Of a stretch of 64,000 nt of DNA, positions 1 to 64,000 are shown in pieces. How positions within the stretch are numbered: the first letter of the stretch is position 1; each line of letters begins with the position of its first letter. The DNA is from a virus. Its lineage: Duplodnaviria; Caudoviricetes. The translations under genes were made by a program, and so were the position numbers. The notes under the pieces are model-generated. The model saw only the letters and a program-made list of their open reading frames with translations, made no database searches and was not told the DNA's origin. The stretch is taken from IMG/VR virus record IMGVR_UViG_2639762904_000002, positions 3,973 to 67,972 of that record. One strand, written 5' to 3'.

Positions 1-174
1 GTGGCGAATAGCGTCTTCACTGTAGCCAGTAAGCTCCGAGGCGCGGTTGATCATTACCCATCTAGGGAAGCTCATGCTAAATCCTCCAGCATGTTAAATG
101 GTGCGCCGACTGAGTTGCTGGATTGCAGTGAGCTCATGGAGGTTAAGAGCAAGGCTGAAAGTTCGTTATTCATT

Positions 175-1101
175 TCATTCACCGCTCATTGCGTATTTGG
201 TTTTACTATTCGCTGATAACTCCGGTAGCAGGACTCTGGCTGGCTTGACCGTAAAACAAGTTCCCTCTATTTCAACCGTTTGAATGCCTCTTAGGAATCC
301 AGTTATATCTATGTCAATGCCGTTTTTTAATCGGCGCTGATGCGCGGCGACAAGATGTAGAATAGGGCGCTTCCTGCCGGTAGCTGTAAGCGGTATAGAT
401 CTTGCGTAAAGCAGGGACTTAATTTGCTCAGGCATAGATCCCAATCGAGCTAAGCAATTGGACTCGCGTGCTTCAATTGTCCAGCAGTAGCGACTATCAG
501 CTATGAATTGCATGGCGATTGAAGCCATAGCTTCCCGCCCTTTCAGTTCTTTTTCCGGCGTCGTTAGATATTGGCTGGTTTTGTACCGGCCAGCTACGTC
601 GAAGCGTTGTTCGCACGCAACTACTTTGCCTTCTTTAGTTACACAAAAAAACGAGCGTTCACCTTCAACAAAGTGGTTTTCAGATGCGGCAATTATTATT
701 TCGTACAGTTGTCCGCCCGAACGTCTGTGCCAAGTCTTTGGTAAGGTGTTGGCTTGTCGAACGTATGCCGTTTGAAAAAAACCTCCGTACTCATCGCTCG
801 GCACTTGTACCGTTTTGGTAAAGCCTACACATCCGACGGTGGGTAAAGGGTCATTGTTAATGTCAAATTCCCAATCCCCAGCATTAGTTGAGCTGGGCGC
901 TATGATGAATCTATCTTTGCTCGGAACGTAAGGGCCGACTCCTCTAATTAAATTCATCCGCTCCGGGTTGAGAGTGTTGGGGCCGGCGCCTTTGTTTTTC
1001 TTGATTCTAGTTTCAAAACATGTGATCAGAGCCGCAGCCACAGAGTCTTCGAATGAATCAGTTGTCCAGAGATCTTGATTGTCTGAGCATGATGGTTTCA
1101 T
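175..1101 (-). CDS. Hypothetical phage protein, lower GC than neighbours
   Basis: Long ORF; ATG at 1101 overlaps the methyltransferase stop (ATGA). Confidence 0.7.
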   Translation of the reverse strand: MKPSCSDNQDLWTTDSFEDSVAAALITCFETRIKKNKGAGPNTLNPERMNLIRGVGPYVPSKDRFIIAPSSTNAGDWEFDINNDPLPTVGCVGFTKTVQVPSDEYGGFFQTAYVRQANTLPKTWHRRSGGQLYEIIIAASENHFVEGERSFFCVTKEGKVVACEQRFDVAGRYKTSQYLTTPEKELKGREAMASIAMQFIADSRYCWTIEARESNCLARLGSMPEQIKSLLYARSIPLTATGRKRPILHLVAAHQRRLKNGIDIDITGFLRGIQTVEIEGTCFTVKPARVLLPELSANSKTKYAMSGE

Positions 1102-3089
1102 TGTATTTCTCCTTGCTGTGCCATGCTCAGGGCAAGTGCCACGGGCTTGACCCAAATCGACACGTTGCTAAGCATGAACGTCTCCCCAGCCTCAGAAAGC
1201 AGCAGGGTCATGCCGAACACATCGGCCATCGCTCGGGCTGCAGCGCGCGGTACTGCGTTGCCAATCCGCTCCCGGTGGCTGCCGTCATTGATACCGTCCA
1301 GCCGGAATACACCTGCCTGTTCAATCTTGCGAACTCGCTGCATCCGCTCGATTTCATGGGCCGTCTGAGGATCGGTTGACCAGTACTCATCTGGATCAAA
1401 AAGCGATTGAAGCGCGGCAAGCTCCAGGGTGGTGAACGGGCGGTGCCAGGTGCCGTCGAGGCTGGTGATCATGCAGGTCAGCCGGTCATTGGGCGCTGGC
1501 ATGCGCTGATCGGCAACCGACCACCGGCCGTTGTCGTGACAGGCGCTGGCGGACACTGCGCCGGCCGGCGTGTTGTAGTCGACCACTCCATAGTGCCCGC
1601 CGGTCAGATAAGCATCGCCCTTGGAGCGCGACATGCCTGGGCGCGGATCTGCGATCGATAGAGCTCCGCTGGCAACCTGTTGTGAGCCGGTTACGGTCTT
1701 GGCGCTCTCGCACCAGGGCGTGATCCTCAGCTTTTGGGTGCTGGCGTTCGGGTGCCAATTTTTGTAAGCAGGATCTGCCACGGCGAAAGCGCCTTGCCCG
1801 GTGGTGCTGCCGGCGATGACGGTGCCGGCCGGCTTGCTGTAGTCGGTGACCAGGTACTTGCCGAAGCCCTTGGACGGTTGCCGAGGATCTGCAACCGCCT
1901 GCCCGCCGGAGCTGGGGCCGTGCCCTGCGGTGACAGTGCCGGCGGCTTGGTCGTTGCGAACGACCCGGAATACGTTGTTGTGACGCTCGCCGCTCATGCG
2001 CGGGTCTGCAACGCTAAACGTCCCTTGCCCTGGGCTGCGCTGACCGGTTACCACACCACAGTGGCGGTTGTAGGGCAGCACGCCGTACTGGGTGTATTCA
2101 AATTTGCTGGTCGGGCGCGGATCTGCCACCGAAAACTTGCCGTTCATGGGCCGGCTCGCACCTGCAACCACGCCGGCTGTATCGTCCCAATCGACAACCC
2201 CGAGCACGCCGTTGTGGTATTCCGGCACGATCACGAAGTCACGAAGATGACCGTCCTCAATCGCAAACCGACTCAGGCTGCGCCAATCCTTGCCTGCCTC
2301 AACAAGAGCCAGGCGTACCCAAGTTTTCCACTGCAATGCCGGCACCCGGTGCATCGGCCCCGCCTGCTCGATATCGCCGGCCAGCGGCATGCGGCTCAGC
2401 ACATCACCGACAGCGCGCAGGCTCCGCTTTTCAGGTTCATACAAGAACGCCGGGACCTGCTCTACGTGCCTGGCCACCAGCAAGAAACGCTTGCGGCTCT
2501 GTGCCAGCCCGCCAATTTCGCCACAGTCGTGGGTGGTTTCCGCCACCGCGTAGCCGTAATGGCGGAGCAGCTTGGTGATCTGATCCAGCAGGTAGCGACC
2601 ACGGGTTGCTAGGCGCGGCACGTTTTCGAACACGATCAACTTCACCGGTTTGTGCTTCCAGGCTTCGCACATCAGCCACACACACCGCAACGTCAGCTCG
2701 TTGAGCGCCCGGTATTTGGGAGTCTGGCTCATTGTCTCGGAAAGCAGGCCCGATGCGCCCTTGCAGGGGCTGCTGATGAACACCGCGTCCGGGTCTTCGT
2801 TGCCGGCGGCGCGGCGCAGATCCTCGGCGGTGGCCTCGATCCAACCGGCTGGCGGCTGCTGGCCGTGGAACGCTGTGTACTGTTCTCTTGTGAACAGGTC
2901 CATCAGCGTGCCAGGAACACCTGTCATCATTTGGAAGTCGCGCAATCCGGCGGGGTCGACGTCGACCCCGCCAAGGCAACGCCATTCTGCCTGCACGGTG
3001 CCGAGGACTGGCTTGGAGTCGCTGAAGCCAGCGGCGCCGCTGCCCAGCCCACAGCAGAGGTGGAAGTGGGTGAGGGTGCGTTTAAGCAT
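1098..3089 (-). CDS. Phage DNA cytosine (C5) methyltransferase with internal repeats
   Basis: Motif I HLCCGLGSG, catalytic SSPCKG, FENV, Q-R-R, C-terminal IGNAVP; repeated ...ADPR units. Confidence 0.9.
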   Translation of the reverse strand: MLKRTLTHFHLCCGLGSGAAGFSDSKPVLGTVQAEWRCLGGVDVDPAGLRDFQMMTGVPGTLMDLFTREQYTAFHGQQPPAGWIEATAEDLRRAAGNEDPDAVFISSPCKGASGLLSETMSQTPKYRALNELTLRCVWLMCEAWKHKPVKLIVFENVPRLATRGRYLLDQITKLLRHYGYAVAETTHDCGEIGGLAQSRKRFLLVARHVEQVPAFLYEPEKRSLRAVGDVLSRMPLAGDIEQAGPMHRVPALQWKTWVRLALVEAGKDWRSLSRFAIEDGHLRDFVIVPEYHNGVLGVVDWDDTAGVVAGASRPMNGKFSVADPRPTSKFEYTQYGVLPYNRHCGVVTGQRSPGQGTFSVADPRMSGERHNNVFRVVRNDQAAGTVTAGHGPSSGGQAVADPRQPSKGFGKYLVTDYSKPAGTVIAGSTTGQGAFAVADPAYKNWHPNASTQKLRITPWCESAKTVTGSQQVASGALSIADPRPGMSRSKGDAYLTGGHYGVVDYNTPAGAVSASACHDNGRWSVADQRMPAPNDRLTCMITSLDGTWHRPFTTLELAALQSLFDPDEYWSTDPQTAHEIERMQRVRKIEQAGVFRLDGINDGSHRERIGNAVPRAAARAMADVFGMTLLLSEAGETFMLSNVSIWVKPVALALSMAQQGEIQ

Positions 3090-3418
3090 CACCAAGTCCT
3101 CCCGGTGGCAATGCATTGATCGCAGAACCCCATAGGCCAATCGCTGCAGGTTGGGCAACCCTGCTCGGCAGCGTTCGAGGCGTGCGTATACCCCAAGGCA
3201 GGCTGCGCGAGCGGGCGTACTGAAGCGGTTAGCGTTGCATCACTGAGCGCTGCCCCGCGCAGCTTTTCGTGGGGTATAAGTGCCTCGGCAGTGGCGCTGG
3301 GAGGAGCAATAATGCCTGCTGCTGCGCAGCAGAGACTGTTTGTTTCTGGCGTGTCGACACTATCTGCAGCGCGGAGCAAAGCGGACAGGGCGCTGGTGCT
3401 GTTCTGTTGGTTCTTCAT
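3089..3418 (-). CDS. Hypothetical phage protein with C-terminal CxxC...CxxC
   Basis: Translationally coupled to both neighbours; CPTC/CDQC. Confidence 0.6.
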   Translation of the reverse strand: MKNQQNSTSALSALLRAADSVDTPETNSLCCAAAGIIAPPSATAEALIPHEKLRGAALSDATLTASVRPLAQPALGYTHASNAAEQGCPTCSDWPMGFCDQCIATGRTW

Positions 3419-3957
3419 GCCGCTTTCCTCCGATGTTCGATAGCGAGTTGGTCCATCAGCCGCTGGTGGTAAGTGTTGCGTGCTTCTGCGGGTGGCCAAG
3501 GACGGATGGTTTCAACCATGGGTTCGATGCCGACCAAGCAATCCCAGATAGCCGGATCGGGTGGCATGAGGTCGCGGCGTTCGGTAGCCAGCGCTATCAG
3601 GTCGGCTTTGTGGACGCTGGTGGGGAGTTCTGGTGCTATGTCGAACCGATCACAGACGCGCCACCAGATACAGTCCTCAAAGTGTTCATAGGCACTGATC
3701 CATTGCTTGAGTGGCCGCGTCATGTCGCCCAGGTACGCCTCGGGTGCGTCATGAAGCAAGGCCGCGAGTTTGTGTTCTTCCGGCACCAGCTCGGCGACGA
3801 TGCAGCTGTGTTGTGCCACGCTGTAGAACTCACGGGTGTGGCCGTTGAAGCGGCAAAGGTGTGCCAGCGCGTGCGAGATGTCCCGTGGATCGATCATGTC
3901 GGCGTCGGGTTCAAGCAGGTCAAAGTGTTTGCCTGAGTGAGTAAGGATCCAGTTCAT
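3415..3957 (-). CDS. HD-domain phosphohydrolase (YfdR-like 5'-deoxynucleotidase)
   Basis: CRFNGH, YSVAQHS, LLHDAPEAYLGD motifs. Confidence 0.9.
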   Translation of the reverse strand: MNWILTHSGKHFDLLEPDADMIDPRDISHALAHLCRFNGHTREFYSVAQHSCIVAELVPEEHKLAALLHDAPEAYLGDMTRPLKQWISAYEHFEDCIWWRVCDRFDIAPELPTSVHKADLIALATERRDLMPPDPAIWDCLVGIEPMVETIRPWPPAEARNTYHQRLMDQLAIEHRRKAA

Positions 3958-4175
3958 GCTGCCTCCTTAACGAGATCGGCCAGCAACAGGGCGTTGTCGG
4001 TTGCCTTGTGCAATTGGCGTAGGGCGTCATACCCAATCAGGGCTTTCAGCTGCCGATCAAATTCCTTGTTGTAACGGGTGAGGGCGCGCAGTGCCTTGGT
4101 GGCCTTGGTGTGTTGCTGTTGCAGTGTGCCCGCGACTTCTGGTGTCAGGCGCAGCATGGGAATGGCGCGGCTCAT
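3954..4175 (-). CDS. Hypothetical phage protein
   Basis: 73-aa ORF coupled to both neighbours. Confidence 0.65.
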   Translation of the reverse strand: MSRAIPMLRLTPEVAGTLQQQHTKATKALRALTRYNKEFDRQLKALIGYDALRQLHKATDNALLLADLVKEAA

Positions 4176-4365
4176 ACGTCACCGCCGACTGCTTTTTGAT
4201 TAAGGGGATGAGCGTCCGCTTCGGCTCTAAAAAATTGCGCTGCTTTGAGGGCTTCTTGGGGGCACATTGCTTCTGCTGGCTCGCGCAGTATCACCCAGCG
4301 GCCTTGGGGCCCAGCGATTGAGTCGTTTTCTGAGGTTGTTTCCAGTTTGGGTGCTACAGGACCTA

Positions 4366-5220
4366 GGGGCTGTTGCCGTTTGTATCTAAGCCATTGATAT
4401 AAAAAAGAAAGCCCGCATCGTTGAAGATCTGACCCAACACCGATGCGAGCTTTCGATGCCCCGATTATTGCTCAGTGATGAGCATTGGTCGAAGCTGCGG
4501 GAAATTTTGCTGCACCAGACCATCTATGACAAGCGTGATCTACGAATGACCGTGGAAGGCATGCTGTACCGCATGCGTACCGGATGCCCCTGGAGAGACT
4601 TGCCCGAGGCGTTTGGCAACTGGAACAAGGTCTATAAACGCTTCAATGCGTGGTCGGCTTCAGGCAAGTGGATCAAAGTATTCAAGGCCGTAGTGGAAGA
4701 CTCGGATATGGAATGGGTGTTCATCGATGGCAGCTATGCCAAGGCTCATCAGCACAGTGCCGGCGCTGTCGGCGGGCGTGACGAGGCCATAGGAAAAAGC
4801 CGGGCAGGCAACACCAGCAAGATCCACTTGGCGGTTGACGCCTACGGTCTGCCGATCGAGTTTGAAATCACGGGGGGCCAGATCAATGACTGCACCCAAG
4901 CCCCCAGCCTGATTGCCAAACTCGACAGGGCTGAAACGATCATCGCGGACAAGGGTTATGACAGCGAAAAAATACGCACTCAGATTGAGCGACAAGGCGC
5001 CAAGGTGGTGATCCCTAGAAAACGTAACTCATTGAAAGGAAACGGGGATCTTGATAAAGGGCTTTATCGGAACCGGCACTTGGTTGAGAACGCTTTCGCC
5101 CGATTGAAGCACTATCGGGCAGTGGCTTCTCGATTCGACAAGCTCAAACGAAACTATGAAAGCGTGCTAGCCATGGCATGCGCCTTCCTTTGGTTACCCA
5201 TGTGAAACGGCAACAGCCCC
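4366..5220 (+). mobile_element. Complete IS5-family insertion sequence, 855 bp
   Basis: Perfect 16-bp TIRs GGGGCTGTTGCCGTTT / AAACGGCAACAGCCCC; TA duplication at a CTAG target. Confidence 0.92.
4456..5205 (+). CDS. IS5-family DDE transposase
   Basis: RTGCPWRDLP, IDGS, ADKGYDS, YRNRHLVENAFARLK. Confidence 0.95.
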   Translation: MPRLLLSDEHWSKLREILLHQTIYDKRDLRMTVEGMLYRMRTGCPWRDLPEAFGNWNKVYKRFNAWSASGKWIKVFKAVVEDSDMEWVFIDGSYAKAHQHSAGAVGGRDEAIGKSRAGNTSKIHLAVDAYGLPIEFEITGGQINDCTQAPSLIAKLDRAETIIADKGYDSEKIRTQIERQGAKVVIPRKRNSLKGNGDLDKGLYRNRHLVENAFARLKHYRAVASRFDKLKRNYESVLAMACAFLWLPM

Positions 5221-5663
5221 TAGCAAAGCTGCCATGGCAAGAGCTTGGTCGCGGAGGGTAAGTGAATCGCGCTCGAGTTTTTTGCCGGTGCGGAATGCGC
5301 TAAATGTTTCTGCCGCAATTCGCAGTTTCTCGGCGATATCCAGGAGAGTTTGACGCGCTGGTTCCCCCAATTTCGACGCCGCCAGTGCCTGCTTATAGTG
5401 GGCATACAGTTGCTTATGGTTGCCCTGGGCCTGATCAAGCAAAAGCTTCAGGTCCTGAATCTCACCGGCGCTATCCGATTGCTGAATAGCCTTGCCTTCA
5501 TCAATACCTTCGATGCGGCCGTCAATCAGGCCCCCTCGATAACCGACCCAATAGAGGATCGCGGCGGCGATGATGATGCTGATCAATGCGAGGATTTGAA
5601 TCGCAGTCATGTGGTGTGCTCCTGGTAGTGAGTTCTGGCTGGTGGTGGCAGCCAATTGGTGTG

Positions 5664-5861
5664 TTATTCGTCGTGTGGGTCTGGTGGATCTGCGAGGCCG
5701 CACATCAGCTTGGCCTGGTGCGGCATGTAACCTTCCTCTCGCAGGGCGTCGTAGCGCTGATAGTCGGCGGCAAAGTAGCTGCACTCATCACACAGTCGGC
5801 TGGCCTTTTCGTCGGCAGACAACCGTGTATCGCAGTGTCGGCATTGATCGAGTAGAGACAT
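5664..5861 (-). CDS. Small Cys-rich hypothetical phage protein
   Basis: CRHC...CDEC; within early operon. Confidence 0.55.
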   Translation of the reverse strand: MSLLDQCRHCDTRLSADEKASRLCDECSYFAADYQRYDALREEGYMPHQAKLMCGLADPPDPHDE

Positions 5862-5862
5862 G

Positions 5863-6186
5863 TCACACCTCGTCGCCGGCAGCTTCTGGTCGCGGCATGT
5901 CTTCATCCGCCCGATAGGCGCGAATGTCGATTAGCGAGGCCACGTGCCTGATATGGGCGTACTTTGGTGCCTTACGGCTGTTTACCAGCGTTGTCATAGG
6001 CAGCTGAATGCGGCCGGTGGCGATCTCTGCTGCAAAGGAGTCTTTGTTGAGGTTTCGAAAGTACCGCTCACGCACCTTTTCAACGGGGATCAATACGTCT
6101 CCGAATGTCCGGTACAGCAGTTCGACTGTTGCAGGATCAGGTGCGGGCAGCAGCCGCAATGGCTGCTGGTCGGCGTGTGCACTCAT
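5863..6186 (-). CDS. Pyocin activator PrtN-family protein
   Basis: LLYRTFGDVLIPVEKVRERYF...IQLP...SRKAPKYAHIRHVASLID resembles PrtN family. Confidence 0.8.
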   Translation of the reverse strand: MSAHADQQPLRLLPAPDPATVELLYRTFGDVLIPVEKVRERYFRNLNKDSFAAEIATGRIQLPMTTLVNSRKAPKYAHIRHVASLIDIRAYRADEDMPRPEAAGDEV

Positions 6187-6255
6187 TCGGCCTCCGGCTT
6201 GCAAAGGGCGTGCGCCTTGTTTCGAGGGCTCGATAGCAGCGTGATCAGTGCAGGA

Positions 6256-6429
6256 TCAATCAGTGTGTGGGCCATTGTGTTTCTTCCGTTGGGGGTGATT
6301 CCAGGCATTCAGGCAGTGGCGTTTGGTCAACTCCCGCAGATGCTCCGGCACTTCGAGGAGCGCGGCGTTGCGCTCCTCGCGTGTGCGCATGGCTATGATC
6401 TGGCGGGCGTACTCCCTAGGCCACGTCAC
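6256..6429 (-). CDS. Small hypothetical phage protein (57 aa, below ORF-track cutoff)
   Basis: GTG-start ORF WPREYARQIIAMRTREERNAALLEVP... filling the operon gap. Confidence 0.5.
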   Translation of the reverse strand: MTWPREYARQIIAMRTREERNAALLEVPEHLRELTKRHCLNAWNHPQRKKHNGPHTD

Positions 6430-6700
6430 GGTTGTCTGCCGGAATGGCTGGCAGTTCGAGGCTTAGCTGTTCAGCGAGCCAGCGAATACCGGCCTGCCGG
6501 ACCTTGGTCGACTGGCTGTACTGCATGCCGGCGGTTTCGTGGAACCAGTTGCTGTTCTTGACTCGCAAATACTCGCGATCACGCACGGGGAACGCCGGTA
6601 GGTTGCGATCATTGAGCAAGCCTTTTTCACGCATGAGCGAGATGAGCTTGGGGCGGGTGAGGCCGAAGTATTTAGCGGCTTTTTCCAGGCTACGTTCCAT
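6416..6700 (-). CDS. Phage antirepressor KilAC-domain protein
   Basis: SLEKAAKYFGL..PKLISLMREKGLL...TKVRQAGIRWL pattern. Confidence 0.75.
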   Translation of the reverse strand: MERSLEKAAKYFGLTRPKLISLMREKGLLNDRNLPAFPVRDREYLRVKNSNWFHETAGMQYSQSTKVRQAGIRWLAEQLSLELPAIPADNRDVA

Positions 6701-6709
6701 TGCGACCTC

Positions 6710-7288
6710 CTATGCTGCATGCGCGGCGGGGGTCGCCGTGTCAGCCAGGTGGGTGATGGACTCGGCAACCATGGAGTAAATCTCCGCATCAGTCCCACAC
6801 ACCGTGAAGCACTTGGTGCGAGGTTTCCTGACGCCGATGCTCATGATTGTCGTGATGCCGGTGCGGGTTTTGTTGCGATGGATGGCCAGGTTGATCGGTT
6901 GCTCGAAACCCATATCGAGGCTGAGCGCACCGCCGGTTTGCACCAAGTCGAACACACGCTGCTTGTGTTCGATCTCGAAAACACCGTAGCGCCTGTCTGC
7001 ATGCGGCAGAGTTGAATCGCCAGGGCTGGTTGGTCCGTTAACAATCTCCTCAATGAAGTCCGCTAGCTTGAGGTGCATTTTTTTGCTGTTGGTCAGGGTC
7101 AGCGTGTGGCGTTCGCTGCCCAGTTCAACAGTAAAGTGGGTATCGACTTTGCGGCGCTCAACTTTCAGGCGGAAGGCCAGGGCGTCACGCTGAGCCTCGG
7201 CCCGCAGAAGATGATTGAAGGTCTCGGTCAAATTGACCTGTGCCTTGAGCAGGGTCAGCGTGCGGTTGTCTAGTTTGTACTTGCTCAT
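6710..7288 (-). CDS. Hypothetical phage protein
   Basis: 192-aa ORF in leftward operon. Confidence 0.7.
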   Translation of the reverse strand: MSKYKLDNRTLTLLKAQVNLTETFNHLLRAEAQRDALAFRLKVERRKVDTHFTVELGSERHTLTLTNSKKMHLKLADFIEEIVNGPTSPGDSTLPHADRRYGVFEIEHKQRVFDLVQTGGALSLDMGFEQPINLAIHRNKTRTGITTIMSIGVRKPRTKCFTVCGTDAEIYSMVAESITHLADTATPAAHAA

Positions 7289-7461
7289 GCTGCTTGCCCT
7301 CCGCCATTCGGATCGAATGGAGCGGGCGCAGAGCGCTGTTTCAGCTTGGGTTTGGACGCGATGAAAGCGCAGCCGAGGTCTTGTGCCAGGCGGCGGATTT
7401 CAAAGATGCGGGAGGGGTTAGCAGCGGCCGGGTGGACGTGAAGGGTTGCTGTGGTGTGCAT
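7285..7461 (-). CDS. Small hypothetical phage protein, first gene of leftward operon
   Basis: GAGG RBS before ATG 7461; stop overlaps the next ATG. Confidence 0.6.
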   Translation of the reverse strand: MHTTATLHVHPAAANPSRIFEIRRLAQDLGCAFIASKPKLKQRSAPAPFDPNGGGQAA

Positions 7462-7499
7462 GGTGTTGCCTCGCTCTGTGGTGGAAGAGTGAGGCAAGT

Positions 7500-7537
7500 A
7501 AACAATATGTTTGGTTTCGCGTCAAAACATTTTGTTT
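7500..7537. promoter_or_regulatory. Putative OL repressor operators (two AAACA-N3-TGTTT)
   Basis: AAACAATATGTTT 7500-7512 and AAACATTTTGTTT 7525-7537. Confidence 0.65.
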
Positions 7538-7541
7538 GGGT

Positions 7542-8324
7542 TTAGATGAGAGAAGGTCCTTTCAGTGGCCTGATCGATGACCACCAGAAGATCCGGCCCA
7601 ATATCACGACGCGTTGAGCCATAATCTGATCAAAATCATAATCTTCGTCAGCGTACTCATCGGAATTGAAACTCCTCATTTTCACTCCATTAGGGGTGCG
7701 TTGGAGAAATTTGATTCGGAAGTGACCATCGTGGTCTATTGCGTATATTTCACCATCAATTATTCGGGTCATTCCCTTATCAATACCGACGGTTGCACCA
7801 GAAAGAATCAATGGATGGTTGCTGTTGCCGCTATTTGTGGCGAACACTGCGTTCGATGGATCAACGCCACAACTTCTCATCGTCGCCCTCGAAAATCGCA
7901 GCTTTGGTCCCGTAATTTCTTGAACCTCTGTGCGAGCTACCTTTCCTGGGCCTGATGAGAGTTCAACTTCCTTGTAGAGCCTCAACTCAACCTCATCTTC
8001 TTCTAATGGTGTGTGTGAATCCCATGGGGCCATGGGTTCAAGGACGTAAAGGGGGGAGTCATTGGCAGCCTTTGGCGCACTCCCTCGTGCGGTATTCGAG
8101 TTTCGCATGGGGACGTCTTTCCCCTCCAGCCATTCGCGTTCAACAGCCAAGGTCATAGCGACTTGACCCGCCATATAGGCAGGGACACCTCTCGCCTTCC
8201 AGTTGGTGACGTTCTGATCGTTTTCCAGATCCAGCAGACGGGCGAGCTCCGCGCCGGAGAGTCCGGAGTCTTCCAGGGCTTGACGAAAGCGCTGGCCTTT
8301 AAGGCGTTGTGGGTGTTTGTTCAT
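7542..8324 (-). CDS. CI-like repressor (HTH + S24 autopeptidase)
   Basis: N-terminal HTH; SGNSNHP serine motif and RIKFL lysine; divergent from cro. Confidence 0.92.
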   Translation of the reverse strand: MNKHPQRLKGQRFRQALEDSGLSGAELARLLDLENDQNVTNWKARGVPAYMAGQVAMTLAVEREWLEGKDVPMRNSNTARGSAPKAANDSPLYVLEPMAPWDSHTPLEEDEVELRLYKEVELSSGPGKVARTEVQEITGPKLRFSRATMRSCGVDPSNAVFATNSGNSNHPLILSGATVGIDKGMTRIIDGEIYAIDHDGHFRIKFLQRTPNGVKMRSFNSDEYADEDYDFDQIMAQRVVILGRIFWWSSIRPLKGPSLI

Positions 8325-8396
8325 AAACAGAATGTTACAGCCCTTGCATAAAAATGATAACAAACGTATTGTTTGGTTCTGTCATTCTTTTTGTTT
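8325..8396. promoter_or_regulatory. Putative OR operators in the cI-cro intergenic region
   Basis: AAACAGAATGTTA 8325-8337, AAACGTATTGTTT 8362-8374, weaker site 8384-8396. Confidence 0.6.
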
Positions 8397-8411
8397 GCAT
8401 AAGGTGATGTC

Positions 8412-8669
8412 ATGACTACGCCTGACCAGGTGTTCGATTTGATAGTGCTAGTAGCTGAACGGGCCGGTAAAAGCCCCTCGCAACTCGCACGAGAATGCAA
8501 TGTCAGCCCACAGCGCTTTTTCAATTGGCGACATAGGGGGATTCCAGTTGCCCAAGTTCGTCCACTTGCGAAGGCTTTAGCTTGGGGACTTTTGCCTCAT
8601 GAGTTGAGACCGGATTTGCCAGATATTTTTCCTGCGCCAGTTCAGGCCGTTTCGGCTCAGGCGGCATAG
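8412..8669 (+). CDS. Cro/YdaS-like HTH regulator
   Basis: SQLARECNVSPQRFFNW; C-terminal HELRPDLPDIF. Confidence 0.85.
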   Translation: MTTPDQVFDLIVLVAERAGKSPSQLARECNVSPQRFFNWRHRGIPVAQVRPLAKALAWGLLPHELRPDLPDIFPAPVQAVSAQAA

Positions 8670-9003
8670 GGCGCTAAGAAAAAAGGCGGCCTACGGGCCG
8701 CCCAGTTCCTCCCGGCACACACCACCACAGTGCTGTCGGGTCGCGATCAAGGTAGGAGGGCACACCACATGCAAACCACCTCCCTTTATCGCGCTGCCAA
8801 GACACGGATGTCTTGGGTTGCTGCCTTTTCCACCACAGATTAGGCAGCTGTTGCGCCAGAGGTGAGAGACGGATCGCTCACCTTGGCACGGTGCCGGTTT
8901 CGATCTTGAGGATCTTGCCGGCGTTTGGGCCCTTTCAAGCCACGCGGCAAATGTAACACCACTGCACGCCGCGCGGCACTGGCAACTTATAAGGATTAAT
9001 GCC

Positions 9004-9522
9004 ATGAGCCGAATTGCTCTGAGTTGCGTTGATCGAGCACAACGGGAAGTCCTGACGCTCGAATTAGCGCTGTACCACGCCGCACGGGATTATCCAGGCG
9101 GTGCAGCTGCAATCGCAGCCACCACCGGCCGTAATGCCACCACTTTGCAACACAAGTTGTCTCCCACTCATCCCTCGCACACCGTCAATATCCAAGAGTT
9201 TGGCGAGATCCTCGAACTCACCAAGGACCGCCGCATACTCGATGCGGTGCATGCCCTCGTCGGCGATACGATCTGGCAGGAGCTGGCTGAGGCGTACACC
9301 AACGACATGCCAGAGACCCTGACCACGGGTATCGCCATGTTTTTCAGGCAGGTTGCCGATTTGTCGGAAACCTGGGCTAAGCATATTGGTGACGGCAAGG
9401 TTGATGACCGAGAGTTGGCTGAGATACGCCAGCTAGTATTTCGCGGCATCCAGGGTTTGTTGGGCATGTATAACCGCGCCCGTTACGTCAATCAGACGAC
9501 TTGCGGGGTGGACCGTGGCTGA
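9004..9522 (+). CDS. Phage regulatory CII-family protein
   Basis: YPGGAAAIA...TLQHKLSP; position after cro. Confidence 0.8.
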   Translation: MSRIALSCVDRAQREVLTLELALYHAARDYPGGAAAIAATTGRNATTLQHKLSPTHPSHTVNIQEFGEILELTKDRRILDAVHALVGDTIWQELAEAYTNDMPETLTTGIAMFFRQVADLSETWAKHIGDGKVDDRELAEIRQLVFRGIQGLLGMYNRARYVNQTTCGVDRG

Positions 9523-9742
9523 TATCGCTGACTTTGCCAATGACCTGATGCAAGAGCGCATCGATCAGGCACTTGCTGCACGCAATGCCAATAAACCTGC
9601 GATCTCCACGCATTCGCTTATGTTTTGCGAAGGCTGCGACGAGGCTATCCCTCTGGAACGCCGACTTGCCATCGCTGGCTGCACCCAGTGTGTGATCTGC
9701 CAATCCATCGACGAAGCTAGGAAAGCTCGCCATGCTCGATGA
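9515..9742 (+). CDS. TraR/DksA C4 zinc-finger protein
   Basis: MADIAD, CEGC...IPLERRLAIAGCTQCVIC. Confidence 0.9.
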   Translation: MADIADFANDLMQERIDQALAARNANKPAISTHSLMFCEGCDEAIPLERRLAIAGCTQCVICQSIDEARKARHAR

Positions 9743-11954
9743 TGTACTGAATCAGTTCGCGGATTACGGACTGGAGCCTTCACAGCCATTGGTATTCGGC
9801 AAGCTTACCCGCTGCAAAACCACTCAGGATAAAGGCAAAGAGAAAAACGGCTGGTACGTCATCCACGAACATCGCACCGAAAAAAACGAAATATTGATCT
9901 TCGGCAGCTTCGGTGATTGGCGTTCAGGCGATACCCAAAAGATCAAGGTCAAGGCCGGGCGCATGAGCCCTGAAGAGCGCGAAGTTATGCGCGCGCGCCA
10001 AGAAGATGCCAAACGCAAGGCCGCTGAGATCGCTGCCAACGCATCACGCCGAGCGGCCAACCGTGCTGCCAGCTTGTTCAAGCGCATGCCCGAAAAAGGT
10101 AAAAGCGCCTATCTGGATCGTAAGCAGATCGTAGGATTCAGGGTTCGCTATGCGCCCCGCACCGGCGCTTTTTTAGTGCCCATGTGCAACGTGCGTGACC
10201 AGATCGTCGGCCTGCAGGTGATCTTTCCTGCGAAGCAAGAGGAAACCGGGCGCGACAAAGCGTATTGGCCCTACGGTATGTCGAAGGAAGGCGCATTCCA
10301 CCTGATCGGCCCACACCCTGAACCCGGAGAGCCGGTGCTGGTGTGTGAGGGCTACGCCACGGGCGCAAGCCTGCACATGGCGACCTCGCTCCCTGTCGCC
10401 ATCGCTTTCGACGCTGGCAACCTGCTTCCTGTTTCCAAAGCGATGCGCGAGCGCTTCCCCGGCTGCCCGTTGATCATCTGCCGGGACGACGACTGGAAAA
10501 CGAAGCGTCCCAACGGTGACCCTTGGAACCCAGGTGAAGAGAAAGCCAACAATGCCGCGCTGGTCGTCGGTGGTCAGGTAGTTGCCCCGGTGTTCTCCGG
10601 CGAACGTGAGATCAAGTGGACCGACTTCAACGACCTGCACGTCGCCGAAGGATTGGAGGCCGTCCGCCGCCAGGTGCTTGCGGTGGTCAAGCCTCCTGCA
10701 GCGGGTGGCTGGAAGGACCAACTGGCCCGCACCGAAAACGGCTCCCTGATTGCGCACATGCAGAACGTAGAGCTGATCCTGGGCAATGATGAACGCTGGG
10801 CCGGTGTGATCGGCTTTAGCGCCTTCAGTTCCAAGATCGTCAAGTTACGGGCTGCACCTTACGGAGGCGGTGTTGGTGATTGGGCGGATATCGACGATGT
10901 GCTGGTGATGAAGTGGCTTGCGCAACAGTACAACCTTCGAGTGAAGGCCAGCAGCGTAATTGAGGCGGTCAGCGTGGTTGCTCATAACCATGCGTTTCAT
11001 CCGGTACGCGACTACTTGAATGATTTGGAGTGGGATCGTGTTCCACGACTGGATACCTGGTTGACGGACATCATGGGTGTGGTCGCCACGGATTACAGCT
11101 CGAAGGTTGGTAAGCGTTGGATGGTCTCAGCGGTCGGGCGAGTGATGCAGCCGGGTTGTAAGGCTGACTCGGTGATGATTCTTGAAGGGGCACAGGGGGC
11201 CGGTAAGTCTACGGCAATGGCAGTGCTGGGCGGTGCTTGGTTCATGGATACCCCTTTTGCTTTGGGCGACAAAGATGGGTTCCAGGCGATCCGTGGTAAA
11301 TGGATCATCGAGCTGGGGGAACTTGATAGTTTCAACAAAGCTGAATCGACAAAGGCGAAGCAGTTTTTCTCGGCGTCAACTGACACCTATCGAGAGAGCT
11401 ATGGACGCAGAACGATGGACGTGCCACGCCAGTGTGTTTTTGTGGGCACCACAAACCAAGACGAATATCTCAAAGATGCAACGGGCAACCGGCGTTACTG
11501 GCCGGTCGCTTGTACCAAGGTCGATTTGGACCAGTTGCGCGAAGTCCGTGACCAGCTTTGGGCCGAAGCGATGTTCTGTTATCAGTCCGGGGACATCTGG
11601 TGGGTTAACCGTGATGAGGCCCCACTGTTCGCTGAAGCGCAGGAATCGCGCTTTGTCGTGGATGAATGGGAAGGACCGATTCTCAAATGGCTCGAAGAGT
11701 CGCAGATCGGCGCTACAGCTAGCGGCGAGGATGTTTTAGCCGGCGCTTTGAAACTCGATTACGGCCATTGGGGCAAGCCCGAGCAGATGCGTGTGGGTGC
11801 AATTATGCATCGCCTCGGATGGAGAAAGGTGCGACTGCCACCGTTGCCGAAAAGTGGTATTCGGCCATATGCCTACAAGAAGCCAGATCATTGGGGCGGT
11901 GCATCAGCGCTGCAGGTTGAGGGTGCGCGGGATGAGGAGCCTTGCTTTGATTAA
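9732..11954 (+). CDS. Toprim primase fused to VirE/VapE P-loop helicase
   Basis: CEGYATG, DDD, TDFNDLH; Walker A GAQGAGKS; TGNRRYWP. Confidence 0.9.
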   Translation: MLDDVLNQFADYGLEPSQPLVFGKLTRCKTTQDKGKEKNGWYVIHEHRTEKNEILIFGSFGDWRSGDTQKIKVKAGRMSPEEREVMRARQEDAKRKAAEIAANASRRAANRAASLFKRMPEKGKSAYLDRKQIVGFRVRYAPRTGAFLVPMCNVRDQIVGLQVIFPAKQEETGRDKAYWPYGMSKEGAFHLIGPHPEPGEPVLVCEGYATGASLHMATSLPVAIAFDAGNLLPVSKAMRERFPGCPLIICRDDDWKTKRPNGDPWNPGEEKANNAALVVGGQVVAPVFSGEREIKWTDFNDLHVAEGLEAVRRQVLAVVKPPAAGGWKDQLARTENGSLIAHMQNVELILGNDERWAGVIGFSAFSSKIVKLRAAPYGGGVGDWADIDDVLVMKWLAQQYNLRVKASSVIEAVSVVAHNHAFHPVRDYLNDLEWDRVPRLDTWLTDIMGVVATDYSSKVGKRWMVSAVGRVMQPGCKADSVMILEGAQGAGKSTAMAVLGGAWFMDTPFALGDKDGFQAIRGKWIIELGELDSFNKAESTKAKQFFSASTDTYRESYGRRTMDVPRQCVFVGTTNQDEYLKDATGNRRYWPVACTKVDLDQLREVRDQLWAEAMFCYQSGDIWWVNRDEAPLFAEAQESRFVVDEWEGPILKWLEESQIGATASGEDVLAGALKLDYGHWGKPEQMRVGAIMHRLGWRKVRLPPLPKSGIRPYAYKKPDHWGGASALQVEGARDEEPCFD

Positions 11955-12312
11955 GCGAATCGATGAAATGCTAAAGCTTTGGGCTCAGGATCTGCATTCT
12001 CCGGTTCCAGAAAACTCTGGCGGGCCGAGCGGCGGCAACATGATCGCCATGCTGATGGAGTGCAAGGGGGAGTTGATACGTGGCACGCGTGGAAGTCGGG
12101 TGTTGCTGGATGAATCAGCCGACATTGAGCTGATCGTCAACAAACATTTGGCGCCTGAACTGGCAGTGGTGGTGTGGGAGCACTATTGCAATCAGGAAAG
12201 CTTCCTCTCCCAGAAGATGTTGCATTGCGGATGCAGCGCGCCAACGTATTACCGTCGCTTGCACGATGCTCATGTGAGCATTGATGGCCTCCTCATGGGC
12301 AAAGCCGCATGA
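11947..12312 (+). CDS. Probable late-gene antiterminator (Q-like)
   Basis: TTG start after GAGGAG; C-terminal HTH-like TYYRRLHDAH; precedes late operon. Confidence 0.6.
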   Translation: MIKRIDEMLKLWAQDLHSPVPENSGGPSGGNMIAMLMECKGELIRGTRGSRVLLDESADIELIVNKHLAPELAVVVWEHYCNQESFLSQKMLHCGCSAPTYYRRLHDAHVSIDGLLMGKAA

Positions 12313-12337
12313 GCCTGGGTACTACTCTATCAATTCG

Positions 12338-12613
12338 TGTCCTACTGTCCGACCTTGTCCTACCTGCATTTTGCAAGGTAGGACTGCCACAGGCCGCGCC
12401 GTTCGGGGCCTGTCCTACTACCCTACCTCCCACAGCACTCTGCGCATGTGAGCGTAGCGCGATGCATAACGCGCCGTTGGCGCGCACGCGTGTTTTAACT
12501 TTCTTCCTTTACACGAGAAAAAGTTAAAAAAGGTAGGGCAGTAGGGCAAGCCCACGAATTCAGGGGCCTGTAGCTGTCCTACCTTATTTCAAAATAGTAG
12601 GGCAGGTAAGACA
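12338..12613. repeat. Array of ~11 TG(T/C)CCTAC-like octamers in both orientations; putative replication origin
   Basis: TGTCCTAC at 12338, 12356, 12411, 12575; GTAGGGCA at 12533, 12541, 12597; variants in between. Confidence 0.7.
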
Positions 12614-12784
12614 GCGCCGGAGGCGCTTGGAGCCGAAGTAAAGATATTCACCGACATTGCCAGGACGTTGACCAGATATTGGCCGGGTGGCATTAAAACA
12701 GGCTTGCTGCCATGAGAATCCACCTGTAAAAAGTACCCATCTTCGATAGGTGCGACCGCAAGCAGCGGGACACACCACCACACC

Positions 12785-12810
12785 AAACCCGGCCACTGCG
12801 CCGGGTTTTT
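12785..12810 (+). terminator. Intrinsic terminator upstream of holin
   Basis: AAACCCGGC-cactgc-GCCGGGTTTTT. Confidence 0.6.
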
Positions 12811-12829
12811 GCGTTTATGGGGAAAGGCA

Positions 12830-13174
12830 ATGACGAACGAGCAGCAAGCGCTTATTGATATGCCGGTCTGGATGGTGATCCTTCTGTCCCTGGTCGGCGG
12901 CATATCCGGCGAGGCATGGCGGGCCGATAAAGCGGGGGCAAGCGGTTGGTCCTTGGTCCGCCGTTTGGTGCTTCGATCCGGGGCCTGTGTGGTCTGCGGG
13001 CTTTCCACCATGATGTTGCTGCACGCTTCGGGCATGTCGGTCCTGGCGGCGGGTAGCATTGGGTGCCTCACCGCGATGGCCGGGGCCGACGTTGCCATCG
13101 GGCTGTACGAACGCTGGGCTGCCAAGCGGTTGGGCGTGTGCGATGTGCCTCCCTCGGGCAGCGGTCAGGCATGA
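12830..13174 (+). CDS. Phage holin
   Basis: Three hydrophobic segments; near-identical to tailocin gene 51598-51936. Confidence 0.8.
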   Translation: MTNEQQALIDMPVWMVILLSLVGGISGEAWRADKAGASGWSLVRRLVLRSGACVVCGLSTMMLLHASGMSVLAAGSIGCLTAMAGADVAIGLYERWAAKRLGVCDVPPSGSGQA

Positions 13175-13305
13175 TGTGCTGGAGGCTACGTAATACGTGG
13201 CTTTCAGGATTATGCATCAAAATGGTGCATCGAGAAGTCGCCGGGGACCCTGGGGACATTAGAGGGACACGGGGCATGAAACCCGCGGAGAAGCGTTAGC
13301 GGCTA

Positions 13306-13370
13306 GGTTTACCACGTTGGTTGACAGAGGTTGACGGTGGTTGACAGTCATAGGTTGACAGGAGGTTTAC
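13306..13370 (+). repeat. Six GGTT(G/T)AC direct repeats upstream of terS
   Basis: Copies at 13306, 13319, 13329, 13339, 13353, 13364. Confidence 0.7.
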
Positions 13371-13934
13371 ATGACCATTTTGAGCCGTACGGAATATGCG
13401 GCAAGTAAGGGCTGGTCCCGTCAATACGTTGGTAAATTGGTCCAGCGTGGCCGTCTTGTGCTGACACTGGACGGAAAAGTGGACGTTGAGGCAAGTGAGC
13501 AATATCTCGCAATGACTAGCGATCCCGCCCGTAGTAATTCGCTTGGCAACGTTCCGCTGGTCCTCGGCATCCAAGAGCGAGAGCCGGCATTTCCTCATGC
13601 TTCGCCGGGCGCGATTCCCACGGCTGCGCCGGACTACCAAAAAGCACGTACCCGGCTTGCGCTAGCCCAAGCTGAAAAGGCTGAGAGCGAAGTACTTAGA
13701 GCGAACGGTGAGTTGGTTGAGCGATCAGTCGTCGATGAGGCCGCTTTCGCATCAGGTCGGATGGTTCGCGATCTGCTATTGGCGCTGCCGCCTAAGCTGG
13801 CCCCAGAACTTTCAGCAATGAGTGATTCCTGGGATATAGAAAAACACCTGATGAAAGAGCTCCGTAGTGTGCTTGAGGATGCCGAGCGCATTTCCACTGA
13901 AGACTTTATTCATGCTGTAACGACTACGAGCTAA
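13371..13934 (+). CDS. Terminase small subunit
   Basis: N-terminal wHTH, GELVER coiled coil, directly before terL. Confidence 0.85.
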   Translation: MTILSRTEYAASKGWSRQYVGKLVQRGRLVLTLDGKVDVEASEQYLAMTSDPARSNSLGNVPLVLGIQEREPAFPHASPGAIPTAAPDYQKARTRLALAQAEKAESEVLRANGELVERSVVDEAAFASGRMVRDLLLALPPKLAPELSAMSDSWDIEKHLMKELRSVLEDAERISTEDFIHAVTTTS

Positions 13935-13938
13935 GCCT

Positions 13939-15939
13939 ATGCCTGCCGAATATGCCAACGGTGCAGAGGTGTACCGCGAAGCGTATTACCGTGGGCTGCG
14001 TCCAGAGCCAGCGCTTTGGGTTGATGAGTGGGCCGATGAGTACATGCGCATTCCGCGTGATACAGGTGCCGCCGAGCCAGGTAAATACCGTACATCGCGA
14101 ACACCTTATGCTCGCGAGCCGATGCGGTGCTTGTCGCCATCGCATCGATGCAAACGTGTGGTCACTATGGTGGCCTCGCAACTTATGAAAACGCAGATCG
14201 CCTTGAATTGGATCGGTGGTCTGATCCACATGGCACCTTCCAACATCCTGACCTTGTTGCCGAGTTTGGGGCTGGCCAAACGGGTGTCCTCGCGAATTAG
14301 CAAGACAATCAAGGCAACGCCCGTATTGCGGGAGCGTGTCGCCTCTAGTCGTTCGCGTGATTCACGCAACACCATGGACACTAAAGAGTTTGAGGGTGGG
14401 TCGCTGTACGTCACCACGGCTGGCTCTGCGGCCAACTTGGCCGAGCTGTCGGCGCGCTACGTGTACGGCGATGAAATTGACCGCTGGGAAGTCGACGTAG
14501 GCGAAGAGGGCGACCCCATCGAACTGGCGGAAACGCGGGGAAGTACCTTCGGCCGCAATGCGAAGTTCTATTTCTCCAGTTCGCCGACGATCAAGGGCGC
14601 CTCGCGAATCGACGATCTGTTCGAGGGTAGCGACCAGCGTTACTACTACGTGCCGTGCCCGTCCTGCGGGCACATGCAGACCCTGGAGTGGGAGCGGCTG
14701 CATTACTCCCAGGACTTCAGCATCGTGCATTACGAGTGCGCCGCGCCTGACTGCGACGTGCTGATTGAGGAACATCACAAGGGCGACATGCTCGCCCGTG
14801 GTGAGTGGCGTGCCCATGCCAAAGGCGATGGCGAGACAGTCGGCTTCCACCTCAACGCTCTGTATTCACCCTTGGGTTGGACGGGCTGGAAGTCGCTGGC
14901 GAAGCAATTCGAAAAGGCGAAAAAAGCCCAGGCCAAAGGCGACCTTGAGCCCATGCAGGTGTTCTATAACACCCGTCTGGCTAAGGTGTGGGACAGCGCG
15001 CAAGAGCAGACCAAGGCATCGGTGCTGATCGAGCGGGCGCGCCGGGAAGGCTTCTCCCTCGGTGCGATGCCCACCGCCGTGATGATGATCACGGGCGCTG
15101 TCGACGTGCAGGCTGATCGCCTGGAGTTCATGGCAATGGGCTGGGGCGTCGGCATGGAGCGCTGGGTCATCGATCACCGTGTGATCGCGGGCGACCCCTC
15201 GGACGAACGCACCTGGGCTGTACTGGATGAACTACTGAAAGAGCGGTACCGGCATCCCTGTGGTGTTGGCCTGGGCATTCTCGCGGTCGCCGTCGACTCC
15301 GGCGGTCATCACACCGACGAGGTCTACCAGTTCTGCCGCGTGCGACGCTGGCGCAACATCTTCGCCATCAAAGGCGCGAGCAAGCCGGGTAAGCCGGTGA
15401 TCGCTCAGCGGCCGTCCATGGTGGATGTGACCTGGAAGGGCCAGACCGAACGCGGTGGCGCCGAGCTGTGGTTTGTCGGTACCGACACTGCAAAGGACTG
15501 GATCTACAACCGCTACCCGTTCGAATCGGGGCCCGGCGCGCTGCACTTTGCCAACGACCTGCCGGACGAGTTCTTCGCCCAGTGCGTGGCCGAGCGCAAG
15601 GTCGCCAAGTACGTGCGCGGCCACAAGCGTATCGAGTGGATTAAGGGCAAGGCCGAGCGCAACGAAGCCCTCGACCTGATGGTGTATTGCCTGGCGATGG
15701 CGCATTACCTCGGCATCAACCGGTATCAGGAACATGACTGGGACCGGGTACGTAACTCGCTGGCCCAGGCCGGTTTGTTCGATGAAAAGGTGGTCGCCGC
15801 TGAGCGTGTCACGGTTTCCGCACAGGCTCCCGCGACACCGCAAGTGGCGCTGCAACCCGTTGCCCCGGTCGCCCAACCGCGACCTGTTGCGCCCCCACAA
15901 CGGCGCAGCTCCAGCAGCGGATATCTGAAGAGACGGTAG
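13939..15939 (+). CDS. Terminase large subunit (lambda gpA family)
   Basis: ASQLMKT, YGDEID, SSPTIKG, VDSGG, RNEALD. Confidence 0.95.
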   Translation: MPAEYANGAEVYREAYYRGLRPEPALWVDEWADEYMRIPRDTGAAEPGKYRTSRTPYAREPMRCLSPSHRCKRVVTMVASQLMKTQIALNWIGGLIHMAPSNILTLLPSLGLAKRVSSRISKTIKATPVLRERVASSRSRDSRNTMDTKEFEGGSLYVTTAGSAANLAELSARYVYGDEIDRWEVDVGEEGDPIELAETRGSTFGRNAKFYFSSSPTIKGASRIDDLFEGSDQRYYYVPCPSCGHMQTLEWERLHYSQDFSIVHYECAAPDCDVLIEEHHKGDMLARGEWRAHAKGDGETVGFHLNALYSPLGWTGWKSLAKQFEKAKKAQAKGDLEPMQVFYNTRLAKVWDSAQEQTKASVLIERARREGFSLGAMPTAVMMITGAVDVQADRLEFMAMGWGVGMERWVIDHRVIAGDPSDERTWAVLDELLKERYRHPCGVGLGILAVAVDSGGHHTDEVYQFCRVRRWRNIFAIKGASKPGKPVIAQRPSMVDVTWKGQTERGGAELWFVGTDTAKDWIYNRYPFESGPGALHFANDLPDEFFAQCVAERKVAKYVRGHKRIEWIKGKAERNEALDLMVYCLAMAHYLGINRYQEHDWDRVRNSLAQAGLFDEKVVAAERVTVSAQAPATPQVALQPVAPVAQPRPVAPPQRRSSSSGYLKRR

Positions 15940-15940
15940 T

Positions 15941-16378
15941 TCAGGTCAGTCCAATTAAAGGGCTGATAATTCTGGCTCCGAGCCCGAGTGCCTCAGATAC
16001 CAGTCCGCGAGCAACCTCTTTACCACCTTCTTTGGCGGTGGTCGCAAGCTGCTCCCCGATGGGGGTGGTCGAGGCAATACTTTTTGGAATGGCCTTAAGA
16101 ACTTCAAGACCCTTCGCTGTAAGTATTGCATCGTCAACGCGAAGGTATGGATAAGTCTTGCAGGTGAGATAACCCGCTTGCATTAGCCAATCAGCTGTAG
16201 CGATAAAAAACTCCGCGTCCTCGGTCGGCACCTCAGTGCCATAACGCTCATCGTACTGCATCGCATTGTCGACGAATGCGCCCGCCATGAGCATTTTAGG
16301 AAGAGGAAAACTTTGGTAAAGCTCGGCAAAAATTTTGCCGGTGATCTCATCAAACTTTTCAATATTGGAGACGGTCAT
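15941..16378 (-). CDS. Moron-like hypothetical protein antisense within head operon
   Basis: 145-aa ORF with RBS, lower GC; wHTH-like WLMQAGYL...LTAKGLEVL. Confidence 0.7.
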   Translation of the reverse strand: MTVSNIEKFDEITGKIFAELYQSFPLPKMLMAGAFVDNAMQYDERYGTEVPTEDAEFFIATADWLMQAGYLTCKTYPYLRVDDAILTAKGLEVLKAIPKSIASTTPIGEQLATTAKEGGKEVARGLVSEALGLGARIISPLIGLT

Positions 16379-16628
16379 GTCAGAAAACCTCAAGGATAAG
16401 GGGCTGCGAGCACAGGAATTTAAAGCCGCAGCCGAGCTTCAGCAAGAACTGCGAAGAGTGGTTACAGATCAATTGACAGGAAGAATGGACTGGGTGCGGG
16501 CTATTACCTACTGGCGAACACGGCTTCCAGACATTGGATCTGATGAGTTAGCCGATGCGCTCGCCCATGTATTGGCGGGAGGCAGTTTCAAGCAAGACAT
16601 TCAGTCGAGAAACCAGAACTTTACCTGA
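16377..16628 (+). CDS. Small hypothetical protein
   Basis: GGAG RBS then ATG sharing CATG with the divergent gene. Confidence 0.5.
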   Translation: MSENLKDKGLRAQEFKAAAELQQELRRVVTDQLTGRMDWVRAITYWRTRLPDIGSDELADALAHVLAGGSFKQDIQSRNQNFT

Positions 16629-16668
16629 CGGTTGTAGAACGCCGTCAGTTCCCTCCAGAGCCATTGTT

Positions 16669-16875
16669 ATGTCATTCACTCAGAAGCACCTCGAAGCCAT
16701 CGAGCGCGCCATTGCGCGCGGTGAAAAGACCGTGCGCTACAGCGACCGCACGGTGGAATACCGCTCCATCGACGAACTGCTCAAGGCCCGCGACGAGATT
16801 CGCACGTCGCTGACCAACGCCGCCGGGCCGCGCTCTCGCGTGGTTCGGCTCATGCATGGAGGCAAAGGACTCTAA
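16669..16875 (+). CDS. Head-tail joining protein (gpW-like)
   Basis: AIARGEKTVRYSDRTVEYRSIDEL; before portal. Confidence 0.85.
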   Translation: MSFTQKHLEAIERAIARGEKTVRYSDRTVEYRSIDELLKARDEIRTSLTNAAGPRSRVVRLMHGGKGL

Positions 16876-18356
16876 TGGCACGACACTATCCGACGCTGAC
16901 CCGTAATGGATTCTTGCTGCCGTCGAACATCAAGGCCAGTTACGAAGGCGCGGGTGAGGGCCGACGCTCGGCCAGCTGGGAAGCTACCGACAACGGCATC
17001 AACAGCATCAACACCCCGGCTCTGCGTAACCTGCGGGCGCGTTCACGGGCGGCGGTGCGCAATGACCCGTACGCCTTCAATGTCATCGACAAGCGCGTCA
17101 GCAACCTGATCGGCACCGGCATTACCCCCAGGCCGACCACGGATGACGCGGAACTGCGCAAACTCCAGCAGCAATTGTGGGACGACTGGGTTGACGAAGC
17201 GGACGCCGATGAACTGACCGACTTCTACGGCATGCAGGCCCTGGTGGCGCGCACGGTTGAAACGGCCGGTGAGTGCTTTGTGCGGTTGCGGCCGCGCAGC
17301 CTAAGTGAGGGGTTAGCGGTGCCGCTACAACTGCAGGCGCTGGCACCTGAGTTTGTCCCACATGACAAGTTCGAGACGGCCAAAAACGGCAACGTCATCC
17401 GCGCCGGGATCGAGTTCAATCCGGCCGGCAAGCGTGTGGCGTACTGGATGTACTTGTCGCACCCTCGCGATTCGTCGTCGTTAAACGTCGGTTACAACCA
17501 GCTGGTGCGCGTACCGTCGACACAGGTGCTGCACATCTTCGAACCGATGGAGCCTGGGCAACTGCGCGGCGTGCCGCGTCTGGCGCCTGTACTGAAACGC
17601 CTGCGCAGCCTGGACAACTACGATGACGCGGTGTTGTTCCGCCAGGAGGTGGCAAATCTGTTTGCTGGCTTCATCAAGCGCCCCGCGCCGGACAGCGGGC
17701 ACCAACCGCGTGACCCAGTAACGGGGCAACTGCTGACCACCGACCGCGACGGCTTCACACCGATGGTGGCCCTAGAGCCCGGCACCATGCAGGAGCTGGG
17801 GCCAGGTGAAGAGGTGGAATTCTCCAAACCGCCGGACGCCGGCAACAACTACCCGGACTTCATGCGGCAGCAGCTGATGGCTGCGGCGGCGGGTTCGGGC
17901 ACGCCGTACGAGATCCTTACCGGCGATATGCGAGAGGTCAACGACCGGGCCCTGCGGGTGGTACTCAACGAGTTCCGGCGCCGCCTGGAGCAGCTGCAAT
18001 TTGGCGTCTACGTGCATCAGCTGTGTCGTCCGGTGCGCGCTGCCTGGATGGACATGGCGGTGCTGTCCGGCGCCCTGGTGCTGGAAGACTACGCCCAACG
18101 TCGGCGCGAATACCTGCGCACACGCTGGGTGCCACAAGGCTGGGCCTACATTCAGCCGGTGCAGGACGTCCAGGCGCGGCGGATGGAAGTGCAGGCAGGC
18201 TTCGGTTCACGCAGCGAGATGTGTCTGCGCAACGGATACGACGCGGAAACCATCGACGCGGAAAACGCGGCCGACCTCGCCAGGTCCACCGATCTGGGCC
18301 TCAACTACACCACGCTTGATGCCATCGAGCCGATGGATGACAAGGAACAACCATGA
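16875..18356 (+). CDS. Portal protein, lambda family
   Basis: LRARSRAAVRND, RPGQLRG-like EPGQLRGVP; position. Confidence 0.93.
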   Translation: MARHYPTLTRNGFLLPSNIKASYEGAGEGRRSASWEATDNGINSINTPALRNLRARSRAAVRNDPYAFNVIDKRVSNLIGTGITPRPTTDDAELRKLQQQLWDDWVDEADADELTDFYGMQALVARTVETAGECFVRLRPRSLSEGLAVPLQLQALAPEFVPHDKFETAKNGNVIRAGIEFNPAGKRVAYWMYLSHPRDSSSLNVGYNQLVRVPSTQVLHIFEPMEPGQLRGVPRLAPVLKRLRSLDNYDDAVLFRQEVANLFAGFIKRPAPDSGHQPRDPVTGQLLTTDRDGFTPMVALEPGTMQELGPGEEVEFSKPPDAGNNYPDFMRQQLMAAAAGSGTPYEILTGDMREVNDRALRVVLNEFRRRLEQLQFGVYVHQLCRPVRAAWMDMAVLSGALVLEDYAQRRREYLRTRWVPQGWAYIQPVQDVQARRMEVQAGFGSRSEMCLRNGYDAETIDAENAADLARSTDLGLNYTTLDAIEPMDDKEQP

Positions 18357-19495
18357 GTAAAAAAGCGATCCCGCGCATTTATGACAAGGCTGGCAAGCAG
18401 GTAAAAGTCGCGGATAAAAGTTGGTACACCTTCCAGGCCAGCGGCGAAGCCGAGCAACAGACCATTGAGGTCTTTGTATACGGCGAGATCGGCACCTGGG
18501 GTGTCAGCGCTAACCAGTTTGTTCAGGACCTGCGGGCGATGGATGACGGCGTTTCCCCTGTCGTTGTGGCGTTCAACAGCATTGGCGGCGACCTATTCGA
18601 CGGCCTGGCTATTCACAACGCGCTGTCGCGCTTGGGCGAACGCTGTACCGGGCGCATTGATGCGCTGGCGGCCAGCGCGGCCAGTGTTGCTGTGTGTGGC
18701 GCTCACCGGGTGGTCATCGCGGCCAATGCGATGCTGATGATCCACAACCCCTACACCTTTACCGGCGGTGATGCCGAGGACTTTCGGCGTGTCGCCGACG
18801 TGCTGGACCAGACGCTGGAAGCGATCATTGCGGCCTACAAGTCCAAAGCGCCGGACATCGACGAGGCCGAGCTGCGGCGCATGGTTAACGCCGAAACCTG
18901 GCTGACGGCCAACGAAGCAGTGGCCTTGGGCTTGGCCGATGAAGTGGGCGACGGGCTGAAGGTGAAAGCCTGCCTCGGGCAGGGCAGCGTGTTGCAACGC
19001 TTCCAGAACGCCCCGGCTGAATTGCTGGCTCAGTTGGACGAAGAGCCGGATGTAGAGCCGACTGGTCCTGTAAACCCTGCGGATCCAGCACCCGTATTGG
19101 ACGCTGCCGGATTGGCGTTGATGGTTACCAAGGGGTGTGCGGCGGCTGGCATCAGCAACCTGGTGGACCCGATACTCGCTTCGACGAAGCTGGAAAGCGA
19201 AGCGGTAGTCACTGCGGCGCTGACCAAGGCGAAAGCGCTGCACGGCCTGTGTGTCGCGGCACGATTGCCGGAACTGACCGGCGAATTTCTGGCTGCCGGT
19301 CTGGATGAAGCTGCTGTCAGGGCGCGCCTGTTCGACAAGCTGGTAAGCAGCGGTGGCGGTTTTGAAATCAACAACAGTCTGCCGCTCGACAATGATCCGG
19401 CACCCACTATCAAGGCCAAACAGGTCGACAGTCATTCAATCTGGGCAAGCCGGCAGGCGGCGCAGAACGGAACCTCGAAAGGAGTAAGAGCATGA
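18353..19495 (+). CDS. ClpP-like head maturation protease with scaffold region
   Basis: NSIGGD, ASAAS, MIHNP, ETWLTANEA. Confidence 0.92.
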   Translation: MSKKAIPRIYDKAGKQVKVADKSWYTFQASGEAEQQTIEVFVYGEIGTWGVSANQFVQDLRAMDDGVSPVVVAFNSIGGDLFDGLAIHNALSRLGERCTGRIDALAASAASVAVCGAHRVVIAANAMLMIHNPYTFTGGDAEDFRRVADVLDQTLEAIIAAYKSKAPDIDEAELRRMVNAETWLTANEAVALGLADEVGDGLKVKACLGQGSVLQRFQNAPAELLAQLDEEPDVEPTGPVNPADPAPVLDAAGLALMVTKGCAAAGISNLVDPILASTKLESEAVVTAALTKAKALHGLCVAARLPELTGEFLAAGLDEAAVRARLFDKLVSSGGGFEINNSLPLDNDPAPTIKAKQVDSHSIWASRQAAQNGTSKGVRA

Positions 19496-19830
19496 AAACT
19501 GAATCGATGCACGCGGGCGAGTTCCTACTGTCCGAAGGCGCTGGCAACATTTCCCGCGAAGCGATCAACGTAGCGGCAGGGCCTGCCCTGGAACCGGGCC
19601 AGATCCTCGGCCTGGTCACAGCCAGCGGTGAGTTTGCGCCTTATAAAGCGACAGCTGAGGACGGCACCGAAAACGCCGTGGCGATCCTCTACGGGCCTTT
19701 AAGCGAATCCGATGTTGTCCGGCGCGGTCGTGCCATCGTGCGGCTGGCTGAGGTCAGCGAGGCGCATTTGACCGGCCTCGACCCCGCCGCTGAAAAAGCC
19801 CTGGCCGCCCATTTCGTGATCGTCCGCTAA
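19492..19830 (+). CDS. Head decoration protein
   Basis: Size, position, GQILG motif. Confidence 0.85.
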   Translation: MKTESMHAGEFLLSEGAGNISREAINVAAGPALEPGQILGLVTASGEFAPYKATAEDGTENAVAILYGPLSESDVVRRGRAIVRLAEVSEAHLTGLDPAAEKALAAHFVIVR

Positions 19831-19891
19831 GGCTTTCAATCATCTATCCATCCCGCCGAGTGCGGGATTTTTCGTTTCTGGAGAGTACCCC

Positions 19892-20887
19892 ATGGCCGAT
19901 ATCGCCATTTTTGAAGACGATGCGTTCAGCGTTTCCTCGTTGACTGCCGCAATCAATGAACAGGAATACCTGCCGGGCCGTATTAGCAGCCTCGGCCTGT
20001 TCCGCGAAGAGGGCATCAGCACGCTGACCGTGCAGATCGAGAAAGACGGCGACACCCTGGCCCTGGTGCCATCGGGTGAACGTGGTACTTCTGGCCTGGT
20101 GGTCGGTGCGACTAAGCGTCAGTTGATCCCCTTCAACACCGTGCATCTGCCGGAGCGCTTCACCATCAAGGCCGATGAGATCCAAGGCATTCGCGCCTTC
20201 GGTACCCGCAGCGAACTGCAGGCCGTGCAGGATGTAGTCAACAAGCGCCTGGCTAAGGCCCGCCGACAGCTGGATGCCACCCACGAATTCCAGCGTATGG
20301 GTGCGTTGAACGGGCAGGTGCTGGACGCCGATGGCAAGACAGTCCTGTTGGATATTTATAAATCCTTCGGCGTGAATCGCCAGAAGCTGCCGATGGGCTT
20401 GAACAGTCCAGATACCGAGCTGCGGGTCAAATGTGGCGAAGCGCTGGATATGCAAGAGGAAGCCCTGGGCAGCGTCACCAGCACCGGCTCCCGCGCTTTG
20501 TGCGGCAAGAATTTCTGGAACAAGCTGATCGTCCACAAGTCGGTTAAGGAGACCTATCTCAACACCATGCAGGCCGCGTCTCTGCGTGGTGATGCCCGTG
20601 AAGCCTTCGAGTTCGGCGGGATCGTCTGGGAGCGCTATCGCGGCAAGGTTGCTGGCGTTGCGTTCGTCCATGACGACAAGGCACTGCTGGTCCCCGAGGG
20701 CGTCCCTGACCTGTACATCTCGTCCTTCGCACCGGCCGACTACATGGAAACGGTCAACACCCAGGGCATCCCGTACTACAGCAAGATCGAGCCGCTGCCT
20801 TTCAACAAGGGTGTCGCAGGGGAAGCCCAGTCCAACCCGCTGCACCTTTGCACGCGGCCTCGCGCGCAGATCCTGCTGGAGATGTGA
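19892..20887 (+). CDS. Major capsid protein (gpE family)
   Basis: 331 aa ending QSNPLHLCTRP. Confidence 0.92.
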   Translation: MADIAIFEDDAFSVSSLTAAINEQEYLPGRISSLGLFREEGISTLTVQIEKDGDTLALVPSGERGTSGLVVGATKRQLIPFNTVHLPERFTIKADEIQGIRAFGTRSELQAVQDVVNKRLAKARRQLDATHEFQRMGALNGQVLDADGKTVLLDIYKSFGVNRQKLPMGLNSPDTELRVKCGEALDMQEEALGSVTSTGSRALCGKNFWNKLIVHKSVKETYLNTMQAASLRGDAREAFEFGGIVWERYRGKVAGVAFVHDDKALLVPEGVPDLYISSFAPADYMETVNTQGIPYYSKIEPLPFNKGVAGEAQSNPLHLCTRPRAQILLEM

Positions 20888-20889
20888 TC

Positions 20890-21210
20890 GTGGCCTTCCG
20901 CGATCTGATCGACGACATCGACGAAGTGGTCTTCGAAACACTGGGCGATAGCGCACGGATCGAGGGCCGCGAAGAACCGGTGCTTGGTATGTTTGCCGCG
21001 CCCTGGTTGCAGCCGAAGCTCGGCAAGCTCAATACCGGCTTGCGTGAGCCTCGGTTTGAAATCCGCGTCAGTGATTCGGAAGGCTTGAAACGCGGGCTTT
21101 TGGTCAGCATCGACTTGCCCGCCCTGGACGGCGGCGGCGATTACGACCTGCTGCAGCTGGAGCCGAGCGGCGACGGTCTGGTCGCCTTGATCCTGAGGCT
21201 GCGCCCATGA
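20890..21210 (+). CDS. Head-tail connector protein
   Basis: Position after capsid; GTG start. Confidence 0.7.
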   Translation: MAFRDLIDDIDEVVFETLGDSARIEGREEPVLGMFAAPWLQPKLGKLNTGLREPRFEIRVSDSEGLKRGLLVSIDLPALDGGGDYDLLQLEPSGDGLVALILRLRP

Positions 21211-21866
21211 GCATCGGTAGCTACGTCAAACCCTCGGCCGGCGGCGGGATGATCTCCATCCAGTCGTCAGCTGCAGATCTCCAGGCGTTTCAGGACTTCG
21301 CCAAGTTGGTGCCCAAGGCAGCTGCGGCGGCCCACAGACGCGCGATCAACAAGACGTTGGGCTGGTTGCGCACGCACATTGCCCGTGCAGTCAGCAGGCA
21401 GGAGCGCATTGCTGTCGCGGCAGTGCGTCAAAGGTTGCGCAGCTACCCGGTGTCCGGCGGGGCATCGAGCGGCAAGCTGTGGTTCGGCTTGAATGCCATC
21501 GAGTCCAGCCGGATCGGCCGGGCGAGGCAAACCGGCAGCGGTGTGTCGGTGACGGGGCGGCGTTATCAAGGCGCGTTTCTCAAGAAGGTCTACGGCAACA
21601 AGCCAGACATTTGGATTCGCACTGCGAGCAAGCACTTCAATGCTGATGATTACCCAGACAGCACTGTATCCGCTGGTCGCGGTGCAAGTTCTGGATGGGT
21701 CGCAGAAAATGGAGATCGTTTTCCATTAGCGAAAGCCAAGGTATCCCTGGAACAAGCCCGTCCACACTTTGAAAGCTGGGTACAAAAGGCGGACGAGCGT
21801 CTGTTGGAGATCCTGCAGCAGGAGCTCAACTTCGAACTACAGAAATACTTGAAGAGGATCGGTTAA
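21207..21866 (+). CDS. Minor tail/neck protein (gpZ-like)
   Basis: RAINKT basic motif; position. Confidence 0.7.
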   Translation: MSIGSYVKPSAGGGMISIQSSAADLQAFQDFAKLVPKAAAAAHRRAINKTLGWLRTHIARAVSRQERIAVAAVRQRLRSYPVSGGASSGKLWFGLNAIESSRIGRARQTGSGVSVTGRRYQGAFLKKVYGNKPDIWIRTASKHFNADDYPDSTVSAGRGASSGWVAENGDRFPLAKAKVSLEQARPHFESWVQKADERLLEILQQELNFELQKYLKRIG

Positions 21867-22381
21867 TGGCTGACCAACCTTTTAGCCTGGACCAGCTTTA
21901 CCGGGCGGTCGAGCAACACCTGGTGAGCCATTTGCCAGGGGTTCAGACGGTAAGTGCCTGGCCGGACATTCAGGATCGCATCGCTTTACCAGCGGTCTTT
22001 CTGGAGCTGGCCGAAATCGAGCCCGGTACCGATATCGGCACGGGTGAAACCACATTGGTGTGTAAGTTCGAGGCACGTATCGTCGTCGACCCGATCTATC
22101 CTCTGCATCAGCAGCAGGCGGTGCAGTTGGCTACCCAACTTGCGGTCCTACTCCGGGCTCAGACCTGGGGGCTGGAAGTCGAGCCGGCAGAGTTCGTTCA
22201 GGCACTACAGGACTGGACCCAGCCAGTGTTGGATGGTTACACCGTTTGGCTGGTGGAGTGGACGCAGCAGGTGTACCTCGGCCCTGAAGAGTGGCCTTGG
22301 CCCGATCAGCCGCCCGGCATGCTGTTGTTTGGCTTTAACAACGACGTCAAAGAGGACTTTGTTCCAGCGGAGGATTTGTGA
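21866..22381 (+). CDS. Tail completion/terminator-like protein
   Basis: Position before gpV; ends W.Q.VYLG like tailocin 51960-52475. Confidence 0.65.
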   Translation: MADQPFSLDQLYRAVEQHLVSHLPGVQTVSAWPDIQDRIALPAVFLELAEIEPGTDIGTGETTLVCKFEARIVVDPIYPLHQQQAVQLATQLAVLLRAQTWGLEVEPAEFVQALQDWTQPVLDGYTVWLVEWTQQVYLGPEEWPWPDQPPGMLLFGFNNDVKEDFVPAEDL

Positions 22382-22944
22382 GCGGCTATGCCACTGCCCA
22401 GCATGACCGCATGCTTGCGGGGGTGGTCAAGGATTGCTTTGTGGTGGCGGTCGATCTGGCTGCCTCCCCTCCGATGTGTCGGGTTTCGGACGGCGAATGG
22501 ACCAGCGCCTGGGTGCGTTGGCACAGCATCGCCGCCGGCAAGGCCAGGCACTGGAGGGCTCCGTCTCTGGGCGAGCAGGGGACATTGGTCAGTGCCAGCG
22601 GTGACGTGTCACAGGGCACGTTCATTCCGGGATTGTATGGCAACGCGGGTCCGCCACCGGATAACCGGGATCATGTGGAAGTCTGGCGGTTTGATGATGG
22701 CGGCTCGCTGATTTACGACTGGCAGGCCAAGAGCTACAGCATCATCCTGCCGAGCGGTACGGTTGCCATCAAAGTTGCCAGTACAGAGGTGGTCGTGACG
22801 GACAGCGCCGTGAACGTGACCACCGGCAACATCAATCTGAAAGCAGCGGTGTTGATCGACGGGGCGTTACACGTCACGAAAGGCATTACCAGTGCTGGTG
22901 CGATCATCGACGCTGGTGGCAACAGCAATCACCACACGCATTAA
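22378..22944 (+). CDS. Baseplate spike gpV
   Basis: APSLGEQG, FDDGG, C-terminal HHTH. Confidence 0.9.
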   Translation: MSGYATAQHDRMLAGVVKDCFVVAVDLAASPPMCRVSDGEWTSAWVRWHSIAAGKARHWRAPSLGEQGTLVSASGDVSQGTFIPGLYGNAGPPPDNRDHVEVWRFDDGGSLIYDWQAKSYSIILPSGTVAIKVASTEVVVTDSAVNVTTGNINLKAAVLIDGALHVTKGITSAGAIIDAGGNSNHHTH

Positions 22945-23001
22945 TTTCAACCGACACACAGCCCGCCCAGTGCGGGCTTTTTCATATCTGGAGTTTGCCT
23001 T

Positions 23002-23271
23002 ATGAGTAAGTCTAGAACTGATGGCGATTCTGCCGAGGCCACTGTGGTTCCGGCGTTGAAGCCTGCGCCGTTGGGTTTTCCCGTTACTGCTGACGCGGTT
23101 GAGTCCATCGGACCAGCGCGTGTTTTTCGCGACAAGGTTTTCACCTCGCGGACATTGATCCTACCCGGCGGCGGGACGCTTCCTGTTGTTGCTGGTCGAG
23201 TTACCGCATGTGGTGATGACCAATTCGCGTTCTTGAAAGCGCATCCAGATCTGGAGCAATTGAAGGAGTAA
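23002..23271 (+). CDS. Hypothetical phage protein
   Basis: GGAG RBS, in tail operon. Confidence 0.6.
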   Translation: MSKSRTDGDSAEATVVPALKPAPLGFPVTADAVESIGPARVFRDKVFTSRTLILPGGGTLPVVAGRVTACGDDQFAFLKAHPDLEQLKE

Positions 23272-23276
23272 TCAGA

Positions 23277-23603
23277 ATGATCGGAATGGATCGCCACACC
23301 GGCCAGCCCATTTCCGGCATCGCACACTTGCGGCAATCGGTTCCAGACATTTTGGGTACGCCGTTGGGCAGCCGGCGGCATCGGATGGATTACGGCAGCA
23401 AGCTGCGGCGATTTGTTGACTTGCCTGTTACTGACGGCTGGAAAAGCGCCGTACAGGCGGAGGTCGCTCGCGCACTGGGTCGCTGGGAGCCGCGATTGAA
23501 GCTGGATCAAGTGCGCGTCATTTCCGTTATCAGCGGGCAAATTAACCTGAAGATCGTCGGGCAGTACCTGGGCGACGGCGTCACGCTGGAGGTGGCCGTA
23601 TGA
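23277..23603 (+). CDS. Baseplate gpW/gp25
   Basis: TPLGSR...YGS...RWEPRL. Confidence 0.9.
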   Translation: MIGMDRHTGQPISGIAHLRQSVPDILGTPLGSRRHRMDYGSKLRRFVDLPVTDGWKSAVQAEVARALGRWEPRLKLDQVRVISVISGQINLKIVGQYLGDGVTLEVAV

Positions 23604-24481
23604 GTATCGTGGATCTGTCGTCGTTACCGGCGCCGACCGTGTTGGAGCCGCTGGACTTCGAAGAGGTTTTTCAGGAGGGACTGGGCGTCTTTCGCGGATA
23701 CATGGGCGGCAACTGGACTGCTGCGCTGGAGAGCGATCCGGTGCTTAAGGTGCTGGAGGTTGGTGCTTACATCAAGGTCGGCAACCGGGCCCGAGTCAAT
23801 GACGCTGGCAAAGCGGTATTGCTGGCGCACGCCATACGCGGTGACCTCGATCACCTGGGGGCCAACGTCAACCTCAAGCGCCTGGTCATTCAAGCTGAGG
23901 ATCTGCTGGCCTTTCCGCCGGTTCCAGAAGTCAAAGAAGACGACGATGCGTTCCGAGAGCGCATCCAGTTGGCCTATGAGGGACTGACCACGGCCGGCCC
24001 GCGTAACAGCTACATCCTGCATGCGCGTAACGCCTCTGGGCTGGTGGCGGACGCCACGGCCGAAAGCCCGGCGCCTTGCTACGTGACGGTAACGGTGCTG
24101 GGATTGGACGGGGAGGGCGAGGCTTCACCGGAGCTGCTCGCCACGGTGGCAACTGCGCTGAATGACGACGATGTGCGGCCGGTGGGGGATAGGGTGACGG
24201 TTCAGAGCGCCCAGGTGATCCGCTACCAAATCAAGGCGATCCTGCACATGACCAGCGCGGGCCCAGAAGCTGATGCCAGTTTAGCCGAGGCGAAAAGTCG
24301 ATTGGCAGCTTGGATCAATCCGCGCAAACGGCTCGGCGTTGAGGTGGCACGTTCCGGTGTAGACGCTCAGTTACACGTTGCCGGCGTTTCTCGGGTTGAG
24401 CTGGTCGGCTGGCAGGACTTGGCCCCGACCAAAGCTCAGGCGGCGTACTGTACGGGCTACACCGTGACGCTGGCGGCTTGA
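23600..24481 (+). CDS. Baseplate gpJ
   Basis: LESDP, TAGP..SY, VRPVGDRVTV. Confidence 0.92.
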   Translation: MSIVDLSSLPAPTVLEPLDFEEVFQEGLGVFRGYMGGNWTAALESDPVLKVLEVGAYIKVGNRARVNDAGKAVLLAHAIRGDLDHLGANVNLKRLVIQAEDLLAFPPVPEVKEDDDAFRERIQLAYEGLTTAGPRNSYILHARNASGLVADATAESPAPCYVTVTVLGLDGEGEASPELLATVATALNDDDVRPVGDRVTVQSAQVIRYQIKAILHMTSAGPEADASLAEAKSRLAAWINPRKRLGVEVARSGVDAQLHVAGVSRVELVGWQDLAPTKAQAAYCTGYTVTLAA

Positions 24482-24482
24482 C

Positions 24483-25172
24483 ATGAAAAGCCTATTGCCG
24501 ATCAACAGTACGCAGCTTGAACGGGCCATGGAGGCTACGTTTTTCGAGAAAACGATTGTCCCGCTTCGCGACCTCTACAACGCTGATACCTGCCCGGTGC
24601 ATTTGCTGCCGCATCTGGCATGGGCGTGGTCGGTGGATCGCTGGGATTACCGATGGACCGAGGCGACCAAACGCGCCGCCATCAAGGCCTCTTATTACAT
24701 CCATGCCCACAAGGGCACCATCGGCGCGTTACGCCGAGTGGTCGAACCGCTGGGCTATCTCATCGAGATTATCGAGTGGTTCAACATGAGGCCCGAAGGG
24801 ATCCCTGGCACCTTCGCGTTAAAGGTCGGGGTGCTGGACACCGGTATCACTGAGGAAATGTATCAGGAGCTGGAGCGGCTGATCGATGACGCCAAGCCCG
24901 TCAGCCGTCACCTGACTGGGCTGGCGATTAGCCTGGAATCCACAGGGGCTATAAACATTTTCGCAAGCATATCTGACGGAGAAGTTATTGATGTTTATCC
25001 GCCGGTACTTAGTGATATCGAGGTGACAGGTTTTATCGGAAACGGGATTCGAGAGTGCTCCATAGATGAAATAGAAGTTTATCCTCCTGCGCCTGAACCT
25101 ATCTCGGTTGACTGCTATGTCGGGGTGCCTGGTCGCGAACATTCCATAGACCATTTGGACGTATACACATGA
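24483..25172 (+). CDS. Tail protein I (P2 gpI)
   Basis: LPHLAWAWSVD, HKGTIGA, AKPVSRH. Confidence 0.92.
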   Translation: MKSLLPINSTQLERAMEATFFEKTIVPLRDLYNADTCPVHLLPHLAWAWSVDRWDYRWTEATKRAAIKASYYIHAHKGTIGALRRVVEPLGYLIEIIEWFNMRPEGIPGTFALKVGVLDTGITEEMYQELERLIDDAKPVSRHLTGLAISLESTGAINIFASISDGEVIDVYPPVLSDIEVTGFIGNGIRECSIDEIEVYPPAPEPISVDCYVGVPGREHSIDHLDVYT

Positions 25173-27052
25173 TTGATGCTAATTCGAAGTTTTTCGCGTT
25201 ACTGACGGCGGTTGGCGAAGCAAAGCAAGTTAAGTCAGATGCAGGGCTGCTAACTTGGAAGCTGACCCATATGGCTGTAGGGGACGCGAACGGTACTGAC
25301 CCTATCCCTGATCGCTCACAGAAAACACTGATTAATGAGCGCCGCCGGGCTCCATTGAATAGCCTGGAGCCTCATCCGACTAACCCTGGGATCCTAGTAG
25401 CCGAGCAGATTATTCCGGCGGATGAAGGTGGGTTCTGGATTCGCGAATTGGGGCTTTTCGATTCTGACGGAGATTTGGTTGCCGTAGCCAATTGCGCGCC
25501 CAGTTATAAGTCGCTGCTAGCCCAAGGGTCTGGTAAGACACAAGTTATACGGATGAATTTTGTTGTTTCAAGTTCTACTAACGTTGTGTTGTTGATAGAC
25601 CCGGCTGTTGTAAACGCTACTCGAAAGTATGTTGACGACTCGGTAGCGAATGCCGTCAACCGGCTTGATTTTAAACATTCGGCATTAGTCGCAACCACGG
25701 GCGCTGTGGTCCTGGCGGGCGTACAAGCTATCGACGGTTTCGCGGTGCCAGCGGGTTCGCGGGTGCTGGTTAAAGATCAGGCGCAGGCGAAAGATAACGG
25801 CCTGTATGTGGTCGGGCCTGATAGCTGGGTGCGTGCGGTCGACGCGGACAGCAGCGACAAGGTAACGCCGGGCATGATGGTGACGGTGGAGCGCGGCACG
25901 TTAAATGCCGATACCATCTGGCACCTTGTCAGTGACGGCCCGTTGGTGCTTGGTACGTCTGCGTTAGTGTTTCAATGGCTCGGCGGACAGAATGCACCTA
26001 CCGCACCAGTCGATGATCGGTCTAAAAAGGTTGTCAATTCTGAAGCTCTAAGGGCTCAAATCGAAAGTGCAAATCAGAAATTCCCAAGCCAGGTATATCG
26101 CAAAAATCTGCTGATTAATGGGAATTTAGACATTTGGCAGCGCGGCGAGGGTGGATCGGTTTCTGTAGCAAGCGCACTTTACACTGCTGACCGCTGGATG
26201 GTTTTTGTGCCAGTAGGAGTGACCGCCCAATGGAATAAAACGCCGTTTACGCTGGGTAGTGGTTTCAATGGCGCAAAATGGGCGCTGAGGGTCAGCTATA
26301 CGGCGGGTGCGCCAGGCGCGAACATTCGGCAGCGCATTGAAGGCGTGGAGACGGGTGCCGGGCAAACGTTGACGGCATCCTTTTATTTCAACTCCACGGT
26401 TGAACAAACCTGTACCGTTATCTTGCGTCAGGTGTTTGGAACAGGCGGAAATGTGTCGGCCGATGTTGATCACTTTCAAGATATTGATGTAACCCGTGAA
26501 TATAAAAAGCATGTAGTGTCATTCAATCTTTCTTCCGTCGTAGGTAAGACCAAGGGTAGCAACAACAACGATTACATTGAGCTAATCATTGTTTCTAAGG
26601 CTTCAGTTGCTCACACCGTTGTATTGGCTTCGGTGCAACTTGAAGTCGGCGCTACAGCGACAGAGTTTGAACCGCGCTTTCCCCAGCAAGAGCTGGCAAT
26701 GTGTCAGCGATATTTTGAAAAGACATTTGCGCAAGGTGTAGCGCCTGCTGATGGGGTGAACCCCTACAGTTCTTTAACGTCGCCTGTATTTGCAGGCCAG
26801 ATTTCGGCAATGAGCCAGCCTATTGCAAGCTGGCAATTCAAGGTCGAGAAGCGAGCCATTCCAAGTATCAAGCTTTATCGTGGGATCGGTGGCGGGGCTC
26901 CGGGGCAGTGGAGGTCTGGTGACGATGTGACTTCAGGCTCGACAGCCCGAGCGATATTTGTAGGCACTCGCAATGTCTCTATTGATAACAACGATATTGC
27001 ATTGCCTTCCCAGGCTTACTACATCCACGCAACAGCTGATGCTGAACTTTAG
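25169..27052 (+). CDS. Tail fibre protein
   Basis: P2 gpH-like N-terminus (GGFWIRE), NLLINGNLDIWQRG domain; lower-GC C-terminal half. Confidence 0.9.
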   Translation: MIDANSKFFALLTAVGEAKQVKSDAGLLTWKLTHMAVGDANGTDPIPDRSQKTLINERRRAPLNSLEPHPTNPGILVAEQIIPADEGGFWIRELGLFDSDGDLVAVANCAPSYKSLLAQGSGKTQVIRMNFVVSSSTNVVLLIDPAVVNATRKYVDDSVANAVNRLDFKHSALVATTGAVVLAGVQAIDGFAVPAGSRVLVKDQAQAKDNGLYVVGPDSWVRAVDADSSDKVTPGMMVTVERGTLNADTIWHLVSDGPLVLGTSALVFQWLGGQNAPTAPVDDRSKKVVNSEALRAQIESANQKFPSQVYRKNLLINGNLDIWQRGEGGSVSVASALYTADRWMVFVPVGVTAQWNKTPFTLGSGFNGAKWALRVSYTAGAPGANIRQRIEGVETGAGQTLTASFYFNSTVEQTCTVILRQVFGTGGNVSADVDHFQDIDVTREYKKHVVSFNLSSVVGKTKGSNNNDYIELIIVSKASVAHTVVLASVQLEVGATATEFEPRFPQQELAMCQRYFEKTFAQGVAPADGVNPYSSLTSPVFAGQISAMSQPIASWQFKVEKRAIPSIKLYRGIGGGAPGQWRSGDDVTSGSTARAIFVGTRNVSIDNNDIALPSQAYYIHATADAEL

Positions 27053-27060
27053 GAGTCGAG

Positions 27061-27438
27061 ATGACATACAGACTGACTGCTGATCCCGACACGGTGATTC
27101 AACTGCCGAGTGGAGCTACAGTTCCGAAGGGCCACCGGTTTTGGGTTGATTACGAAAAATGGTTGGCTGCTGGCGGTAAGCCGGAGCCGATTTTTACTGT
27201 TGACCCGGCAATGCCTGAAAGGGCTTGGCGTGATGCTGAAATTGAGCGCGTGAAATGGCTCAGGGAGCGGCATCGGGACGAGGTGGATTCTGCGCGGCCT
27301 ACCACTCTAACCGTTGAGCAATCGGGTGAACTTTTGGACTACGTTCAAGCCTTGCGCGACTGGCCGCAATCCCCCAAATTTCCCGCCTCGGAGTTCCGGC
27401 CAGATAAACCTGAATGGATAGAGCAGCAAATCCAATAA
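27061..27438 (+). CDS. Tail fibre assembly chaperone
   Basis: ERAWRD...YVQALRDWP. Confidence 0.85.
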   Translation: MTYRLTADPDTVIQLPSGATVPKGHRFWVDYEKWLAAGGKPEPIFTVDPAMPERAWRDAEIERVKWLRERHRDEVDSARPTTLTVEQSGELLDYVQALRDWPQSPKFPASEFRPDKPEWIEQQIQ

Positions 27439-27540
27439 CGCCCCGCACTGTCGGGGCGTTTTGCATTGCGCCACATGTAACACAAACACCCTCCCGGCCT
27501 CGCTTATGCGGGGCTTTTTCGTTTCTGGAGCATTAGCTTT

Positions 27541-28707
27541 ATGAGCTTCTTCCACGGCGTTACTACGACTGATATCAAGACAGGTGCGCGCACTATTTCC
27601 TTGCCCTCGTCTTCCATTGTCGGACTTTGCGACACATTCACCCCAGGCGTTCTCGGCGGCGGTACCGCCAAGGCCGGCGAACTCAAGTTGATCACCACCG
27701 AGCGCGAGGCTATCGCTGCCTTCGGTGCCGACTCGGCGATCACCAGGGCTTGTAAAGCGATCTATGCGAAGGCCAAGGCGGTGATCGTTGCCATCGGCGT
27801 GCCGAAGCTGGAAGACGCGGCGCTGCAAACCTCGGCGATTATTGGCGGCGTTCTGGCCTCGGGTCAGCGTACCGGCCTGCAAGCCTTGCTCGATGGCAAA
27901 AGCCTGTACAACGCGCAGCCGCGGCTGTTGATTGCGCCGGGTCACACGGCCACTCAGGCGGTCGCTACCGCGCTTGATAGCTTGGCGCAGAAGCTGCGGG
28001 CTATCGGCATTCTTGATGGCCCTGGCACCACGGATGAGGCGGCGATGCTTTATGCCGATAATTTTGGCAGTCGCAACCTGTTCATGGTCGATCCTGGCGT
28101 TCAGTACTGGGACACCGAATCCAGTAAGACAGTTGATGCCCCAGCCTCGGCCTGGGCGGCGGGCTTATTCGCCTGGACCGATGCTGAATACGGCTTCTGG
28201 GCTTCGCCGTCTAACAAAGAGTTCACCGGTCTCACTGGTACGACCAGGGCTGTCGAGTACCTGGACGGCGACGAGACGTGCCGAGCCAACCTGCTGAACA
28301 ACGCCAATATCGCGACGATCATTCGCGACGACGGCTATCGCTTGTGGGGTAACCGCACGCTGTCGAGCGATCCGAAGTGGGCGTTTGTCACGCGCGTTCG
28401 CACGCTGTTCATCCTAATGGATGCTGTGCAGGCCGGCCATAAATGGGCTGTTGACCGCTCGATCACCAAGACCTATGTCAAAGACGTGACGGATGGGCTG
28501 GATGCGTTCATGCGCGACCTCAAAGCCCAGGGCGCGATTATTAATTTTGAGGTGTTTCCGGACACCGAGCTGAACACTGCCAGCCAGATCGCCCAGGGCA
28601 AAGTTTATTGGCGCATCCGCTTCACCGACGTGCCGCCGGCAGAAAACCCGAATTTCCTTTTCGAAGTCACCGATCAGTGGATGACCGAAGTTCTTGAAGC
28701 AGCCTAA
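27541..28707 (+). CDS. Tail sheath protein
   Basis: FFHGV, WASPSN, GYRLWGNRT. Confidence 0.95.
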   Translation: MSFFHGVTTTDIKTGARTISLPSSSIVGLCDTFTPGVLGGGTAKAGELKLITTEREAIAAFGADSAITRACKAIYAKAKAVIVAIGVPKLEDAALQTSAIIGGVLASGQRTGLQALLDGKSLYNAQPRLLIAPGHTATQAVATALDSLAQKLRAIGILDGPGTTDEAAMLYADNFGSRNLFMVDPGVQYWDTESSKTVDAPASAWAAGLFAWTDAEYGFWASPSNKEFTGLTGTTRAVEYLDGDETCRANLLNNANIATIIRDDGYRLWGNRTLSSDPKWAFVTRVRTLFILMDAVQAGHKWAVDRSITKTYVKDVTDGLDAFMRDLKAQGAIINFEVFPDTELNTASQIAQGKVYWRIRFTDVPPAENPNFLFEVTDQWMTEVLEAA

Positions 28708-28719
28708 GGGGCCTAGTCA

Positions 28720-29223
28720 ATGATTCCTCAAACCTTGTTTAACACGAACCTGTTTGTCGACGGCGTGAACTTCGCTGGCGACGTACCGAGCCTTACGCTG
28801 CCCAAACTGACCACCAAGACTGACGAGTATCGCGCTGGCGGCATGGCCGGTGCGATTGAGATGGACCAAGGCCTGGAAAAAATGGAGGCGTCCTTTGTTA
28901 CCAAGGGCGTGCGCCGTGATTCGTTGAAGTACTTCGGTCTGGCCGATGGCACCGCTTTCAATGCGACGTTCCGGGGTGCCTTCAAGGGGCAGAAAGGGGC
29001 TGTAACGGCTGTGGTTGCCACCCTGCGCGGTCGTCTCAAAGAGCTCGATCTGGGCGACTGGAAAGCCGGTGACCCTGCCGAGATCAAGCACGCCGTAGCA
29101 GTCGCTTATTACAAACTCGAAATCGACGGGCGCCTCATGTACGAAATCGACATGGTCGCCGGTGTTCAGGTGATCGACGGCAAAGACCAACTTCTCGAAG
29201 TGCGCACCGCACTCGGCCTCTAA
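28720..29223 (+). CDS. Major tail tube protein
   Basis: LPKL...YRAGGM; follows sheath. Confidence 0.93.
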   Translation: MIPQTLFNTNLFVDGVNFAGDVPSLTLPKLTTKTDEYRAGGMAGAIEMDQGLEKMEASFVTKGVRRDSLKYFGLADGTAFNATFRGAFKGQKGAVTAVVATLRGRLKELDLGDWKAGDPAEIKHAVAVAYYKLEIDGRLMYEIDMVAGVQVIDGKDQLLEVRTALGL

Positions 29224-29237
29224 GGGACTAGATCCAA

Positions 29238-29837
29238 ATGAATAAAGCAACGTCCAAAGCAGTACCGGCTTGGCTATCACTCACTGCCCTTGCAGCCGTC
29301 GTAACGCTCACGCGACCAAGCAATGCCAACGGCGTTCTGGTCGAAACATTAACTTTGCGGGCCCCGCTGGTACGGGAAGTGCGAGCGGCCGACCGTGCCT
29401 CTAACGGCGATGAAGAACAGCGAGAGCTGATGTTGTTCGCGGGTTTGGCAGAGGTGGGTGTTAAGGATCTTGAAGGTCTGAAGCTGGCTGACTACCGCCG
29501 TGTTCAAGCCGCTTATGCACACTTGGTGCCGGATACCGACTATTCGGAATCAATGCCGTCGTGGCTGTCGGTCAACACTGATCGCGCCCAGGTCACCCTG
29601 ACCTGCCCAAGCGAAATCAATGGGGTATCGGTTGATACCTTGGCCCTGCGCTCCCCGACAGTGGGCGATGTGCGCGCGGCTAATCGTGACGCGGGCGGAG
29701 ATGACGAACAGCGGGAATTGATTTTGTTTGCCGCGCTTGCCGGTGCGCCTGTCACGGACCTGGAGGGCCTGAAGCTGGTGGATTTTAACCGTCTGCAGGC
29801 CGGCTATTTTCGTTTGGACCAAGACGACGGGGTTTAA
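29238..29837 (+). CDS. Tail assembly chaperone with two tandem gpE-like domains
   Basis: Duplicated LR.P.V..VRAA...EQREL.LFA.LA...DLEGLKL.D. Confidence 0.85.
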   Translation: MNKATSKAVPAWLSLTALAAVVTLTRPSNANGVLVETLTLRAPLVREVRAADRASNGDEEQRELMLFAGLAEVGVKDLEGLKLADYRRVQAAYAHLVPDTDYSESMPSWLSVNTDRAQVTLTCPSEINGVSVDTLALRSPTVGDVRAANRDAGGDDEQRELILFAALAGAPVTDLEGLKLVDFNRLQAGYFRLDQDDGV

Positions 29838-29853
29838 CCCTCACGTCATAAAG

Positions 29854-29949
29854 ATGGCCGCGAAACGTCTGGCGGCGGAAACAGGATTCTCCGCTGCTGA
29901 GATTTTGTCGATGCCCTTTGCAGAAATGGTGTGGTGGCTCACGGACTGA
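29854..29949 (+). CDS. gpE'-like short tail chaperone segment
   Basis: MAAKRLAAETGFSAAEILSMPFAEMVWWLTD between chaperone and tape measure. Confidence 0.65.
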   Translation: MAAKRLAAETGFSAAEILSMPFAEMVWWLTD

Positions 29950-29987
29950 GCCGCCTTCGATAAGGCTATCCAAATGAGGGCCGTGAC

Positions 29988-32900
29988 ATGGCGAACAAAA
30001 TCGCCCTCGGGCTGGTGATCGGCGGCGCCGTCAGTTCGACTGTCGGTGCTGCGTTTAAAGATGTAACGGGGCGCATCAAGCGTCTTGAGGCGGAAGGCAA
30101 CAAGGCGCGTGTCCTGCAGCGCACTATCGGTGACACCATTCGCCTGCGCGACGAGTGGAAGAAAGCCCACGACAGCGGATCACAGGGCGCGACCAAGTTG
30201 TTGGGCCGGTTGAATTCGAACCTCGATAGTTTGAAAAAGCAGGGAATCGAGGTCGGCCGACTGGAGAAAGCCTATCGCTCTATGGGGCAAACAGCCATCA
30301 AGGCGGAGCTCAAAGCCAAGGGGCATCAGCAGATCGATGCTGGTAAGACTGGAATGAAAAGCGCCGTCGGTGCCGCTGTTGTCGGTGTCGGCATGCTGGC
30401 TGTTCCGACCAAGGTCAGTGCGGATTTTGGGGCCATTGTTCGTGATATCGCGATCAAGGCCGGCATTGCCAACAAACCGCAAGAACAGGAGATGTCGCGC
30501 AAGATCATTGATACGTCGCGCGACACCGGCATGGCGCGTAACGATGTGGCCGATGTGGTTAACCAATTGGTTGGCGCCGGCATGGACTTGAGCAAGGCCC
30601 TGGAATATGCGCCAGTCGCGGCCAAATTCGTCGTGGGGCAAGGGTCGAGCGGTGTTGATACAGCGAAGATGATCAACGCGCTGGGTCAAAATGCCAAGAT
30701 CACAGATCCTAGGCAGATGCAGCAGGCCCTGGAAGCGATTGCCTACCAAGGGCAGGCCGGTAGCTTTGAAGCGGCCGACATGGCTAAGTGGTTTCCTGAG
30801 TTGTTGGCGAACATGGGCAGCCTCGGCATTACCGGCATGGATGCGGTTACACAGTTGGGTGCCATGCTGCAAGTGCAGATGAAATCTGCAGGCGGCGCCG
30901 ATGAGGCGGCAAACAATCTCAAGAACTGGATGGGCAAAATCGGCTCTGGCGACACCGTCAAGGCGTATGCAAAGGCGGGTATTGATTACAAAGGGTCGAT
31001 GCAGACCGGTTTGCAAAACGGTATGTCCACCCTTGAAACCAGTATGTCCCTGGCGCAGAAGTACATTCAGGCCACGGATCCGAAGCGCGCGGCGGCGATG
31101 GCTGAGGCGACGGCGAAGATCAGCAAGGAGTCGGACCCGGAGAAAGCCAAGGCCATGATGGCCTCGCTGGAAGAGTCACTGCGCACCGGTGACCTGTTCG
31201 CTGACATGCAGGTAAAGGCTGCGCTCTCTGCCTATATGCAGAACAAGGCGCTGTACAGCCAGCTAAAAAACGATTCGCGCGATGCAACGGGCATTCTCGA
31301 CAAGAACCTCAGCGAGCGACGTGAGGCGTCGTCGCAGAAGTGGGCCGAAATGGCCCAGTCAATGGATGACGCGATGCGCAGCGTTGGGGACGCCCTGCGC
31401 CCAATCACAGACACCGTGGCTGAAGCACTGACCAAAGTCACCAGGGGCATTACCTCGCTGTCTGACAGCGCACCAGGTGTGGTGACGGGCATTGCGGCGG
31501 TCGGGGGAGGGTTTGTCGCGCTCAAAGGGCTGCTCAGTTCGTTCAAAATCGCTAAAGGTTTGCTCAACGTCGCGCGGGGCTCGTTGGGTGGCAAGTCCGG
31601 CGAAGTGCAAAAAGTCTTTGTGACCAACTCCAAGGATGCCGCTGGTGGCGTTGGAAAGGGCGGCGAAGCGAAAGGCAAGGCCGGCAAAGCCCTGTCCTTA
31701 GTTGAGACTGGGCTCAAGGCTGTAGCCGCTCTCAAGGGTGAATCAACAACCGATGGTGAGGGAAAGGAAGAGAAGAAGTCCGGCAAGTTAGACATTGTCT
31801 CGACTGGCCTCAAAGTGATTTCGCTCGCTAAAGAAGCTGTGTCTGGGGATGACGGCGCGACGGGTGACAATGCGGCGGCGAATGGCGACGGCATTCAAAA
31901 GGTTTTCGTCGTCAACTTGGGTGCAGTGGGTGGGCCCGCTGGAGCATCAGGCGAAGCTCGTCAGCGGGGTCGCGGTTCAAACCGTGGTCCTTTGCGTCGT
32001 CGGCCGGCGCTGCGTCGGGCAGGTAGCTCGCTGCGTGCTCGTTTGCCAGTTCCGCGGCCTGCAGTACCGGTCGCGCGTCCGGCGGTACCACGGCCTGCAG
32101 CACCGGTCTCGCGTCCGGCGGTACCACGGCCTGCAGTACCGGTCGCGCGTCCGGCGGTACCACGGCCTGCAGTACCGGTCGCGCGTCCGGCGGTGCCACG
32201 ACCTGCAGTACCGGTCCCGCGCCCGGCGGTGCCACTGCCTGCAGCGCCGGCTCCGCGTCCGCCGCTGCCTCGGCCAGCAGTACTGGTCCCGCGTCCGCCG
32301 GTGCCACTGCCTGCCGCACCGGATCCGCGTCCACCGCTGCCACGGCCTGCGGTACCGGTACCACGTCCGCCTATTCCACCAGTCCCTATTTCAGGCGGGG
32401 CGATAGCGAAACTGGGCGGGGTTGTACAAGCGGTCGGTAAGATCGGCAAAGCCGCCAAGATGATACCTGGTGGCTCGCTGATGGAGGCCGGCGCCATGGC
32501 CTTCGATACCTATGAAAATGCCAAGACCAAGGACGAAAAGGCCGAGGGTTATGGCGCTGCTGCCGGCAATCTCGCCGGCACCATGGCCGGTGCTGCTGCA
32601 GGGGCGGCTATTGGCTCGGTGGTGCCAATCATCGGCACCGCTATTGGTGGCCTGGTAGGGGCTTACTTAGGCAGCATGGGTGGTTCGGCGCTGGGCGGTG
32701 CTGCAGGTAAGTCGTGGTTCGGAGGGGAGGACGAAAAGCCCGCGCCACCGGTGACGCCGTTGTTGATGGCGCCTCGACCGGGCCCAGCCATTCCAAGCTT
32801 GGCCGCCATGGGCAAGTCATTCAACCGGGCGGACGGTTCGGGTGCATTGCTGATGGCGACTGCACCGCAAGCGCCGGTCCTGGGTGATGTCGCTCGCTCT

Positions 32901-33143
32901 CTAGCCGTGTCAGCGCCGACCAAGCCAGCGGCTGTAGCGATCCAGCCCAAAGAGCCGGAAAAGCCTGTCCCGGCCAAAGTGGATCAGCAGTTTCAGTATT
33001 CGCTGAATATGCCGGTTACGGTGCAAGGGGATGTGAAAGACCCGCAACGCTTGGCGCAAGACCTCATGCCGCACATGCGGTTAATGATGGCTGATGCGGC
33101 GAAGCAAAACGCCGCGAAGCTATACGACGAACCGCACCTGTAA
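29988..33143 (+). CDS. Tail tape measure protein with Pro-rich repeat insert
   Basis: 1051 aa, Ala/Gly-rich, position. Confidence 0.92.
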   Translation: MANKIALGLVIGGAVSSTVGAAFKDVTGRIKRLEAEGNKARVLQRTIGDTIRLRDEWKKAHDSGSQGATKLLGRLNSNLDSLKKQGIEVGRLEKAYRSMGQTAIKAELKAKGHQQIDAGKTGMKSAVGAAVVGVGMLAVPTKVSADFGAIVRDIAIKAGIANKPQEQEMSRKIIDTSRDTGMARNDVADVVNQLVGAGMDLSKALEYAPVAAKFVVGQGSSGVDTAKMINALGQNAKITDPRQMQQALEAIAYQGQAGSFEAADMAKWFPELLANMGSLGITGMDAVTQLGAMLQVQMKSAGGADEAANNLKNWMGKIGSGDTVKAYAKAGIDYKGSMQTGLQNGMSTLETSMSLAQKYIQATDPKRAAAMAEATAKISKESDPEKAKAMMASLEESLRTGDLFADMQVKAALSAYMQNKALYSQLKNDSRDATGILDKNLSERREASSQKWAEMAQSMDDAMRSVGDALRPITDTVAEALTKVTRGITSLSDSAPGVVTGIAAVGGGFVALKGLLSSFKIAKGLLNVARGSLGGKSGEVQKVFVTNSKDAAGGVGKGGEAKGKAGKALSLVETGLKAVAALKGESTTDGEGKEEKKSGKLDIVSTGLKVISLAKEAVSGDDGATGDNAAANGDGIQKVFVVNLGAVGGPAGASGEARQRGRGSNRGPLRRRPALRRAGSSLRARLPVPRPAVPVARPAVPRPAAPVSRPAVPRPAVPVARPAVPRPAVPVARPAVPRPAVPVPRPAVPLPAAPAPRPPLPRPAVLVPRPPVPLPAAPDPRPPLPRPAVPVPRPPIPPVPISGGAIAKLGGVVQAVGKIGKAAKMIPGGSLMEAGAMAFDTYENAKTKDEKAEGYGAAAGNLAGTMAGAAAGAAIGSVVPIIGTAIGGLVGAYLGSMGGSALGGAAGKSWFGGEDEKPAPPVTPLLMAPRPGPAIPSLAAMGKSFNRADGSGALLMATAPQAPVLGDVARSLAVSAPTKPAAVAIQPKEPEKPVPAKVDQQFQYSLNMPVTVQGDVKDPQRLAQDLMPHMRLMMADAAKQNAAKLYDEPHL
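32052..32390 (+). repeat. In-frame tandem repeats (~36-bp unit, PRPAVPVARPAV and variants)
   Basis: Repeated CCGGCGGTACCACGGCCTGCAGTACCGGTCGCGCGT. Confidence 0.9.
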
Positions 33144-33152
33144 GGGGGGCCT

Positions 33153-33998
33153 ATGGCTTATATGGAACAGATGCAGTCGGGCTTCAAGTACCTGGTTGAA
33201 GCCGGGGAGGCTGGTAGACGTAGTGCTGAGGGCATGCTTGGGCCGGTCAACGGTGCAATAAGGGAGATAACGGGGGCAGCGGCCGAGCTGGAAAATATCC
33301 CGTTCGTGGGGCCTGCTGTCGGTGCCAAGCTCCAGCGGGTGATGCGCGGCGTGGATGCGGCACAGGCCAAGGCCGGCCAGGTGCTGGCTGTGTACAGTCG
33401 TGCGACACGGGGCGCCGCCGAAGTGCAGGAGCGAATGGGGGCGCTGAAGGAGCAGGCGGGAAAAGCTGCGACAGCGATCAACAAGGTCGCCGGAAAGGTC
33501 AATCCGTCGTTGGCAAACATCGTGCCCACCAGCGCATTTGCCGTGGATGCCACGCCGGCACCGGAAGCGGTGAAGCCATTTCCGCACCTGCTGATCATCC
33601 AGCCCAGGGATCCTAAGATTCAGCCGTACTACTTCAACTTAGATACGGCGGCCTTCGACGAATTGAGTCGCTCGACCGAATTCCGCTGGGCTTCACAGGA
33701 GCGGCTATCGCGGCGCCCTGCGCAGCAGGCCGTGGGCATGGGCGAAGAAAAGCTCACACTCAAAGGTACGATTTATCCCGGCTTCAAGGGTGGCCTCAAG
33801 CAGCTTGACACGTTACGCACCATCGGTGGGCGGCTGCAACCGCTCACTCTGACCACGGGTTATGGTGAGGTGATTGGCACCTGGTGTCTGAAGTCGATCA
33901 ACGAGGAGCAGGGCGCGCTGCTGCACGGCGGTATCCCGCGTAAACAAGTATTCACTCTGGAGTTCACGCGCTATGGCGACGACATGCAGAACGTCTGA
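33153..33998 (+). CDS. Tail protein gpU family with N-terminal extension
   Basis: RWASQERL..RPAQQAVG...PLTLTTGYG. Confidence 0.85.
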   Translation: MAYMEQMQSGFKYLVEAGEAGRRSAEGMLGPVNGAIREITGAAAELENIPFVGPAVGAKLQRVMRGVDAAQAKAGQVLAVYSRATRGAAEVQERMGALKEQAGKAATAINKVAGKVNPSLANIVPTSAFAVDATPAPEAVKPFPHLLIIQPRDPKIQPYYFNLDTAAFDELSRSTEFRWASQERLSRRPAQQAVGMGEEKLTLKGTIYPGFKGGLKQLDTLRTIGGRLQPLTLTTGYGEVIGTWCLKSINEEQGALLHGGIPRKQVFTLEFTRYGDDMQNV

Positions 33999-34179
33999 CG
34001 GGGACATGCTCGATGTCATATGCAATAACGTTTATGGGCACTTGAACGGCAGCGTCGAGGCAGTTCTGGATGCCAATCAGGGCTTGGCAGACGAGCCCCA
34101 GCCTTTCCGCGCTGGTGTGGTGATCCTGCTGCCGGATCTGCCAGCCCCGACCGAGGAAGGGATTAGCTTGTGGGACTGA
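33973..34179 (+). CDS. Tail protein X
   Basis: GDMLDVIC...VLDANQGLA...LWD. Confidence 0.9.
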   Translation: MATTCRTSDGDMLDVICNNVYGHLNGSVEAVLDANQGLADEPQPFRAGVVILLPDLPAPTEEGISLWD

Positions 34180-34272
34180 CTCCGAACGGCACCGCCTGCA
34201 GCCCGTTGCGTTAAGCGAAAGGAAACTTTGTATTCAGCCCGCCCTGTGCGGGTTTTTCTTTGGAAAAAGACC

Positions 34273-35319
34273 ATGACCCCCACTTTTCGTATCGTTGCCG
34301 ACGGTGCCGATATTACGTCCAAGATCAATGATCGACTGTTGTTACTTAGGACTTCTGACAAGCCGGGTATGGAGTCCGACGAGTTTGAATTGCGTATCGA
34401 TGACCGCGACGGCCAGGTGCAGTTGCCCCGGCGCGGTAGCTCAATCGAGATTCACCTGGGCTATGCCGAAACATCTTTGATGCGCCTAGGGCTTTACGCG
34501 GTCGACACGGTCGAAGTTTCCGGCCCGCCGGACACGATTGTGATCAAGGGTAAAGCCAGCGATATGCGCGGCAGTGGTAAGACTATCCGCAGCGGAAGCT
34601 GGGAGGATGCGCCGTTGTCGAAGATCGTGGCCGACATCGCGGCTCGAAATGGCTGGCAGGCAGGCTGTCCGGTGGCTACGAAGGTCGCTCGTGTGGATCA
34701 GCTCAACGAGTCCGACTTTAATTTCATCACGCGCCTGGCTAAGCAATACGACTGCACGGCCAAGGTCGCGGATGGCAAGCTGTTGGTGATGCCGCGCCAG
34801 GGAGGGCAGACAGCCAGCGGCAAAACGTTCGGTGCGATCACGTTGACCCGCAGCGATCTCAGTCGCTGGCAGTTCAGCTTAGGAGATCGCAATTCGCACA
34901 AGGCCGTGGCGACTAAGCATCAGAACAAAAAGGACGGCAAATTGGCGGTGGTCACCGTCGACAACGATGATGCGCCGGACGGCTTGCCGGCGGTGCACAC
35001 GGATCGGCATATCTATCCGAACAAGACCGCTGCGGAGTCAGCAGCCAAGGCAAGGTTAGCGGCATTCAATCGATCGACCGCCGACGTGCGTTTCGAGATG
35101 CCTGGCAGGACTGACATTTTTGCCGAGCGACTGATCAACGCCCAGGGCTTCAAGGTCGGACTGGATGGCGAATACCTGGCGGATTCAGTGGAGCAGGTGT
35201 TTACCCAGTCTGGCTGGTCGACCACGGTCGAGTGCAATGCCGGCAAGCAAGGCAAATCCAAGGGTAAGAAAAAGAAGGAAACGAAGCCGCTCAAGGTCGT
35301 GAGCGTCGAGAAGCTGTAA
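34273..35319 (+). CDS. Late control D/baseplate hub protein
   Basis: DQLNESDFNFITRLA. Confidence 0.9.
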   Translation: MTPTFRIVADGADITSKINDRLLLLRTSDKPGMESDEFELRIDDRDGQVQLPRRGSSIEIHLGYAETSLMRLGLYAVDTVEVSGPPDTIVIKGKASDMRGSGKTIRSGSWEDAPLSKIVADIAARNGWQAGCPVATKVARVDQLNESDFNFITRLAKQYDCTAKVADGKLLVMPRQGGQTASGKTFGAITLTRSDLSRWQFSLGDRNSHKAVATKHQNKKDGKLAVVTVDNDDAPDGLPAVHTDRHIYPNKTAAESAAKARLAAFNRSTADVRFEMPGRTDIFAERLINAQGFKVGLDGEYLADSVEQVFTQSGWSTTVECNAGKQGKSKGKKKKETKPLKVVSVEKL

Positions 35320-35367
35320 TGCAATCCACCGCCGCCTGAGTGCGGTATTTTTTTGTCCGGAGTTTTT

Positions 35368-35931
35368 ATGACGATCACTGAACAACAGCTACAACGCATC
35401 ATGCCAAACGCCCGCCGCCAAGCGGGCGTTTTTGTATCTGCCCTGAACGCGGCAATGGCGCATCGGCAGATCAATACACCGAAACGCCAAGCTGCTTTCC
35501 TGGCGCAGCTTGGTCACGAGTCCGGTCAACTGCAGTACGTCCGCGAATTGGGTGGGGATCAATACCTGAGTAAATACGATACCGGCACTCTGGCTGCCAA
35601 GCTTGGTAATACCCCAGCTGCAGATGGTGATGGTCAACGCTATCGTGGCCGAGGGTTGATCCAGGTAACCGGGCACGATAACTACCTGCGCTGCAGCCTG
35701 GCACTGTTCGGGGATGAGCGATTGTTGCGCACTCCCGAACTGCTCGAGCAGCCGCAATGGGCGGCAGAGTCGGCGGCGTGGTTCTGGTCGGTGAATGGGT
35801 TGAATGCGCTCGCGGACCAGGACCAGTTCAACACGATCACTCGCCGGATTAACGGCGGCCTTAATGGCCTGGAGGATCGGCTGCAGTTGTGGGCCAGGGC
35901 GAGGGCGGTGTTATGCGTCTCTTCGACCTGA
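35368..35931 (+). CDS. Glycoside hydrolase family 19 endolysin
   Basis: FLAQLGHES, YRGRGLIQVTG, INGGLNG. Confidence 0.93.
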   Translation: MTITEQQLQRIMPNARRQAGVFVSALNAAMAHRQINTPKRQAAFLAQLGHESGQLQYVRELGGDQYLSKYDTGTLAAKLGNTPAADGDGQRYRGRGLIQVTGHDNYLRCSLALFGDERLLRTPELLEQPQWAAESAAWFWSVNGLNALADQDQFNTITRRINGGLNGLEDRLQLWARARAVLCVSST

Positions 35932-36455
35932 TTCCTGCGCAGTTTCGAATCGCTGTCGTCGGCGGCTTGTTGCTGATGGTCGCCGCCGGATCCGCAGCGT
36001 TGGCCTGGACAGCGCAGAAGTGGCGTTATGGCAGCGTGCTGGAGCGGCAAGCCAGGCTGCAGGCGGACACCCTCAACGAAATATCCCAAGCTTCTGCTGC
36101 TCTGCAGCGTTCAGAGCAGGACAAGCGCCTTGCCCTGGAGCTCCGCCTGCAGAACAAAGACGAAACCCACTACAAGGAATTGACCGATGAGCAAATCAAG
36201 CAGGCTCGTCTGCGTGATCGCCTGGCTACTGCTGATCTGCGGCTGTCAGTCGTACTCGCCGCCACCGAAACCACCGGCAGCTGTTCAGTGCCAACCACCA
36301 CCGCCACCGGCCGCGTGGTTCATGGCGCCACAAGAGCCCAACTTGACCCAGCGCATGCTCAACGAATTATCGGAGTCACCGATGCCGGCGACCGAGGATT
36401 GATCGCCCTGCGGGCCTGTCAGGCTTACGCAAAAGAAGTTTCTACACCGAAGTAA
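35913..36455 (+). CDS. Rz-like i-spanin
   Basis: N-terminal TM, coiled coil, ALRACQAY. Confidence 0.85.
   Translation: MRLFDLIPAQFRIAVVGGLLLMVAAGSAALAWTAQKWRYGSVLERQARLQADTLNEISQASAALQRSEQDKRLALELRLQNKDETHYKELTDEQIKQARLRDRLATADLRLSVVLAATETTGSCSVPTTTATGRVVHGATRAQLDPAHAQRIIGVTDAGDRGLIALRACQAYAKEVSTPK
36187..36402 (+). CDS. Rz1-like o-spanin lipoprotein embedded in Rz
   Basis: Lipobox LICGC then Pro-rich segment, alternate frame. Confidence 0.75.
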   Translation: MSKSSRLVCVIAWLLLICGCQSYSPPPKPPAAVQCQPPPPPAAWFMAPQEPNLTQRMLNELSESPMPATED

Positions 36456-36570
36456 AAGGAGCGGCCGGGCAGGATGCGTCAACATCCAACCCGGCCACCT
36501 TCCCCGCAGATCGTCCCTGCAAGTCCAGCCAAGGCTCCTGCTTCGTGCACAAAGCGGAGCGAGCCTAGCA

Positions 36571-36586
36571 CTGTTTATCCATACAG
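36571..36586. promoter_or_regulatory. LexA (SOS) box upstream of adenine methylase
   Basis: CTGTTTATCCATACAG (CTG-N10-CAG). Confidence 0.7.
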
Positions 36587-36604
36587 CCAAGGTCTTGCTT
36601 TTTT

Positions 36605-37399
36605 ATGTCTACACCCATCGTCCCTTGGATGGGCGGCAAACGCCGCCTGGCCGACCGCCTTATCCCGCTCTTCCCGCCACACGAATGCTACGTTGAAGTC
36701 TTTGCCGGCGGCGCCGCGCTCTACTTCATGCGTCCCCAGGCAGCGCCTGTTGAAGTTCTTAACGACATCAATGGCGACCTGGTCACGCTGTACCGCGTCG
36801 TGCAGAACCATCTGGAAGAATTCGTCCGCCAGTTCAAATGGGCGCTCAGTTCCCGCCAGGTGTTCGAGTGGCAAAAGATGACCCGCCCGGAAACCCTCAC
36901 CGACATCCAGCGCGCCGCCCGTTTCTTTTACCTGCAGCACCATGCCTTCGCGGGCAAAGTGACCGGGCAGACGTTCGGCACTGCAACGACCGGCCCGGCC
37001 ATTAACCTGCTGCGGATCGAGGAAAACCTGTCTGCAGCGTGGCAGCGTTTGTCCGGCACTTATGTTGAAAACCTGGGCTGGCTTGAATGTGCCGAGCGCT
37101 ACGACCGTGCCCATACGTTCCACTACATGGATCCACCTTACTGGCAGACCGCCGGCTATGGCGTGGATTTTCCATTTGAGAATTACGAGCGCATGGCCGA
37201 CTTTATGCGGCGCTGCAAAGGCAAGGTGATGGTCAGCATCAACGATCACCCTGATATACGGCGGGTGTTTGAGGGGTTTCACTTTGAGATGGTGGACATT
37301 CGATACACCACATCCAACCAACGACAAGGAAAGAGTGAGATTAGTGGTGAACTGGTGATCATGAACTGGGTGCCAGCCGCATTGGGAGGACTGTTCTGA
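36605..37399 (+). CDS. DNA adenine methyltransferase (D12/Dam-like)
   Basis: WMGGK, EVFAGG, NDIN, DPPY. Confidence 0.92.
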   Translation: MSTPIVPWMGGKRRLADRLIPLFPPHECYVEVFAGGAALYFMRPQAAPVEVLNDINGDLVTLYRVVQNHLEEFVRQFKWALSSRQVFEWQKMTRPETLTDIQRAARFFYLQHHAFAGKVTGQTFGTATTGPAINLLRIEENLSAAWQRLSGTYVENLGWLECAERYDRAHTFHYMDPPYWQTAGYGVDFPFENYERMADFMRRCKGKVMVSINDHPDIRRVFEGFHFEMVDIRYTTSNQRQGKSEISGELVIMNWVPAALGGLF

Positions 37400-37404
37400 T
37401 AGCC

Positions 37405-38106
37405 TCAAAAATTCTTGGATGGCACCGGCAGCAGTAGATCAGCTCCATGGTTTTTCACATTCCCCACTGCTTTGCCAACGGCATACCACTCAAAGTCCTC
37501 CACAGGCTGGCAGCATTCCTTTGCTATTTCCTCGGCGCGGGCTGGAGTAAGGCTGGGATCGATCCATTCCCTGGCGTGCTCGGGTGTCAGCACCAACGGC
37601 TTGCGGTCGTGGATGTCCACCATGCCCTGGTCACTGGCGGCGGTGATGATCACGAACCCATCGCCGTCGTGGGGATCCAGGCCAGGATGAACTTGGGCAA
37701 GCGCGCCAAAGAACATGCGTTTCTGACTCTTCAGGCGAATGAAGTAGGGTTGCTTTCTCTTCGGTTCGTCAGGGTCTTTGACCCACTCGTACCACCCTTC
37801 ACTCGGCACCAGGGCTCGGCCATTCGGCCAAAGTTGCTTAAAAAACTTTCCTGTGGTGACCGTCTCTACACGTGCGTTAATCGGGTCGGGGCGTTTGCCC
37901 TTGGCCCAGAACGGCGCCCATCCCCATTTGACTGCATCGATATGCAGCCCAACCTCTGCGGTGTGAAGCAACTGAACTCGTGTCGACGGAGCGACGTTGT
38001 AGCGATCAATTGGCTGAGCGTCATAGCCGCTGAATAGCTCTATTTGGGGACTTAGTTCTTCAATGAAGATCTCCATCCCTTCGTACTGCACAAATCGTCC
38101 GCACAT
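37405..38106 (-). CDS. SOS response-associated peptidase (SRAP/YedK family)
   Basis: MCGRF, YNVAPS, INARVET, YEW, IHDR.P. Confidence 0.93.
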   Translation of the reverse strand: MCGRFVQYEGMEIFIEELSPQIELFSGYDAQPIDRYNVAPSTRVQLLHTAEVGLHIDAVKWGWAPFWAKGKRPDPINARVETVTTGKFFKQLWPNGRALVPSEGWYEWVKDPDEPKRKQPYFIRLKSQKRMFFGALAQVHPGLDPHDGDGFVIITAASDQGMVDIHDRKPLVLTPEHAREWIDPSLTPARAEEIAKECCQPVEDFEWYAVGKAVGNVKNHGADLLLPVPSKNF

Positions 38107-38170
38107 ACGCCTTCTCCGTCTGTCGAAATCCCCTACAGAAAAATTGACCGCAAGCGTCCTACAAAGTTAA

Positions 38171-38186
38171 CTGTACATTCGTACAG
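38171..38186. promoter_or_regulatory. LexA box between SRAP and umuD
   Basis: CTGTACATTCGTACAG. Confidence 0.8.
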
Positions 38187-38206
38187 TGCATGTAAAAGGC
38201 CGCATC

Positions 38207-38239
38207 ATGAGCTTCACCATTTTAGGTCCTATCGCCGAC
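38207..38239 (+). pseudogene. umuD: 5' stub of umuD/rulA-like gene
   Basis: MSFTILGPIAD after a LexA box, then fused to transposase sequence; umuC remnant lies downstream. Confidence 0.55.
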
Positions 38240-38710
38240 GCGGGTTATACCGGGGTCGAGAAGCGCGAAGAGCACGAGGGGCGTGAGGTTATTTGGCAGA
38301 TTGCAGCCCGGCGCAGCACTTATAAAAGCATGGAAAACAGAGTGCCTTGTACAAAGCGATACGCAGATCGAGAAAGCCAAGGCTCAGGTTCGTGAGAAGG
38401 TCGAGCACCCGTTTCGGGTGATCAAGCGCCAGTTTGGCTATGAAAATGTGCGCTTTCGAGGGGTGGCCAAGAACACGGCTCAGATGGTGACGTTGTTCGC
38501 CCTGTCAAACCTATGGATGGCGCGTCGACATTTATTGGCGGGCACAGGAGAGGTGGGCGTGTAATGCAGCAAATGGGAGCTGCGAAGCGCCTTACTGCGC
38601 CCGGAAGGGCTGAAAAATGAAGATAATGGACCAAATTTCGACCGGGGTCGTTTTTTGAAAAGGACTGACGGCTCGATAGCCGGAAAACATCCGGCTATTT
38701 CAGACCATCC
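38234..38710 (+). mobile_element. Truncated, frameshifted IS5 remnant (3' half plus right end)
   Basis: ADAGYTGVEKR, KVEHPFRVIKRQFGY; terminal TTCAGACCATCC followed by TTAA. Confidence 0.85.
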
Positions 38711-38746
38711 TTAACTATCACTCATCACTTAAGGCCGGATACAAAA

Positions 38747-41467
38747 ATGCCATTATATAAAGACAAACAAACGAAAAGCGAGAAAGATACCCCACATAAA
38801 AACACAGTAAATCTAACTAAAATTGGTGGAACTGAAAATGCTAACCTCGCAAATACCAGGCCGGACAATTGGATAATTAGCTTCTTAAAAAGTAAGTATG
38901 GGAATGACACATCGCTCGGGGAGAATACATACAATTTATCGACGGCTAAGCCGTACAAAACAATCCAAGAAATCACAAAAGACCTTCAAGAAAATAATCT
39001 TGCGCCCCCCGTTTTTATTATGATTGACATGCAGCGACTAAAAAATGTTAGTTCAGGATTAAAAAAAATTCTATCAAGAAAAAACAACATCAGAACAAAC
39101 GCAAAAACTGAAAAAAATCACCTTAAAACACTTGAGTTCGCAAAAGAAAACAAACTAAGCATAATCGATGTGAATTATTTGTACAGCGGCTTTTACGGAA
39201 TGCCAAAGAACAAAACCCTTGTGCAACTTGCAAACGAAACACGTACTTACTCCACGCTTAGGCACGCTATCAGGTCAGCTCCTAATAACTGGAGAATGAT
39301 TAAAGATAGCGAAAGTATTTTTAACTCGAGCATTAATATTTCGCCCAATGATATGGAGCAAATAGAAAACTCAGATAATATTTTAAGCATCGAGCAATTC
39401 ATTGAAAAATTTCCATGCAACCCAGTCGTGCTAATGGGTCAATTAGAGGATGTGTGTGTTCGCCAAACTGCTGAGAGCTTCCTTTTAGAAGGTAGAACTG
39501 TATTAGTAAGCCAGGATTTAGTTATTGATCGCAACAATGAAAATCATATTAGTGGAGTCACGAACAATATAGATACTTCTTGGGACTACTTAGCTAAAAA
39601 CACAGGATCCTCATCAATATACAGAGGGAATTTGATTTTATTAAAAAAAGTAAAACTGGCAGAAAAAATACTGGATCTTCAGCGCTCACCACTCTCATTC
39701 TCGCCTAGTACAAGTAGAAAACGTGAGATTCCTGAAATCGAGCTCGAGGAGACAATAGACATTCAAGAAATAACCGGTGGCTTAGCTCGCCTGAGTTTTG
39801 AGAGTATCACTGAGTGTGGCGTATTGAAACCGGCTGTCAAAGAGAGCATTCTTATAAGCACAAGTGATAGGGCTATCTCAATGGCAGGTAATGCGGCGGA
39901 GGTCAGCTCTCAATCTGACGATGAGTTATGTAAACACGCCATAGTATTTAATAAGCAGCCTAATGGACTAAAGCGCCCAGAGTATGAAAGAGCCCACGGC
40001 CTGCCAGCGGGATGCCTATCACCATATGTCACCTTATCCGGATCGAATCTCTTAGGTTTAGCACGTACCTATGCTGAAAATAAAATAAAATCATCTACAG
40101 TGAAAGCCGAGGCGAGTATGTGTTCACCTAATATGGAGGGTGAAAACCTCAATTCTCATCTGGCGGTGCAAACAAGCTCAGTAGTAAGAGCATTGCAGAG
40201 TGTTGCGGATAAGTTTCTGCCTCAAAATATTGAAAAAAACATACAAAATATCCTGAGTGAAATTTCCAGTATCGTAAGATTAAATGACAGCCCTTATTCT
40301 AAATATAAGGCTCTAGCACTAACTCATTATGATGTGCTGCTGACCAATTGTTGTGTCGACGTATGCCGTTTCACTAAAGATAGAAATTTTTCACCCGAAC
40401 TAAGGGGCTCGCTATTTAAATCCATGAGCAAGTTTATGATTGACGCTGCCAAGAATCTGGATGCTGCCTGGGGTGGTAATACTCTCTCTACGGTGGTCAT
40501 GTTGTCGAATGGTTTGGACAATAGTCTGATTACGGATACGCTCCGAAGTAATATGAATCGCTTTGACATTTTTGGAAGACCCGAAACGCTTGTCGGCGAA
40601 ATAAATAAATACCTTGACAAGGTTGTAAAAGGCACAGCGGGAAGCCTTGAATCCTCAATTAATGCTATTCTCGTGTTAAGTCAAAGAGGCTTCTTGAAAA
40701 ACCTTAGCCTAAGTGATCGTGAAAATTTCATGCGATTAACTAAAGCATTTGGAATTAACGGCTCGCAGGCCTATGTACGGCCTTCCTCACACAGAAAGTA
40801 TCTTCAAAACTTTGGAGAAAACTTACTAAAACTCCAAGAGGAGGCTATATCAGCCCACAATTGTAACGCTTTAATCGAGAACCCCGTGCTAAAGTATCGT
40901 GAGGGATTTAGTTCGGGAGAAGAACCAAAAAAGGTTAGTGTTAATCCATTTGATTATATGTTTGAGAGGTTGCAACCACACTTTGCGGAAAATGATTATC
41001 TATATCAGCGTTCAAAGAACTATAAAGAAACATTGTCTCAGAATCACCGGGAGATTAAGCACCGAGCAGCAGTTCGGCATGGGAAGTCGAAAGAGCTTCT
41101 TAGGGACCAAGAGATATCAAACAATCAGAACAACATGATTCGAGAAGAGTCTCTCAAAACTGCTCATATATCTCAACAGAAAACAGAAAAAACCTTAAAC
41201 CCTATTGCTTCATTTACTGCATCTAAATCCGCCTTAACATATAAATCTGCTTTTGCGGCCAGCTCTTTTTATTCCTCTGGCCTGAGCAGACCTATTTCCA
41301 AGATGTCCGACGCGTCCCCGGGTCTTGCTGGGATGGGGACCGTGAGCGCTCTTTATGGATTGAGTGAATCGAGGAATGCTCCCGCTCCGAGTTACTCGCC
41401 CCCTTCACGCTTGCGAGGATTGGCGGTGTTGCACGATCCACAGTTCCTTGAAAGGTGGGACCACTGA
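38747..41467 (+). CDS. AT-rich 906-aa protein with N-terminal isochorismatase-like cysteine hydrolase domain
   Basis: MIDMQ, IKDSESIF, MGQLEDVCVRQTA...G..VLV..D match the Asp-Lys-Cys pattern; remainder unrecognised. Confidence 0.7.
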   Translation: MPLYKDKQTKSEKDTPHKNTVNLTKIGGTENANLANTRPDNWIISFLKSKYGNDTSLGENTYNLSTAKPYKTIQEITKDLQENNLAPPVFIMIDMQRLKNVSSGLKKILSRKNNIRTNAKTEKNHLKTLEFAKENKLSIIDVNYLYSGFYGMPKNKTLVQLANETRTYSTLRHAIRSAPNNWRMIKDSESIFNSSINISPNDMEQIENSDNILSIEQFIEKFPCNPVVLMGQLEDVCVRQTAESFLLEGRTVLVSQDLVIDRNNENHISGVTNNIDTSWDYLAKNTGSSSIYRGNLILLKKVKLAEKILDLQRSPLSFSPSTSRKREIPEIELEETIDIQEITGGLARLSFESITECGVLKPAVKESILISTSDRAISMAGNAAEVSSQSDDELCKHAIVFNKQPNGLKRPEYERAHGLPAGCLSPYVTLSGSNLLGLARTYAENKIKSSTVKAEASMCSPNMEGENLNSHLAVQTSSVVRALQSVADKFLPQNIEKNIQNILSEISSIVRLNDSPYSKYKALALTHYDVLLTNCCVDVCRFTKDRNFSPELRGSLFKSMSKFMIDAAKNLDAAWGGNTLSTVVMLSNGLDNSLITDTLRSNMNRFDIFGRPETLVGEINKYLDKVVKGTAGSLESSINAILVLSQRGFLKNLSLSDRENFMRLTKAFGINGSQAYVRPSSHRKYLQNFGENLLKLQEEAISAHNCNALIENPVLKYREGFSSGEEPKKVSVNPFDYMFERLQPHFAENDYLYQRSKNYKETLSQNHREIKHRAAVRHGKSKELLRDQEISNNQNNMIREESLKTAHISQQKTEKTLNPIASFTASKSALTYKSAFAASSFYSSGLSRPISKMSDASPGLAGMGTVSALYGLSESRNAPAPSYSPPSRLRGLAVLHDPQFLERWDH

Positions 41468-41487
41468 GCCTAGGCTCTGTACGAAAG

Positions 41488-42050
41488 GTCGCGGTAGGAA
41501 TGGCAGTCGCCTGCCACCCCCCGCACAGATCCGTACGTGCAGAATTACCGCATATGGCTCCTGCCTTGGGTTTTGACGCCGAAACGAGTTATGGGATAAG
41601 GATGCATTGTTAGCTCACGCGGATACGGGATGAACAACCTTGCAAGCGCAGTCATGCGCTCCCAATTCAGTCGGTGTCGCTGACTCCGTCGTTTGAGGGC
41701 CTGCCTCCAGGCTCCGATAACTTCACGGCGAAAAGCATCAAGCCGTTTTGTATTACCGGGCACATGGTAGTAATTGCAGTAACCCGTAAACAGTCGATTC
41801 AGCCACTTTCCGATCACCGGAACCGGTTCGTGCCTACGCTTATGCAGTTGTCCGCGTATCTCTTTGAGTGTTGCTCTCATACGCTTGGCGATGGTCACCC
41901 GTCCGACCTCGAACATCCCATTCTTGGCTTAACTACAGAAATGCGTGAACCCGAGGAAGTCGAATGTTTCTGGTTTTCCTTCCCCACGCTTCTTGCGATC
42001 CTCCACCGCGAACCAGCCAAACCGTAGCAAACGTGTTTTCTCTGGATGTT
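41488..42050 (-). mobile_element. Group II intron 3' remnant (RT end, maturase X domain, RNA domains V-VI)
   Basis: HPEKTRL..FG, ETFDFLGFTH, GYCNYY, RRSQR; in-frame stop at 41929; D5 GAGCCATATGCGGTAATTCTGCACGTACGGATCTGTGCGGGGG and end CCTACCGCGAC. Confidence 0.88.
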
Positions 42051-42348
42051 TGCCATGCGGTACATAAGGCAATACTTCTCGTACAGAGTCGAGAGATGTT
42101 GCTTGGTTTTCAGGCATCGCGTTGCACTCTGAAATGCCCAAAGCTCTGACAACGCCAAGGCAATTTAGCCCAGCGACTATGGATGGGCGAGCATCCCATG
42201 CGCTCTTATTTCGATTTAACGCTGCCCATGGACAAAAAGAAGTATTTCGCACAAGAAAATATTGGTGCCCATGGGCGTATGATGTTCTGCCGAAACCTTG
42301 TAATACAGAGGCCTACAGGGTGTCCATAGGCAGCAACCTTACCCTTAT

Positions 42349-43389
42349 ATCGACGAGGCATTCGCCGATCTGACCGGTGTCGGTGGTTTGGATGCGTTAG
42401 GCCGGCAAATCCGGGCCCAGGTACTTCGCTGCACCGGCATACCTGTTGGTGTTGGTATCGCTCATACAAAGACCCTGGCGAAGTTGGCAAACCACACCGC
42501 GAAGCGCCTGCAATCGCAGACCGGTGGTGTGGTCAATATCACCGACCCGGTTAAGCGGGACTGGGTGCTGCGTAATACGGACGTGGCGGAGGTGTGGGGC
42601 GTTGGCCGAAAGATGAAACTTCATCTCGGTACGATGGGCATAAGGTCTGCAATGGACTTGGCTAAGGCGGACCCATGGACGCTCCGCAAGAAGTTCAGCG
42701 TTGTGATCGAGAAGACGGCCAGGGAGCTGGGCGGCACGCCTTGCTTGGAGCTGGACGAGCCGGATCCGCCAAAGCAGGAGATCTGCTGCAGTCGCATGTT
42801 CGGCCAGCGGCTGACGGAGCTGCCGCCAATCAAAGAGGCGGTGGCCACCTACATGATGCGAGCTTCTGAGAAGCTTCGCGCCCAGAACTCGCTGTGCAAG
42901 AAGGTGCGCGTGAGCATCCGCACCGGCATGTTCAATCCTGAAGAGGCGAAATACGCCAACGGTGTAGTGGTAGACATGCCATACCCAACTGATGACGTTC
43001 GCCTACTCACCCAGGCGGCGGTAGGGGCGCTTGATCGTTTATTTCGACCAGGCTTCAAATACAGCAAGGCCGAGGTAATGCTGATCGACCTATGCCAGCC
43101 TGGCGAGTACACCGATGACCTGTTCGCTAAATCACAACCGGCAGAGGCAACACGGGTGATGACAGTTCTGGACCAAATCAACGAACGGTGGGGTAGGGGG
43201 ACATTGCGATCAGCCAGCGTGCCCGTCAACCCTGAATGGGGTATGCGGCGTGAGATGATGAGCCAGAGTTATACAACGCGGTTGGATCAGCTTTGGAGTG
43301 TTGAATGTAGCGGTGACAGATCGTCAGACGGGAAACGATTGGAATGGGGCAAAAATGGGGCAAACCATACGCCAATCTATGCCCCCTAA
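42349..43389 (+). pseudogene. umuC: 5'-truncated Y-family polymerase V subunit (umuC/rulB)
   Basis: Begins at IDEAFADL; TKTLAKLAN, WGMRREMMSQSYTT; N-terminal catalytic region missing. Confidence 0.88.
43344..43364 (+). repeat. ATGGGGCAAA direct repeats, putative integrase arm-type sites
   Basis: Copies at 43344 and 43355, third at 43553. Confidence 0.55.
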
Positions 43390-43476
43390 TGCCCAATATG
43401 CATTTATGCAACCTGACGTGGAAGAGCGTCACGGCCAGCAACCACGGGTCTATCCCCCAAGATCTGCTAGATACTC

Positions 43477-43524
43477 CTACACAATCGGGGTGTGGGAGGA
43501 CAGGTCTGAAGTGTTTTTACTCAT
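43477..43524 (-). pseudogene. mutS: Orphaned 5' end of mutS at the prophage att junction
   Basis: MSKNTSDLSSHTP then IV-stop where MutS continues MMQQY; location and orientation fit the mutS-tailocin-cinA locus. Confidence 0.8.
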
Positions 43525-43737
43525 TGGGTAGTAGGCAAATTCGTTGAAAGTGATGGGGCAAAGGGGGCGCTTGGCCCAGCATTTTTTGCGATGGCGGCAA
43601 GGTTAACACGCGAGGTCGGGGGTTCGCAGGTCGCAAACGGATAGGTAAAAAGCAAAAGCGGTGCGGCCCCGACATCCACCACTAAAGGAGCGGCGCCGCC
43701 ACAGGTTAGCGGTTACCAGCCTTTTCTATTTCGCGGC

Positions 43738-43920
43738 TTACTGAGTATTAACCGGCGAATCCAACACTTTCACCACATCATCAACCACCGCCTTGACCAT
43801 TCCCTGCAAGTAATGCGAAGCCCAGGCATAACGATCCGTCTCCTTGGTTATCGCCGCATCTTCTGCGAGTAGCTTGGCGACGTGGAGGAGATTGGAGGTG
43901 TGGTGCAAAGCGTTTTGCAA
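43738..43920 (-). CDS. DUF3077-like small protein, possibly 5'-degraded
   Basis: GVSLQNAL..TSNLL...RYAWASHYL..MVKAVVDD. Confidence 0.55.
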   Translation of the reverse strand: MQNALHHTSNLLHVAKLLAEDAAITKETDRYAWASHYLQGMVKAVVDDVVKVLDSPVNTQ

Positions 43921-44392
43921 GGAAACACCGCTGTTAACGCGTGAAGCTGCTCTGGCTTTTAATAAAGTCGTGTTTATGAAGAATTGTTTAAGTTGCGCTC
44001 GTAGGTCGTGCCTTCGCGAGATTCTTCCTGGGGCGAGCGTTTTTGAGCGGGTGAATTTAATTTCGAATAATCAGGGTTTTAGAAAAAACATCCGCACTAA
44101 AACAGAATCATTGATGTAATTTTTATTAGCTTCCTATCATTTTTTCCTGGCTGTCTATTCCAAAAAGGTCTTTTGTTGAAAAATTCGGAGCATGTTTTAT
44201 TGCTCACGGATGTAACAAATTGTTTCATTTTTTTGCCGTTTTTCGGTACCGACAAGGGGGCTTTCTGTCGGCGAACAGGTGATTTCCGTTCGTTACGACG
44301 CAGTGGGTTAAGCCTGGGACATTGATGATTTTGCGTGTGTCTGTTCGGCGCACTGCAAACAAGGGATTTGACAATTATCGAGGCTTGAACCC

Positions 44393-47080
44393 ATGAATCA
44401 TGTGATCAACTCCATACTGGAAAATGCATCAACTCGCCCCTCACTCGGTCATACCAACCCCGCGCTACTGCATGACGTCCTATGGCGAGCCCTGGAGCAC
44501 GCACTCAAGGCCAACACGGATGATGCTTCCCACACTCCGCATGCCCGTGCCTGTCTCAGGATCTATGCTGAAATCGATACGCTGTCGTATCTGGACAAGG
44601 GTGATTCGAAATTGGCCGCAGCTCTGGGCAAGGCGTTCTTCGAATCGCGCTCCAGCAAAGACGTCGAGGCGTTCTGGAAGTTGTTACTGATCAAGCAACT
44701 GCTGTTCGAATTGTCGGTCAGGAGTGTGGCGACCCAGATTGCTTCGCAAGCCAGTCTGCCTCGTCAGTTGCTCACGCTCGATCCGCAGTTGATTGCAGCG
44801 CCTGCGGGAGTAAATATCAGCCTGGGAGTGCTGTGCAAAGAGACCGACCAGCTCAAGCATTCCGTTGTGCTGGTCTTGCAGAAACTGGCACAGCACGTCG
44901 AGGATCGTGGCCTGAAAAAGCCTCAAGTCACTGCGCAGCTCCTGCTGGAGTTGTACAACGCCGTGTGGTCGGGCAGTAATGGCACCGATATCGAGTCACA
45001 GATTTTTTACGCCGACAGTGTGTATGACGCGTTGCCCGACGTGCATCACGCCCTGGGCCTGGCGCCGCAGGAAAAATGGCTGACCTTGTTCACCTGGTTA
45101 TACGGCGACAAGGATGGCCGCCCCTATGACACCAACCAGCACACCGAAACCCTGGTGGTGGCGCTGGAAACGGCGCTGCGCAATCGCTACATCGCTGATA
45201 TCGACAGTCTGATCAAGGACGGCGGCGCACGGCATCGCCTTGAAGAGATTCGTGCTCGCGTGGGCAAGGATCATCCCGAGCATTTCAAGCGTCCCGCCGA
45301 ACTGATCGACGCACTGAGCAGCATCCGTTTTACCCAGCCCGCCGCCATCGACCGTCTGCTGCTGCGGGTGCATGCGTTTGGCTTTCACTATCTGGATATC
45401 GAGTTTCGTGAAAACGCCGAGATGTTCAGCAGCGTGGTCGATGAGATTCTTTCCAGCCAGTGGCTGGAAACCATCGGCCTGGGCCAGGGCCGGCACTATC
45501 ACGAGCTGGATGAGCGTGCGCGTCAGGCCGCCCTTGAGGTCGCGCTGGAGGGCGGGGCGGCCCGGACGCCCGCTGCCCTGTGGCAGGAGTATTTGCAACG
45601 CACCACGCCGATTTACACCCGGAAAGCCGAGCAATATGCCGGCCAGGATTACATTGCGCTGATGGAGCAGGATCCGAGCTATATCCGCATGCACGATGCG
45701 CGCAATGCGGTGGAACGGTTTGAAATGATCGACCGTTATCGCGACCGGATGAAAATCCACGGGATCGCCGAGTACACCTCGGCCCTCAGCGCGCTGGAGG
45801 TGCTGTTCCTGATGAAAGCGGCCCAGGTACGGGACGGGATTGACATCGCTTTGCAACCTGAAGACCTGGCAGGCGCCGAGCGCACGCTGGCCACGGTGCA
45901 TGAGGTGTACGAAAACCCGGTGTACCGCCAGCACCTGGCAACGCGCGGCAACCGCCAATACATCACGTTTGGCCCCAGCGACACGGGCAAGCAAGGCGGC
46001 AAGGCCATGCATAAGCTGAACATGGCTATTGCCAATCAGCACAAGTTGATCGCGGCCCGCTACGGCATCGAGGTGGTCGTCCACGTCATCATGGGCGGGG
46101 AACACGCACGGTGTAATGGGGTGATCGCCGAGACCTTGCAGGAGTTCGGCGCGCTGGAGGGCCCGGAAACCCGCTTCATGCTGGCCGGCTGTGCGGAGAT
46201 GCGCGCTCACCTGCTGACCCGCAACCAGTCCGTCAACTTTCTCAGCCAGTTGTACCGTATGCACGCCGAGCCCAAGCCGCAGCCGTCCGAGGAGGTCATT
46301 GCCGGCAGGGTTCAACGTTGGGGGGACGTGGTGCGCCGCTACCAGGCGACGTTCTTCGAGCATCCGGCGCTGCCTTCCCTGCTGCGGGACCTGGCGCGAT
46401 TCGATGTGGTCAGGGCCACCGCCAAAGGCACCCGGCCGCCTTCTCGTATCTTCAACATCAAGGTGTTCGAGTCGCGTCCCGATGCCATTCGTGCGATTCC
46501 CTGGACCCGCGCCTTGCTGGCCGGTGGATTGCACAGCGAACTGATCGGCGTCGGGCAGTTTGCGCAAGAGCCGGCAACTTACTTGTCCAAGGCCTTCAAC
46601 GAGGATGAGAGCTTTCACACCTACGTCAAAGGCATCGCCTACGCCATTGCGCGAACCGACCTCAAATGCGCCTGGCTGACCCTGACCGGCAGCATCCCGG
46701 AAAAGGCCCACATCCAGATGCTGGCGCAAGCCTTGAAGACCGAAGCCGTCGGCACCGCCGAACAGCTGCTGGCCAGCCTGCACCTGGAAGTGATTGAAGG
46801 TAAGCGCTTCGTGTACAAAGCCACCAACGGCACCGAGCCGGCGGATCCATGGAAAATCAAGGAAGGCAGCTTGCTCAATCTATGGCCCAGCCTCAGGGCC
46901 GAGGTCTACCTCAAGGAAAAGAACTTGCGAATCTATCGCTTGTTTCTGATCTACGCCAAAAGCAATCCCGCGTTCATCCAGTCGTCATCGCTGAATGATT
47001 TCTACAGCGGGTTCCTCGCGGCCGTGAGTACCGATGCAGGCTTGGTCGATCCTGCAAGCGCCCACCATTTCACCTGGTGA
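44393..47080 (+). CDS. Divergent phosphoenolpyruvate carboxylase-like protein
   Basis: WLYGDKDGRP, FG..YLDIEFREN, GPSDTGKQGG, RPPSR, IRAIPW parallel PEPC motifs. Confidence 0.8.
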   Translation: MNHVINSILENASTRPSLGHTNPALLHDVLWRALEHALKANTDDASHTPHARACLRIYAEIDTLSYLDKGDSKLAAALGKAFFESRSSKDVEAFWKLLLIKQLLFELSVRSVATQIASQASLPRQLLTLDPQLIAAPAGVNISLGVLCKETDQLKHSVVLVLQKLAQHVEDRGLKKPQVTAQLLLELYNAVWSGSNGTDIESQIFYADSVYDALPDVHHALGLAPQEKWLTLFTWLYGDKDGRPYDTNQHTETLVVALETALRNRYIADIDSLIKDGGARHRLEEIRARVGKDHPEHFKRPAELIDALSSIRFTQPAAIDRLLLRVHAFGFHYLDIEFRENAEMFSSVVDEILSSQWLETIGLGQGRHYHELDERARQAALEVALEGGAARTPAALWQEYLQRTTPIYTRKAEQYAGQDYIALMEQDPSYIRMHDARNAVERFEMIDRYRDRMKIHGIAEYTSALSALEVLFLMKAAQVRDGIDIALQPEDLAGAERTLATVHEVYENPVYRQHLATRGNRQYITFGPSDTGKQGGKAMHKLNMAIANQHKLIAARYGIEVVVHVIMGGEHARCNGVIAETLQEFGALEGPETRFMLAGCAEMRAHLLTRNQSVNFLSQLYRMHAEPKPQPSEEVIAGRVQRWGDVVRRYQATFFEHPALPSLLRDLARFDVVRATAKGTRPPSRIFNIKVFESRPDAIRAIPWTRALLAGGLHSELIGVGQFAQEPATYLSKAFNEDESFHTYVKGIAYAIARTDLKCAWLTLTGSIPEKAHIQMLAQALKTEAVGTAEQLLASLHLEVIEGKRFVYKATNGTEPADPWKIKEGSLLNLWPSLRAEVYLKEKNLRIYRLFLIYAKSNPAFIQSSSLNDFYSGFLAAVSTDAGLVDPASAHHFTW

Positions 47081-47144
47081 TTAACCCCGATGCCCAGGGC
47101 AACCTGGGTATCGGCAGGCGCTACCCTCCAAGAGGATCAACTGT

Positions 47145-48200
47145 ATGGCAGTTACCACCCTGATACTGGATGCCCCCGGGCCGCCGTTACTGTTTGAGGA
47201 AGTCGATCGCTTTCTTGAGCTGGGCCTGGGCGTCACCCTCAACCTGCATTATTTCGCGGACAAAGAGCGCATCCGGCAGCACTACGGCATGCGCATTCAC
47301 TATGCCGAGATCAACTGCCATGACGAGCCTGACTTTATTGCCGCCGTGAGTCAGGCCGGGGGCTACAGCGTGTTCAAGACGCGCCTGAACATCCCGTTGG
47401 GCGCTGGCCTGATCCGCGCTACCACCTCGCCGGCGTTGGCCACGCCACTGCGCGCCATTGCCCAGGCTGGCACAGGGGTCAATCATATTGATCGGCTGGC
47501 GTGCGAGCAGTGTGGTGTGGCGATCCTCAATACACCGGGCTCCAACGCGGCCGCTGTTGCCGAATACGTCGTGGCCCAGGCGCTGTTTCTGTCGCGCGAC
47601 CTGGATGACTACAACGCGGAAACGCACAACGGCCATTGGGCAAAAGGCTCCTTGGCACCTGCCTGCGAATATGCCGAACTGACGCTTGGGCTGGTGGGCA
47701 CCGGCAGCATTGCCCGGCAGGTGGCGCGCAAGGCTGCGGCGCTGGGCATCAAGGTGATCGCCACCGGGTCCGAACGTTTTACCGAACCGGTGGCGTACAG
47801 CCTTGGGCTTGAACGGCGGGCAGGTCTTGAACAGTTACTGGCCGAGGCGAACATTGTCTCGATCCACGTACCGCTCACCCCGCAGACCCGAGGCTTGTTC
47901 GGCACTGCCGAGTTCCAGCAGATGCGCCAGGGATCAATCCTCATCAATACCGCGCGCGGCGGGATCGTCGACGAACACCAGTTGGCCGCCTTCATGCGCC
48001 AGTTTCCCAGGCATATCAAAGCCGTCGCCATCGATACCTTTGTCCTTGAAAAAGACCGCTTCGACTCGCCATTGACCGCTATTGCCAATGCGCAATTGAC
48101 GCCGCACATCGCTGGCAATACCACTACGGCAATCCGGACGGCGTCACGCCAGATCGTCGACAAGATCCACGCATTCAGTGCCGACGCCACCGCGCGTTAA
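47145..48200 (+). CDS. D-isomer-specific 2-hydroxyacid dehydrogenase
   Basis: GTGVNHID, NTPGSN..AVAE, GLVGTGSIA, INTARG, TPHIAG. Confidence 0.9.
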   Translation: MAVTTLILDAPGPPLLFEEVDRFLELGLGVTLNLHYFADKERIRQHYGMRIHYAEINCHDEPDFIAAVSQAGGYSVFKTRLNIPLGAGLIRATTSPALATPLRAIAQAGTGVNHIDRLACEQCGVAILNTPGSNAAAVAEYVVAQALFLSRDLDDYNAETHNGHWAKGSLAPACEYAELTLGLVGTGSIARQVARKAAALGIKVIATGSERFTEPVAYSLGLERRAGLEQLLAEANIVSIHVPLTPQTRGLFGTAEFQQMRQGSILINTARGGIVDEHQLAAFMRQFPRHIKAVAIDTFVLEKDRFDSPLTAIANAQLTPHIAGNTTTAIRTASRQIVDKIHAFSADATAR

Positions 48201-48227
48201 CCCACAGGACACAAGGAAGGCCACATT

Positions 48228-48881
48228 ATGCAAACCTCTATTGTTACCCGCCTCGACGCCCTGAGTTGCACCGACCTCAGCGATGCGATGGACCGCCTGA
48301 AAATCGTTTGCCAGTGCACCGACATCATGCCTCTGGACCGGTCGTTCAACCTTACAGGCAAAGCCTGGACCCTGCGCTACGGCCCTATTGGCCTGGACGG
48401 CGGCTCGGTGGGTGACTACATCGACGACCTTGAGGCCGGCCAGGTGGTAGTGATCGACAACCAGGCGCGGCTCGACACCACCGTGTGGGGCGATTTGCTG
48501 ACCTCTACCGCCGCCCGTAAGCAGTTGGCCGGGACGGTGATTGACGGTATCTGCCGCGATGTCGACCGTGCGTTGGAGCTTAACTACCCGATCTTTTCCC
48601 GGGGGAACTGGATGCGCACCGGCAAGGATCGCGTGCGTGTCGAAGCGATCCAGGCGCCCGTTACGCTGGGTGGCGTGCGGGTACAACCCGATGATTGGTT
48701 GCGCGGCGACGGTGACGGCCTGGTGGTGATTCCGGCCGGCTCACTGAGCGAAGTGCTGGAGGTGGCCGAAGAAATCCACCAGGCCGAAGAACATATTCGT
48801 GCGGCTATCGAGGCGGGCGTTCCTTTACGCAAAGCTCGCGCCGATTACGGCTACCACGCTTTGCAGACTCCGCGCCGCTGA
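48228..48881 (+). CDS. RraA-family / HMG-CHA aldolase-like protein
   Basis: LSDAMD, WGDLL, IDGICRD, GDGDGLVVIP. Confidence 0.88.
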   Translation: MQTSIVTRLDALSCTDLSDAMDRLKIVCQCTDIMPLDRSFNLTGKAWTLRYGPIGLDGGSVGDYIDDLEAGQVVVIDNQARLDTTVWGDLLTSTAARKQLAGTVIDGICRDVDRALELNYPIFSRGNWMRTGKDRVRVEAIQAPVTLGGVRVQPDDWLRGDGDGLVVIPAGSLSEVLEVAEEIHQAEEHIRAAIEAGVPLRKARADYGYHALQTPRR

Positions 48882-48931
48882 CTGGCCGACGACAGAAGCC
48901 GCCGCGGGTGCGGCTTCAATTGATGCTGGCC

Positions 48932-49041
48932 GGGGTGGCCAATATCACCGACCCGATTAAGCGGGACTGGGTCTTGCGCAATACGGACGTGGCGGAAATC
49001 TGGAGTGTTGGCCGCAAGATGAAACTCCGCCTCGGTGCGAT
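48932..49041 (+). pseudogene. umuC: 110-bp umuC fragment, diverged copy of 42526-42635
   Basis: NITDP(I/V)KRDWVLRNTDVAE(I/V)W.VGRKMKL in both. Confidence 0.85.
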
Positions 49042-49178
49042 TTTTGCAGCCGGTCGCTGCTGGATAAGGTGGGCAAAAACTAAAAATCCGATCAGTGCCT
49101 TGAAAATGATGAGCTGACTTTTGCTTGCTCACATCTCAATGCCGGATAGAGAGAAGTCAGGGCATGAGTACGACCAGA

Positions 49179-49550
49179 CTATTTGGATTTACGCCCACTG
49201 GCCGGAAACAACCCTCTGATCACCCCAAGAAACGCCGCAAACAAGTTGATTGAAGTCGCCGTAGTGATGGCAATCAACACATTGTCCGAGAACGGCGCTT
49301 TACCCGAGTAATACGTCGACCAGCCATTCCACACCAGCAGGACCCCCCAGAAGATCACCCCGCACGCAGCGAACCAAAACGCACGCCCCGCATATTTCTT
49401 GCGCAGTTGCCTTTCAGCCTTCTGGTCTTTGAGGTTCTGGCTTCTTTCATCGTCGGTGCCTATGGCTTGCTCGCCACCGGCTTGGGTGTCCTGGTCAGGC
49501 CCTGCCACGGGGGGCAGGGTGAGTTCCAGGTTGTCGAGTTCTTCACTCAC
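49179..49550 (-). CDS. Two-TM membrane protein, putative toxin partner of Panacea antitoxin
   Basis: GTG start overlapping the upstream gene end; acidic N-terminus, two hydrophobic helices. Confidence 0.65.
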   Translation of the reverse strand: MSEELDNLELTLPPVAGPDQDTQAGGEQAIGTDDERSQNLKDQKAERQLRKKYAGRAFWFAACGVIFWGVLLVWNGWSTYYSGKAPFSDNVLIAITTATSINLFAAFLGVIRGLFPASGRKSK

Positions 49551-50031
49551 GGATGCGGCTCTTTGGGTGAATGAGTGCTGCCATGTCTTCCCAGTCAATA
49601 GCCGAACCGTCGGCGCCCTTGAGGGCCCAGGCTGTGCCGTCCTCGTGGGAAAGGTTGGACAGTTGGGTGCCGGACCATTTGCCGTATTTGTTAATGATCC
49701 GGTCAATCAAACGATGGGTGTAGGTATCGCTCTCAGGAACCCTCGGTGTTACGAAGACAATGTCTTCGGCGTCGGGCTTCAGGTTGCTGAGCAGTGCGGT
49801 CACCGGGCGATTACCGTAGGATTTCAACTCATGGTAAAGCGACGGGATGACCGGGCCATATTGCCAGCGGGCGAAGTGGTCATCCATCAGGGGCTGGTCC
49901 CGTTCGCGCAAATGCCAGGACTGTGTATAGAACAGCAGCTTCTGCAGCTTCATCGGGGTCAGGCCCGAAATCTTGCCTTCCTTCGCGCGTTCAATGAAGG
50001 CGTTAGCAACAGCTAGCGCTGAATAAGCCAT
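49543..50031 (-). CDS. Panacea-domain (DUF4065/SocA-like) antitoxin
   Basis: VANAFI, LTPMKLQKLLFY, WQYGPVIPSLY, LSNLSH...W. Confidence 0.88.
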   Translation of the reverse strand: MAYSALAVANAFIERAKEGKISGLTPMKLQKLLFYTQSWHLRERDQPLMDDHFARWQYGPVIPSLYHELKSYGNRPVTALLSNLKPDAEDIVFVTPRVPESDTYTHRLIDRIINKYGKWSGTQLSNLSHEDGTAWALKGADGSAIDWEDMAALIHPKSRIRE

Positions 50032-50161
50032 GAGCACCTCCGTCGTTGCTGGCTAGGTGATTGAGGAGTTTTATACATAGCCCCTGAATTGTCGATAAGC
50101 AAGGGACGTTGACATCCGTGGCGTCTCAATCAGGCCGCCCGCAAGAGTAGTGGGTAATCAA

Positions 50162-50177
50162 CTGTTTGCATATACAG
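50162..50177. promoter_or_regulatory. LexA box between the Panacea operon and the tailocin repressor
   Basis: CTGTTTGCATATACAG. Confidence 0.7.
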
Positions 50178-50272
50178 TATTTTGTTTCATGGTAAACAGA
50201 ATTGGCTGTTTAATGCATAAATATGCAAATTAGCATTTGCCAACTCCGAAAACTCCCGTCACTATCCGCGTT

Positions 50273-51007
50273 ATGCAAAAACGCAACGTTTCTATCGTCT
50301 TAAGAGAGCTGCTGGATCGCGACCGAATCTCCCCCACGGAGCTTCACCGGCGCACCGGCGTGCCTCAATCCACACTGTCCCGGATCCTCAGCGGCAAGAT
50401 CGTTGATCCGTCGGATAAACACATCTCGCGCATCGCCGAGTATTTTCGCGTGAGCACCGACCAACTGCGCGGGCGCGCTGCGGTGGGTGGGTTGCGCGAT
50501 GACGGGCGCGACCCGATGCATTCGGAACTCAAGGACATAAGCCTGTGGGACGATGACACTCCCGTCAATGATGACGAGGTGTCGATCCCCTTTCTGCGCG
50601 AGGTTGAATTGGCTGCTGGATCAGGAAGATTTGTCATCGAGGAAAGCGAGAAGGCCAGCCTGCGGTTCGGCAAGCGTAGCCTGCGGCATAACGGCGTGCA
50701 GTTCGACCAGGCCAAGTGCGTGACGGTGCGCGGCAACAGTATGCTGCCGGTACTGCGTGATGGCGCCACGGTTGGCGTGAACGCCGGCAAGAGCGGCATT
50801 GGCGATATCGTCGATGGTGATCTGTATGCCATCAACCACAACGGCCAACTGCGGGTCAAACAGCTCTACCGCCTGCCTTCGGGAATCCGCCTGCGCAGCT
50901 TCAATCGTGATGAGCATCCGGATGAGGACTACAGCTTCCAGGATATCCAGGATGAGCAGATCAGCATTCTCGGGCATGTTTTCTGGTGGGGCATGTACGC
51001 CCGCTAA
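50273..51007 (+). CDS. prtR: PrtR-like tailocin repressor (HTH + S24)
   Basis: GVPQSTLSRIL HTH; GNSMLP, RVKQL; position at head of tailocin cluster. Confidence 0.88.
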   Translation: MQKRNVSIVLRELLDRDRISPTELHRRTGVPQSTLSRILSGKIVDPSDKHISRIAEYFRVSTDQLRGRAAVGGLRDDGRDPMHSELKDISLWDDDTPVNDDEVSIPFLREVELAAGSGRFVIEESEKASLRFGKRSLRHNGVQFDQAKCVTVRGNSMLPVLRDGATVGVNAGKSGIGDIVDGDLYAINHNGQLRVKQLYRLPSGIRLRSFNRDEHPDEDYSFQDIQDEQISILGHVFWWGMYAR

Positions 51008-51024
51008 CCTCCTCGCGTAAGACG

Positions 51025-51051
51025 AAACCCGCCCATGAGCGGGTTTTTTTT
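51025..51051 (+). terminator. Intrinsic terminator after repressor
   Basis: AAACCCGC-ccatga-GCGGGTTTTTTTT. Confidence 0.75.
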
Positions 51052-51094
51052 CGCCCGCAGAAAACCGCCAAACCCCAAGCCCGCAAGGCTTCAA

Positions 51095-51167
51095 ATGCAT
51101 CCGTGCATTTCCATAGCAAAAATAAATGCATTTGTGCATTGACTGTATATGCATACATGCATATTCT
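51095..51167 (+). promoter_or_regulatory. Tailocin promoter overlapped by ATGCA-N4-TGCAT palindromes
   Basis: TTGACT(51139)-17 bp-TATTCT(51162); palindromes at 51095, 51126, 51149. Confidence 0.65.
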
Positions 51168-51199
51168 TCACCTCAAGCCAGCCAACAAGGCCTGGTGGA

Positions 51200-51303
51200 G
51201 GCGGCAAGGATGCTGCCAAGGAAGACAAGGAAGGCACGCAACATCGGCAAGGACGCCATCGAAGCGATGGCAGGGATGCCAGGCAACACCGGCAAGGATG
51301 CCG
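51200..51303 (+). repeat. Cluster of GGA-loop hairpins (RsmA/CsrA-site-like) in tailocin leader
   Basis: GGCGGCAAGGATGCTGCC, GGCAAGGACGCC, TGGCAGGGATGCCA, CGGCAAGGATGCCG. Confidence 0.7.
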
Positions 51304-51502
51304 ACGCTCTTTAGTTTCAACGCTTCAAAAACAGGCAGCGATGAACCGGCCTTGACGGTTCAGAGGGTTGGCAACTGACCCGGGTGTGCAGCGTAAAGCA
51401 CCAGAAGCAGTTATCCGGCAGACAGGGATCGTGGTCGGAAAAACATTGAGGAAAGGACCGTACCGCGCCAGTAGCGCCGAAAGTCCGAGGACAGCATTAC
51501 TG

Positions 51503-51527
51503 AAAAGCCCGGGCAACCGGGCTTTTT
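51503..51527 (+). terminator. Terminator-like hairpin before tailocin holin
   Basis: AAAAGCCCGG-gcaa-CCGGGCTTTTT. Confidence 0.7.
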
Positions 51528-51597
51528 GGAATGCCTACCTATCGAAGCATGTGTAAATGAAATATGGATTATTAATTGCTCAGCCAGGAGGCGTGAC

Positions 51598-51936
51598 ATG
51601 ACAAATGAACAGCAAGCGTTAGCGGAAATGCCTATCTGGCTGGTGATCGTATTGGCCGTGGTCGGCGGAGTGTCTGGAGAAATGTGGCGCGCCGACAAGG
51701 AAGGTGCCCGCGGTTGGTCGTTGATCCGTCGTCTGGCGCTGCGCTCCGGGGCCTGCATGGTCTGCGGGGTTTCGGCGCTGATGCTGTGCTACGCCGCCGG
51801 CATGTCGATCTGGACCGCCGGCGCCATTGGTTGCCTCACCGCTATGGCCGGTGCCGATGTGGCCATCGGCCTTTATGAGCGGTGGGCGGCCAAGCGCATC
51901 GGGATCAACCAAGGCTCCGGCCAGGACCCGCAGTAA
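51598..51936 (+). CDS. Tailocin holin
   Basis: AGGAGG RBS; paralog of 12830-13174. Confidence 0.85.
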   Translation: MTNEQQALAEMPIWLVIVLAVVGGVSGEMWRADKEGARGWSLIRRLALRSGACMVCGVSALMLCYAAGMSIWTAGAIGCLTAMAGADVAIGLYERWAAKRIGINQGSGQDPQ

Positions 51937-51959
51937 TTGTTGCAAGGACGCTACTCAAA

Positions 51960-52475
51960 ATGACGCTTATCGAAAAGCCATCCCAACTGCCCCAGGCCGT
52001 GGGCGCTGCGCTGCATGCAGCCTTCCCGGACCTCAAGGTCGGCAGTCATCAGGACTTCCAGGGCGACACTGAAAAAACCGGTGTGCAGGTCACCGTCGAA
52101 GGCAATGGCCCGGGCATTCGCTCTCGCGAAGGGCGCAAGGCCCACGTGCTGAGCATCTCACTCAGGGCCATAGTCGCCCCCGGTGCATTGCCGTTCGATG
52201 CCTGCGACCTGGCCAGCCAACTGATGGACCTGGTGCTGGATAACCGTTGGAACCTGCCCCAGGCACAGTGCGATTTGCCCGCCAATATCGTCGCCGCTCC
52301 AGCTGTGCGCAGCACCCTTGATGCGGACTACGACACCTGGACGGTTTCCTTCACCCAAACCGTCTATCTGGGGCCGCCGTTACTTGAAGATCCTACAGGC
52401 CAGCCGCTGTTTGCCTGCACTTGGGACGTCTCCAACATCGACGACCCGGCCCAATACAAGCCACTGGCGGAGTAG
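51960..52475 (+). CDS. Tailocin tail completion-like protein
   Basis: Position; WTVSFTQTVYLG. Confidence 0.7.
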   Translation: MTLIEKPSQLPQAVGAALHAAFPDLKVGSHQDFQGDTEKTGVQVTVEGNGPGIRSREGRKAHVLSISLRAIVAPGALPFDACDLASQLMDLVLDNRWNLPQAQCDLPANIVAAPAVRSTLDADYDTWTVSFTQTVYLGPPLLEDPTGQPLFACTWDVSNIDDPAQYKPLAE

Positions 52476-52478
52476 CCC

Positions 52479-53090
52479 ATGTTCGACGCGCTGTTACGCA
52501 TGCAATTGGGACCGATCATCGAACGCCTGGCGGAAATGGAGAACCAACTCGAAGACCTTTACCGCCGCGCTGAAAGCTTTTGCCGGATTGGCATTTGCCA
52601 GCAGGTCGATGCGGCCAGCAATACCTGCCAGGTCAGCCACGGTGACTTGCTCACCCCAGCGATCCGCTTTTTCAATCCCAGCGCCGGTGCGCAAACCGAA
52701 ACCCGCATTCCAACAGTGGGCGAACAATGTCTGTTGCTCAACTACGGGGGCGGGGAAGGCGGTGCGCAGTCCGTGGCCCTGTTTGGTCTCAACAGTGATC
52801 GTTTTCCACCGGTCTCCAGTGTTGCGACGCTGACCCGGCGTCGCCATCAAGATGGCACCCAAAGCGACTATGACGATGCCAGTCATACCTTCAATTGGGT
52901 CAATGGCCCCACCACCTTCAGCGGCTCCCGCGAACAAGTCGACGTCAAGGTCGGCGCCACCAGCCTGACCCTCAACGCCCAGGGCATCATCCTGCAGATC
53001 GGTGGCACAAGCCTGTTGCTGGATGCCGGCGGCGCGCACTTCAGCGGCCCGGTGGTGGACCATCAAGGACGACTCATCAGCCCCCGATAA
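52479..53090 (+). CDS. Tailocin baseplate spike gpV
   Basis: PTVGEQC, DGTQSDYD. Confidence 0.88.
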   Translation: MFDALLRMQLGPIIERLAEMENQLEDLYRRAESFCRIGICQQVDAASNTCQVSHGDLLTPAIRFFNPSAGAQTETRIPTVGEQCLLLNYGGGEGGAQSVALFGLNSDRFPPVSSVATLTRRRHQDGTQSDYDDASHTFNWVNGPTTFSGSREQVDVKVGATSLTLNAQGIILQIGGTSLLLDAGGAHFSGPVVDHQGRLISPR

Positions 53091-53099
53091 GGACATCCC

Positions 53100-53433
53100 A
53101 TGCTCGGAATCGAGAGGAACACCGGCGCAGCCGTCGATGACTGGCTGCAATTTGTGCAGCGCGCCACCCGAGCGCTGACCACCCCCGTGGGCACTCGGCA
53201 AAAGCGTCCGTTTTACGGCTCGCTGATCCCACAACTGCTCGGCCAGAATCATCGGTGATGACCTGCTGATCCTCGCCCAAAGCCACGCCGCCCAGGCGTT
53301 CTACAACACCCACAATGGCATCGACGATTTTGAACCCCAGGTCATCGTCGCCACCCGTCAAGGCGCCGGCCTGCTGCTGCGGTTTGCCGGCACCTGGAAA
53401 AACCGCCAACAAACCTTCGAGGTCGTGACATGA
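53100..53433 (+). pseudogene. Tailocin baseplate gpW/gp25 with +1 frameshift near 53251
   Basis: TPVGTRQKRPFYGS motif, early stop; 334 nt; removing one base gives a frame ending at the ATGA overlap with gpJ. Confidence 0.8.
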
Positions 53434-54425
53434 GCATGTTGATCCCCGGCCAGAACCAGCTGGCGGAACCGGCCATCATCAAGGTGGATGAGTTCGAACC
53501 GTTGCTCGCCGAGTTCAAGGCGTTTGTCATCGACTACGTTGCCAGCCGAGCTCCGCAAAGCGCGGCCAAACTCAAAGTCAGCCTCGACAACGAAAGCGAA
53601 CTGCTGACCCTGGCCCTGGAAGCGTTTTGCGTGCGCCTGCAAACCCACGAGCGCAAATACAACGCGCGTATCAAGCAGATGCTCGCGTGGTGGGCCACCG
53701 GCAGCAACCTGGATGCGCGCCTGGCCGATATGGGTCTGGAACGCCAAGTGCTCGACCCTGGCGACCCTGCTGCTTTCCTGCCGGTACCGCCCACCCTGGA
53801 AAGCGACGACGACGCTCGCCTGCGTTACTACCTGGCGCCCCATGCTCCGGCGGCCGGCTCGCGGATGCAGTATCGCCGCGAAGTGTTCACCCTTGGCGAG
53901 CGTCCTGCGGTGAAAGTGCAGAGTGCGACGCCGGGAGTGGTGACTGTCATCTACACCTTCGATCCGGATGGTTATGCGGCCCAGGTCAAGGACGGCAACG
54001 CTCGACGCACCGCACCGGGCGAAGTCATGGTTACCGTACTTTCCAGGGAGGGCGACGGCACACCATCTGCCGACTTGCTTAACGGTGTGCGTCGACATTT
54101 CGCACGGCCTGATGTAAGGCCGGAAACCGATCTTGTCACCGTCCAGGGCGCTCAGATTCAACCTTACAAGATTCGCGTGGTGGCCAAGATCAACGCCGGC
54201 CCGGACTCGGGGCTGACCCAGGTAGCGGCGCAGAAACTGCTGCAAGACTACGCAGAGTCCTGCCATCGCCTGGAGGGGCGGGTTGACCCCAGCTGGATCG
54301 ACTACGCCATCCACAGTGCCGGCGCTGCGCAACTGCAAATCCTTGAACCGTTGGCGCCGATTGTCAGCACCGCGTTCCAGGCGCCGTATTGCACAGGTGT
54401 CGAGGTGGAGGTGCGCACGCTATGA
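53430..54425 (+). CDS. Tailocin baseplate gpJ
   Basis: ATGSNLD, ESDDDAR, VRPETD.VTV, APYCT. Confidence 0.9.
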   Translation: MSMLIPGQNQLAEPAIIKVDEFEPLLAEFKAFVIDYVASRAPQSAAKLKVSLDNESELLTLALEAFCVRLQTHERKYNARIKQMLAWWATGSNLDARLADMGLERQVLDPGDPAAFLPVPPTLESDDDARLRYYLAPHAPAAGSRMQYRREVFTLGERPAVKVQSATPGVVTVIYTFDPDGYAAQVKDGNARRTAPGEVMVTVLSREGDGTPSADLLNGVRRHFARPDVRPETDLVTVQGAQIQPYKIRVVAKINAGPDSGLTQVAAQKLLQDYAESCHRLEGRVDPSWIDYAIHSAGAAQLQILEPLAPIVSTAFQAPYCTGVEVEVRTL

Positions 54426-55060
54426 GTGAGCCTAAAGCGAGTTTGTTGCCGGCCAACAGTTCACCGCTGGAAAAGGCGTTGGACTTGGGCTTCGGCACGT
54501 TGCTTGAGCGAGTCACACCGCCGTTTCCAGCGCTGATGAATCCACTTCAAACCCCAAGCGAATTCCTCCCTTACCTGGCCGCCGACCGCGGCGTCAGCGA
54601 ATGGGATGCCGAGGCCAGCGAGGCGGAAAAGCGCCTGACCGTGGCGTTGTCCTGGCAGATCCAGCGCCAGGCCGGTACGCCCAAGGCGCTGAGTCATGCG
54701 GTGGAGTCATTGGGTTTTACTCCCAACATCAGCGCCTGGTATCAGCAGCGCCCCTTGGGTGTGCCTTACACCTTCGACGTGCAGGCGATCATCGGGCGCA
54801 GTTGGTCCAGCGGTGATCACAACCGGCTGATCCGGCGTATCAATGCGGCCAAGAGTGAGCGCGACCAGGCGACGATTACCATCGTGCATGAGACCGAAGG
54901 TCAGCTTGCGCTCACGCAAGTACTCGACGCCCCTTTAAGCGACGGCGAGTTCTATCTAAACGGCGCGCTGCCGGAATTGGCGCTGATTGCCCGGTTAAAC
55001 AGTGCCGGGGTTGCCCAGCACTACACCATTAACGACTACGACCTCAGGGCGCAGCCATGA
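54422..55060 (+). CDS. Tailocin tail protein I
   Basis: SLLPANSSPLE, LPYLA, AGT. Confidence 0.88.
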   Translation: MSEPKASLLPANSSPLEKALDLGFGTLLERVTPPFPALMNPLQTPSEFLPYLAADRGVSEWDAEASEAEKRLTVALSWQIQRQAGTPKALSHAVESLGFTPNISAWYQQRPLGVPYTFDVQAIIGRSWSSGDHNRLIRRINAAKSERDQATITIVHETEGQLALTQVLDAPLSDGEFYLNGALPELALIARLNSAGVAQHYTINDYDLRAQP

Positions 55061-55587
55061 CAGATGAAATCACGCGCCTGGTGCGCTTCACTTCCAAAGG
55101 TTTGGATGAAGTGCTGCAGGCAAAGAACCAAGGCCTCAAAGGCGAAATCACCCATATCGGCGCCGGCACTGGCCGCTATACCCCCGACGGCACAGAAGTG
55201 GCCTTGCGTGACGAGCGCCAACGGGTGGCCATCGTCGATTACGAAGACCTGGGCGAGCGCCAACTCAGGATGGCCGCGCTGTTTGATGGCGACGGTGAGT
55301 ATGAGATTGGCGAGTTCGGTTTTTACCTCGCCAGTGGGACTTTGCTGGCGGTGTATTCCGTGGCGGGGAAGTTGCTGACGTATAAAGCGGCGGCGGCGCG
55401 AGTGCTGCAGAAGTTTACGCTGGATGTTTCGCCGTTGCCGGCGGATAGCGTGACGATTGTGGTGGGGAGTGAGAATTTGAATGTGCTATTGACTGATGAA
55501 ATTGCGGCCTTGTCGGCCGCGAGTATAGACAATATGGCACGCGGTGTAGGGGTTCTATTTCGGGTGATGGAAGTCGAAAAGAAATAG
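55057..55587 (+). CDS. Tailocin tail-collar/fibre anchor protein
   Basis: ITHIGAG, IGEFGFYLASGTLLAV. Confidence 0.8.
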   Translation: MTDEITRLVRFTSKGLDEVLQAKNQGLKGEITHIGAGTGRYTPDGTEVALRDERQRVAIVDYEDLGERQLRMAALFDGDGEYEIGEFGFYLASGTLLAVYSVAGKLLTYKAAAARVLQKFTLDVSPLPADSVTIVVGSENLNVLLTDEIAALSAASIDNMARGVGVLFRVMEVEKK

Positions 55588-55640
55588 AGCGTTTTTAATT
55601 GATTTTACATGACGCTCTCCAAGCGTTTAGGAGCCTTAAT

Positions 55641-56393
55641 TTGAGTACTGAACAGCAACTTGCTGCCGTCGTTAGTGCGGCAAATAACTTGACTAACGTT
55701 ATTACCGGAAAAGTCGGAGAAATTGACAAGGCGATAGCGGATGCCCGCTTGGCGTATGACGCTCAATTGGCGGAGTTGAAAAATAGACTCCCAAGGTTAG
55801 CGGTCACCAAGAACTTCAATCTTTCCCCCAATGCCGACGGGACACTGATTGAAAACTGGGGGATTCATGCAGAAGTGACACCCACTAAGTTGCGAACTAT
55901 CACCCCTGTCTCTCAAGCGGCCGGACGCCCGCAGGCTGATGTGGATTTCATGCTTCAGGTGCAGGCAGATGTGCGTGAACAATATCCAAACTTTGAAATC
56001 AGGGCGAGCGACTATTGGCGCACGTTTGTATATCTGTGGCAAATGAAATGGTCGGTTTCAGGCGTTAGTCCTTGGCTTGCGTTCCCTTACACGGTCGATA
56101 TGGCGCTCGCGAATGGCTCTGGTGCAGTACCGCAGAACTCCTACCTGACGGTAGGTGCCTTCGTGCGTCTTTTGGAAGGTAACGTGTCTGGAGCATGGAG
56201 TAATGGCGTTGAGAAAGGCAAATGGCGCTGGTGTTCCAGTGTCATTTCTCCTACGGAATTGTTTGGTAGTTATTACCATCTGCACCCGATGCGCACCTCA
56301 TCAACTGGCGTTGTTGAGGTGATGCTGGCAGGGGCTTGCACAGGCGTTGTAACCAACCCAGGTGACTGGGGCACGATGTTGGCTCTAGGCTGA
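55641..56393 (+). CDS. Tailocin receptor-binding fibre protein (putative)
   Basis: AGGAG then TTG; N-terminal coiled coil; lower GC; between collar and chaperone. Confidence 0.7.
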   Translation: MSTEQQLAAVVSAANNLTNVITGKVGEIDKAIADARLAYDAQLAELKNRLPRLAVTKNFNLSPNADGTLIENWGIHAEVTPTKLRTITPVSQAAGRPQADVDFMLQVQADVREQYPNFEIRASDYWRTFVYLWQMKWSVSGVSPWLAFPYTVDMALANGSGAVPQNSYLTVGAFVRLLEGNVSGAWSNGVEKGKWRWCSSVISPTELFGSYYHLHPMRTSSTGVVEVMLAGACTGVVTNPGDWGTMLALG

Positions 56394-56402
56394 GGAGAGA
56401 AT

Positions 56403-56639
56403 ATGAAACCACAATTTATACCTGCGGAACTCCATCCGATTATCAAGTGGGAAATGATTCGTAAGGCAAGGGATCAAGACTTGTCGGCGAGTGATTATGC
56501 AGCAATGCCAGACTATCCGATGCTCGACAGTCACAAGCTCATATTTGCTGAATATCGCCAGAAGCTGCGTGATATTCCAGATCAGGGAGACGATCCAGAC
56601 ACAGTACTCTGGCCATCCAAACCCGATTTCCTAAAGTAA
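56403..56639 (+). CDS. Tail fibre assembly chaperone
   Basis: RDQDLSASDY, YRQKLRDIP, WPSKP. Confidence 0.85.
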   Translation: MKPQFIPAELHPIIKWEMIRKARDQDLSASDYAAMPDYPMLDSHKLIFAEYRQKLRDIPDQGDDPDTVLWPSKPDFLK

Positions 56640-56726
56640 CTGACAACCGCGAAAGCGGTTTTTTTTCGCCTCCCCAAAGCCCCTCCTCGCAGGGGCTTTG
56701 GCGTTCCACACCCGGAGAATTCACTT

Positions 56727-56900
56727 ATGTCTGATCGTCAAACTTACACCGTCCTCATCCCATTCCCCATCGGCAACGGCCATTGGTCCACCGCCGGCGA
56801 GGAACTGGAACTGCTCGACGTCGAAGCATCCGCCCTACGCACCGCTGGCCGCCTGGAACTGACCAGCGTCCTCAATTCCACCCCCAAGAAGGCTGAATAA
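56727..56900 (+). CDS. Small hypothetical tailocin protein (57 aa)
   Basis: GGAG RBS; MSDRQTYTVLIPFP...; stop 2 nt before sheath start. Confidence 0.65.
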   Translation: MSDRQTYTVLIPFPIGNGHWSTAGEELELLDVEASALRTAGRLELTSVLNSTPKKAE

Positions 56901-56902
56901 CC

Positions 56903-58069
56903 ATGGCAGAAGTCCTGAACTTCGAGCACAACGGCATCACTGTGAATGCCACTGAATCCCCCGAGGCCATGGGTGGCCTTGGCGATAACGTGATCGGCCT
57001 GGTTGGCACTGCGCCGAATGCCCACGCATCGATCCCGAAAAACGCGCCGTTCCGTATCAACAGCTTCACCACCCAGGCGTTGCTGGACCCTACCGGCACC
57101 GAGTCGGGCACCTTGTTCCAGGCCGTGTACCAGATCCTCAAAGTGGTCAAGGTGCCGGTCTATGTGGTCATCGTCGAAGAAGGCGCCACCCCGGCCGATA
57201 CGATCAACAATGTGATCGGCGGCAACGACCCGGTCACCGGTCGCAAGCTGGGCCTGGCGGCCCTGAGCAGCGTCCCGGAAGACCTGACCATCATTGGCGC
57301 CCCAGGCTTTACTGGCACCAAGGCCGTGGCCGGTGAATTCGCCTCCTTCGGCAAGCGCATCAAGGCCCGTGTGGTGCTGGATGGCAAGGATGCTTCCGTT
57401 GCAGACCAAGTTGCCTACAGCGGCGAGCTGGGCGGGGCTGACCTCGGTTTCGACCGTTGCCTGCTGGTGCACAACATGCCGTCGGTGTATTCCAAGGCCG
57501 CGAAGAAAAACGTATTCCTGTCGCCATCCTCGTTGGCCATCGCGGCATTGGCCAAGGTCAAGCAGTGGGAAAGCCCGGGCAACCAGGTGACCTTCGCCGA
57601 GGACGTTTCACGCGTCGTCGAGTACAACATCCTCGACACCTCCACCGAAGGCGACCTGCTCAACCGCTATGGCGTGAGCTACTACGCCCGCACTGTTCTC
57701 GGCGGTTTTTCGCTGCTGGGCAACCGTTCCATCACCGGCAAGTTCATCAGCTATGTCGGCCTGGAAGATGCCATCAGCCGCAAGCTGGTCAAGGCCGGCC
57801 AGAAAGCCATGGCCAAGAACCTCACCAAGTCCTTCATGGACCAGGAGGTCAAGCGCATCAACGACTGGCTGCAAACCCTGGTGGCCGACGAAACCATCCC
57901 CGGTGGCAGCGTGTACCTGCACCCGGAATTGAACAGCGTCGAGAAGTACAAGAACGGCACCTGGTTCATCGTTATCGACTACGGCCGCTACGCGCCGAAC
58001 GAACACATGGTTTATCAACTCAACGCCCGCGATGAAATCATCGAGCAGTTCCTGGAGGACGTTCTCTAA
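56903..58069 (+). CDS. Tailocin sheath protein
   Basis: FEHNGI, WESPGN, GFSLLGNRS. Confidence 0.92.
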   Translation: MAEVLNFEHNGITVNATESPEAMGGLGDNVIGLVGTAPNAHASIPKNAPFRINSFTTQALLDPTGTESGTLFQAVYQILKVVKVPVYVVIVEEGATPADTINNVIGGNDPVTGRKLGLAALSSVPEDLTIIGAPGFTGTKAVAGEFASFGKRIKARVVLDGKDASVADQVAYSGELGGADLGFDRCLLVHNMPSVYSKAAKKNVFLSPSSLAIAALAKVKQWESPGNQVTFAEDVSRVVEYNILDTSTEGDLLNRYGVSYYARTVLGGFSLLGNRSITGKFISYVGLEDAISRKLVKAGQKAMAKNLTKSFMDQEVKRINDWLQTLVADETIPGGSVYLHPELNSVEKYKNGTWFIVIDYGRYAPNEHMVYQLNARDEIIEQFLEDVL

Positions 58070-58575
58070 TGTTTACCAACCGAGTCAGACAGGCCATCGC
58101 GGCCACCCTTCAAGGCCTGCCGTTGTCCGCAACCGTGGAAGAGTTCACCCCGCCGAAGATCGAGTTCGAGATGGAGCCCATGTCCGGCGGGCGTTTCATC
58201 GCCGAAGAAATGGCCAAGAGCGGCAAGGTGCTCAATGCCACCCTGGTCCTCCAAGGTGCCGGCCCGGAAATCATGCTGGCCCTGGGCGTGCGCATGGGTG
58301 ACGACATCCTGCTGAACGTGCGGGAAGCCGGCCAGGACCAGGACGGCAAGACCTACTTCATCTACCACACCGTCGGCGGCAAGCTCAAATCCCTGGATGA
58401 AGCGAAGCTGAAGATGGGCGACAAGGCGCTCACCACGCTGGAACTGTCCTGCCGTACCTACAACCGTCTGGAAAATGGCATTTCGGTGATCGACATCGAC
58501 GTGCGCACCCAGAAGTTCGTGCTCAACGGCGTCGACATTCTTGGCGATGCGCGCCGCGCCGTACTGATGCCTTAA
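58069..58575 (+). CDS. Tailocin tube protein
   Basis: 168 aa after sheath; FTPPKI, IDID...NGVD. Confidence 0.9.
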   Translation: MFTNRVRQAIAATLQGLPLSATVEEFTPPKIEFEMEPMSGGRFIAEEMAKSGKVLNATLVLQGAGPEIMLALGVRMGDDILLNVREAGQDQDGKTYFIYHTVGGKLKSLDEAKLKMGDKALTTLELSCRTYNRLENGISVIDIDVRTQKFVLNGVDILGDARRAVLMP

Positions 58576-58608
58576 AAAATGACCGCAATCTAAGGCAGGC
58601 TCGGTCAA

Positions 58609-58696
58609 TGTGGGAGTCGGGCTTGCCCGCGATGCAGGCGACTCGGTGTGTCTGGAGCACCGAGTTGATGCCATCGCAGGCAAGCCTGCTCCCACA
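58609..58696. repeat. REP doublet (REPIN-like long hairpin)
   Basis: TGTGGGAG..GGCTTGCCCGCGATG ... CATCGCAGGCAAGCC..CTCCCACA inverted pair. Confidence 0.85.
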
Positions 58697-58758
58697 GGGA
58701 CCGCGTTCAGATCTGGATTTTCGGTACTTTTCAATACCGTTCAACAAGGAATTGCCCC

Positions 58759-59331
58759 ATGGCCTGGATGCCACCGTTGCATACCCTGCTGGCTCCGATC
58801 ACCGCCGACACCGGCGCGACGATCCAGCAGGTTCAGCTCAAACCGTTGTTTTACGCCGCGCAAAAAGACGCGCTGGCCCGGGCCGGTGATGACGAGGACG
58901 ATCAGTTTTTCGAACTGGCGAAACTCGCCACCGGCCTGTCGGAAAAAGAGCTCGACCAGCTCAAGCGCCCTGACTACGTAAGCATTGCCCAGTACGTACA
59001 CGAGATGTCGACGCGCCCGACGTCGTTCTTCCTGAATGCGGATGAAGCGACGCTCTACGACCAACCCGTCCAATTGCTATTGCCCCTGGACGCAGCCGGC
59101 CGAACCCTGACCGAACTGCCCCTGGAAATGCCCGCCCTGCGCGCCACCAAAGTAATGAAAAAGCTCGCCACCAATAAAGAGCGCGCCGAGTTCATCACCG
59201 CCCATTGCACCGGCCTGATGATCCCTGACCTGGCCGGTTTGACCGTGCCCGACTGGACGGAACTGCAGGAGCGCATCGACGATTTTTTAAATCAACCGGC
59301 GGACTTCTTTCGCAGCGCGATATCGAGGTAA
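58759..59331 (+). CDS. Tailocin tail assembly chaperone (extends to 59453 by -1 frameshift)
   Basis: Two chaperone-like halves; T-TTT-TTA slippery site 59283-59289. Confidence 0.85.
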   Translation: MAWMPPLHTLLAPITADTGATIQQVQLKPLFYAAQKDALARAGDDEDDQFFELAKLATGLSEKELDQLKRPDYVSIAQYVHEMSTRPTSFFLNADEATLYDQPVQLLLPLDAAGRTLTELPLEMPALRATKVMKKLATNKERAEFITAHCTGLMIPDLAGLTVPDWTELQERIDDFLNQPADFFRSAISR

Positions 59332-59458
59332 TCCTCGATGTGGTGCCGCTGATCTACTCGGTCAATGAGGCGGAGATCCTCGACTGGGACGCCGGAAAAG
59401 CATTGCGCCGCTACGACATTGCGATCACTCGCCTTGGCGTTAAACAGGAGTAAGCGGG

Positions 59459-61300
59459 ATGCAGGACAAGTATTCGCTCGCATATGCCATGGTCAAGGAT
59501 GGCCAGGGTGTATTCAGCAACGCAGGCGGCGCGAAGGGTGCCGATAGTGTTAACCCGGGCCCGTTGGCATTTGAAAGTCATGCAGAGGCGGCGCCATTGT
59601 CCTCGATGGGCCTGGAGCTGACCAATGCCGGCTTGCAACTTCAGGGTCTTTCGCTGTCCTTGGGGTTACTGCGCGATAGTGTGGACGCGCTGCAAGCCTC
59701 CTTGCCGCAGCTTAAGGCGATGGGCGTTGAACCGTCCAAAACCGAAAAACGCAGCGACCAGGCGACAACCACCGAAGTTACGTCGAGCACATCGCAAGAA
59801 CTGCGGCTGATCCGTGAAGCCATGACGCTGCGCGAGGTAAAGAGCCTCGATCCGGTCGCGGCCTTTCAACAATCGTTTGCTGCGCCAGCCATCAAGGAAA
59901 AAACCATAGCGCAGCTGCGCGAGGCGTCCTCAAAGAGTGAGGAGCGGCTCTCTACGACGCTCAAGCCGGCACCGGTACTCTGGGAAGACGTGTGGCTTCA
60001 GAAAAAGACCGAAGTGATGGATGGAGCCAACGCCTGGGCCAGCACATCGCCGGCAGCCGCCACCACTGTGAAAACCGCTGAGGCGGTGATTCTGCCGGTA
60101 TTTTCACCGGTGGTTACCGGCTTTTTCTCGGGTTTGGGAGACACGATCAAAAGTCGGGTGACGAGCAATGTGGTCGACGTGACGCTGGGCAAACTGCCTG
60201 GAGTGGTTGGCAAACTGTTCAAGAGCGACGGCTTTAAAAAGGATCAGCCATGCTGCTGCGCCACTGCAACCCAAGCCTCACTGAGCAGTCGCCGCTCCAG
60301 TCGCAGAGGCTCTTCTACCAGGAAAAAGGGAAGCAATAGGCCCAAGTCGCAGAAAAACCAGAAGGCGCGGAACGCGCAGAAGAAACAGCAAGCGCAGAAG
60401 AAACAGGCGTCTGTGGCGAGGCCGGCGTTTACAAAGCGGGCACCTGTGAAAAACGCTGGGGTGATGTCGACGCTGCGCAGTCTGTCTGAGCGCTTCATCA
60501 AACCCTTATTCCCGGCGCAGTCCAATGGTTTCCATGCCGGAGCACCCGTGCAAGGTTTGCAGCCGCGTGGTGCCCAGGTCAATGACCGAACGACTCACAC
60601 TGATGTGCGTCATTCGATCCCAAGTAGAACCCCAGGGCTGATTGAAGCCTTGGAACGCAGGGGACTGCCCGTGCCTTCCGAAGCCCGCGCAACGACCCAG
60701 CCTCACGCACAGGCCTTGAGCCATGAGCGTTCAGCCTTGCCTGTGGTGACTCCCGCGCCAAAAATACCGGCTTCCGGGCTGTTGGGTGTGATGAGTAAGC
60801 TGGAGTCTGCCGGCGCCCGTCGCCTTGGCCCGCTGAAGTATGTCGACACCGCCGCGGATGTGATCCAGGGCGTACGCACTGGCGACGCCAAGGCTGTCGG
60901 TACCGGTCTCAGCACCGCCGGTGGCGCCTGGGCGGGAGCATCCGCCGGCGCCGCGCTCGGCACCCTGGTTTTCCCAGGTATCGGCACCGCAGTCGGCGGC
61001 GCCATCGGTGGCTTGCTGGGCAGCGAAGCAGGCAGTTGGCTGGGTGACAAACTGTTCAGCTCAAATGATCGCCTGCCCGCACCCAATGCACTGAGCAAGG
61101 AGCTCAACAGTGCCCGCACCGACAACGTCCAGGTCACGATTGCACCGAGTATCCAGATCACCGGTGTCAACCCTGCCGATGCCCAGCAGGTCGTCAACCA
61201 GGTGATCCAGGCCCTGCAGTTTCAATGCATACCTATGGTCACCGACTCCCTGGGTATCCGGCGCAACGCGGCACTGGCCGATCCTTCAGGAGGTGATTGA
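59459..61300 (+). CDS. Tailocin tape measure-like protein
   Basis: Position; C-terminal Gly/Ala zipper GAALGT..PGIGTAVGG. Confidence 0.75.
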   Translation: MQDKYSLAYAMVKDGQGVFSNAGGAKGADSVNPGPLAFESHAEAAPLSSMGLELTNAGLQLQGLSLSLGLLRDSVDALQASLPQLKAMGVEPSKTEKRSDQATTTEVTSSTSQELRLIREAMTLREVKSLDPVAAFQQSFAAPAIKEKTIAQLREASSKSEERLSTTLKPAPVLWEDVWLQKKTEVMDGANAWASTSPAAATTVKTAEAVILPVFSPVVTGFFSGLGDTIKSRVTSNVVDVTLGKLPGVVGKLFKSDGFKKDQPCCCATATQASLSSRRSSRRGSSTRKKGSNRPKSQKNQKARNAQKKQQAQKKQASVARPAFTKRAPVKNAGVMSTLRSLSERFIKPLFPAQSNGFHAGAPVQGLQPRGAQVNDRTTHTDVRHSIPSRTPGLIEALERRGLPVPSEARATTQPHAQALSHERSALPVVTPAPKIPASGLLGVMSKLESAGARRLGPLKYVDTAADVIQGVRTGDAKAVGTGLSTAGGAWAGASAGAALGTLVFPGIGTAVGGAIGGLLGSEAGSWLGDKLFSSNDRLPAPNALSKELNSARTDNVQVTIAPSIQITGVNPADAQQVVNQVIQALQFQCIPMVTDSLGIRRNAALADPSGGD

Positions 61301-61683
61301 TGCGACAACAAATGATACTCGGCGACTTTATCTTTGGCTTGTCCCGCGGCTTTGCCTATTCGTCGTTGATCCGCAACAGCGACGGCGGCTGGAGTGACCT
61401 GGCGATTATTGCCAGCAAGCCCCAGTCGCGGCAGAACGGCCAGAAGCTGGAAAAGCTCACGTTCAACGGTACAGCCATGTACGCCACCGGTATGCAGCGC
61501 CTGGACGAACTGCGCGCGCTGCAAAATGCGCGGGCGCCTTTGCCGTTGGTCGATGGCATCGGCCGTAATTGGGGCCTGTGGCGGATCAATTCGGTGGTGG
61601 AAACCCAAAGCAACGTGATCGATGACGGCACCGCCATGGTCATGAGCTGGACCCTGGAACTGGAGGAATTCGTCAATGCGTAG
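61300..61683 (+). CDS. Tailocin gpU
   Basis: MILGDFIF, PLPLVDGIG. Confidence 0.88.
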   Translation: MRQQMILGDFIFGLSRGFAYSSLIRNSDGGWSDLAIIASKPQSRQNGQKLEKLTFNGTAMYATGMQRLDELRALQNARAPLPLVDGIGRNWGLWRINSVVETQSNVIDDGTAMVMSWTLELEEFVNA

Positions 61684-61888
61684 AGTGCGAAGTATCGCCG
61701 GTGATTCGGTCAACCTGTTGCTCTATCGCGAGCTGGGGCGTTGCGACGACTCGGCGGAAGAAACCCTCTGGCGCTTGAACCCCGAACTGGCTGAATACGG
61801 TCCGCTATTGCCGGCTGGCGTATGGGTGATTGTGCCTGAGATGCAAGCCAGGCCGGCGGCCGTGCGTCCCGTGCTGGCGTGGGATTAA
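61676..61888 (+). CDS. Tailocin tail protein X
   Basis: GDSV..L.YR, NPELA, WD end. Confidence 0.88.
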   Translation: MRRVRSIAGDSVNLLLYRELGRCDDSAEETLWRLNPELAEYGPLLPAGVWVIVPEMQARPAAVRPVLAWD

Positions 61889-61897
61889 GGAGGCTGC

Positions 61898-62908
61898 ATG
61901 GCACAGGGATTTACCCCGATCGTAGAGTTCTACGGCGCCAACGCGGCGCTGCTCAATCAACGCCTGATGCATTGGAGCCACACCGACGCTGGCGGTATCC
62001 AGACTGACCGCCTGGAATTGACCCTCAATATCGAAGGGCTGGAGGGGTTGCCCAGCCTGAGTGGCAAGATCGGCCTGCGCGTCGGTTACCAGGAAACCGG
62101 CTTGGTGGAAAAAGGCGAGTTTGTCGTCACCCAACGCACCCCGGTGCTGTTTCCGATGCGCCTGATGATCGTGGCCACGGCAGCGCCCTTCAGTGAGGTG
62201 GATAAGAGCGGATATCGCCAGCGCCGCTCCGCCAGCCATGGGCCGACGACATTGGGGGCATTGTTTCGGCAACTGGTCAGCCGCCATGGTTTTTCACCGC
62301 GAGTGGCACCGACGCTGGACGGCATTGCGATTGCGCACATCGACCAGTCCAATGAAAGCGACATGGCCTTCATCACTCGCCTGGCCAAGCGCTACAACGC
62401 GGTCACCAAGCCGTTCAATGAACTCTATGTACTGGCCGAAGCGGGGCAGGCCAAGTCACTCTCCGGCCAGCTACTGCCGCCAGTGAAATTATCGGTGACC
62501 GGGGACAACCGGCCCGGTGAGCACGCCTTCATTACCGCCAAGCTCGACGAGAAAGCTCGCTCAAAATACATGGGCAGCCGCGTCAGCTGGTGGGACGCCG
62601 CCGCCGGCAAACAGCGCCTGGTCCAGGTCGGGATTGCCCCGTTCAAGACCTTGCGCCAGCGCTGCCAGAACGAAGCCGAAGCCCGCGCCGTGGCCGAAGG
62701 CGAACTGCGGCGGGTGGGCCGTGAAGGTTTGAAGCTGCAGATCGATTGCCCAGGTAACCCGTTGCTCGCTGCCGAAGGCTTGCTGGTGCTGGATGAGACC
62801 TGGCCTTCGTACATGCAGGGGCGCTGGTCGATTACTCAAGTGACCCACGTTGGCGACCCGGCGACGGGGTATCGCAGTTCGATCATGGCCAGTGGATTGG
62901 CGTCTTAG
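61898..62908 (+). CDS. Tailocin gpD hub protein
   Basis: DQSNESDMAFITRLA. Confidence 0.9.
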   Translation: MAQGFTPIVEFYGANAALLNQRLMHWSHTDAGGIQTDRLELTLNIEGLEGLPSLSGKIGLRVGYQETGLVEKGEFVVTQRTPVLFPMRLMIVATAAPFSEVDKSGYRQRRSASHGPTTLGALFRQLVSRHGFSPRVAPTLDGIAIAHIDQSNESDMAFITRLAKRYNAVTKPFNELYVLAEAGQAKSLSGQLLPPVKLSVTGDNRPGEHAFITAKLDEKARSKYMGSRVSWWDAAAGKQRLVQVGIAPFKTLRQRCQNEAEARAVAEGELRRVGREGLKLQIDCPGNPLLAAEGLLVLDETWPSYMQGRWSITQVTHVGDPATGYRSSIMASGLAS

Positions 62909-62975
62909 GCGCGGGCAGAAGAGGGAGCTTGAGTTCGTGTATCACTGAAAGCTCGAGCTCAAGAAGGAGGGATGC

Positions 62976-63533
62976 ATGGTTCTATCTGAGCAACAGCTGG
63001 TTAAAGTACTACCAAACTCCCGCCTTAAAGCGGGAGCTTTCATTTCGGCGTTAAACACGGCGATGTCCCATCACCAAATCACCACACCTGAACGCACTGC
63101 GGCATTCCTCGCCCAAATCGGCCACGAATCTGCTCAGTTGCTCTATGTGCGAGAACTGGGTAGCGATCACTACCTGAGCAAATACGACACCGGTACCCTG
63201 GCCGCTCGGCTGGGCAACACGCCCGAGGCGGATGGCGATGGCCAGAAGTATCGGGGCAGGGGGCTTATCCAGATCACGGGGCGTCGCAACTACCTGGCCT
63301 GCAGCCGAGCGCTGTTCGGCGATGATCGCCTGCTGCTGCAACCGCAATTGCTGGAGCAACCGCAATGGGCTTGCGAATCGGCAGCCTGGTTTTGGCAGAG
63401 CAACGGTTTGAATGAACTGGCCGACAGGGACCAATTCACCGCTATCACTCGGCGTATCAACGGCGGTCTCAATGGCCTGGATGAGCGTTTGCGCTTGTGG
63501 GCGCGGGCCAAGGCGGTGTTATGCATCTCCTAA
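62976..63533 (+). CDS. Tailocin GH19 endolysin
   Basis: FLAQIGHES, YRGRGLIQITG, INGGLNG. Confidence 0.92.
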   Translation: MVLSEQQLVKVLPNSRLKAGAFISALNTAMSHHQITTPERTAAFLAQIGHESAQLLYVRELGSDHYLSKYDTGTLAARLGNTPEADGDGQKYRGRGLIQITGRRNYLACSRALFGDDRLLLQPQLLEQPQWACESAAWFWQSNGLNELADRDQFTAITRRINGGLNGLDERLRLWARAKAVLCIS

Positions 63534-64000
63534 GTGCGTTGCGTTTGATCGGCGTGTGTCTGCTCATGGCGTTTGTTTGGCAGGTCCAGGCTTGGCGATA
63601 TGGTGCGCAGCTTGAGCTGCAATCAAGCACCCATGCTCAAGTGCTGAACCAGCAAAGGCTGGCAGCACAAAACCAACGCCAGGCTCTGGAGCAACAGCTC
63701 AACGTCAACGACCGCCAACACATCCAGGAGTTGAACGATGCCCAACGCAACCAAGCTGCTCTGCGTGACCGTCTGGCCACTGCTGATGTGCGGTTGTCAG
63801 TCCTTCTCGACGCCGTTGATTCCGCCAGTGGCTGTACAGTGCCAGCCACCACCGCCCCCGGCAGCCTGGTTCATGCAGTCCCGCGAGCCCGACTTGACCC
63901 GGCGCATGCTCAGCGAATTATCCGCATCACCGACGACGGCGACAGCGCCCTGATCGCCTTGCGTGCTTGCCAGGCGTATGTGCAGGCCGTCGCGCGTTAG
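63521..64000 (+). CDS. Tailocin Rz-like i-spanin
   Basis: TM plus RDRLATAD.RLSV, ALRACQAY. Confidence 0.85.
   Translation: MHLLSALRLIGVCLLMAFVWQVQAWRYGAQLELQSSTHAQVLNQQRLAAQNQRQALEQQLNVNDRQHIQELNDAQRNQAALRDRLATADVRLSVLLDAVDSASGCTVPATTAPGSLVHAVPRARLDPAHAQRIIRITDDGDSALIALRACQAYVQAVAR
63738..63953 (+). CDS. Tailocin Rz1-like o-spanin
   Basis: LMCGC lipobox, PPPPAAW, embedded in Rz. Confidence 0.72.
   Translation: MPNATKLLCVTVWPLLMCGCQSFSTPLIPPVAVQCQPPPPPAAWFMQSREPDLTRRMLSELSASPTTATAP

Follow-up and report, generated by a model that had tools for sequence, protein, structure and literature searches.

A prophage within mutS of a fluorescens-group host very probably supplies a replacement mutS start

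Introduction

Phage attachment sites are found in the 3' ends of tRNA genes and in icd. There the element carries a copy of the gene end that is displaced, and the target stays functional. The prophage described here differs from these cases in that the 5' end of a gene is replaced. Hence the start codon and the signals for transcription and translation must come along with the element.

In Streptococcus pyogenes the phage-like SpyCI element sits at the 5' end of mutL, a gene of mismatch repair. Integration of SpyCI is reported to interrupt expression and cause a mutator state, and excision is reversible. Our prophage occupies the same kind of position. Unlike mutL with SpyCI, the target gene is rebuilt by the element, with an ORF that is intact from a phage start.

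Mobile elements within mutS itself have been described by Chu et al. (2017, mBio, PMC5296598). They report insertions within the HTPMMQQ motif of mutS in Beta- and Gammaproteobacteria, including Pseudomonas putida F1. The element brings a new start and a promoter region and leaves the start of host origin orphaned upstream. Related integrases adjoin mutS in hundreds of Beta- and Gammaproteobacteria, and some of the elements are prophages, as is ours. In the integrated state of Vibrio splendidus 12B01, mutS is functional from the start and promoter that the element provides. Excision in this strain leaves a 2 bp deletion and produces hypermutators. Excision has also been detected in P. putida F1, E. 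coli 536 and B. multivorans CF2, there with no scar (PMC5296598).

By site and layout our prophage belongs to this published class, of which it is a real but ordinary case. As in the elements of Chu et al., the insertion is in HTPMMQQ, an orphan start lies at the far end, a start with its upstream region is supplied, and the integrase gene adjoins mutS. In contrast to those cases, this is a complete, 45 kb, myovirus-type prophage, and the host belongs to the fluorescens group. In the literature beyond PMC5296598 we found no such arrangement described for fluorescens-group prophages; Table S2 of that paper may list the host group. To the class it contributes a well-resolved Pseudomonas example, in which a 17 bp core, candidate arm sites and a cargo slot between integrase and start are seen, and an estimate of prevalence.

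Between mutS and cinA, fluorescent pseudomonads have a hotspot for prophages and tailocins (Mavrodi 2009, PMC2647930; Loper 2012, PMC3390384). The elements in these papers are set between the two genes, and the parts of the papers cited here mention neither an insertion within the gene nor a replacement start. Our prophage lies in the same neighbourhood, with a PrtR-like repressor gene and tailocin-type baseplate genes to the right of its junction.

Results

The prophage and its contents

We analysed a stretch of 64,000 nucleotides (the window), which corresponds to bases 3973-67972 of a provirus record of 67,972 b. A further 3,972 b of the record lie to the left of the window. Of the host genome, the analysis covered this provirus record. 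The prophage is 44,904 bp long, and the record is classed as a provirus with a completeness of 100. The features discussed below are listed in Table 1.

Table 1. Features of the prophage, its junctions and the adjoining host DNA (window positions unless the record is named)
Feature	Position	Strand	Remark
Part of the prophage in the window	1..43483		Remainder left of the window: int, most of xis, phage-supplied mutS start, attL
Excisionase gene	record 3850..4047; its first 75 nt (N-terminal coding part) are window 1..75	-	
SRAP (SOS-response-associated peptidase)	37405..38106	-	Pfam SRAP, E 2e-49
umuC, 5'-truncated	42388..43389	+	About the first 100 residues missing; Pfam IMS from profile position 115 of 148
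Two tandem TGGGGCAAA boxes, 11 nt apart	43345..43364	+	Phage arm, ~125 nt from core
17 bp core, minus strand TCCTCCCACACCCCGAT	43484..43500 and record 2552..2568		Identical at both junctions (alignment)
Orphaned native mutS start	43477..43524	-	attR junction; 13 codons, then I-V-stop out of phage DNA
Native mutS upstream region, stranded	43525..43656	-	One further TGGGGCAAA box at 43554-43562
DUF3077, first host gene past the junction	43738..43920	-	

The window holds genes for an S24 repressor, a VapE-type primase, terminase, portal, sheath, tape measure and a GPD-type baseplate hub protein. A further protein has a Glyco_hydro_19 (chitinase class I) domain and is possibly the endolysin. The prophage is a complete temperate myovirus-type phage. 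It appears to match no described phage, because a megablast search of window positions 1-24000 against phage records gave short matches only, covering 5-8% of the query.

The sole close phage-record match in these left 24 kb is MT837188.1, an unannotated 7.5 kb record named 'Bacteriophage sp.'. Two pieces within window positions 3184-7490, about 8% of the 24 kb query, match it at 88.7% identity. The early region also contains a full transposase gene of the IS4/IS5 family (4456-5205).

An orphaned mutS start at the right junction

At the right end of the prophage, a minus-strand ATG at 43524 opens MSKNTSDLSSHTP, which is followed by I, V and a stop. The original prediction had placed a broken mutS start here, flanked by repeats, exactly where the phage genes end, and all three parts are found as described. 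The last phage-side ORF, the umuC fragment, stops about 90 nt before the junction. Plus-strand copies of TGGGGCAAA lie on both sides of the start, at 43345, 43356 and 43554.

To the right of the break the sequence is that of a native mutS 5' region. We searched window positions 43497-44392 against 301 genomes of the genus around one related genome, 167 of which have some match. Many of the matches are restricted to the first 130-170 nt of the query, at 85-97% identity, and the similarity to native mutS 5' regions ends near query position 160. Window positions 43497-43656 are thus 85-97% identical to the DNA just upstream of mutS in many of these genomes. Because of this upstream match, and because the same 13 codons are joined to mutS in 14 loci of relatives (see below), we identify the stub, on sequence grounds, as a true mutS start and no chance ORF.

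Could the stub still be a chance ORF or an assembly chimera? Its small size is the one point in favour of such a reading, which we consider scarcely credible. About 160 nt at 85-97% identity to native mutS 5' regions in many genomes argue against it, as do the same type of junction in an independent genome and the presence of the other junction in DNA runs from several studies.

A rebuilt mutS at the left junction

The DNA to the left of the window holds the gene body that belongs to the orphaned start. Here mutS occupies the minus strand, with its ATG at record position 2592 and its stop in the first bases of the record. The encoded MutS has 863 aa and all five Pfam domains, MutS_I to V. From its start it reads MNKQISDLSSHTP, then MMQQYW. 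The start codon and 13 replacement codons, 10 of which are identical to those of the host, come from the phage and continue in frame into the body of mutS.

The integrase gene lies directly upstream, with 46 nt between its stop and the phage-supplied mutS ATG on the same strand. The integrase gene is within 300 bp of mutS, as in the mutS-inserted elements of Chu et al. (2017). The integrase has 414 aa, with an Arm-DNA-bind_2 (PF12167) and a Phage_integrase (PF00589) domain. The excisionase (65 aa, phrog_539, E 1e-13) overlaps the start of int, and both genes are full length. A catalytic domain, an N-terminal arm-binding domain and an excisionase are what characterises a lambda-type tyrosine integrase system.

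The core that is shared by the two junctions spans mutS codons 9-14, that is, the codons for S-S-H-T-P and the first two bases of that for M. The insertion therefore falls within the HTPMMQQ motif. Integration inside the 5' end of mutS, which had been predicted from the right junction alone, is confirmed by the core at both junctions and by the mutS body beside int. The prediction had also put the native start more than 43 kb from the gene body (the true separation is 44.9 kb) and had proposed to look left of the window for an integrase, a second core fused to the mutS body and a replacement start. All of these are present.

Taken together, the phage integrated in mutS very probably supplies a replacement 5' module, so that an intact MutS is still encoded. 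We propose that a lambda-type tyrosine integrase, together with the excisionase, acts by site-specific recombination, with the crossover within the 17 bp core. The attachment site of the phage would hold the module between int and core. This module would consist of two GCCCC boxes at -47 and -36, the start codon and 13 codons. Integration would fuse it in frame to the body of mutS and yield the 863 aa MutS. The host start and about 130 bp of upstream DNA would be left without function at the opposite end of the prophage, and a precise excision would bring the native start back in frame with mutS.

What looks like the interruption of a mismatch-repair gene would then be a repaired one, and such lysogens should not be annotated as mutS-deficient. 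The swapped promoter and first 13 codons may change the level or the regulation of MutS, and this is the point of real interest.

Native sites in relatives

Of the best-scoring loci, which are no random sample, 21 contain the core. In 14 of the 21, the native upstream region is followed by MSKN(T/S/A)SDL(S/A)SHTP and then MMQQYWRLK, uninterrupted and in frame in every case. With the native start joined to mutS, these 14 loci are, as judged from their sequence, empty sites. One locus, L041, from an independent genome, has the same type of junction as our prophage. Five have a different junction, which belongs to a second integrase family.

In the remaining locus, L042 (G002:C26, minus strand near 1482), a related element has at its far end an orphan mutS start that has decayed, its 13 codons being interrupted by stops. 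This decay suggests an old, fixed insertion.

The in-frame empty sites bear on a switch of the Vibrio type. There the integrated state would be neutral, and imprecise excision would leave a frameshift scar in mutS and create hypermutators. Such a switch has been shown experimentally for V. splendidus 12B01 with its 2 bp deletion (PMC5296598). Unlike in that strain, the core of our prophage is repeated perfectly over 17 bp and shows no trace of a 2 bp scar, and the reading frame is kept at each of the 14 uninterrupted native sites seen in relatives. Excision is also free of scars in the three other strains named above (PMC5296598). For our prophage we regard this kind of switch as highly improbable.

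Two ideas about the history of the native site were tried and rejected. Stacked ancient integrations at mutS find no support in four complete empty-site genomes: between mutS and recA we found no older orphan mutS start, and the genome's own mutS start alone matched. Nor does the native upstream region appear to derive from an integrase 3' end: a profile built with nhmmer from 19 int 3' ends matched 0 of 19 native upstream regions, even at E 1000.

The replacement start among integrase relatives

An integrase search of genome contigs gave 38 related loci with 66-93% identity in the best segment. They come from records of Pseudomonas, Stutzerimonas, Ectopseudomonas, Metapseudomonas and Azorhizophilus. 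Each of the 38 encodes a replacement start of this type, such as MNKAISD.S.HTP, with mutS downstream on the same strand; in one of them the contig stops just past HTP. Such conservation would be expected of a layout that leaves mutS functional.

In 17 of the 38 loci the start comes directly after int. In the other 21 a gap of 1.3-3.8 kb separates the two. The gap DNA has a low GC content (42-52%), and its longest ORFs are mainly on the opposite strand (20 of the 21 gaps measured). PIN_8 proteins account for 3 of 10 gap ORFs that were scanned, and the other ORFs have no Pfam hit. Whether or not there is a gap, the final ~65 nt upstream of the ATG are conserved in all 38 loci. This variable cargo slot, from the end of int (~5230) to the mutS ATG, is seen in L003-L020, L022, L026 and L033.

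Very small elements also occur between an orphan start and a rebuilt mutS start. One spans about 5.7 kb (L014, 1006-6718) and another about 3 kb (L037, 1508-4482); the latter contains an integrase fragment only.

In the sample of 301 genomes of the genus, 19 have the strict module pattern, 20 have the integrase (E 1e-40 or better) and 16 have both. The prevalence is thus about 6-7% of the species genomes sampled in the genus. These tallies, like that of the matches to the mutS upstream region, include one genome flagged as unpublished (G154), on which no claim depends. In a sample of 401 genomes of the class, three hits at 60% identity or more adjoin a rebuilt mutS start, and three hits at 31-32% do not. 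The DNA similarity of int to E. coli consists of a 129 nt match to an integrase beside rspB, not mutS, and is uninformative as to a link with the mutS elements of E. coli.

Expression of the rebuilt mutS

The original prediction saw in this locus an excision-controlled mutator switch. Integration would cut mutS from its promoter and start, MutS would be low and mutation faster in lysogens, and excision would restore repair. The native start and its upstream DNA are indeed 44.9 kb away, and SpyCI elements at mutL are reported to work in this way. Furthermore, promoter scans of the mutS strand detected no sigma-70 consensus promoter in the phage-supplied DNA, which could also speak for a silenced gene; the same scans detected none upstream of the native start and are uninformative.

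However, the in-frame phage start yields the intact 863 aa ORF. A non-functional module would hardly be conserved in 38 of 38 loci from several genera. The same arrangement is published, and the integrated V. splendidus element is described as giving a functional mutS (PMC5296598). We therefore do not uphold the switch, and consider low MutS in the lysogen very unlikely.

We return to the replacement module as the presumed source of mutS expression. Read-through from int is no general solution, because in some loci int and module are kept apart by cargo of mainly opposite orientation. It would be most economical to place the promoter within the conserved module itself, and we infer that the module drives adequate mutS expression.

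Four RNA libraries were compared as contigs, which reveal neither transcript ends nor levels. Library X15 has a 165 nt contig of depth 2.4 that is identical to record positions 2537-2701 and bridges the 3' end of int and the phage-type mutS start. This is a weak hint of a transcript across the phage-type start, as the contig is shallow and could be DNA carry-over. Libraries X16 and X18 have deep contigs with the start of the second integrase family, and X20 has the native start. These three cover the body of mutS and then other 5' ends, so that the absence of int cover in them is uninformative. The phage-supplied upstream DNA may have a quantitative effect on the mutation rate.

GCCCC boxes in the attachment-site arms

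The window contains four copies of TGGGGCAAA, compared with 0.91 expected; four were reached in 1 of 100 shuffles. Two of them form the tandem pair of the distal arm, and a tandem pair about 125 nt beyond the core is present in four of five attR junctions examined. In the int-proximal arm, GCCCC boxes stand at -47 and -36 of the replacement start in 37 of 38 rows. We regard the tandem GCCCCA boxes in both arms as candidate arm-type integrase binding sites, with the pair at 43345..43364 as a putative P' arm.

A similar arrangement exists in another host genus. The closest integrases in phage records are those of the Aeromonas phages pAEv1818 (42% identity) and phiARM81mr (41%), and both phages have GCCCCA-type tandem boxes beside int, as here. 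The free genome of pAEv1818 (L071, 3700-3960) shows xis-int, a box pair, a short mutS-like ORF next to int and a second box pair. Since a free phage genome has a mutS-like start, the module is phage-borne before integration. Just past the second box pair of pAEv1818 lies a umuD gene.

GCCCC boxes also occur in native fluorescens-type upstream regions, where 18 of 19 rows have them at about -44 and -35. These native boxes could be relics, mimicry or captured sequence. One locus (G099, C3:567707-567800) is a hybrid, with a native-type spacer and a phage-type start. From the near-identical offset of the native boxes, this hybrid and the second integrase family, one may argue that native mutS promoters could be relics of integration. 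The phage 5' module may then rewire mutS regulation, and mobile elements may repeatedly overwrite the mutS starts of the genus. We judge this extended reading quite unlikely. If true, lysogeny could set the level of MutS in step with the state of the phage.

A second integrase family at mutS

In the five loci with a different junction (L051, L053, L056, L059 and L063), the native start runs five codons further, through MMQQY, and then breaks. The body of mutS lies 35-57 kb away in these five genomes (mutS ends L081-L085). The supplied starts are short: MTDLSSHTP in three genomes, MSDLSSHTP in one and MESLSSHTP in one. In two of the five the short start comes directly after the integrase. The integrase of this family has Phage_integrase as its sole domain, and BLASTP shows no significant similarity to that of the first family (E 0.85). 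The shifted crossover of the second family fits the remark in PMC5296598 that the precise location varies.

Can the prophage still excise?

We infer that the element still excises. Yet the prophage contains IS material, so the ability to excise is not assured. Alternatively, then, the prophage is fixed and can no longer leave, and the module has become the permanent mutS promoter and start of the strain. An IS5-family transposase in the early region and IS fragments near the right end are consistent with this, and the decayed orphan start in L042 demonstrates that such elements can become fixed. In our prophage, however, int and xis are both full length, the record is rated complete, and the orphan start is undecayed, with up to 97% identity to native starts. 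A fixed prophage is therefore unlikely, although less so than either kind of mutator switch, and an element that can still excise is the reading that we prefer.

SOS-type genes and the right flank

The original prediction also listed LexA-boxed umuDC and SRAP genes at the right end of the phage. The SRAP gene is there, with a clear Pfam match. The umuDC operon is not: we find a 5'-truncated umuC, and no S24-type umuD near it in the window. The position that umuD and the 5' part of umuC would take is occupied by an IS5-type fragment, an ORF of 906 aa and a weak maturase-like ORF. A regular-expression search gave palindromes at 36571, 38171 and 50162, which we take to be LexA-box-like by their resemblance to the consensus; the one at 38171-38186 is upstream of SRAP.

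The IS5-type fragment (38186-38564) adjoins SRAP and corresponds to the C-terminal part of a transposase. The 906 aa ORF (38747-41467, plus strand) lies inside an island of 37-43% GC at the right end of the prophage and has no Pfam or PHROG match. The maturase-like ORF (41545-41916, minus strand) has a weak, sub-threshold match to a group II intron maturase domain (E 7e-4). An Rfam search of 36000-45000 found no family, and so no group II intron RNA.

Beyond DUF3077 come host cargo and, from about 50.2 kb on, the PrtR-like repressor together with tailocin-type baseplate genes. The cargo at 44393-48881 codes for a D-2-hydroxyacid dehydrogenase, an RraA-like aldolase and a protein of 895 aa that has a partial match to PEP-carboxylase.

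Follow-up and report, generated by a model that had tools for sequence, protein, structure and literature searches.

A mobile gene cassette in Pseudomonas built around a rare, histidine-less relative of phosphoenolpyruvate carboxylase

The three-enzyme cassette described here is best read as a horizontally moved module that may make a specialised organic acid from phosphoenolpyruvate (PEP) through non-canonical chemistry on the PEP carboxylase (PEPC) fold, a reading to which we give, from sequence comparison, a probability of about 45%. The cassette lies in a 64,000-nucleotide stretch of DNA from a virus record (IMGVR_UViG_2639762904_000002), referred to below as the window. A preliminary description had reported three co-oriented genes forming a compact unit behind an AT-rich leader, and the open reading frame positions agree, all on the plus strand. 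The first gene, P0001 (44393..47080), encodes an 895-residue PEPC-superfamily protein placed in a histidine-less clade by Pfam, hhalign and a tree. The second, P0002 (47145..48200), encodes a D-isomer-specific 2-hydroxyacid dehydrogenase of 351 residues, which by Pfam and its solved relatives resembles D-3-phosphoglycerate dehydrogenase (PGDH) and McyI. The third, P0003 (48228..48881), encodes an RraA-family protein of 217 residues, from Pfam and an alignment with structure 3noj a probable class II pyruvate aldolase / oxaloacetate decarboxylase. The GC content is 0.45 at 44000-44499, against 0.56-0.63 within the genes, and the conserved cassette block holds neither a regulator nor a transporter. 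A literature search found no paper on this three-enzyme combination, in keeping with the earlier remark that it was not recognised as a described pathway.

All three genes are under purifying selection. The dN/dS values are 0.08-0.12 for the PEPC-like gene, 0.11-0.20 for the dehydrogenase and 0.05-0.08 for the RraA gene, giving 0.05-0.20 over 11 pairwise comparisons; saturation prevented a value for the twelfth, that of the dehydrogenase against L003. The three reading frames are therefore genuine genes and not chance open reading frames.

A rare clade of the PEP carboxylase superfamily

The product of the first gene falls in a rare and well-separated clade of the PEPC superfamily. It matches Pfam PEPcase at 72.7 bits (E 2.2e-20, cut-off 22.4), and hhalign joins it to canonical PEPCs with a probability of 100% (E 2.4e-48, 644 aligned columns). 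However, it reaches only 65.5 bits against the NCBIfam PEPC equivalog, whose cut-off is 815, in keeping with the divergence first proposed, and a tree supports the clade in which it falls (SH-aLRT 100). Only 18 representatives reached E<=1e-30 in a search of 1.84 billion proteins.

Canonical Ppc (PF00311, PRK00009) is homologous over about 640 columns and similar in length (883 residues in E. coli), and the counterparts of its W248, R396, E506, D543, K546, R587, R699 and R713 are unchanged in 20/20 aligned clade members. The clade is thus shown by alignment to keep the metal (Mg/Mn) and PEP-phosphate residues E506, D543, R396, R699, R713 and R587. The four altered motifs quoted in the preliminary description are all present in the translation: WLYGDKDGRP (residues 235-244), GPSDTGKQGG (527-536), HVIMGGEHARCNG (564-576) and IRAIPW (699-704). 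Unlike Ppc, the protein ends in HHFTW, without the C-terminal RNTG, as had been stated. The canonical TAHPT is also absent, but its proposed counterpart, GHTNP near residue 21, was ruled out by MAFFT and hhalign, both of which place TAHPT against LCKETD (residues 147-152), with His138 opposite K149.

What the alignment shows to be missing are residues linked to the carboxylation half-reaction. The clade replaces H138 by K, Q or M, H579 by V or I, and R581 by I, M, L or T. The glycine-rich lid is remodelled in 20/20 members, the GRGGxxGRGG loop of Ppc becoming G(G/Y/H)EHAR(C/S)NG. The TEQGE of Ppc is replaced by (A/S)Gxx(E)MR. The hydrophobic pocket is likewise shown to have lost two of its three residues, since L504 is Q in 20/20 members and M538 is T (as in the cassette protein) or V. 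The roles of His138, His579 and R587 are taken from PMC11832675.

The loss of His138, His579, R581 and the glycine-rich loop makes the first step originally put forward, PEP to oxaloacetate, doubtful. In a genuinely carboxylating route, PEP and bicarbonate would give oxaloacetate, which the RraA aldolase would join to pyruvate as 4-carboxy-4-hydroxy-2-oxoadipate; the dehydrogenase would then reduce the 2-oxo group to yield a branched hydroxy-tricarboxylate, which might serve as a chelator or an antimetabolite. The conserved R587 and the metal and PEP-phosphate ligands speak for such a route. Additionally, the lysine found at position 138 in 10/20 members, or His571, which lies in the remodelled loop and is invariant across the clade, could act as a substitute base; either could in principle rescue carboxylation, a point against our preferred reading. 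The variability of position 138 within the clade nevertheless disfavours a catalytic role there, the pocket positions 504 and 538 are now polar, and a canonical PEPC already supplies the hosts with oxaloacetate. We regard this route as unlikely.

The canonical enzyme is encoded in 5/5 host genomes examined (785-1105 bits), which supports the view that the PEPC-like protein does not fill the anaplerotic, housekeeping role. Ppc is a stand-alone housekeeping gene, whereas the PEPC-like gene is additional to it and sits in a mobile operon. That the protein is simply a second, unregulated anaplerotic isozyme with two unrelated neighbours would agree with its above-threshold Pfam match and with its public annotation as phosphoenolpyruvate carboxylase. 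The equivalog score, the missing catalytic His138, the distinct clade, and the fixed order of genes which share a leader and a terminator and move as one block leave this explanation a barely credible one.

Partner enzymes

The dehydrogenase matches Pfam 2-Hacid_dh_C at 146.9 bits and carries both Pfam domains seen in PGDH and McyI. Its nearest solved proteins are D-3-phosphoglycerate dehydrogenases (122 bits) and McyI (115 bits), and it contains NTARG, DTFVLE and TPHIAG, which we take to be the usual Arg, Glu and His motifs of this branch. It differs from PGDH in falling far under every equivalog cut-off (179 vs 454 bits for PGDH), and from the PGDH/McyI branch in having an unusual N-terminal 100 residues and no ACT or regulatory domain. 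In Trinickia and in one metagenome-assembled genome, the PEPC-like gene again has a neighbour of this dehydrogenase lineage, at 47% and 42% identity respectively. Among 22 sampled Pseudomonas genomes having the dehydrogenase, 12 have no detected PEPC-like gene; one of these 12 holds a decayed cassette copy and another a PEPC-like fragment. This separate occurrence counts against our preferred reading.

The RraA protein matches Pfam RraA-like at 119.8 bits. It shares the RraA-like fold with the LigK/GalC/ProA HMG/CHA aldolases; its R110-D111 aligns with the catalytic pair R123-D124 of the HMG/CHA aldolase 3noj, and the preceding GD(L/I)L aspartate aligns as well. Unlike these aldolases, it scores only 40-49 bits to 3noj and 69 bits against the ligK_PcmE NCBIfam equivalog (cut-off 304.5), and its gene is separated from any ring-cleavage genes. 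The nearest solved relative is an uncharacterised protein, 3k4i (146-185 bits). From these resemblances, the two partner enzymes would act on 2-oxo and beta-keto acids.

A catabolic or salvage role for the cassette is as unlikely as the carboxylating route. Here the dehydrogenase would oxidise a D-2-hydroxy acid to feed the aldolase, which would cleave a 4-hydroxy-2-oxo acid taken from the environment, such as one released when plant or aromatic material is broken down, and the PEPC-like protein would handle one product. Close relatives of the RraA protein (55-77% identity) occur in ring-cleavage clusters, as tandem RraA sets near LigB-type extradiol dioxygenases, Amidohydro_2 enzymes and Rieske oxygenases, and this catabolic setting of the subfamily tells against our preferred reading. 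Furthermore, the dehydrogenase lineage adjoins a LysR regulator, another RraA gene and an aminotransferase in three Pseudomonas genomes. However, the 40 RraA-relative loci whose flanks could be read contain neither the PEPC-like gene nor this dehydrogenase, the cassette lacks both an uptake transporter and a regulator, and a cleavage pathway offers no obvious place for an enzyme which consumes or binds PEP.

Relatives outside Pseudomonas

The three genes are contiguous in 10/10 other Pseudomonas genome loci with a full-length PEPC-like gene, but this co-conservation ends at the genus boundary. In nine non-Pseudomonas loci the dehydrogenase is nearby in two and the RraA gene in none, so that one linear pathway is not required. 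An efflux-type MFS gene lies directly downstream of the PEPC-like gene in 3/3 loci which are neither alphaproteobacterial nor from Pseudomonas. The product is thus likely exported in these relatives, and such coupling to efflux pumps and not importers argues against a catabolic role. The Pseudomonas cassette itself has no exporter gene, which fits catabolism and stands against our preferred reading. Tailoring-type neighbours of the relatives include a BKACE enzyme, a 2OG oxygenase, an SDR, and an FAD monooxygenase with a class II DAHP synthase. BKACE beta-keto-acid enzymes adjoin the PEPC-like gene at two loci (L006 and L014); together with RraA and the McyI/PGDH-related dehydrogenase, these recurring partners all act on oxaloacetate-type substrates, a point in favour of carboxylation.

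The Bradyrhizobium and Methylopila operons encode a PEPC-like protein of the same histidine-less clade, with 38-44% identity and the same altered motifs. Their partners differ from those of the cassette in 6/6 loci, being an FAD monooxygenase (PRK07538 subfamily), DAHP synthase II, a GMC oxidoreductase and an ABC transporter, with QuiC in addition in Methylopila. These operons have no RraA gene, no dehydrogenase of the cassette type and no Pseudomonas-type leader.

Mobility, surroundings and expression

In the Pseudomonas fluorescens group, the cassette is a self-contained, discrete and horizontally mobile unit about 5 kb long, comprising the leader, the three genes and a terminator (43947..48930, plus strand). 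By blastn, homology among Pseudomonas copies (L001-L003, L005, L028-L033) starts at 43947-44212 and stops at 48871-48930, with unrelated flanks; one locus, L004, is an exception, its similarity to the window extending past the cassette on both sides. Mobility follows from these fixed ends together with at least five flanking contexts unrelated to each other. The hosts are soil Pseudomonas, and the PEPC-like gene occurs in 9/401 sampled species genomes of the genus, in one of the nine internally deleted. It is broken or deleted in four copies (L033, L038, L120, L129), which shows that it is dispensable or costly and tells against our preferred reading. The right end is marked by a GC-rich hairpin directly 3' of the last stop codon (48895..48917, plus strand), a probable terminator, which the terminator scan did not list because its T-tract is weak. 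The hairpin is kept in close copies, and a different hairpin occupies the same place in L002/L005, L003 and L032.

The cassette is not phage cargo. The 17-bp attR core of the upstream prophage lies at 43484..43500, and the identical 17-mer recurs at record positions 2552-2568, within the 5' end of an intact mutS (L116). Judged from the prophage-free L004, window positions 43472-43524 are the displaced original 5' end of mutS. Together with the intact mutS, the att core fixes where the prophage ends, and the cassette therefore lies outside it, in the gap between mutS and a tailocin cluster. No homologue was found among 50,697 phage records.

The first gene is preceded by a 5' leader of some 240 nt (44156..44392, plus strand), which sequence identity and a consensus fold show to be conserved and structured. 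It starts just 3' of a candidate -10 hexamer, TATCAT (44135..44140, plus strand), within a sigma-70-like site (44111-44140); the consensus scan is weak on its own (2 sites vs 2.5 expected), and the hexamer region is kept in divergent copies. Leader identity to the window is 76-78% (L032, L039) and 58% (L003), compared with 46% (L032) and 30% (L003) at synonymous sites of the adjacent gene. The leader contains a palindrome (44212-44226), a hairpin (44266-44300) and a second hairpin with compensatory changes (44333-44356). In the consensus fold 96.4% of cells are paired vs 38-46% in slid controls, and 7 pairs are altered on both sides vs 2.2 in shuffles (0/500 as high). An anti-Shine-Dalgarno strand (44303-44318) is predicted to pair with the Shine-Dalgarno (GAGG) and start codon (44378..44395, plus strand) as helix 8, with 16 pairs and 95.6% of cells paired; covariation of this helix is limited, since its 3' strand also has to serve as ribosome-binding site and coding sequence. 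The leader matches no Rfam family. It probably sequesters the ribosome-binding site and would so hold cassette expression off.

Such apparently tight sequestration would also suit an anti-phage or competition device, in which an induced module drains PEP, for example through pyruvate enolate to D-lactate or D-malate, and arrests the cell or poisons its neighbours. The hot-spot location among the prophage, a Panacea-domain toxin-antitoxin-like pair and the tailocin cluster, the P4-like integrase adjoining the cassette in two species, and the cost suggested by repeated loss of the PEPC-like gene all point the same way. However, PADLOC library matches were found in 0/8 proteins scanned, sensor, nuclease, NTPase and other typical defence components are absent, and the homologous Bradyrhizobium and Methylopila operons resemble ordinary metabolic operons. 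We consider such a device very unlikely.

Proposed chemistry

A PEPC fold repurposed for another substrate, the alternative offered in the preliminary description, fits the residue pattern better than the PEP-to-oxaloacetate route. In our preferred reading, organic acid synthesis from PEP, the PEPC-like enzyme would still bind PEP and cleave its phosphate to leave a metal-bound pyruvate enolate. The enolate may then meet a different, more polar electrophile, or be released as a 2-oxo acid, in place of canonical carboxylation. The resulting 2-oxo or 4-hydroxy-2-oxo acid would pass to the two partner enzymes, the class II aldolase/decarboxylase of RraA type and the dehydrogenase resembling PGDH and McyI, and the pathway would end in a D-2-hydroxy di- or tricarboxylate, a specialised small acid with a cost in PEP. 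The PEPC-like enzyme, as its residues suggest, probably carries out chemistry so far undescribed for the PEPC family.

Gene content and family assignment

The PEPC-like gene P0001 (44393-47080, 895 aa), the dehydrogenase gene P0002 (47145-48200, 351 aa) and the RraA-like gene P0003 (48228-48881, 217 aa) all lie on the plus strand, and the ORF calls agree exactly with the coordinates of the preliminary description. The four PEPC-like motifs it had listed are all found in the translation of P0001, and the upstream region it had called AT-rich has a GC content of 0.45, against 0.56-0.63 within the genes. Purifying selection acts on all three genes, with dN/dS values of 0.05-0.20 against four other copies (one comparison being saturated). 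The 64-base spacer between the PEPC-like and the dehydrogenase gene (47081-47144) carries an inverted repeat, CCCGATGCCCAGG...CCTGGGTATCGG.

P0001 matches the Pfam PEPcase model PF00311 in three stretches (72.7 bits, E 2.2e-20, cut-off 22.4), and stays below the PEPC equivalog level of NCBIfam PRK00009, with 65.5 bits against a cut-off of 815. None of the three proteins reaches the cut-off of an orthologue-level NCBIfam model. In public annotation, P0001 is labelled plainly as 'phosphoenolpyruvate carboxylase'. A housekeeping role of this kind is one of the weaker readings, and a canonical PEPC is also present in all five host genomes examined (785-1105 bits).

A histidine-less branch of the PEPC superfamily

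The P0001 family comprises 24 proteins by word-indexed search, and an exhaustive search of 1.84 billion representatives returned 18 proteins at E<=1e-30, followed by a drop to canonical PEPCs at E ~1e-10. The hosts are Pseudomonas, Trinickia, Burkholderia, Bradyrhizobium, Methylopila and two gammaproteobacterial metagenome-assembled genomes. A tree of 56 sequences, built by a quick method with a midpoint root and containing some long branches, resolves the core family (20 rows) as one branch with an SH-aLRT of 100. Adding four more distant histidine-less sequences gives a larger branch, supported at 99, apart from 26 canonical PEPCs. In a profile comparison by hhalign, 25 canonical PEPCs match with a probability of 100% and an E-value of 2.4e-48 over 644 columns. 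The ESM Atlas yielded PEPcase clusters only. A second divergent PEPC group (P0054, P0055, P0060, P0061, P0067 and P0128) is sister to the histidine-less clade (SH-aLRT 100). This group keeps TAHPT, and carries IIAE for IISM, TLSES for PLFET and AKSDTQR for GYSDSxK.

Residues were numbered by adding E. coli ppc to the clade/canonical alignment. An excerpt of PMC11832675 gives His138, in the TAHPT motif, as a catalytic residue of PEPC. This position is histidine in 27 of 27 canonical sequences, and in the clade it is lysine in ten, glutamine in nine and methionine in one. In P0001, K149 stands opposite His138, and the hhalign register agrees, placing TAHPT against CKETD; both alignments thus rule out GHTNP, which had been put forward as the possible TAHPT counterpart. 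The clade has V or I for His579, I, M, L or T for R581, and H for K620 in 17 sequences. The canonical loop FHGRGGxxGRGG is replaced by V(I/V)xG(G/Y/H)EHAR(C/S)NG, so that G(G/Y/H)EHAR(C/S)NG stands for GRGGxxGRGG and R587 alone is kept, as R573 of P0001. The TEQGE motif becomes (A/S)Gxx(E)MR, and the C-terminal RNTG is absent.

Eight positions, W248, R396, E506, D543, K546, R587, R699 and R713, are invariant in all 20 clade sequences, and P0001 carries E490, D530, R339, R681 and R700 as the counterparts of E506, D543, R396, R699 and R713. In the E. coli PEPC structure, E506 and D543 are metal ligands, R396, R699 and R713 are ligands of the PEP phosphate, and W248, L504 and M538 form the hydrophobic pocket. 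L504 is Q in 20 of 20 clade sequences, and M538 is T or V. On the alignment, the clade pattern reads as an enzyme with PEP and metal binding kept, the carboxylation half-reaction and the lid changed, and the pocket more polar. The route first proposed for the operon, in which PEP is carboxylated to oxaloacetate, joined by aldol condensation to give CHA and then reduced, is possible if another residue replaces His138.

Location beside, not within, a prophage

The IMG/VR record of the window is classed as a provirus. The closest genome, at 99% protein identity to P. paracarnis, belongs to the fluorescens group of Pseudomonas. One copy of a 17-bp core lies within the mutS 5' end (record positions 2552-2568; genome G000, locus L116) and one, as attR, at 43484-43500 of the window, where the original mutS 5' end remains, displaced, at 43472-43524 (its first codons at 43484-43524). 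The duplicated core and the displaced mutS 5' end indicate that a prophage of ~45 kb integrated in the mutS 5' end and ends at ~43483. The mutS at the left end of the record is intact (863 aa, 99% identity to that of P. paracarnis), because the phage provides a substitute N-terminus.

The cassette starts ~450 bp to the right of attR, and its three genes lie in the gap that ancestrally separates mutS from the tailocin repressor. In P. paracarnis, from which the prophage is absent, the order is mutS, cassette, Panacea-domain gene, repressor and tailocin. The record class would suggest a phage auxiliary metabolic gene or other prophage cargo; this is rejected, since the cassette lies outside the att sites and adjoins mutS in the prophage-free genome. 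No P0001 homologue was found in 50,697 phage records, and none of 72,556 plasmid records holds at least 80% of the cassette, RraA fragments being the only matches. P0001 occurs in two further IMG/VR records at 99-100% identity. The 'provirus' record is a fusion of a prophage, the cassette and a tailocin cluster, which corrects the database reading: genes in a provirus-classed record are here chromosomal cargo of a mutS-tailocin hot spot rather than auxiliary metabolic genes of a phage. A defence role for the cassette is also among the weaker readings, and none of 8 proteins scanned matched the PADLOC-DB defence models.

The region upstream of the cassette encodes phage tail and lysis proteins, along with a Dam methylase and an SRAP protein. 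Near the right end of the prophage, a 906-aa orphan ORF (38747-41467, plus strand) of low GC content (0.37-0.42 versus ~0.6) has no match in Pfam, PADLOC or PHROGs and is possibly an accessory or defence gene of the phage. It is followed by a group II intron maturase remnant (41545-41916, minus strand; a weak GIIM match below threshold) and a truncated umuC/IMS-family ORF (42388-43389, plus strand) missing most of its N-terminal polymerase domain, which look like decayed cargo at the prophage end. Downstream of the cassette, an S24/HTH repressor precedes the P2-like baseplate and fibre genes of the tailocin cluster. Between the cassette and this repressor, a SocA/Panacea-domain gene (49543-50037, minus strand; phrog_1281), assigned from its P. 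paracarnis counterpart, is accompanied downstream on the same strand by a small ORF with a PHROG match of unknown function. The two (49179-50037) are a probable toxin-antitoxin pair.

Borders, mobility and decay of the cassette

In comparisons with ten further Pseudomonas genome loci, homology at the DNA level begins at window positions 43947-44212 and stops at 48871-48930, with the exception of P. paracarnis, where the shared sequence extends further on both sides. The flanks differ from place to place. P. paracarnis and the window have mutS and the tailocin, L002 and L005 have a P4-like integrase next to the lactate permease and D-lactate dehydrogenase genes, L003 has PTS genes and purL, and L001 has ada together with a PEP-mutase-family gene. 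A GC-rich hairpin directly after the last stop codon forms the right end, and no terminal repeats were seen at the cassette. The PEPC-like gene is present in 9 of 401 sampled Pseudomonas species genomes.

Four copies are decayed, and the PEPC-like gene is affected in every one. Residues 1-181 are fused to the C-terminal part (779-895 in one search, 759-895 in another) in L033, where the RraA gene is frameshifted; residues 1-70 are fused to 824-895 in L038; the PEPC-like gene is wholly gone from L120, where the leader abuts the dehydrogenase gene and the RraA gene is internally deleted; and L129 retains a PEPC-like fragment only. The statement best supported by the analysis is that the cassette is an accessory metabolic module that is mobile and has a non-canonical PEPC-fold enzyme at its head.

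A conserved leader

From a candidate -10 hexamer at 44135-44140 (plus strand) to the start codon, the leader is conserved in every copy. L032 and L039 are 76-78% identical to the window here and L003 is 58% identical; at synonymous sites of the adjacent gene, identity is only 46% for L032 and 30% for L003. The consensus fold contains 68 pairs, including a predicted 16-pair long-range helix between 44303-44318 and the Shine-Dalgarno sequence and AUG at 44378-44395, and a hairpin at 44333-44356 with three pairs showing compensatory changes. Paired cells amount to 96.4%, against 38-46% with slid partners. Two-sided changes occur at 7 pairs; shuffles give 2.2, and none of 500 reaches 7. This covariation support is modest, since slid controls produce as many as 6 such pairs and the sequences tested are the ones that yielded the structure.

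Among 119 loci compared, the leader motif was found in 29, all of them Pseudomonas cassette loci, and a BLAST match to it occurs in 11 of 401 sampled genomes, ten being cassette or remnant copies and one a 27-base match. The sole Rfam hit over 43400-49200, to a miRNA on the minus strand, is at chance level (E 0.86). The leader, long and conserved, looks like a dedicated translational control element and is a candidate new cis-regulatory RNA. A promoter scan found 2 promoter-like sites where 2.5 are expected, which is not evidence on its own. The palindrome GTAACRANTTGTTWC was considered as a regulon operator and rejected: it is exact only at the cassette, and with one mismatch allowed there are 4-6 sites per genome against 3-9 for the reversed control in three host genomes, so no regulon is indicated. 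Runs listed as RNA over the window consist of single 9-15 kb contigs with uniform depth across genes and spacers, and are uninformative on transcription and on the ends and levels of transcripts.

Partners of the PEPC-like gene in other lineages

In Pseudomonas, the partners of the PEPC-like gene are the dehydrogenase and the RraA gene. The expectation that the three genes are conserved together holds there, in the same order in 10 of 10 other full-length loci; outside Pseudomonas the partners differ, and the three-gene set is therefore specific to this genus. Trinickia (L006) and one metagenome-assembled genome (L014) have a same-lineage dehydrogenase on the opposite strand (47% and 42% identity, respectively). 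Both also have a BKACE enzyme for beta-keto-acid cleavage and, directly downstream, an efflux-type MFS pump. The other metagenome-assembled genome (L013) has an MFS pump and a 2OG-Fe(II) oxygenase.

All six Bradyrhizobium/Methylopila loci share an operon of an NMT1-type ABC transporter, a long GMC oxidoreductase, the PEPC-like gene, an FAD monooxygenase of the NCBIfam PRK07538 subfamily and a class II DAHP synthase. In L011, the monooxygenase gene overlaps the PEPC-like stop by 4 bases and the GMC oxidoreductase is accompanied by a cytochrome c (checked in this locus only), and both Methylopila loci have an extra QuiC-type 3-dehydroshikimate dehydratase. The general trait is a PEPC-like enzyme within small operons with tailoring-type enzymes, joined in three lineages by an exporter. 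The Bradyrhizobium/Methylopila operon is possibly a better system for finding the chemistry of the clade.

The RraA-type protein and the dehydrogenase

P0003 was compared with the RraA-fold class II pyruvate aldolases/oxaloacetate decarboxylases. It matches the RraA-like model PF03737 with 119.8 bits, and its R110-D111 align with the catalytic R123-D124 of the HMG/CHA aldolase 3noj, being invariant in a 17-sequence alignment of its large and well conserved subfamily. It remains below the LigK/PcmE orthologue level (69 versus 304.5 bits for TIGR02798; 71 versus 179 for PRK09262), and its nearest solved relative is 3k4i, an uncharacterised protein. Relatives of 55-77% identity from metagenomes and plasmids typically occur as two or three tandem RraA genes, adjoining LigB-type extradiol dioxygenases, Amidohydro_2 enzymes, RidA proteins or Rieske oxygenases, settings that are aromatic ring-cleavage clusters. 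A catabolic reading of the cassette, to which these settings are relevant, is nonetheless weaker: among 80 such loci, only four of Pseudomonas type (L036-L039) have the PEPC-like gene or this dehydrogenase nearby. Across the sampled phylum, close P0003 relatives were found in 1 of 401 genomes, the host genome itself, an uninformative outcome.

P0002 has the catalytic and NAD-binding domains of a D-isomer-specific 2-hydroxyacid dehydrogenase, with matches to Pfam 2-Hacid_dh_C (PF02826, 146.9 bits) and 2-Hacid_dh (PF00389, 52.2 bits). All 24 NCBIfam hits, covering substrate classes such as PGDH, GhrA/B, LdhA and PdxB, are below cut-off, the best being PGDH with 179 versus 454 bits; the protein is closest to D-3-phosphoglycerate dehydrogenases and McyI, and in PHROGs it matches a family of unknown function only. 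Of the 401 Pseudomonas genomes sampled, 22 have an orthologue (64-94% identity), and 12 of these lack the PEPC-like gene by protein search, including one decayed cassette copy (G223) and one PEPC-like fragment (G041). At L124, L125 and L128 (genomes G254, G007 and G035), orthologues of 78-80% identity adjoin a LysR regulator, divergently flanked by a different RraA-family gene (33% identity) and a class I/II aminotransferase (Pfam on L124 and L125). The cassette has thus recruited a dehydrogenase that also works elsewhere, and these three loci are a second association in which the dehydrogenase-RraA pairing recurs independently.

Proposed function and significance

Judging by its retained and altered residues, P0001 most likely still uses PEP, though not for carboxylation of the standard kind. 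A 2-oxo or 4-hydroxy-2-oxo acid would result, from which the aldolase/decarboxylase and the dehydrogenase would make a D-2-hydroxy acid, and the export pumps beside relatives point to a released product. Taken as a whole, we would give a probability of roughly one in four to the following reading: the clade may represent a new activity in the PEPC superfamily, in which a metal-bound, PEP-derived enolate is joined to an electrophile other than CO2, or the PEP phosphate is passed to another acceptor. In Pseudomonas, the enzyme would stand at the head of a mobile three-gene route to a hydroxy-polycarboxylate not yet described, and a new leader RNA responding to a ligand or signal would switch this route by masking the ribosome-binding site. 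The gene combination had not been recognised as a described pathway, and full-text searches of a collection incomplete for subscription journals found no paper on such a PEPC-like protein or combination; PMC13492144 names PEPC only in an unrelated table entry.

The Pseudomonas cassette is attractive for experiments as a 5-kb unit with its own control region, movable into a cassette-free laboratory strain. PEP carboxylase is among the best-studied enzymes of central metabolism, and to our knowledge its superfamily has only one known reaction; there is a fair chance that P0001 hides a new one. Three distinct types of conserved operon contain the clade, and in two of these types it is accompanied by export pumps or aromatic-pathway enzymes. 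With the PEP/metal site kept and the carboxylation residues shed across these operon types, the clade is a testable candidate for a second chemistry on the PEPC fold.
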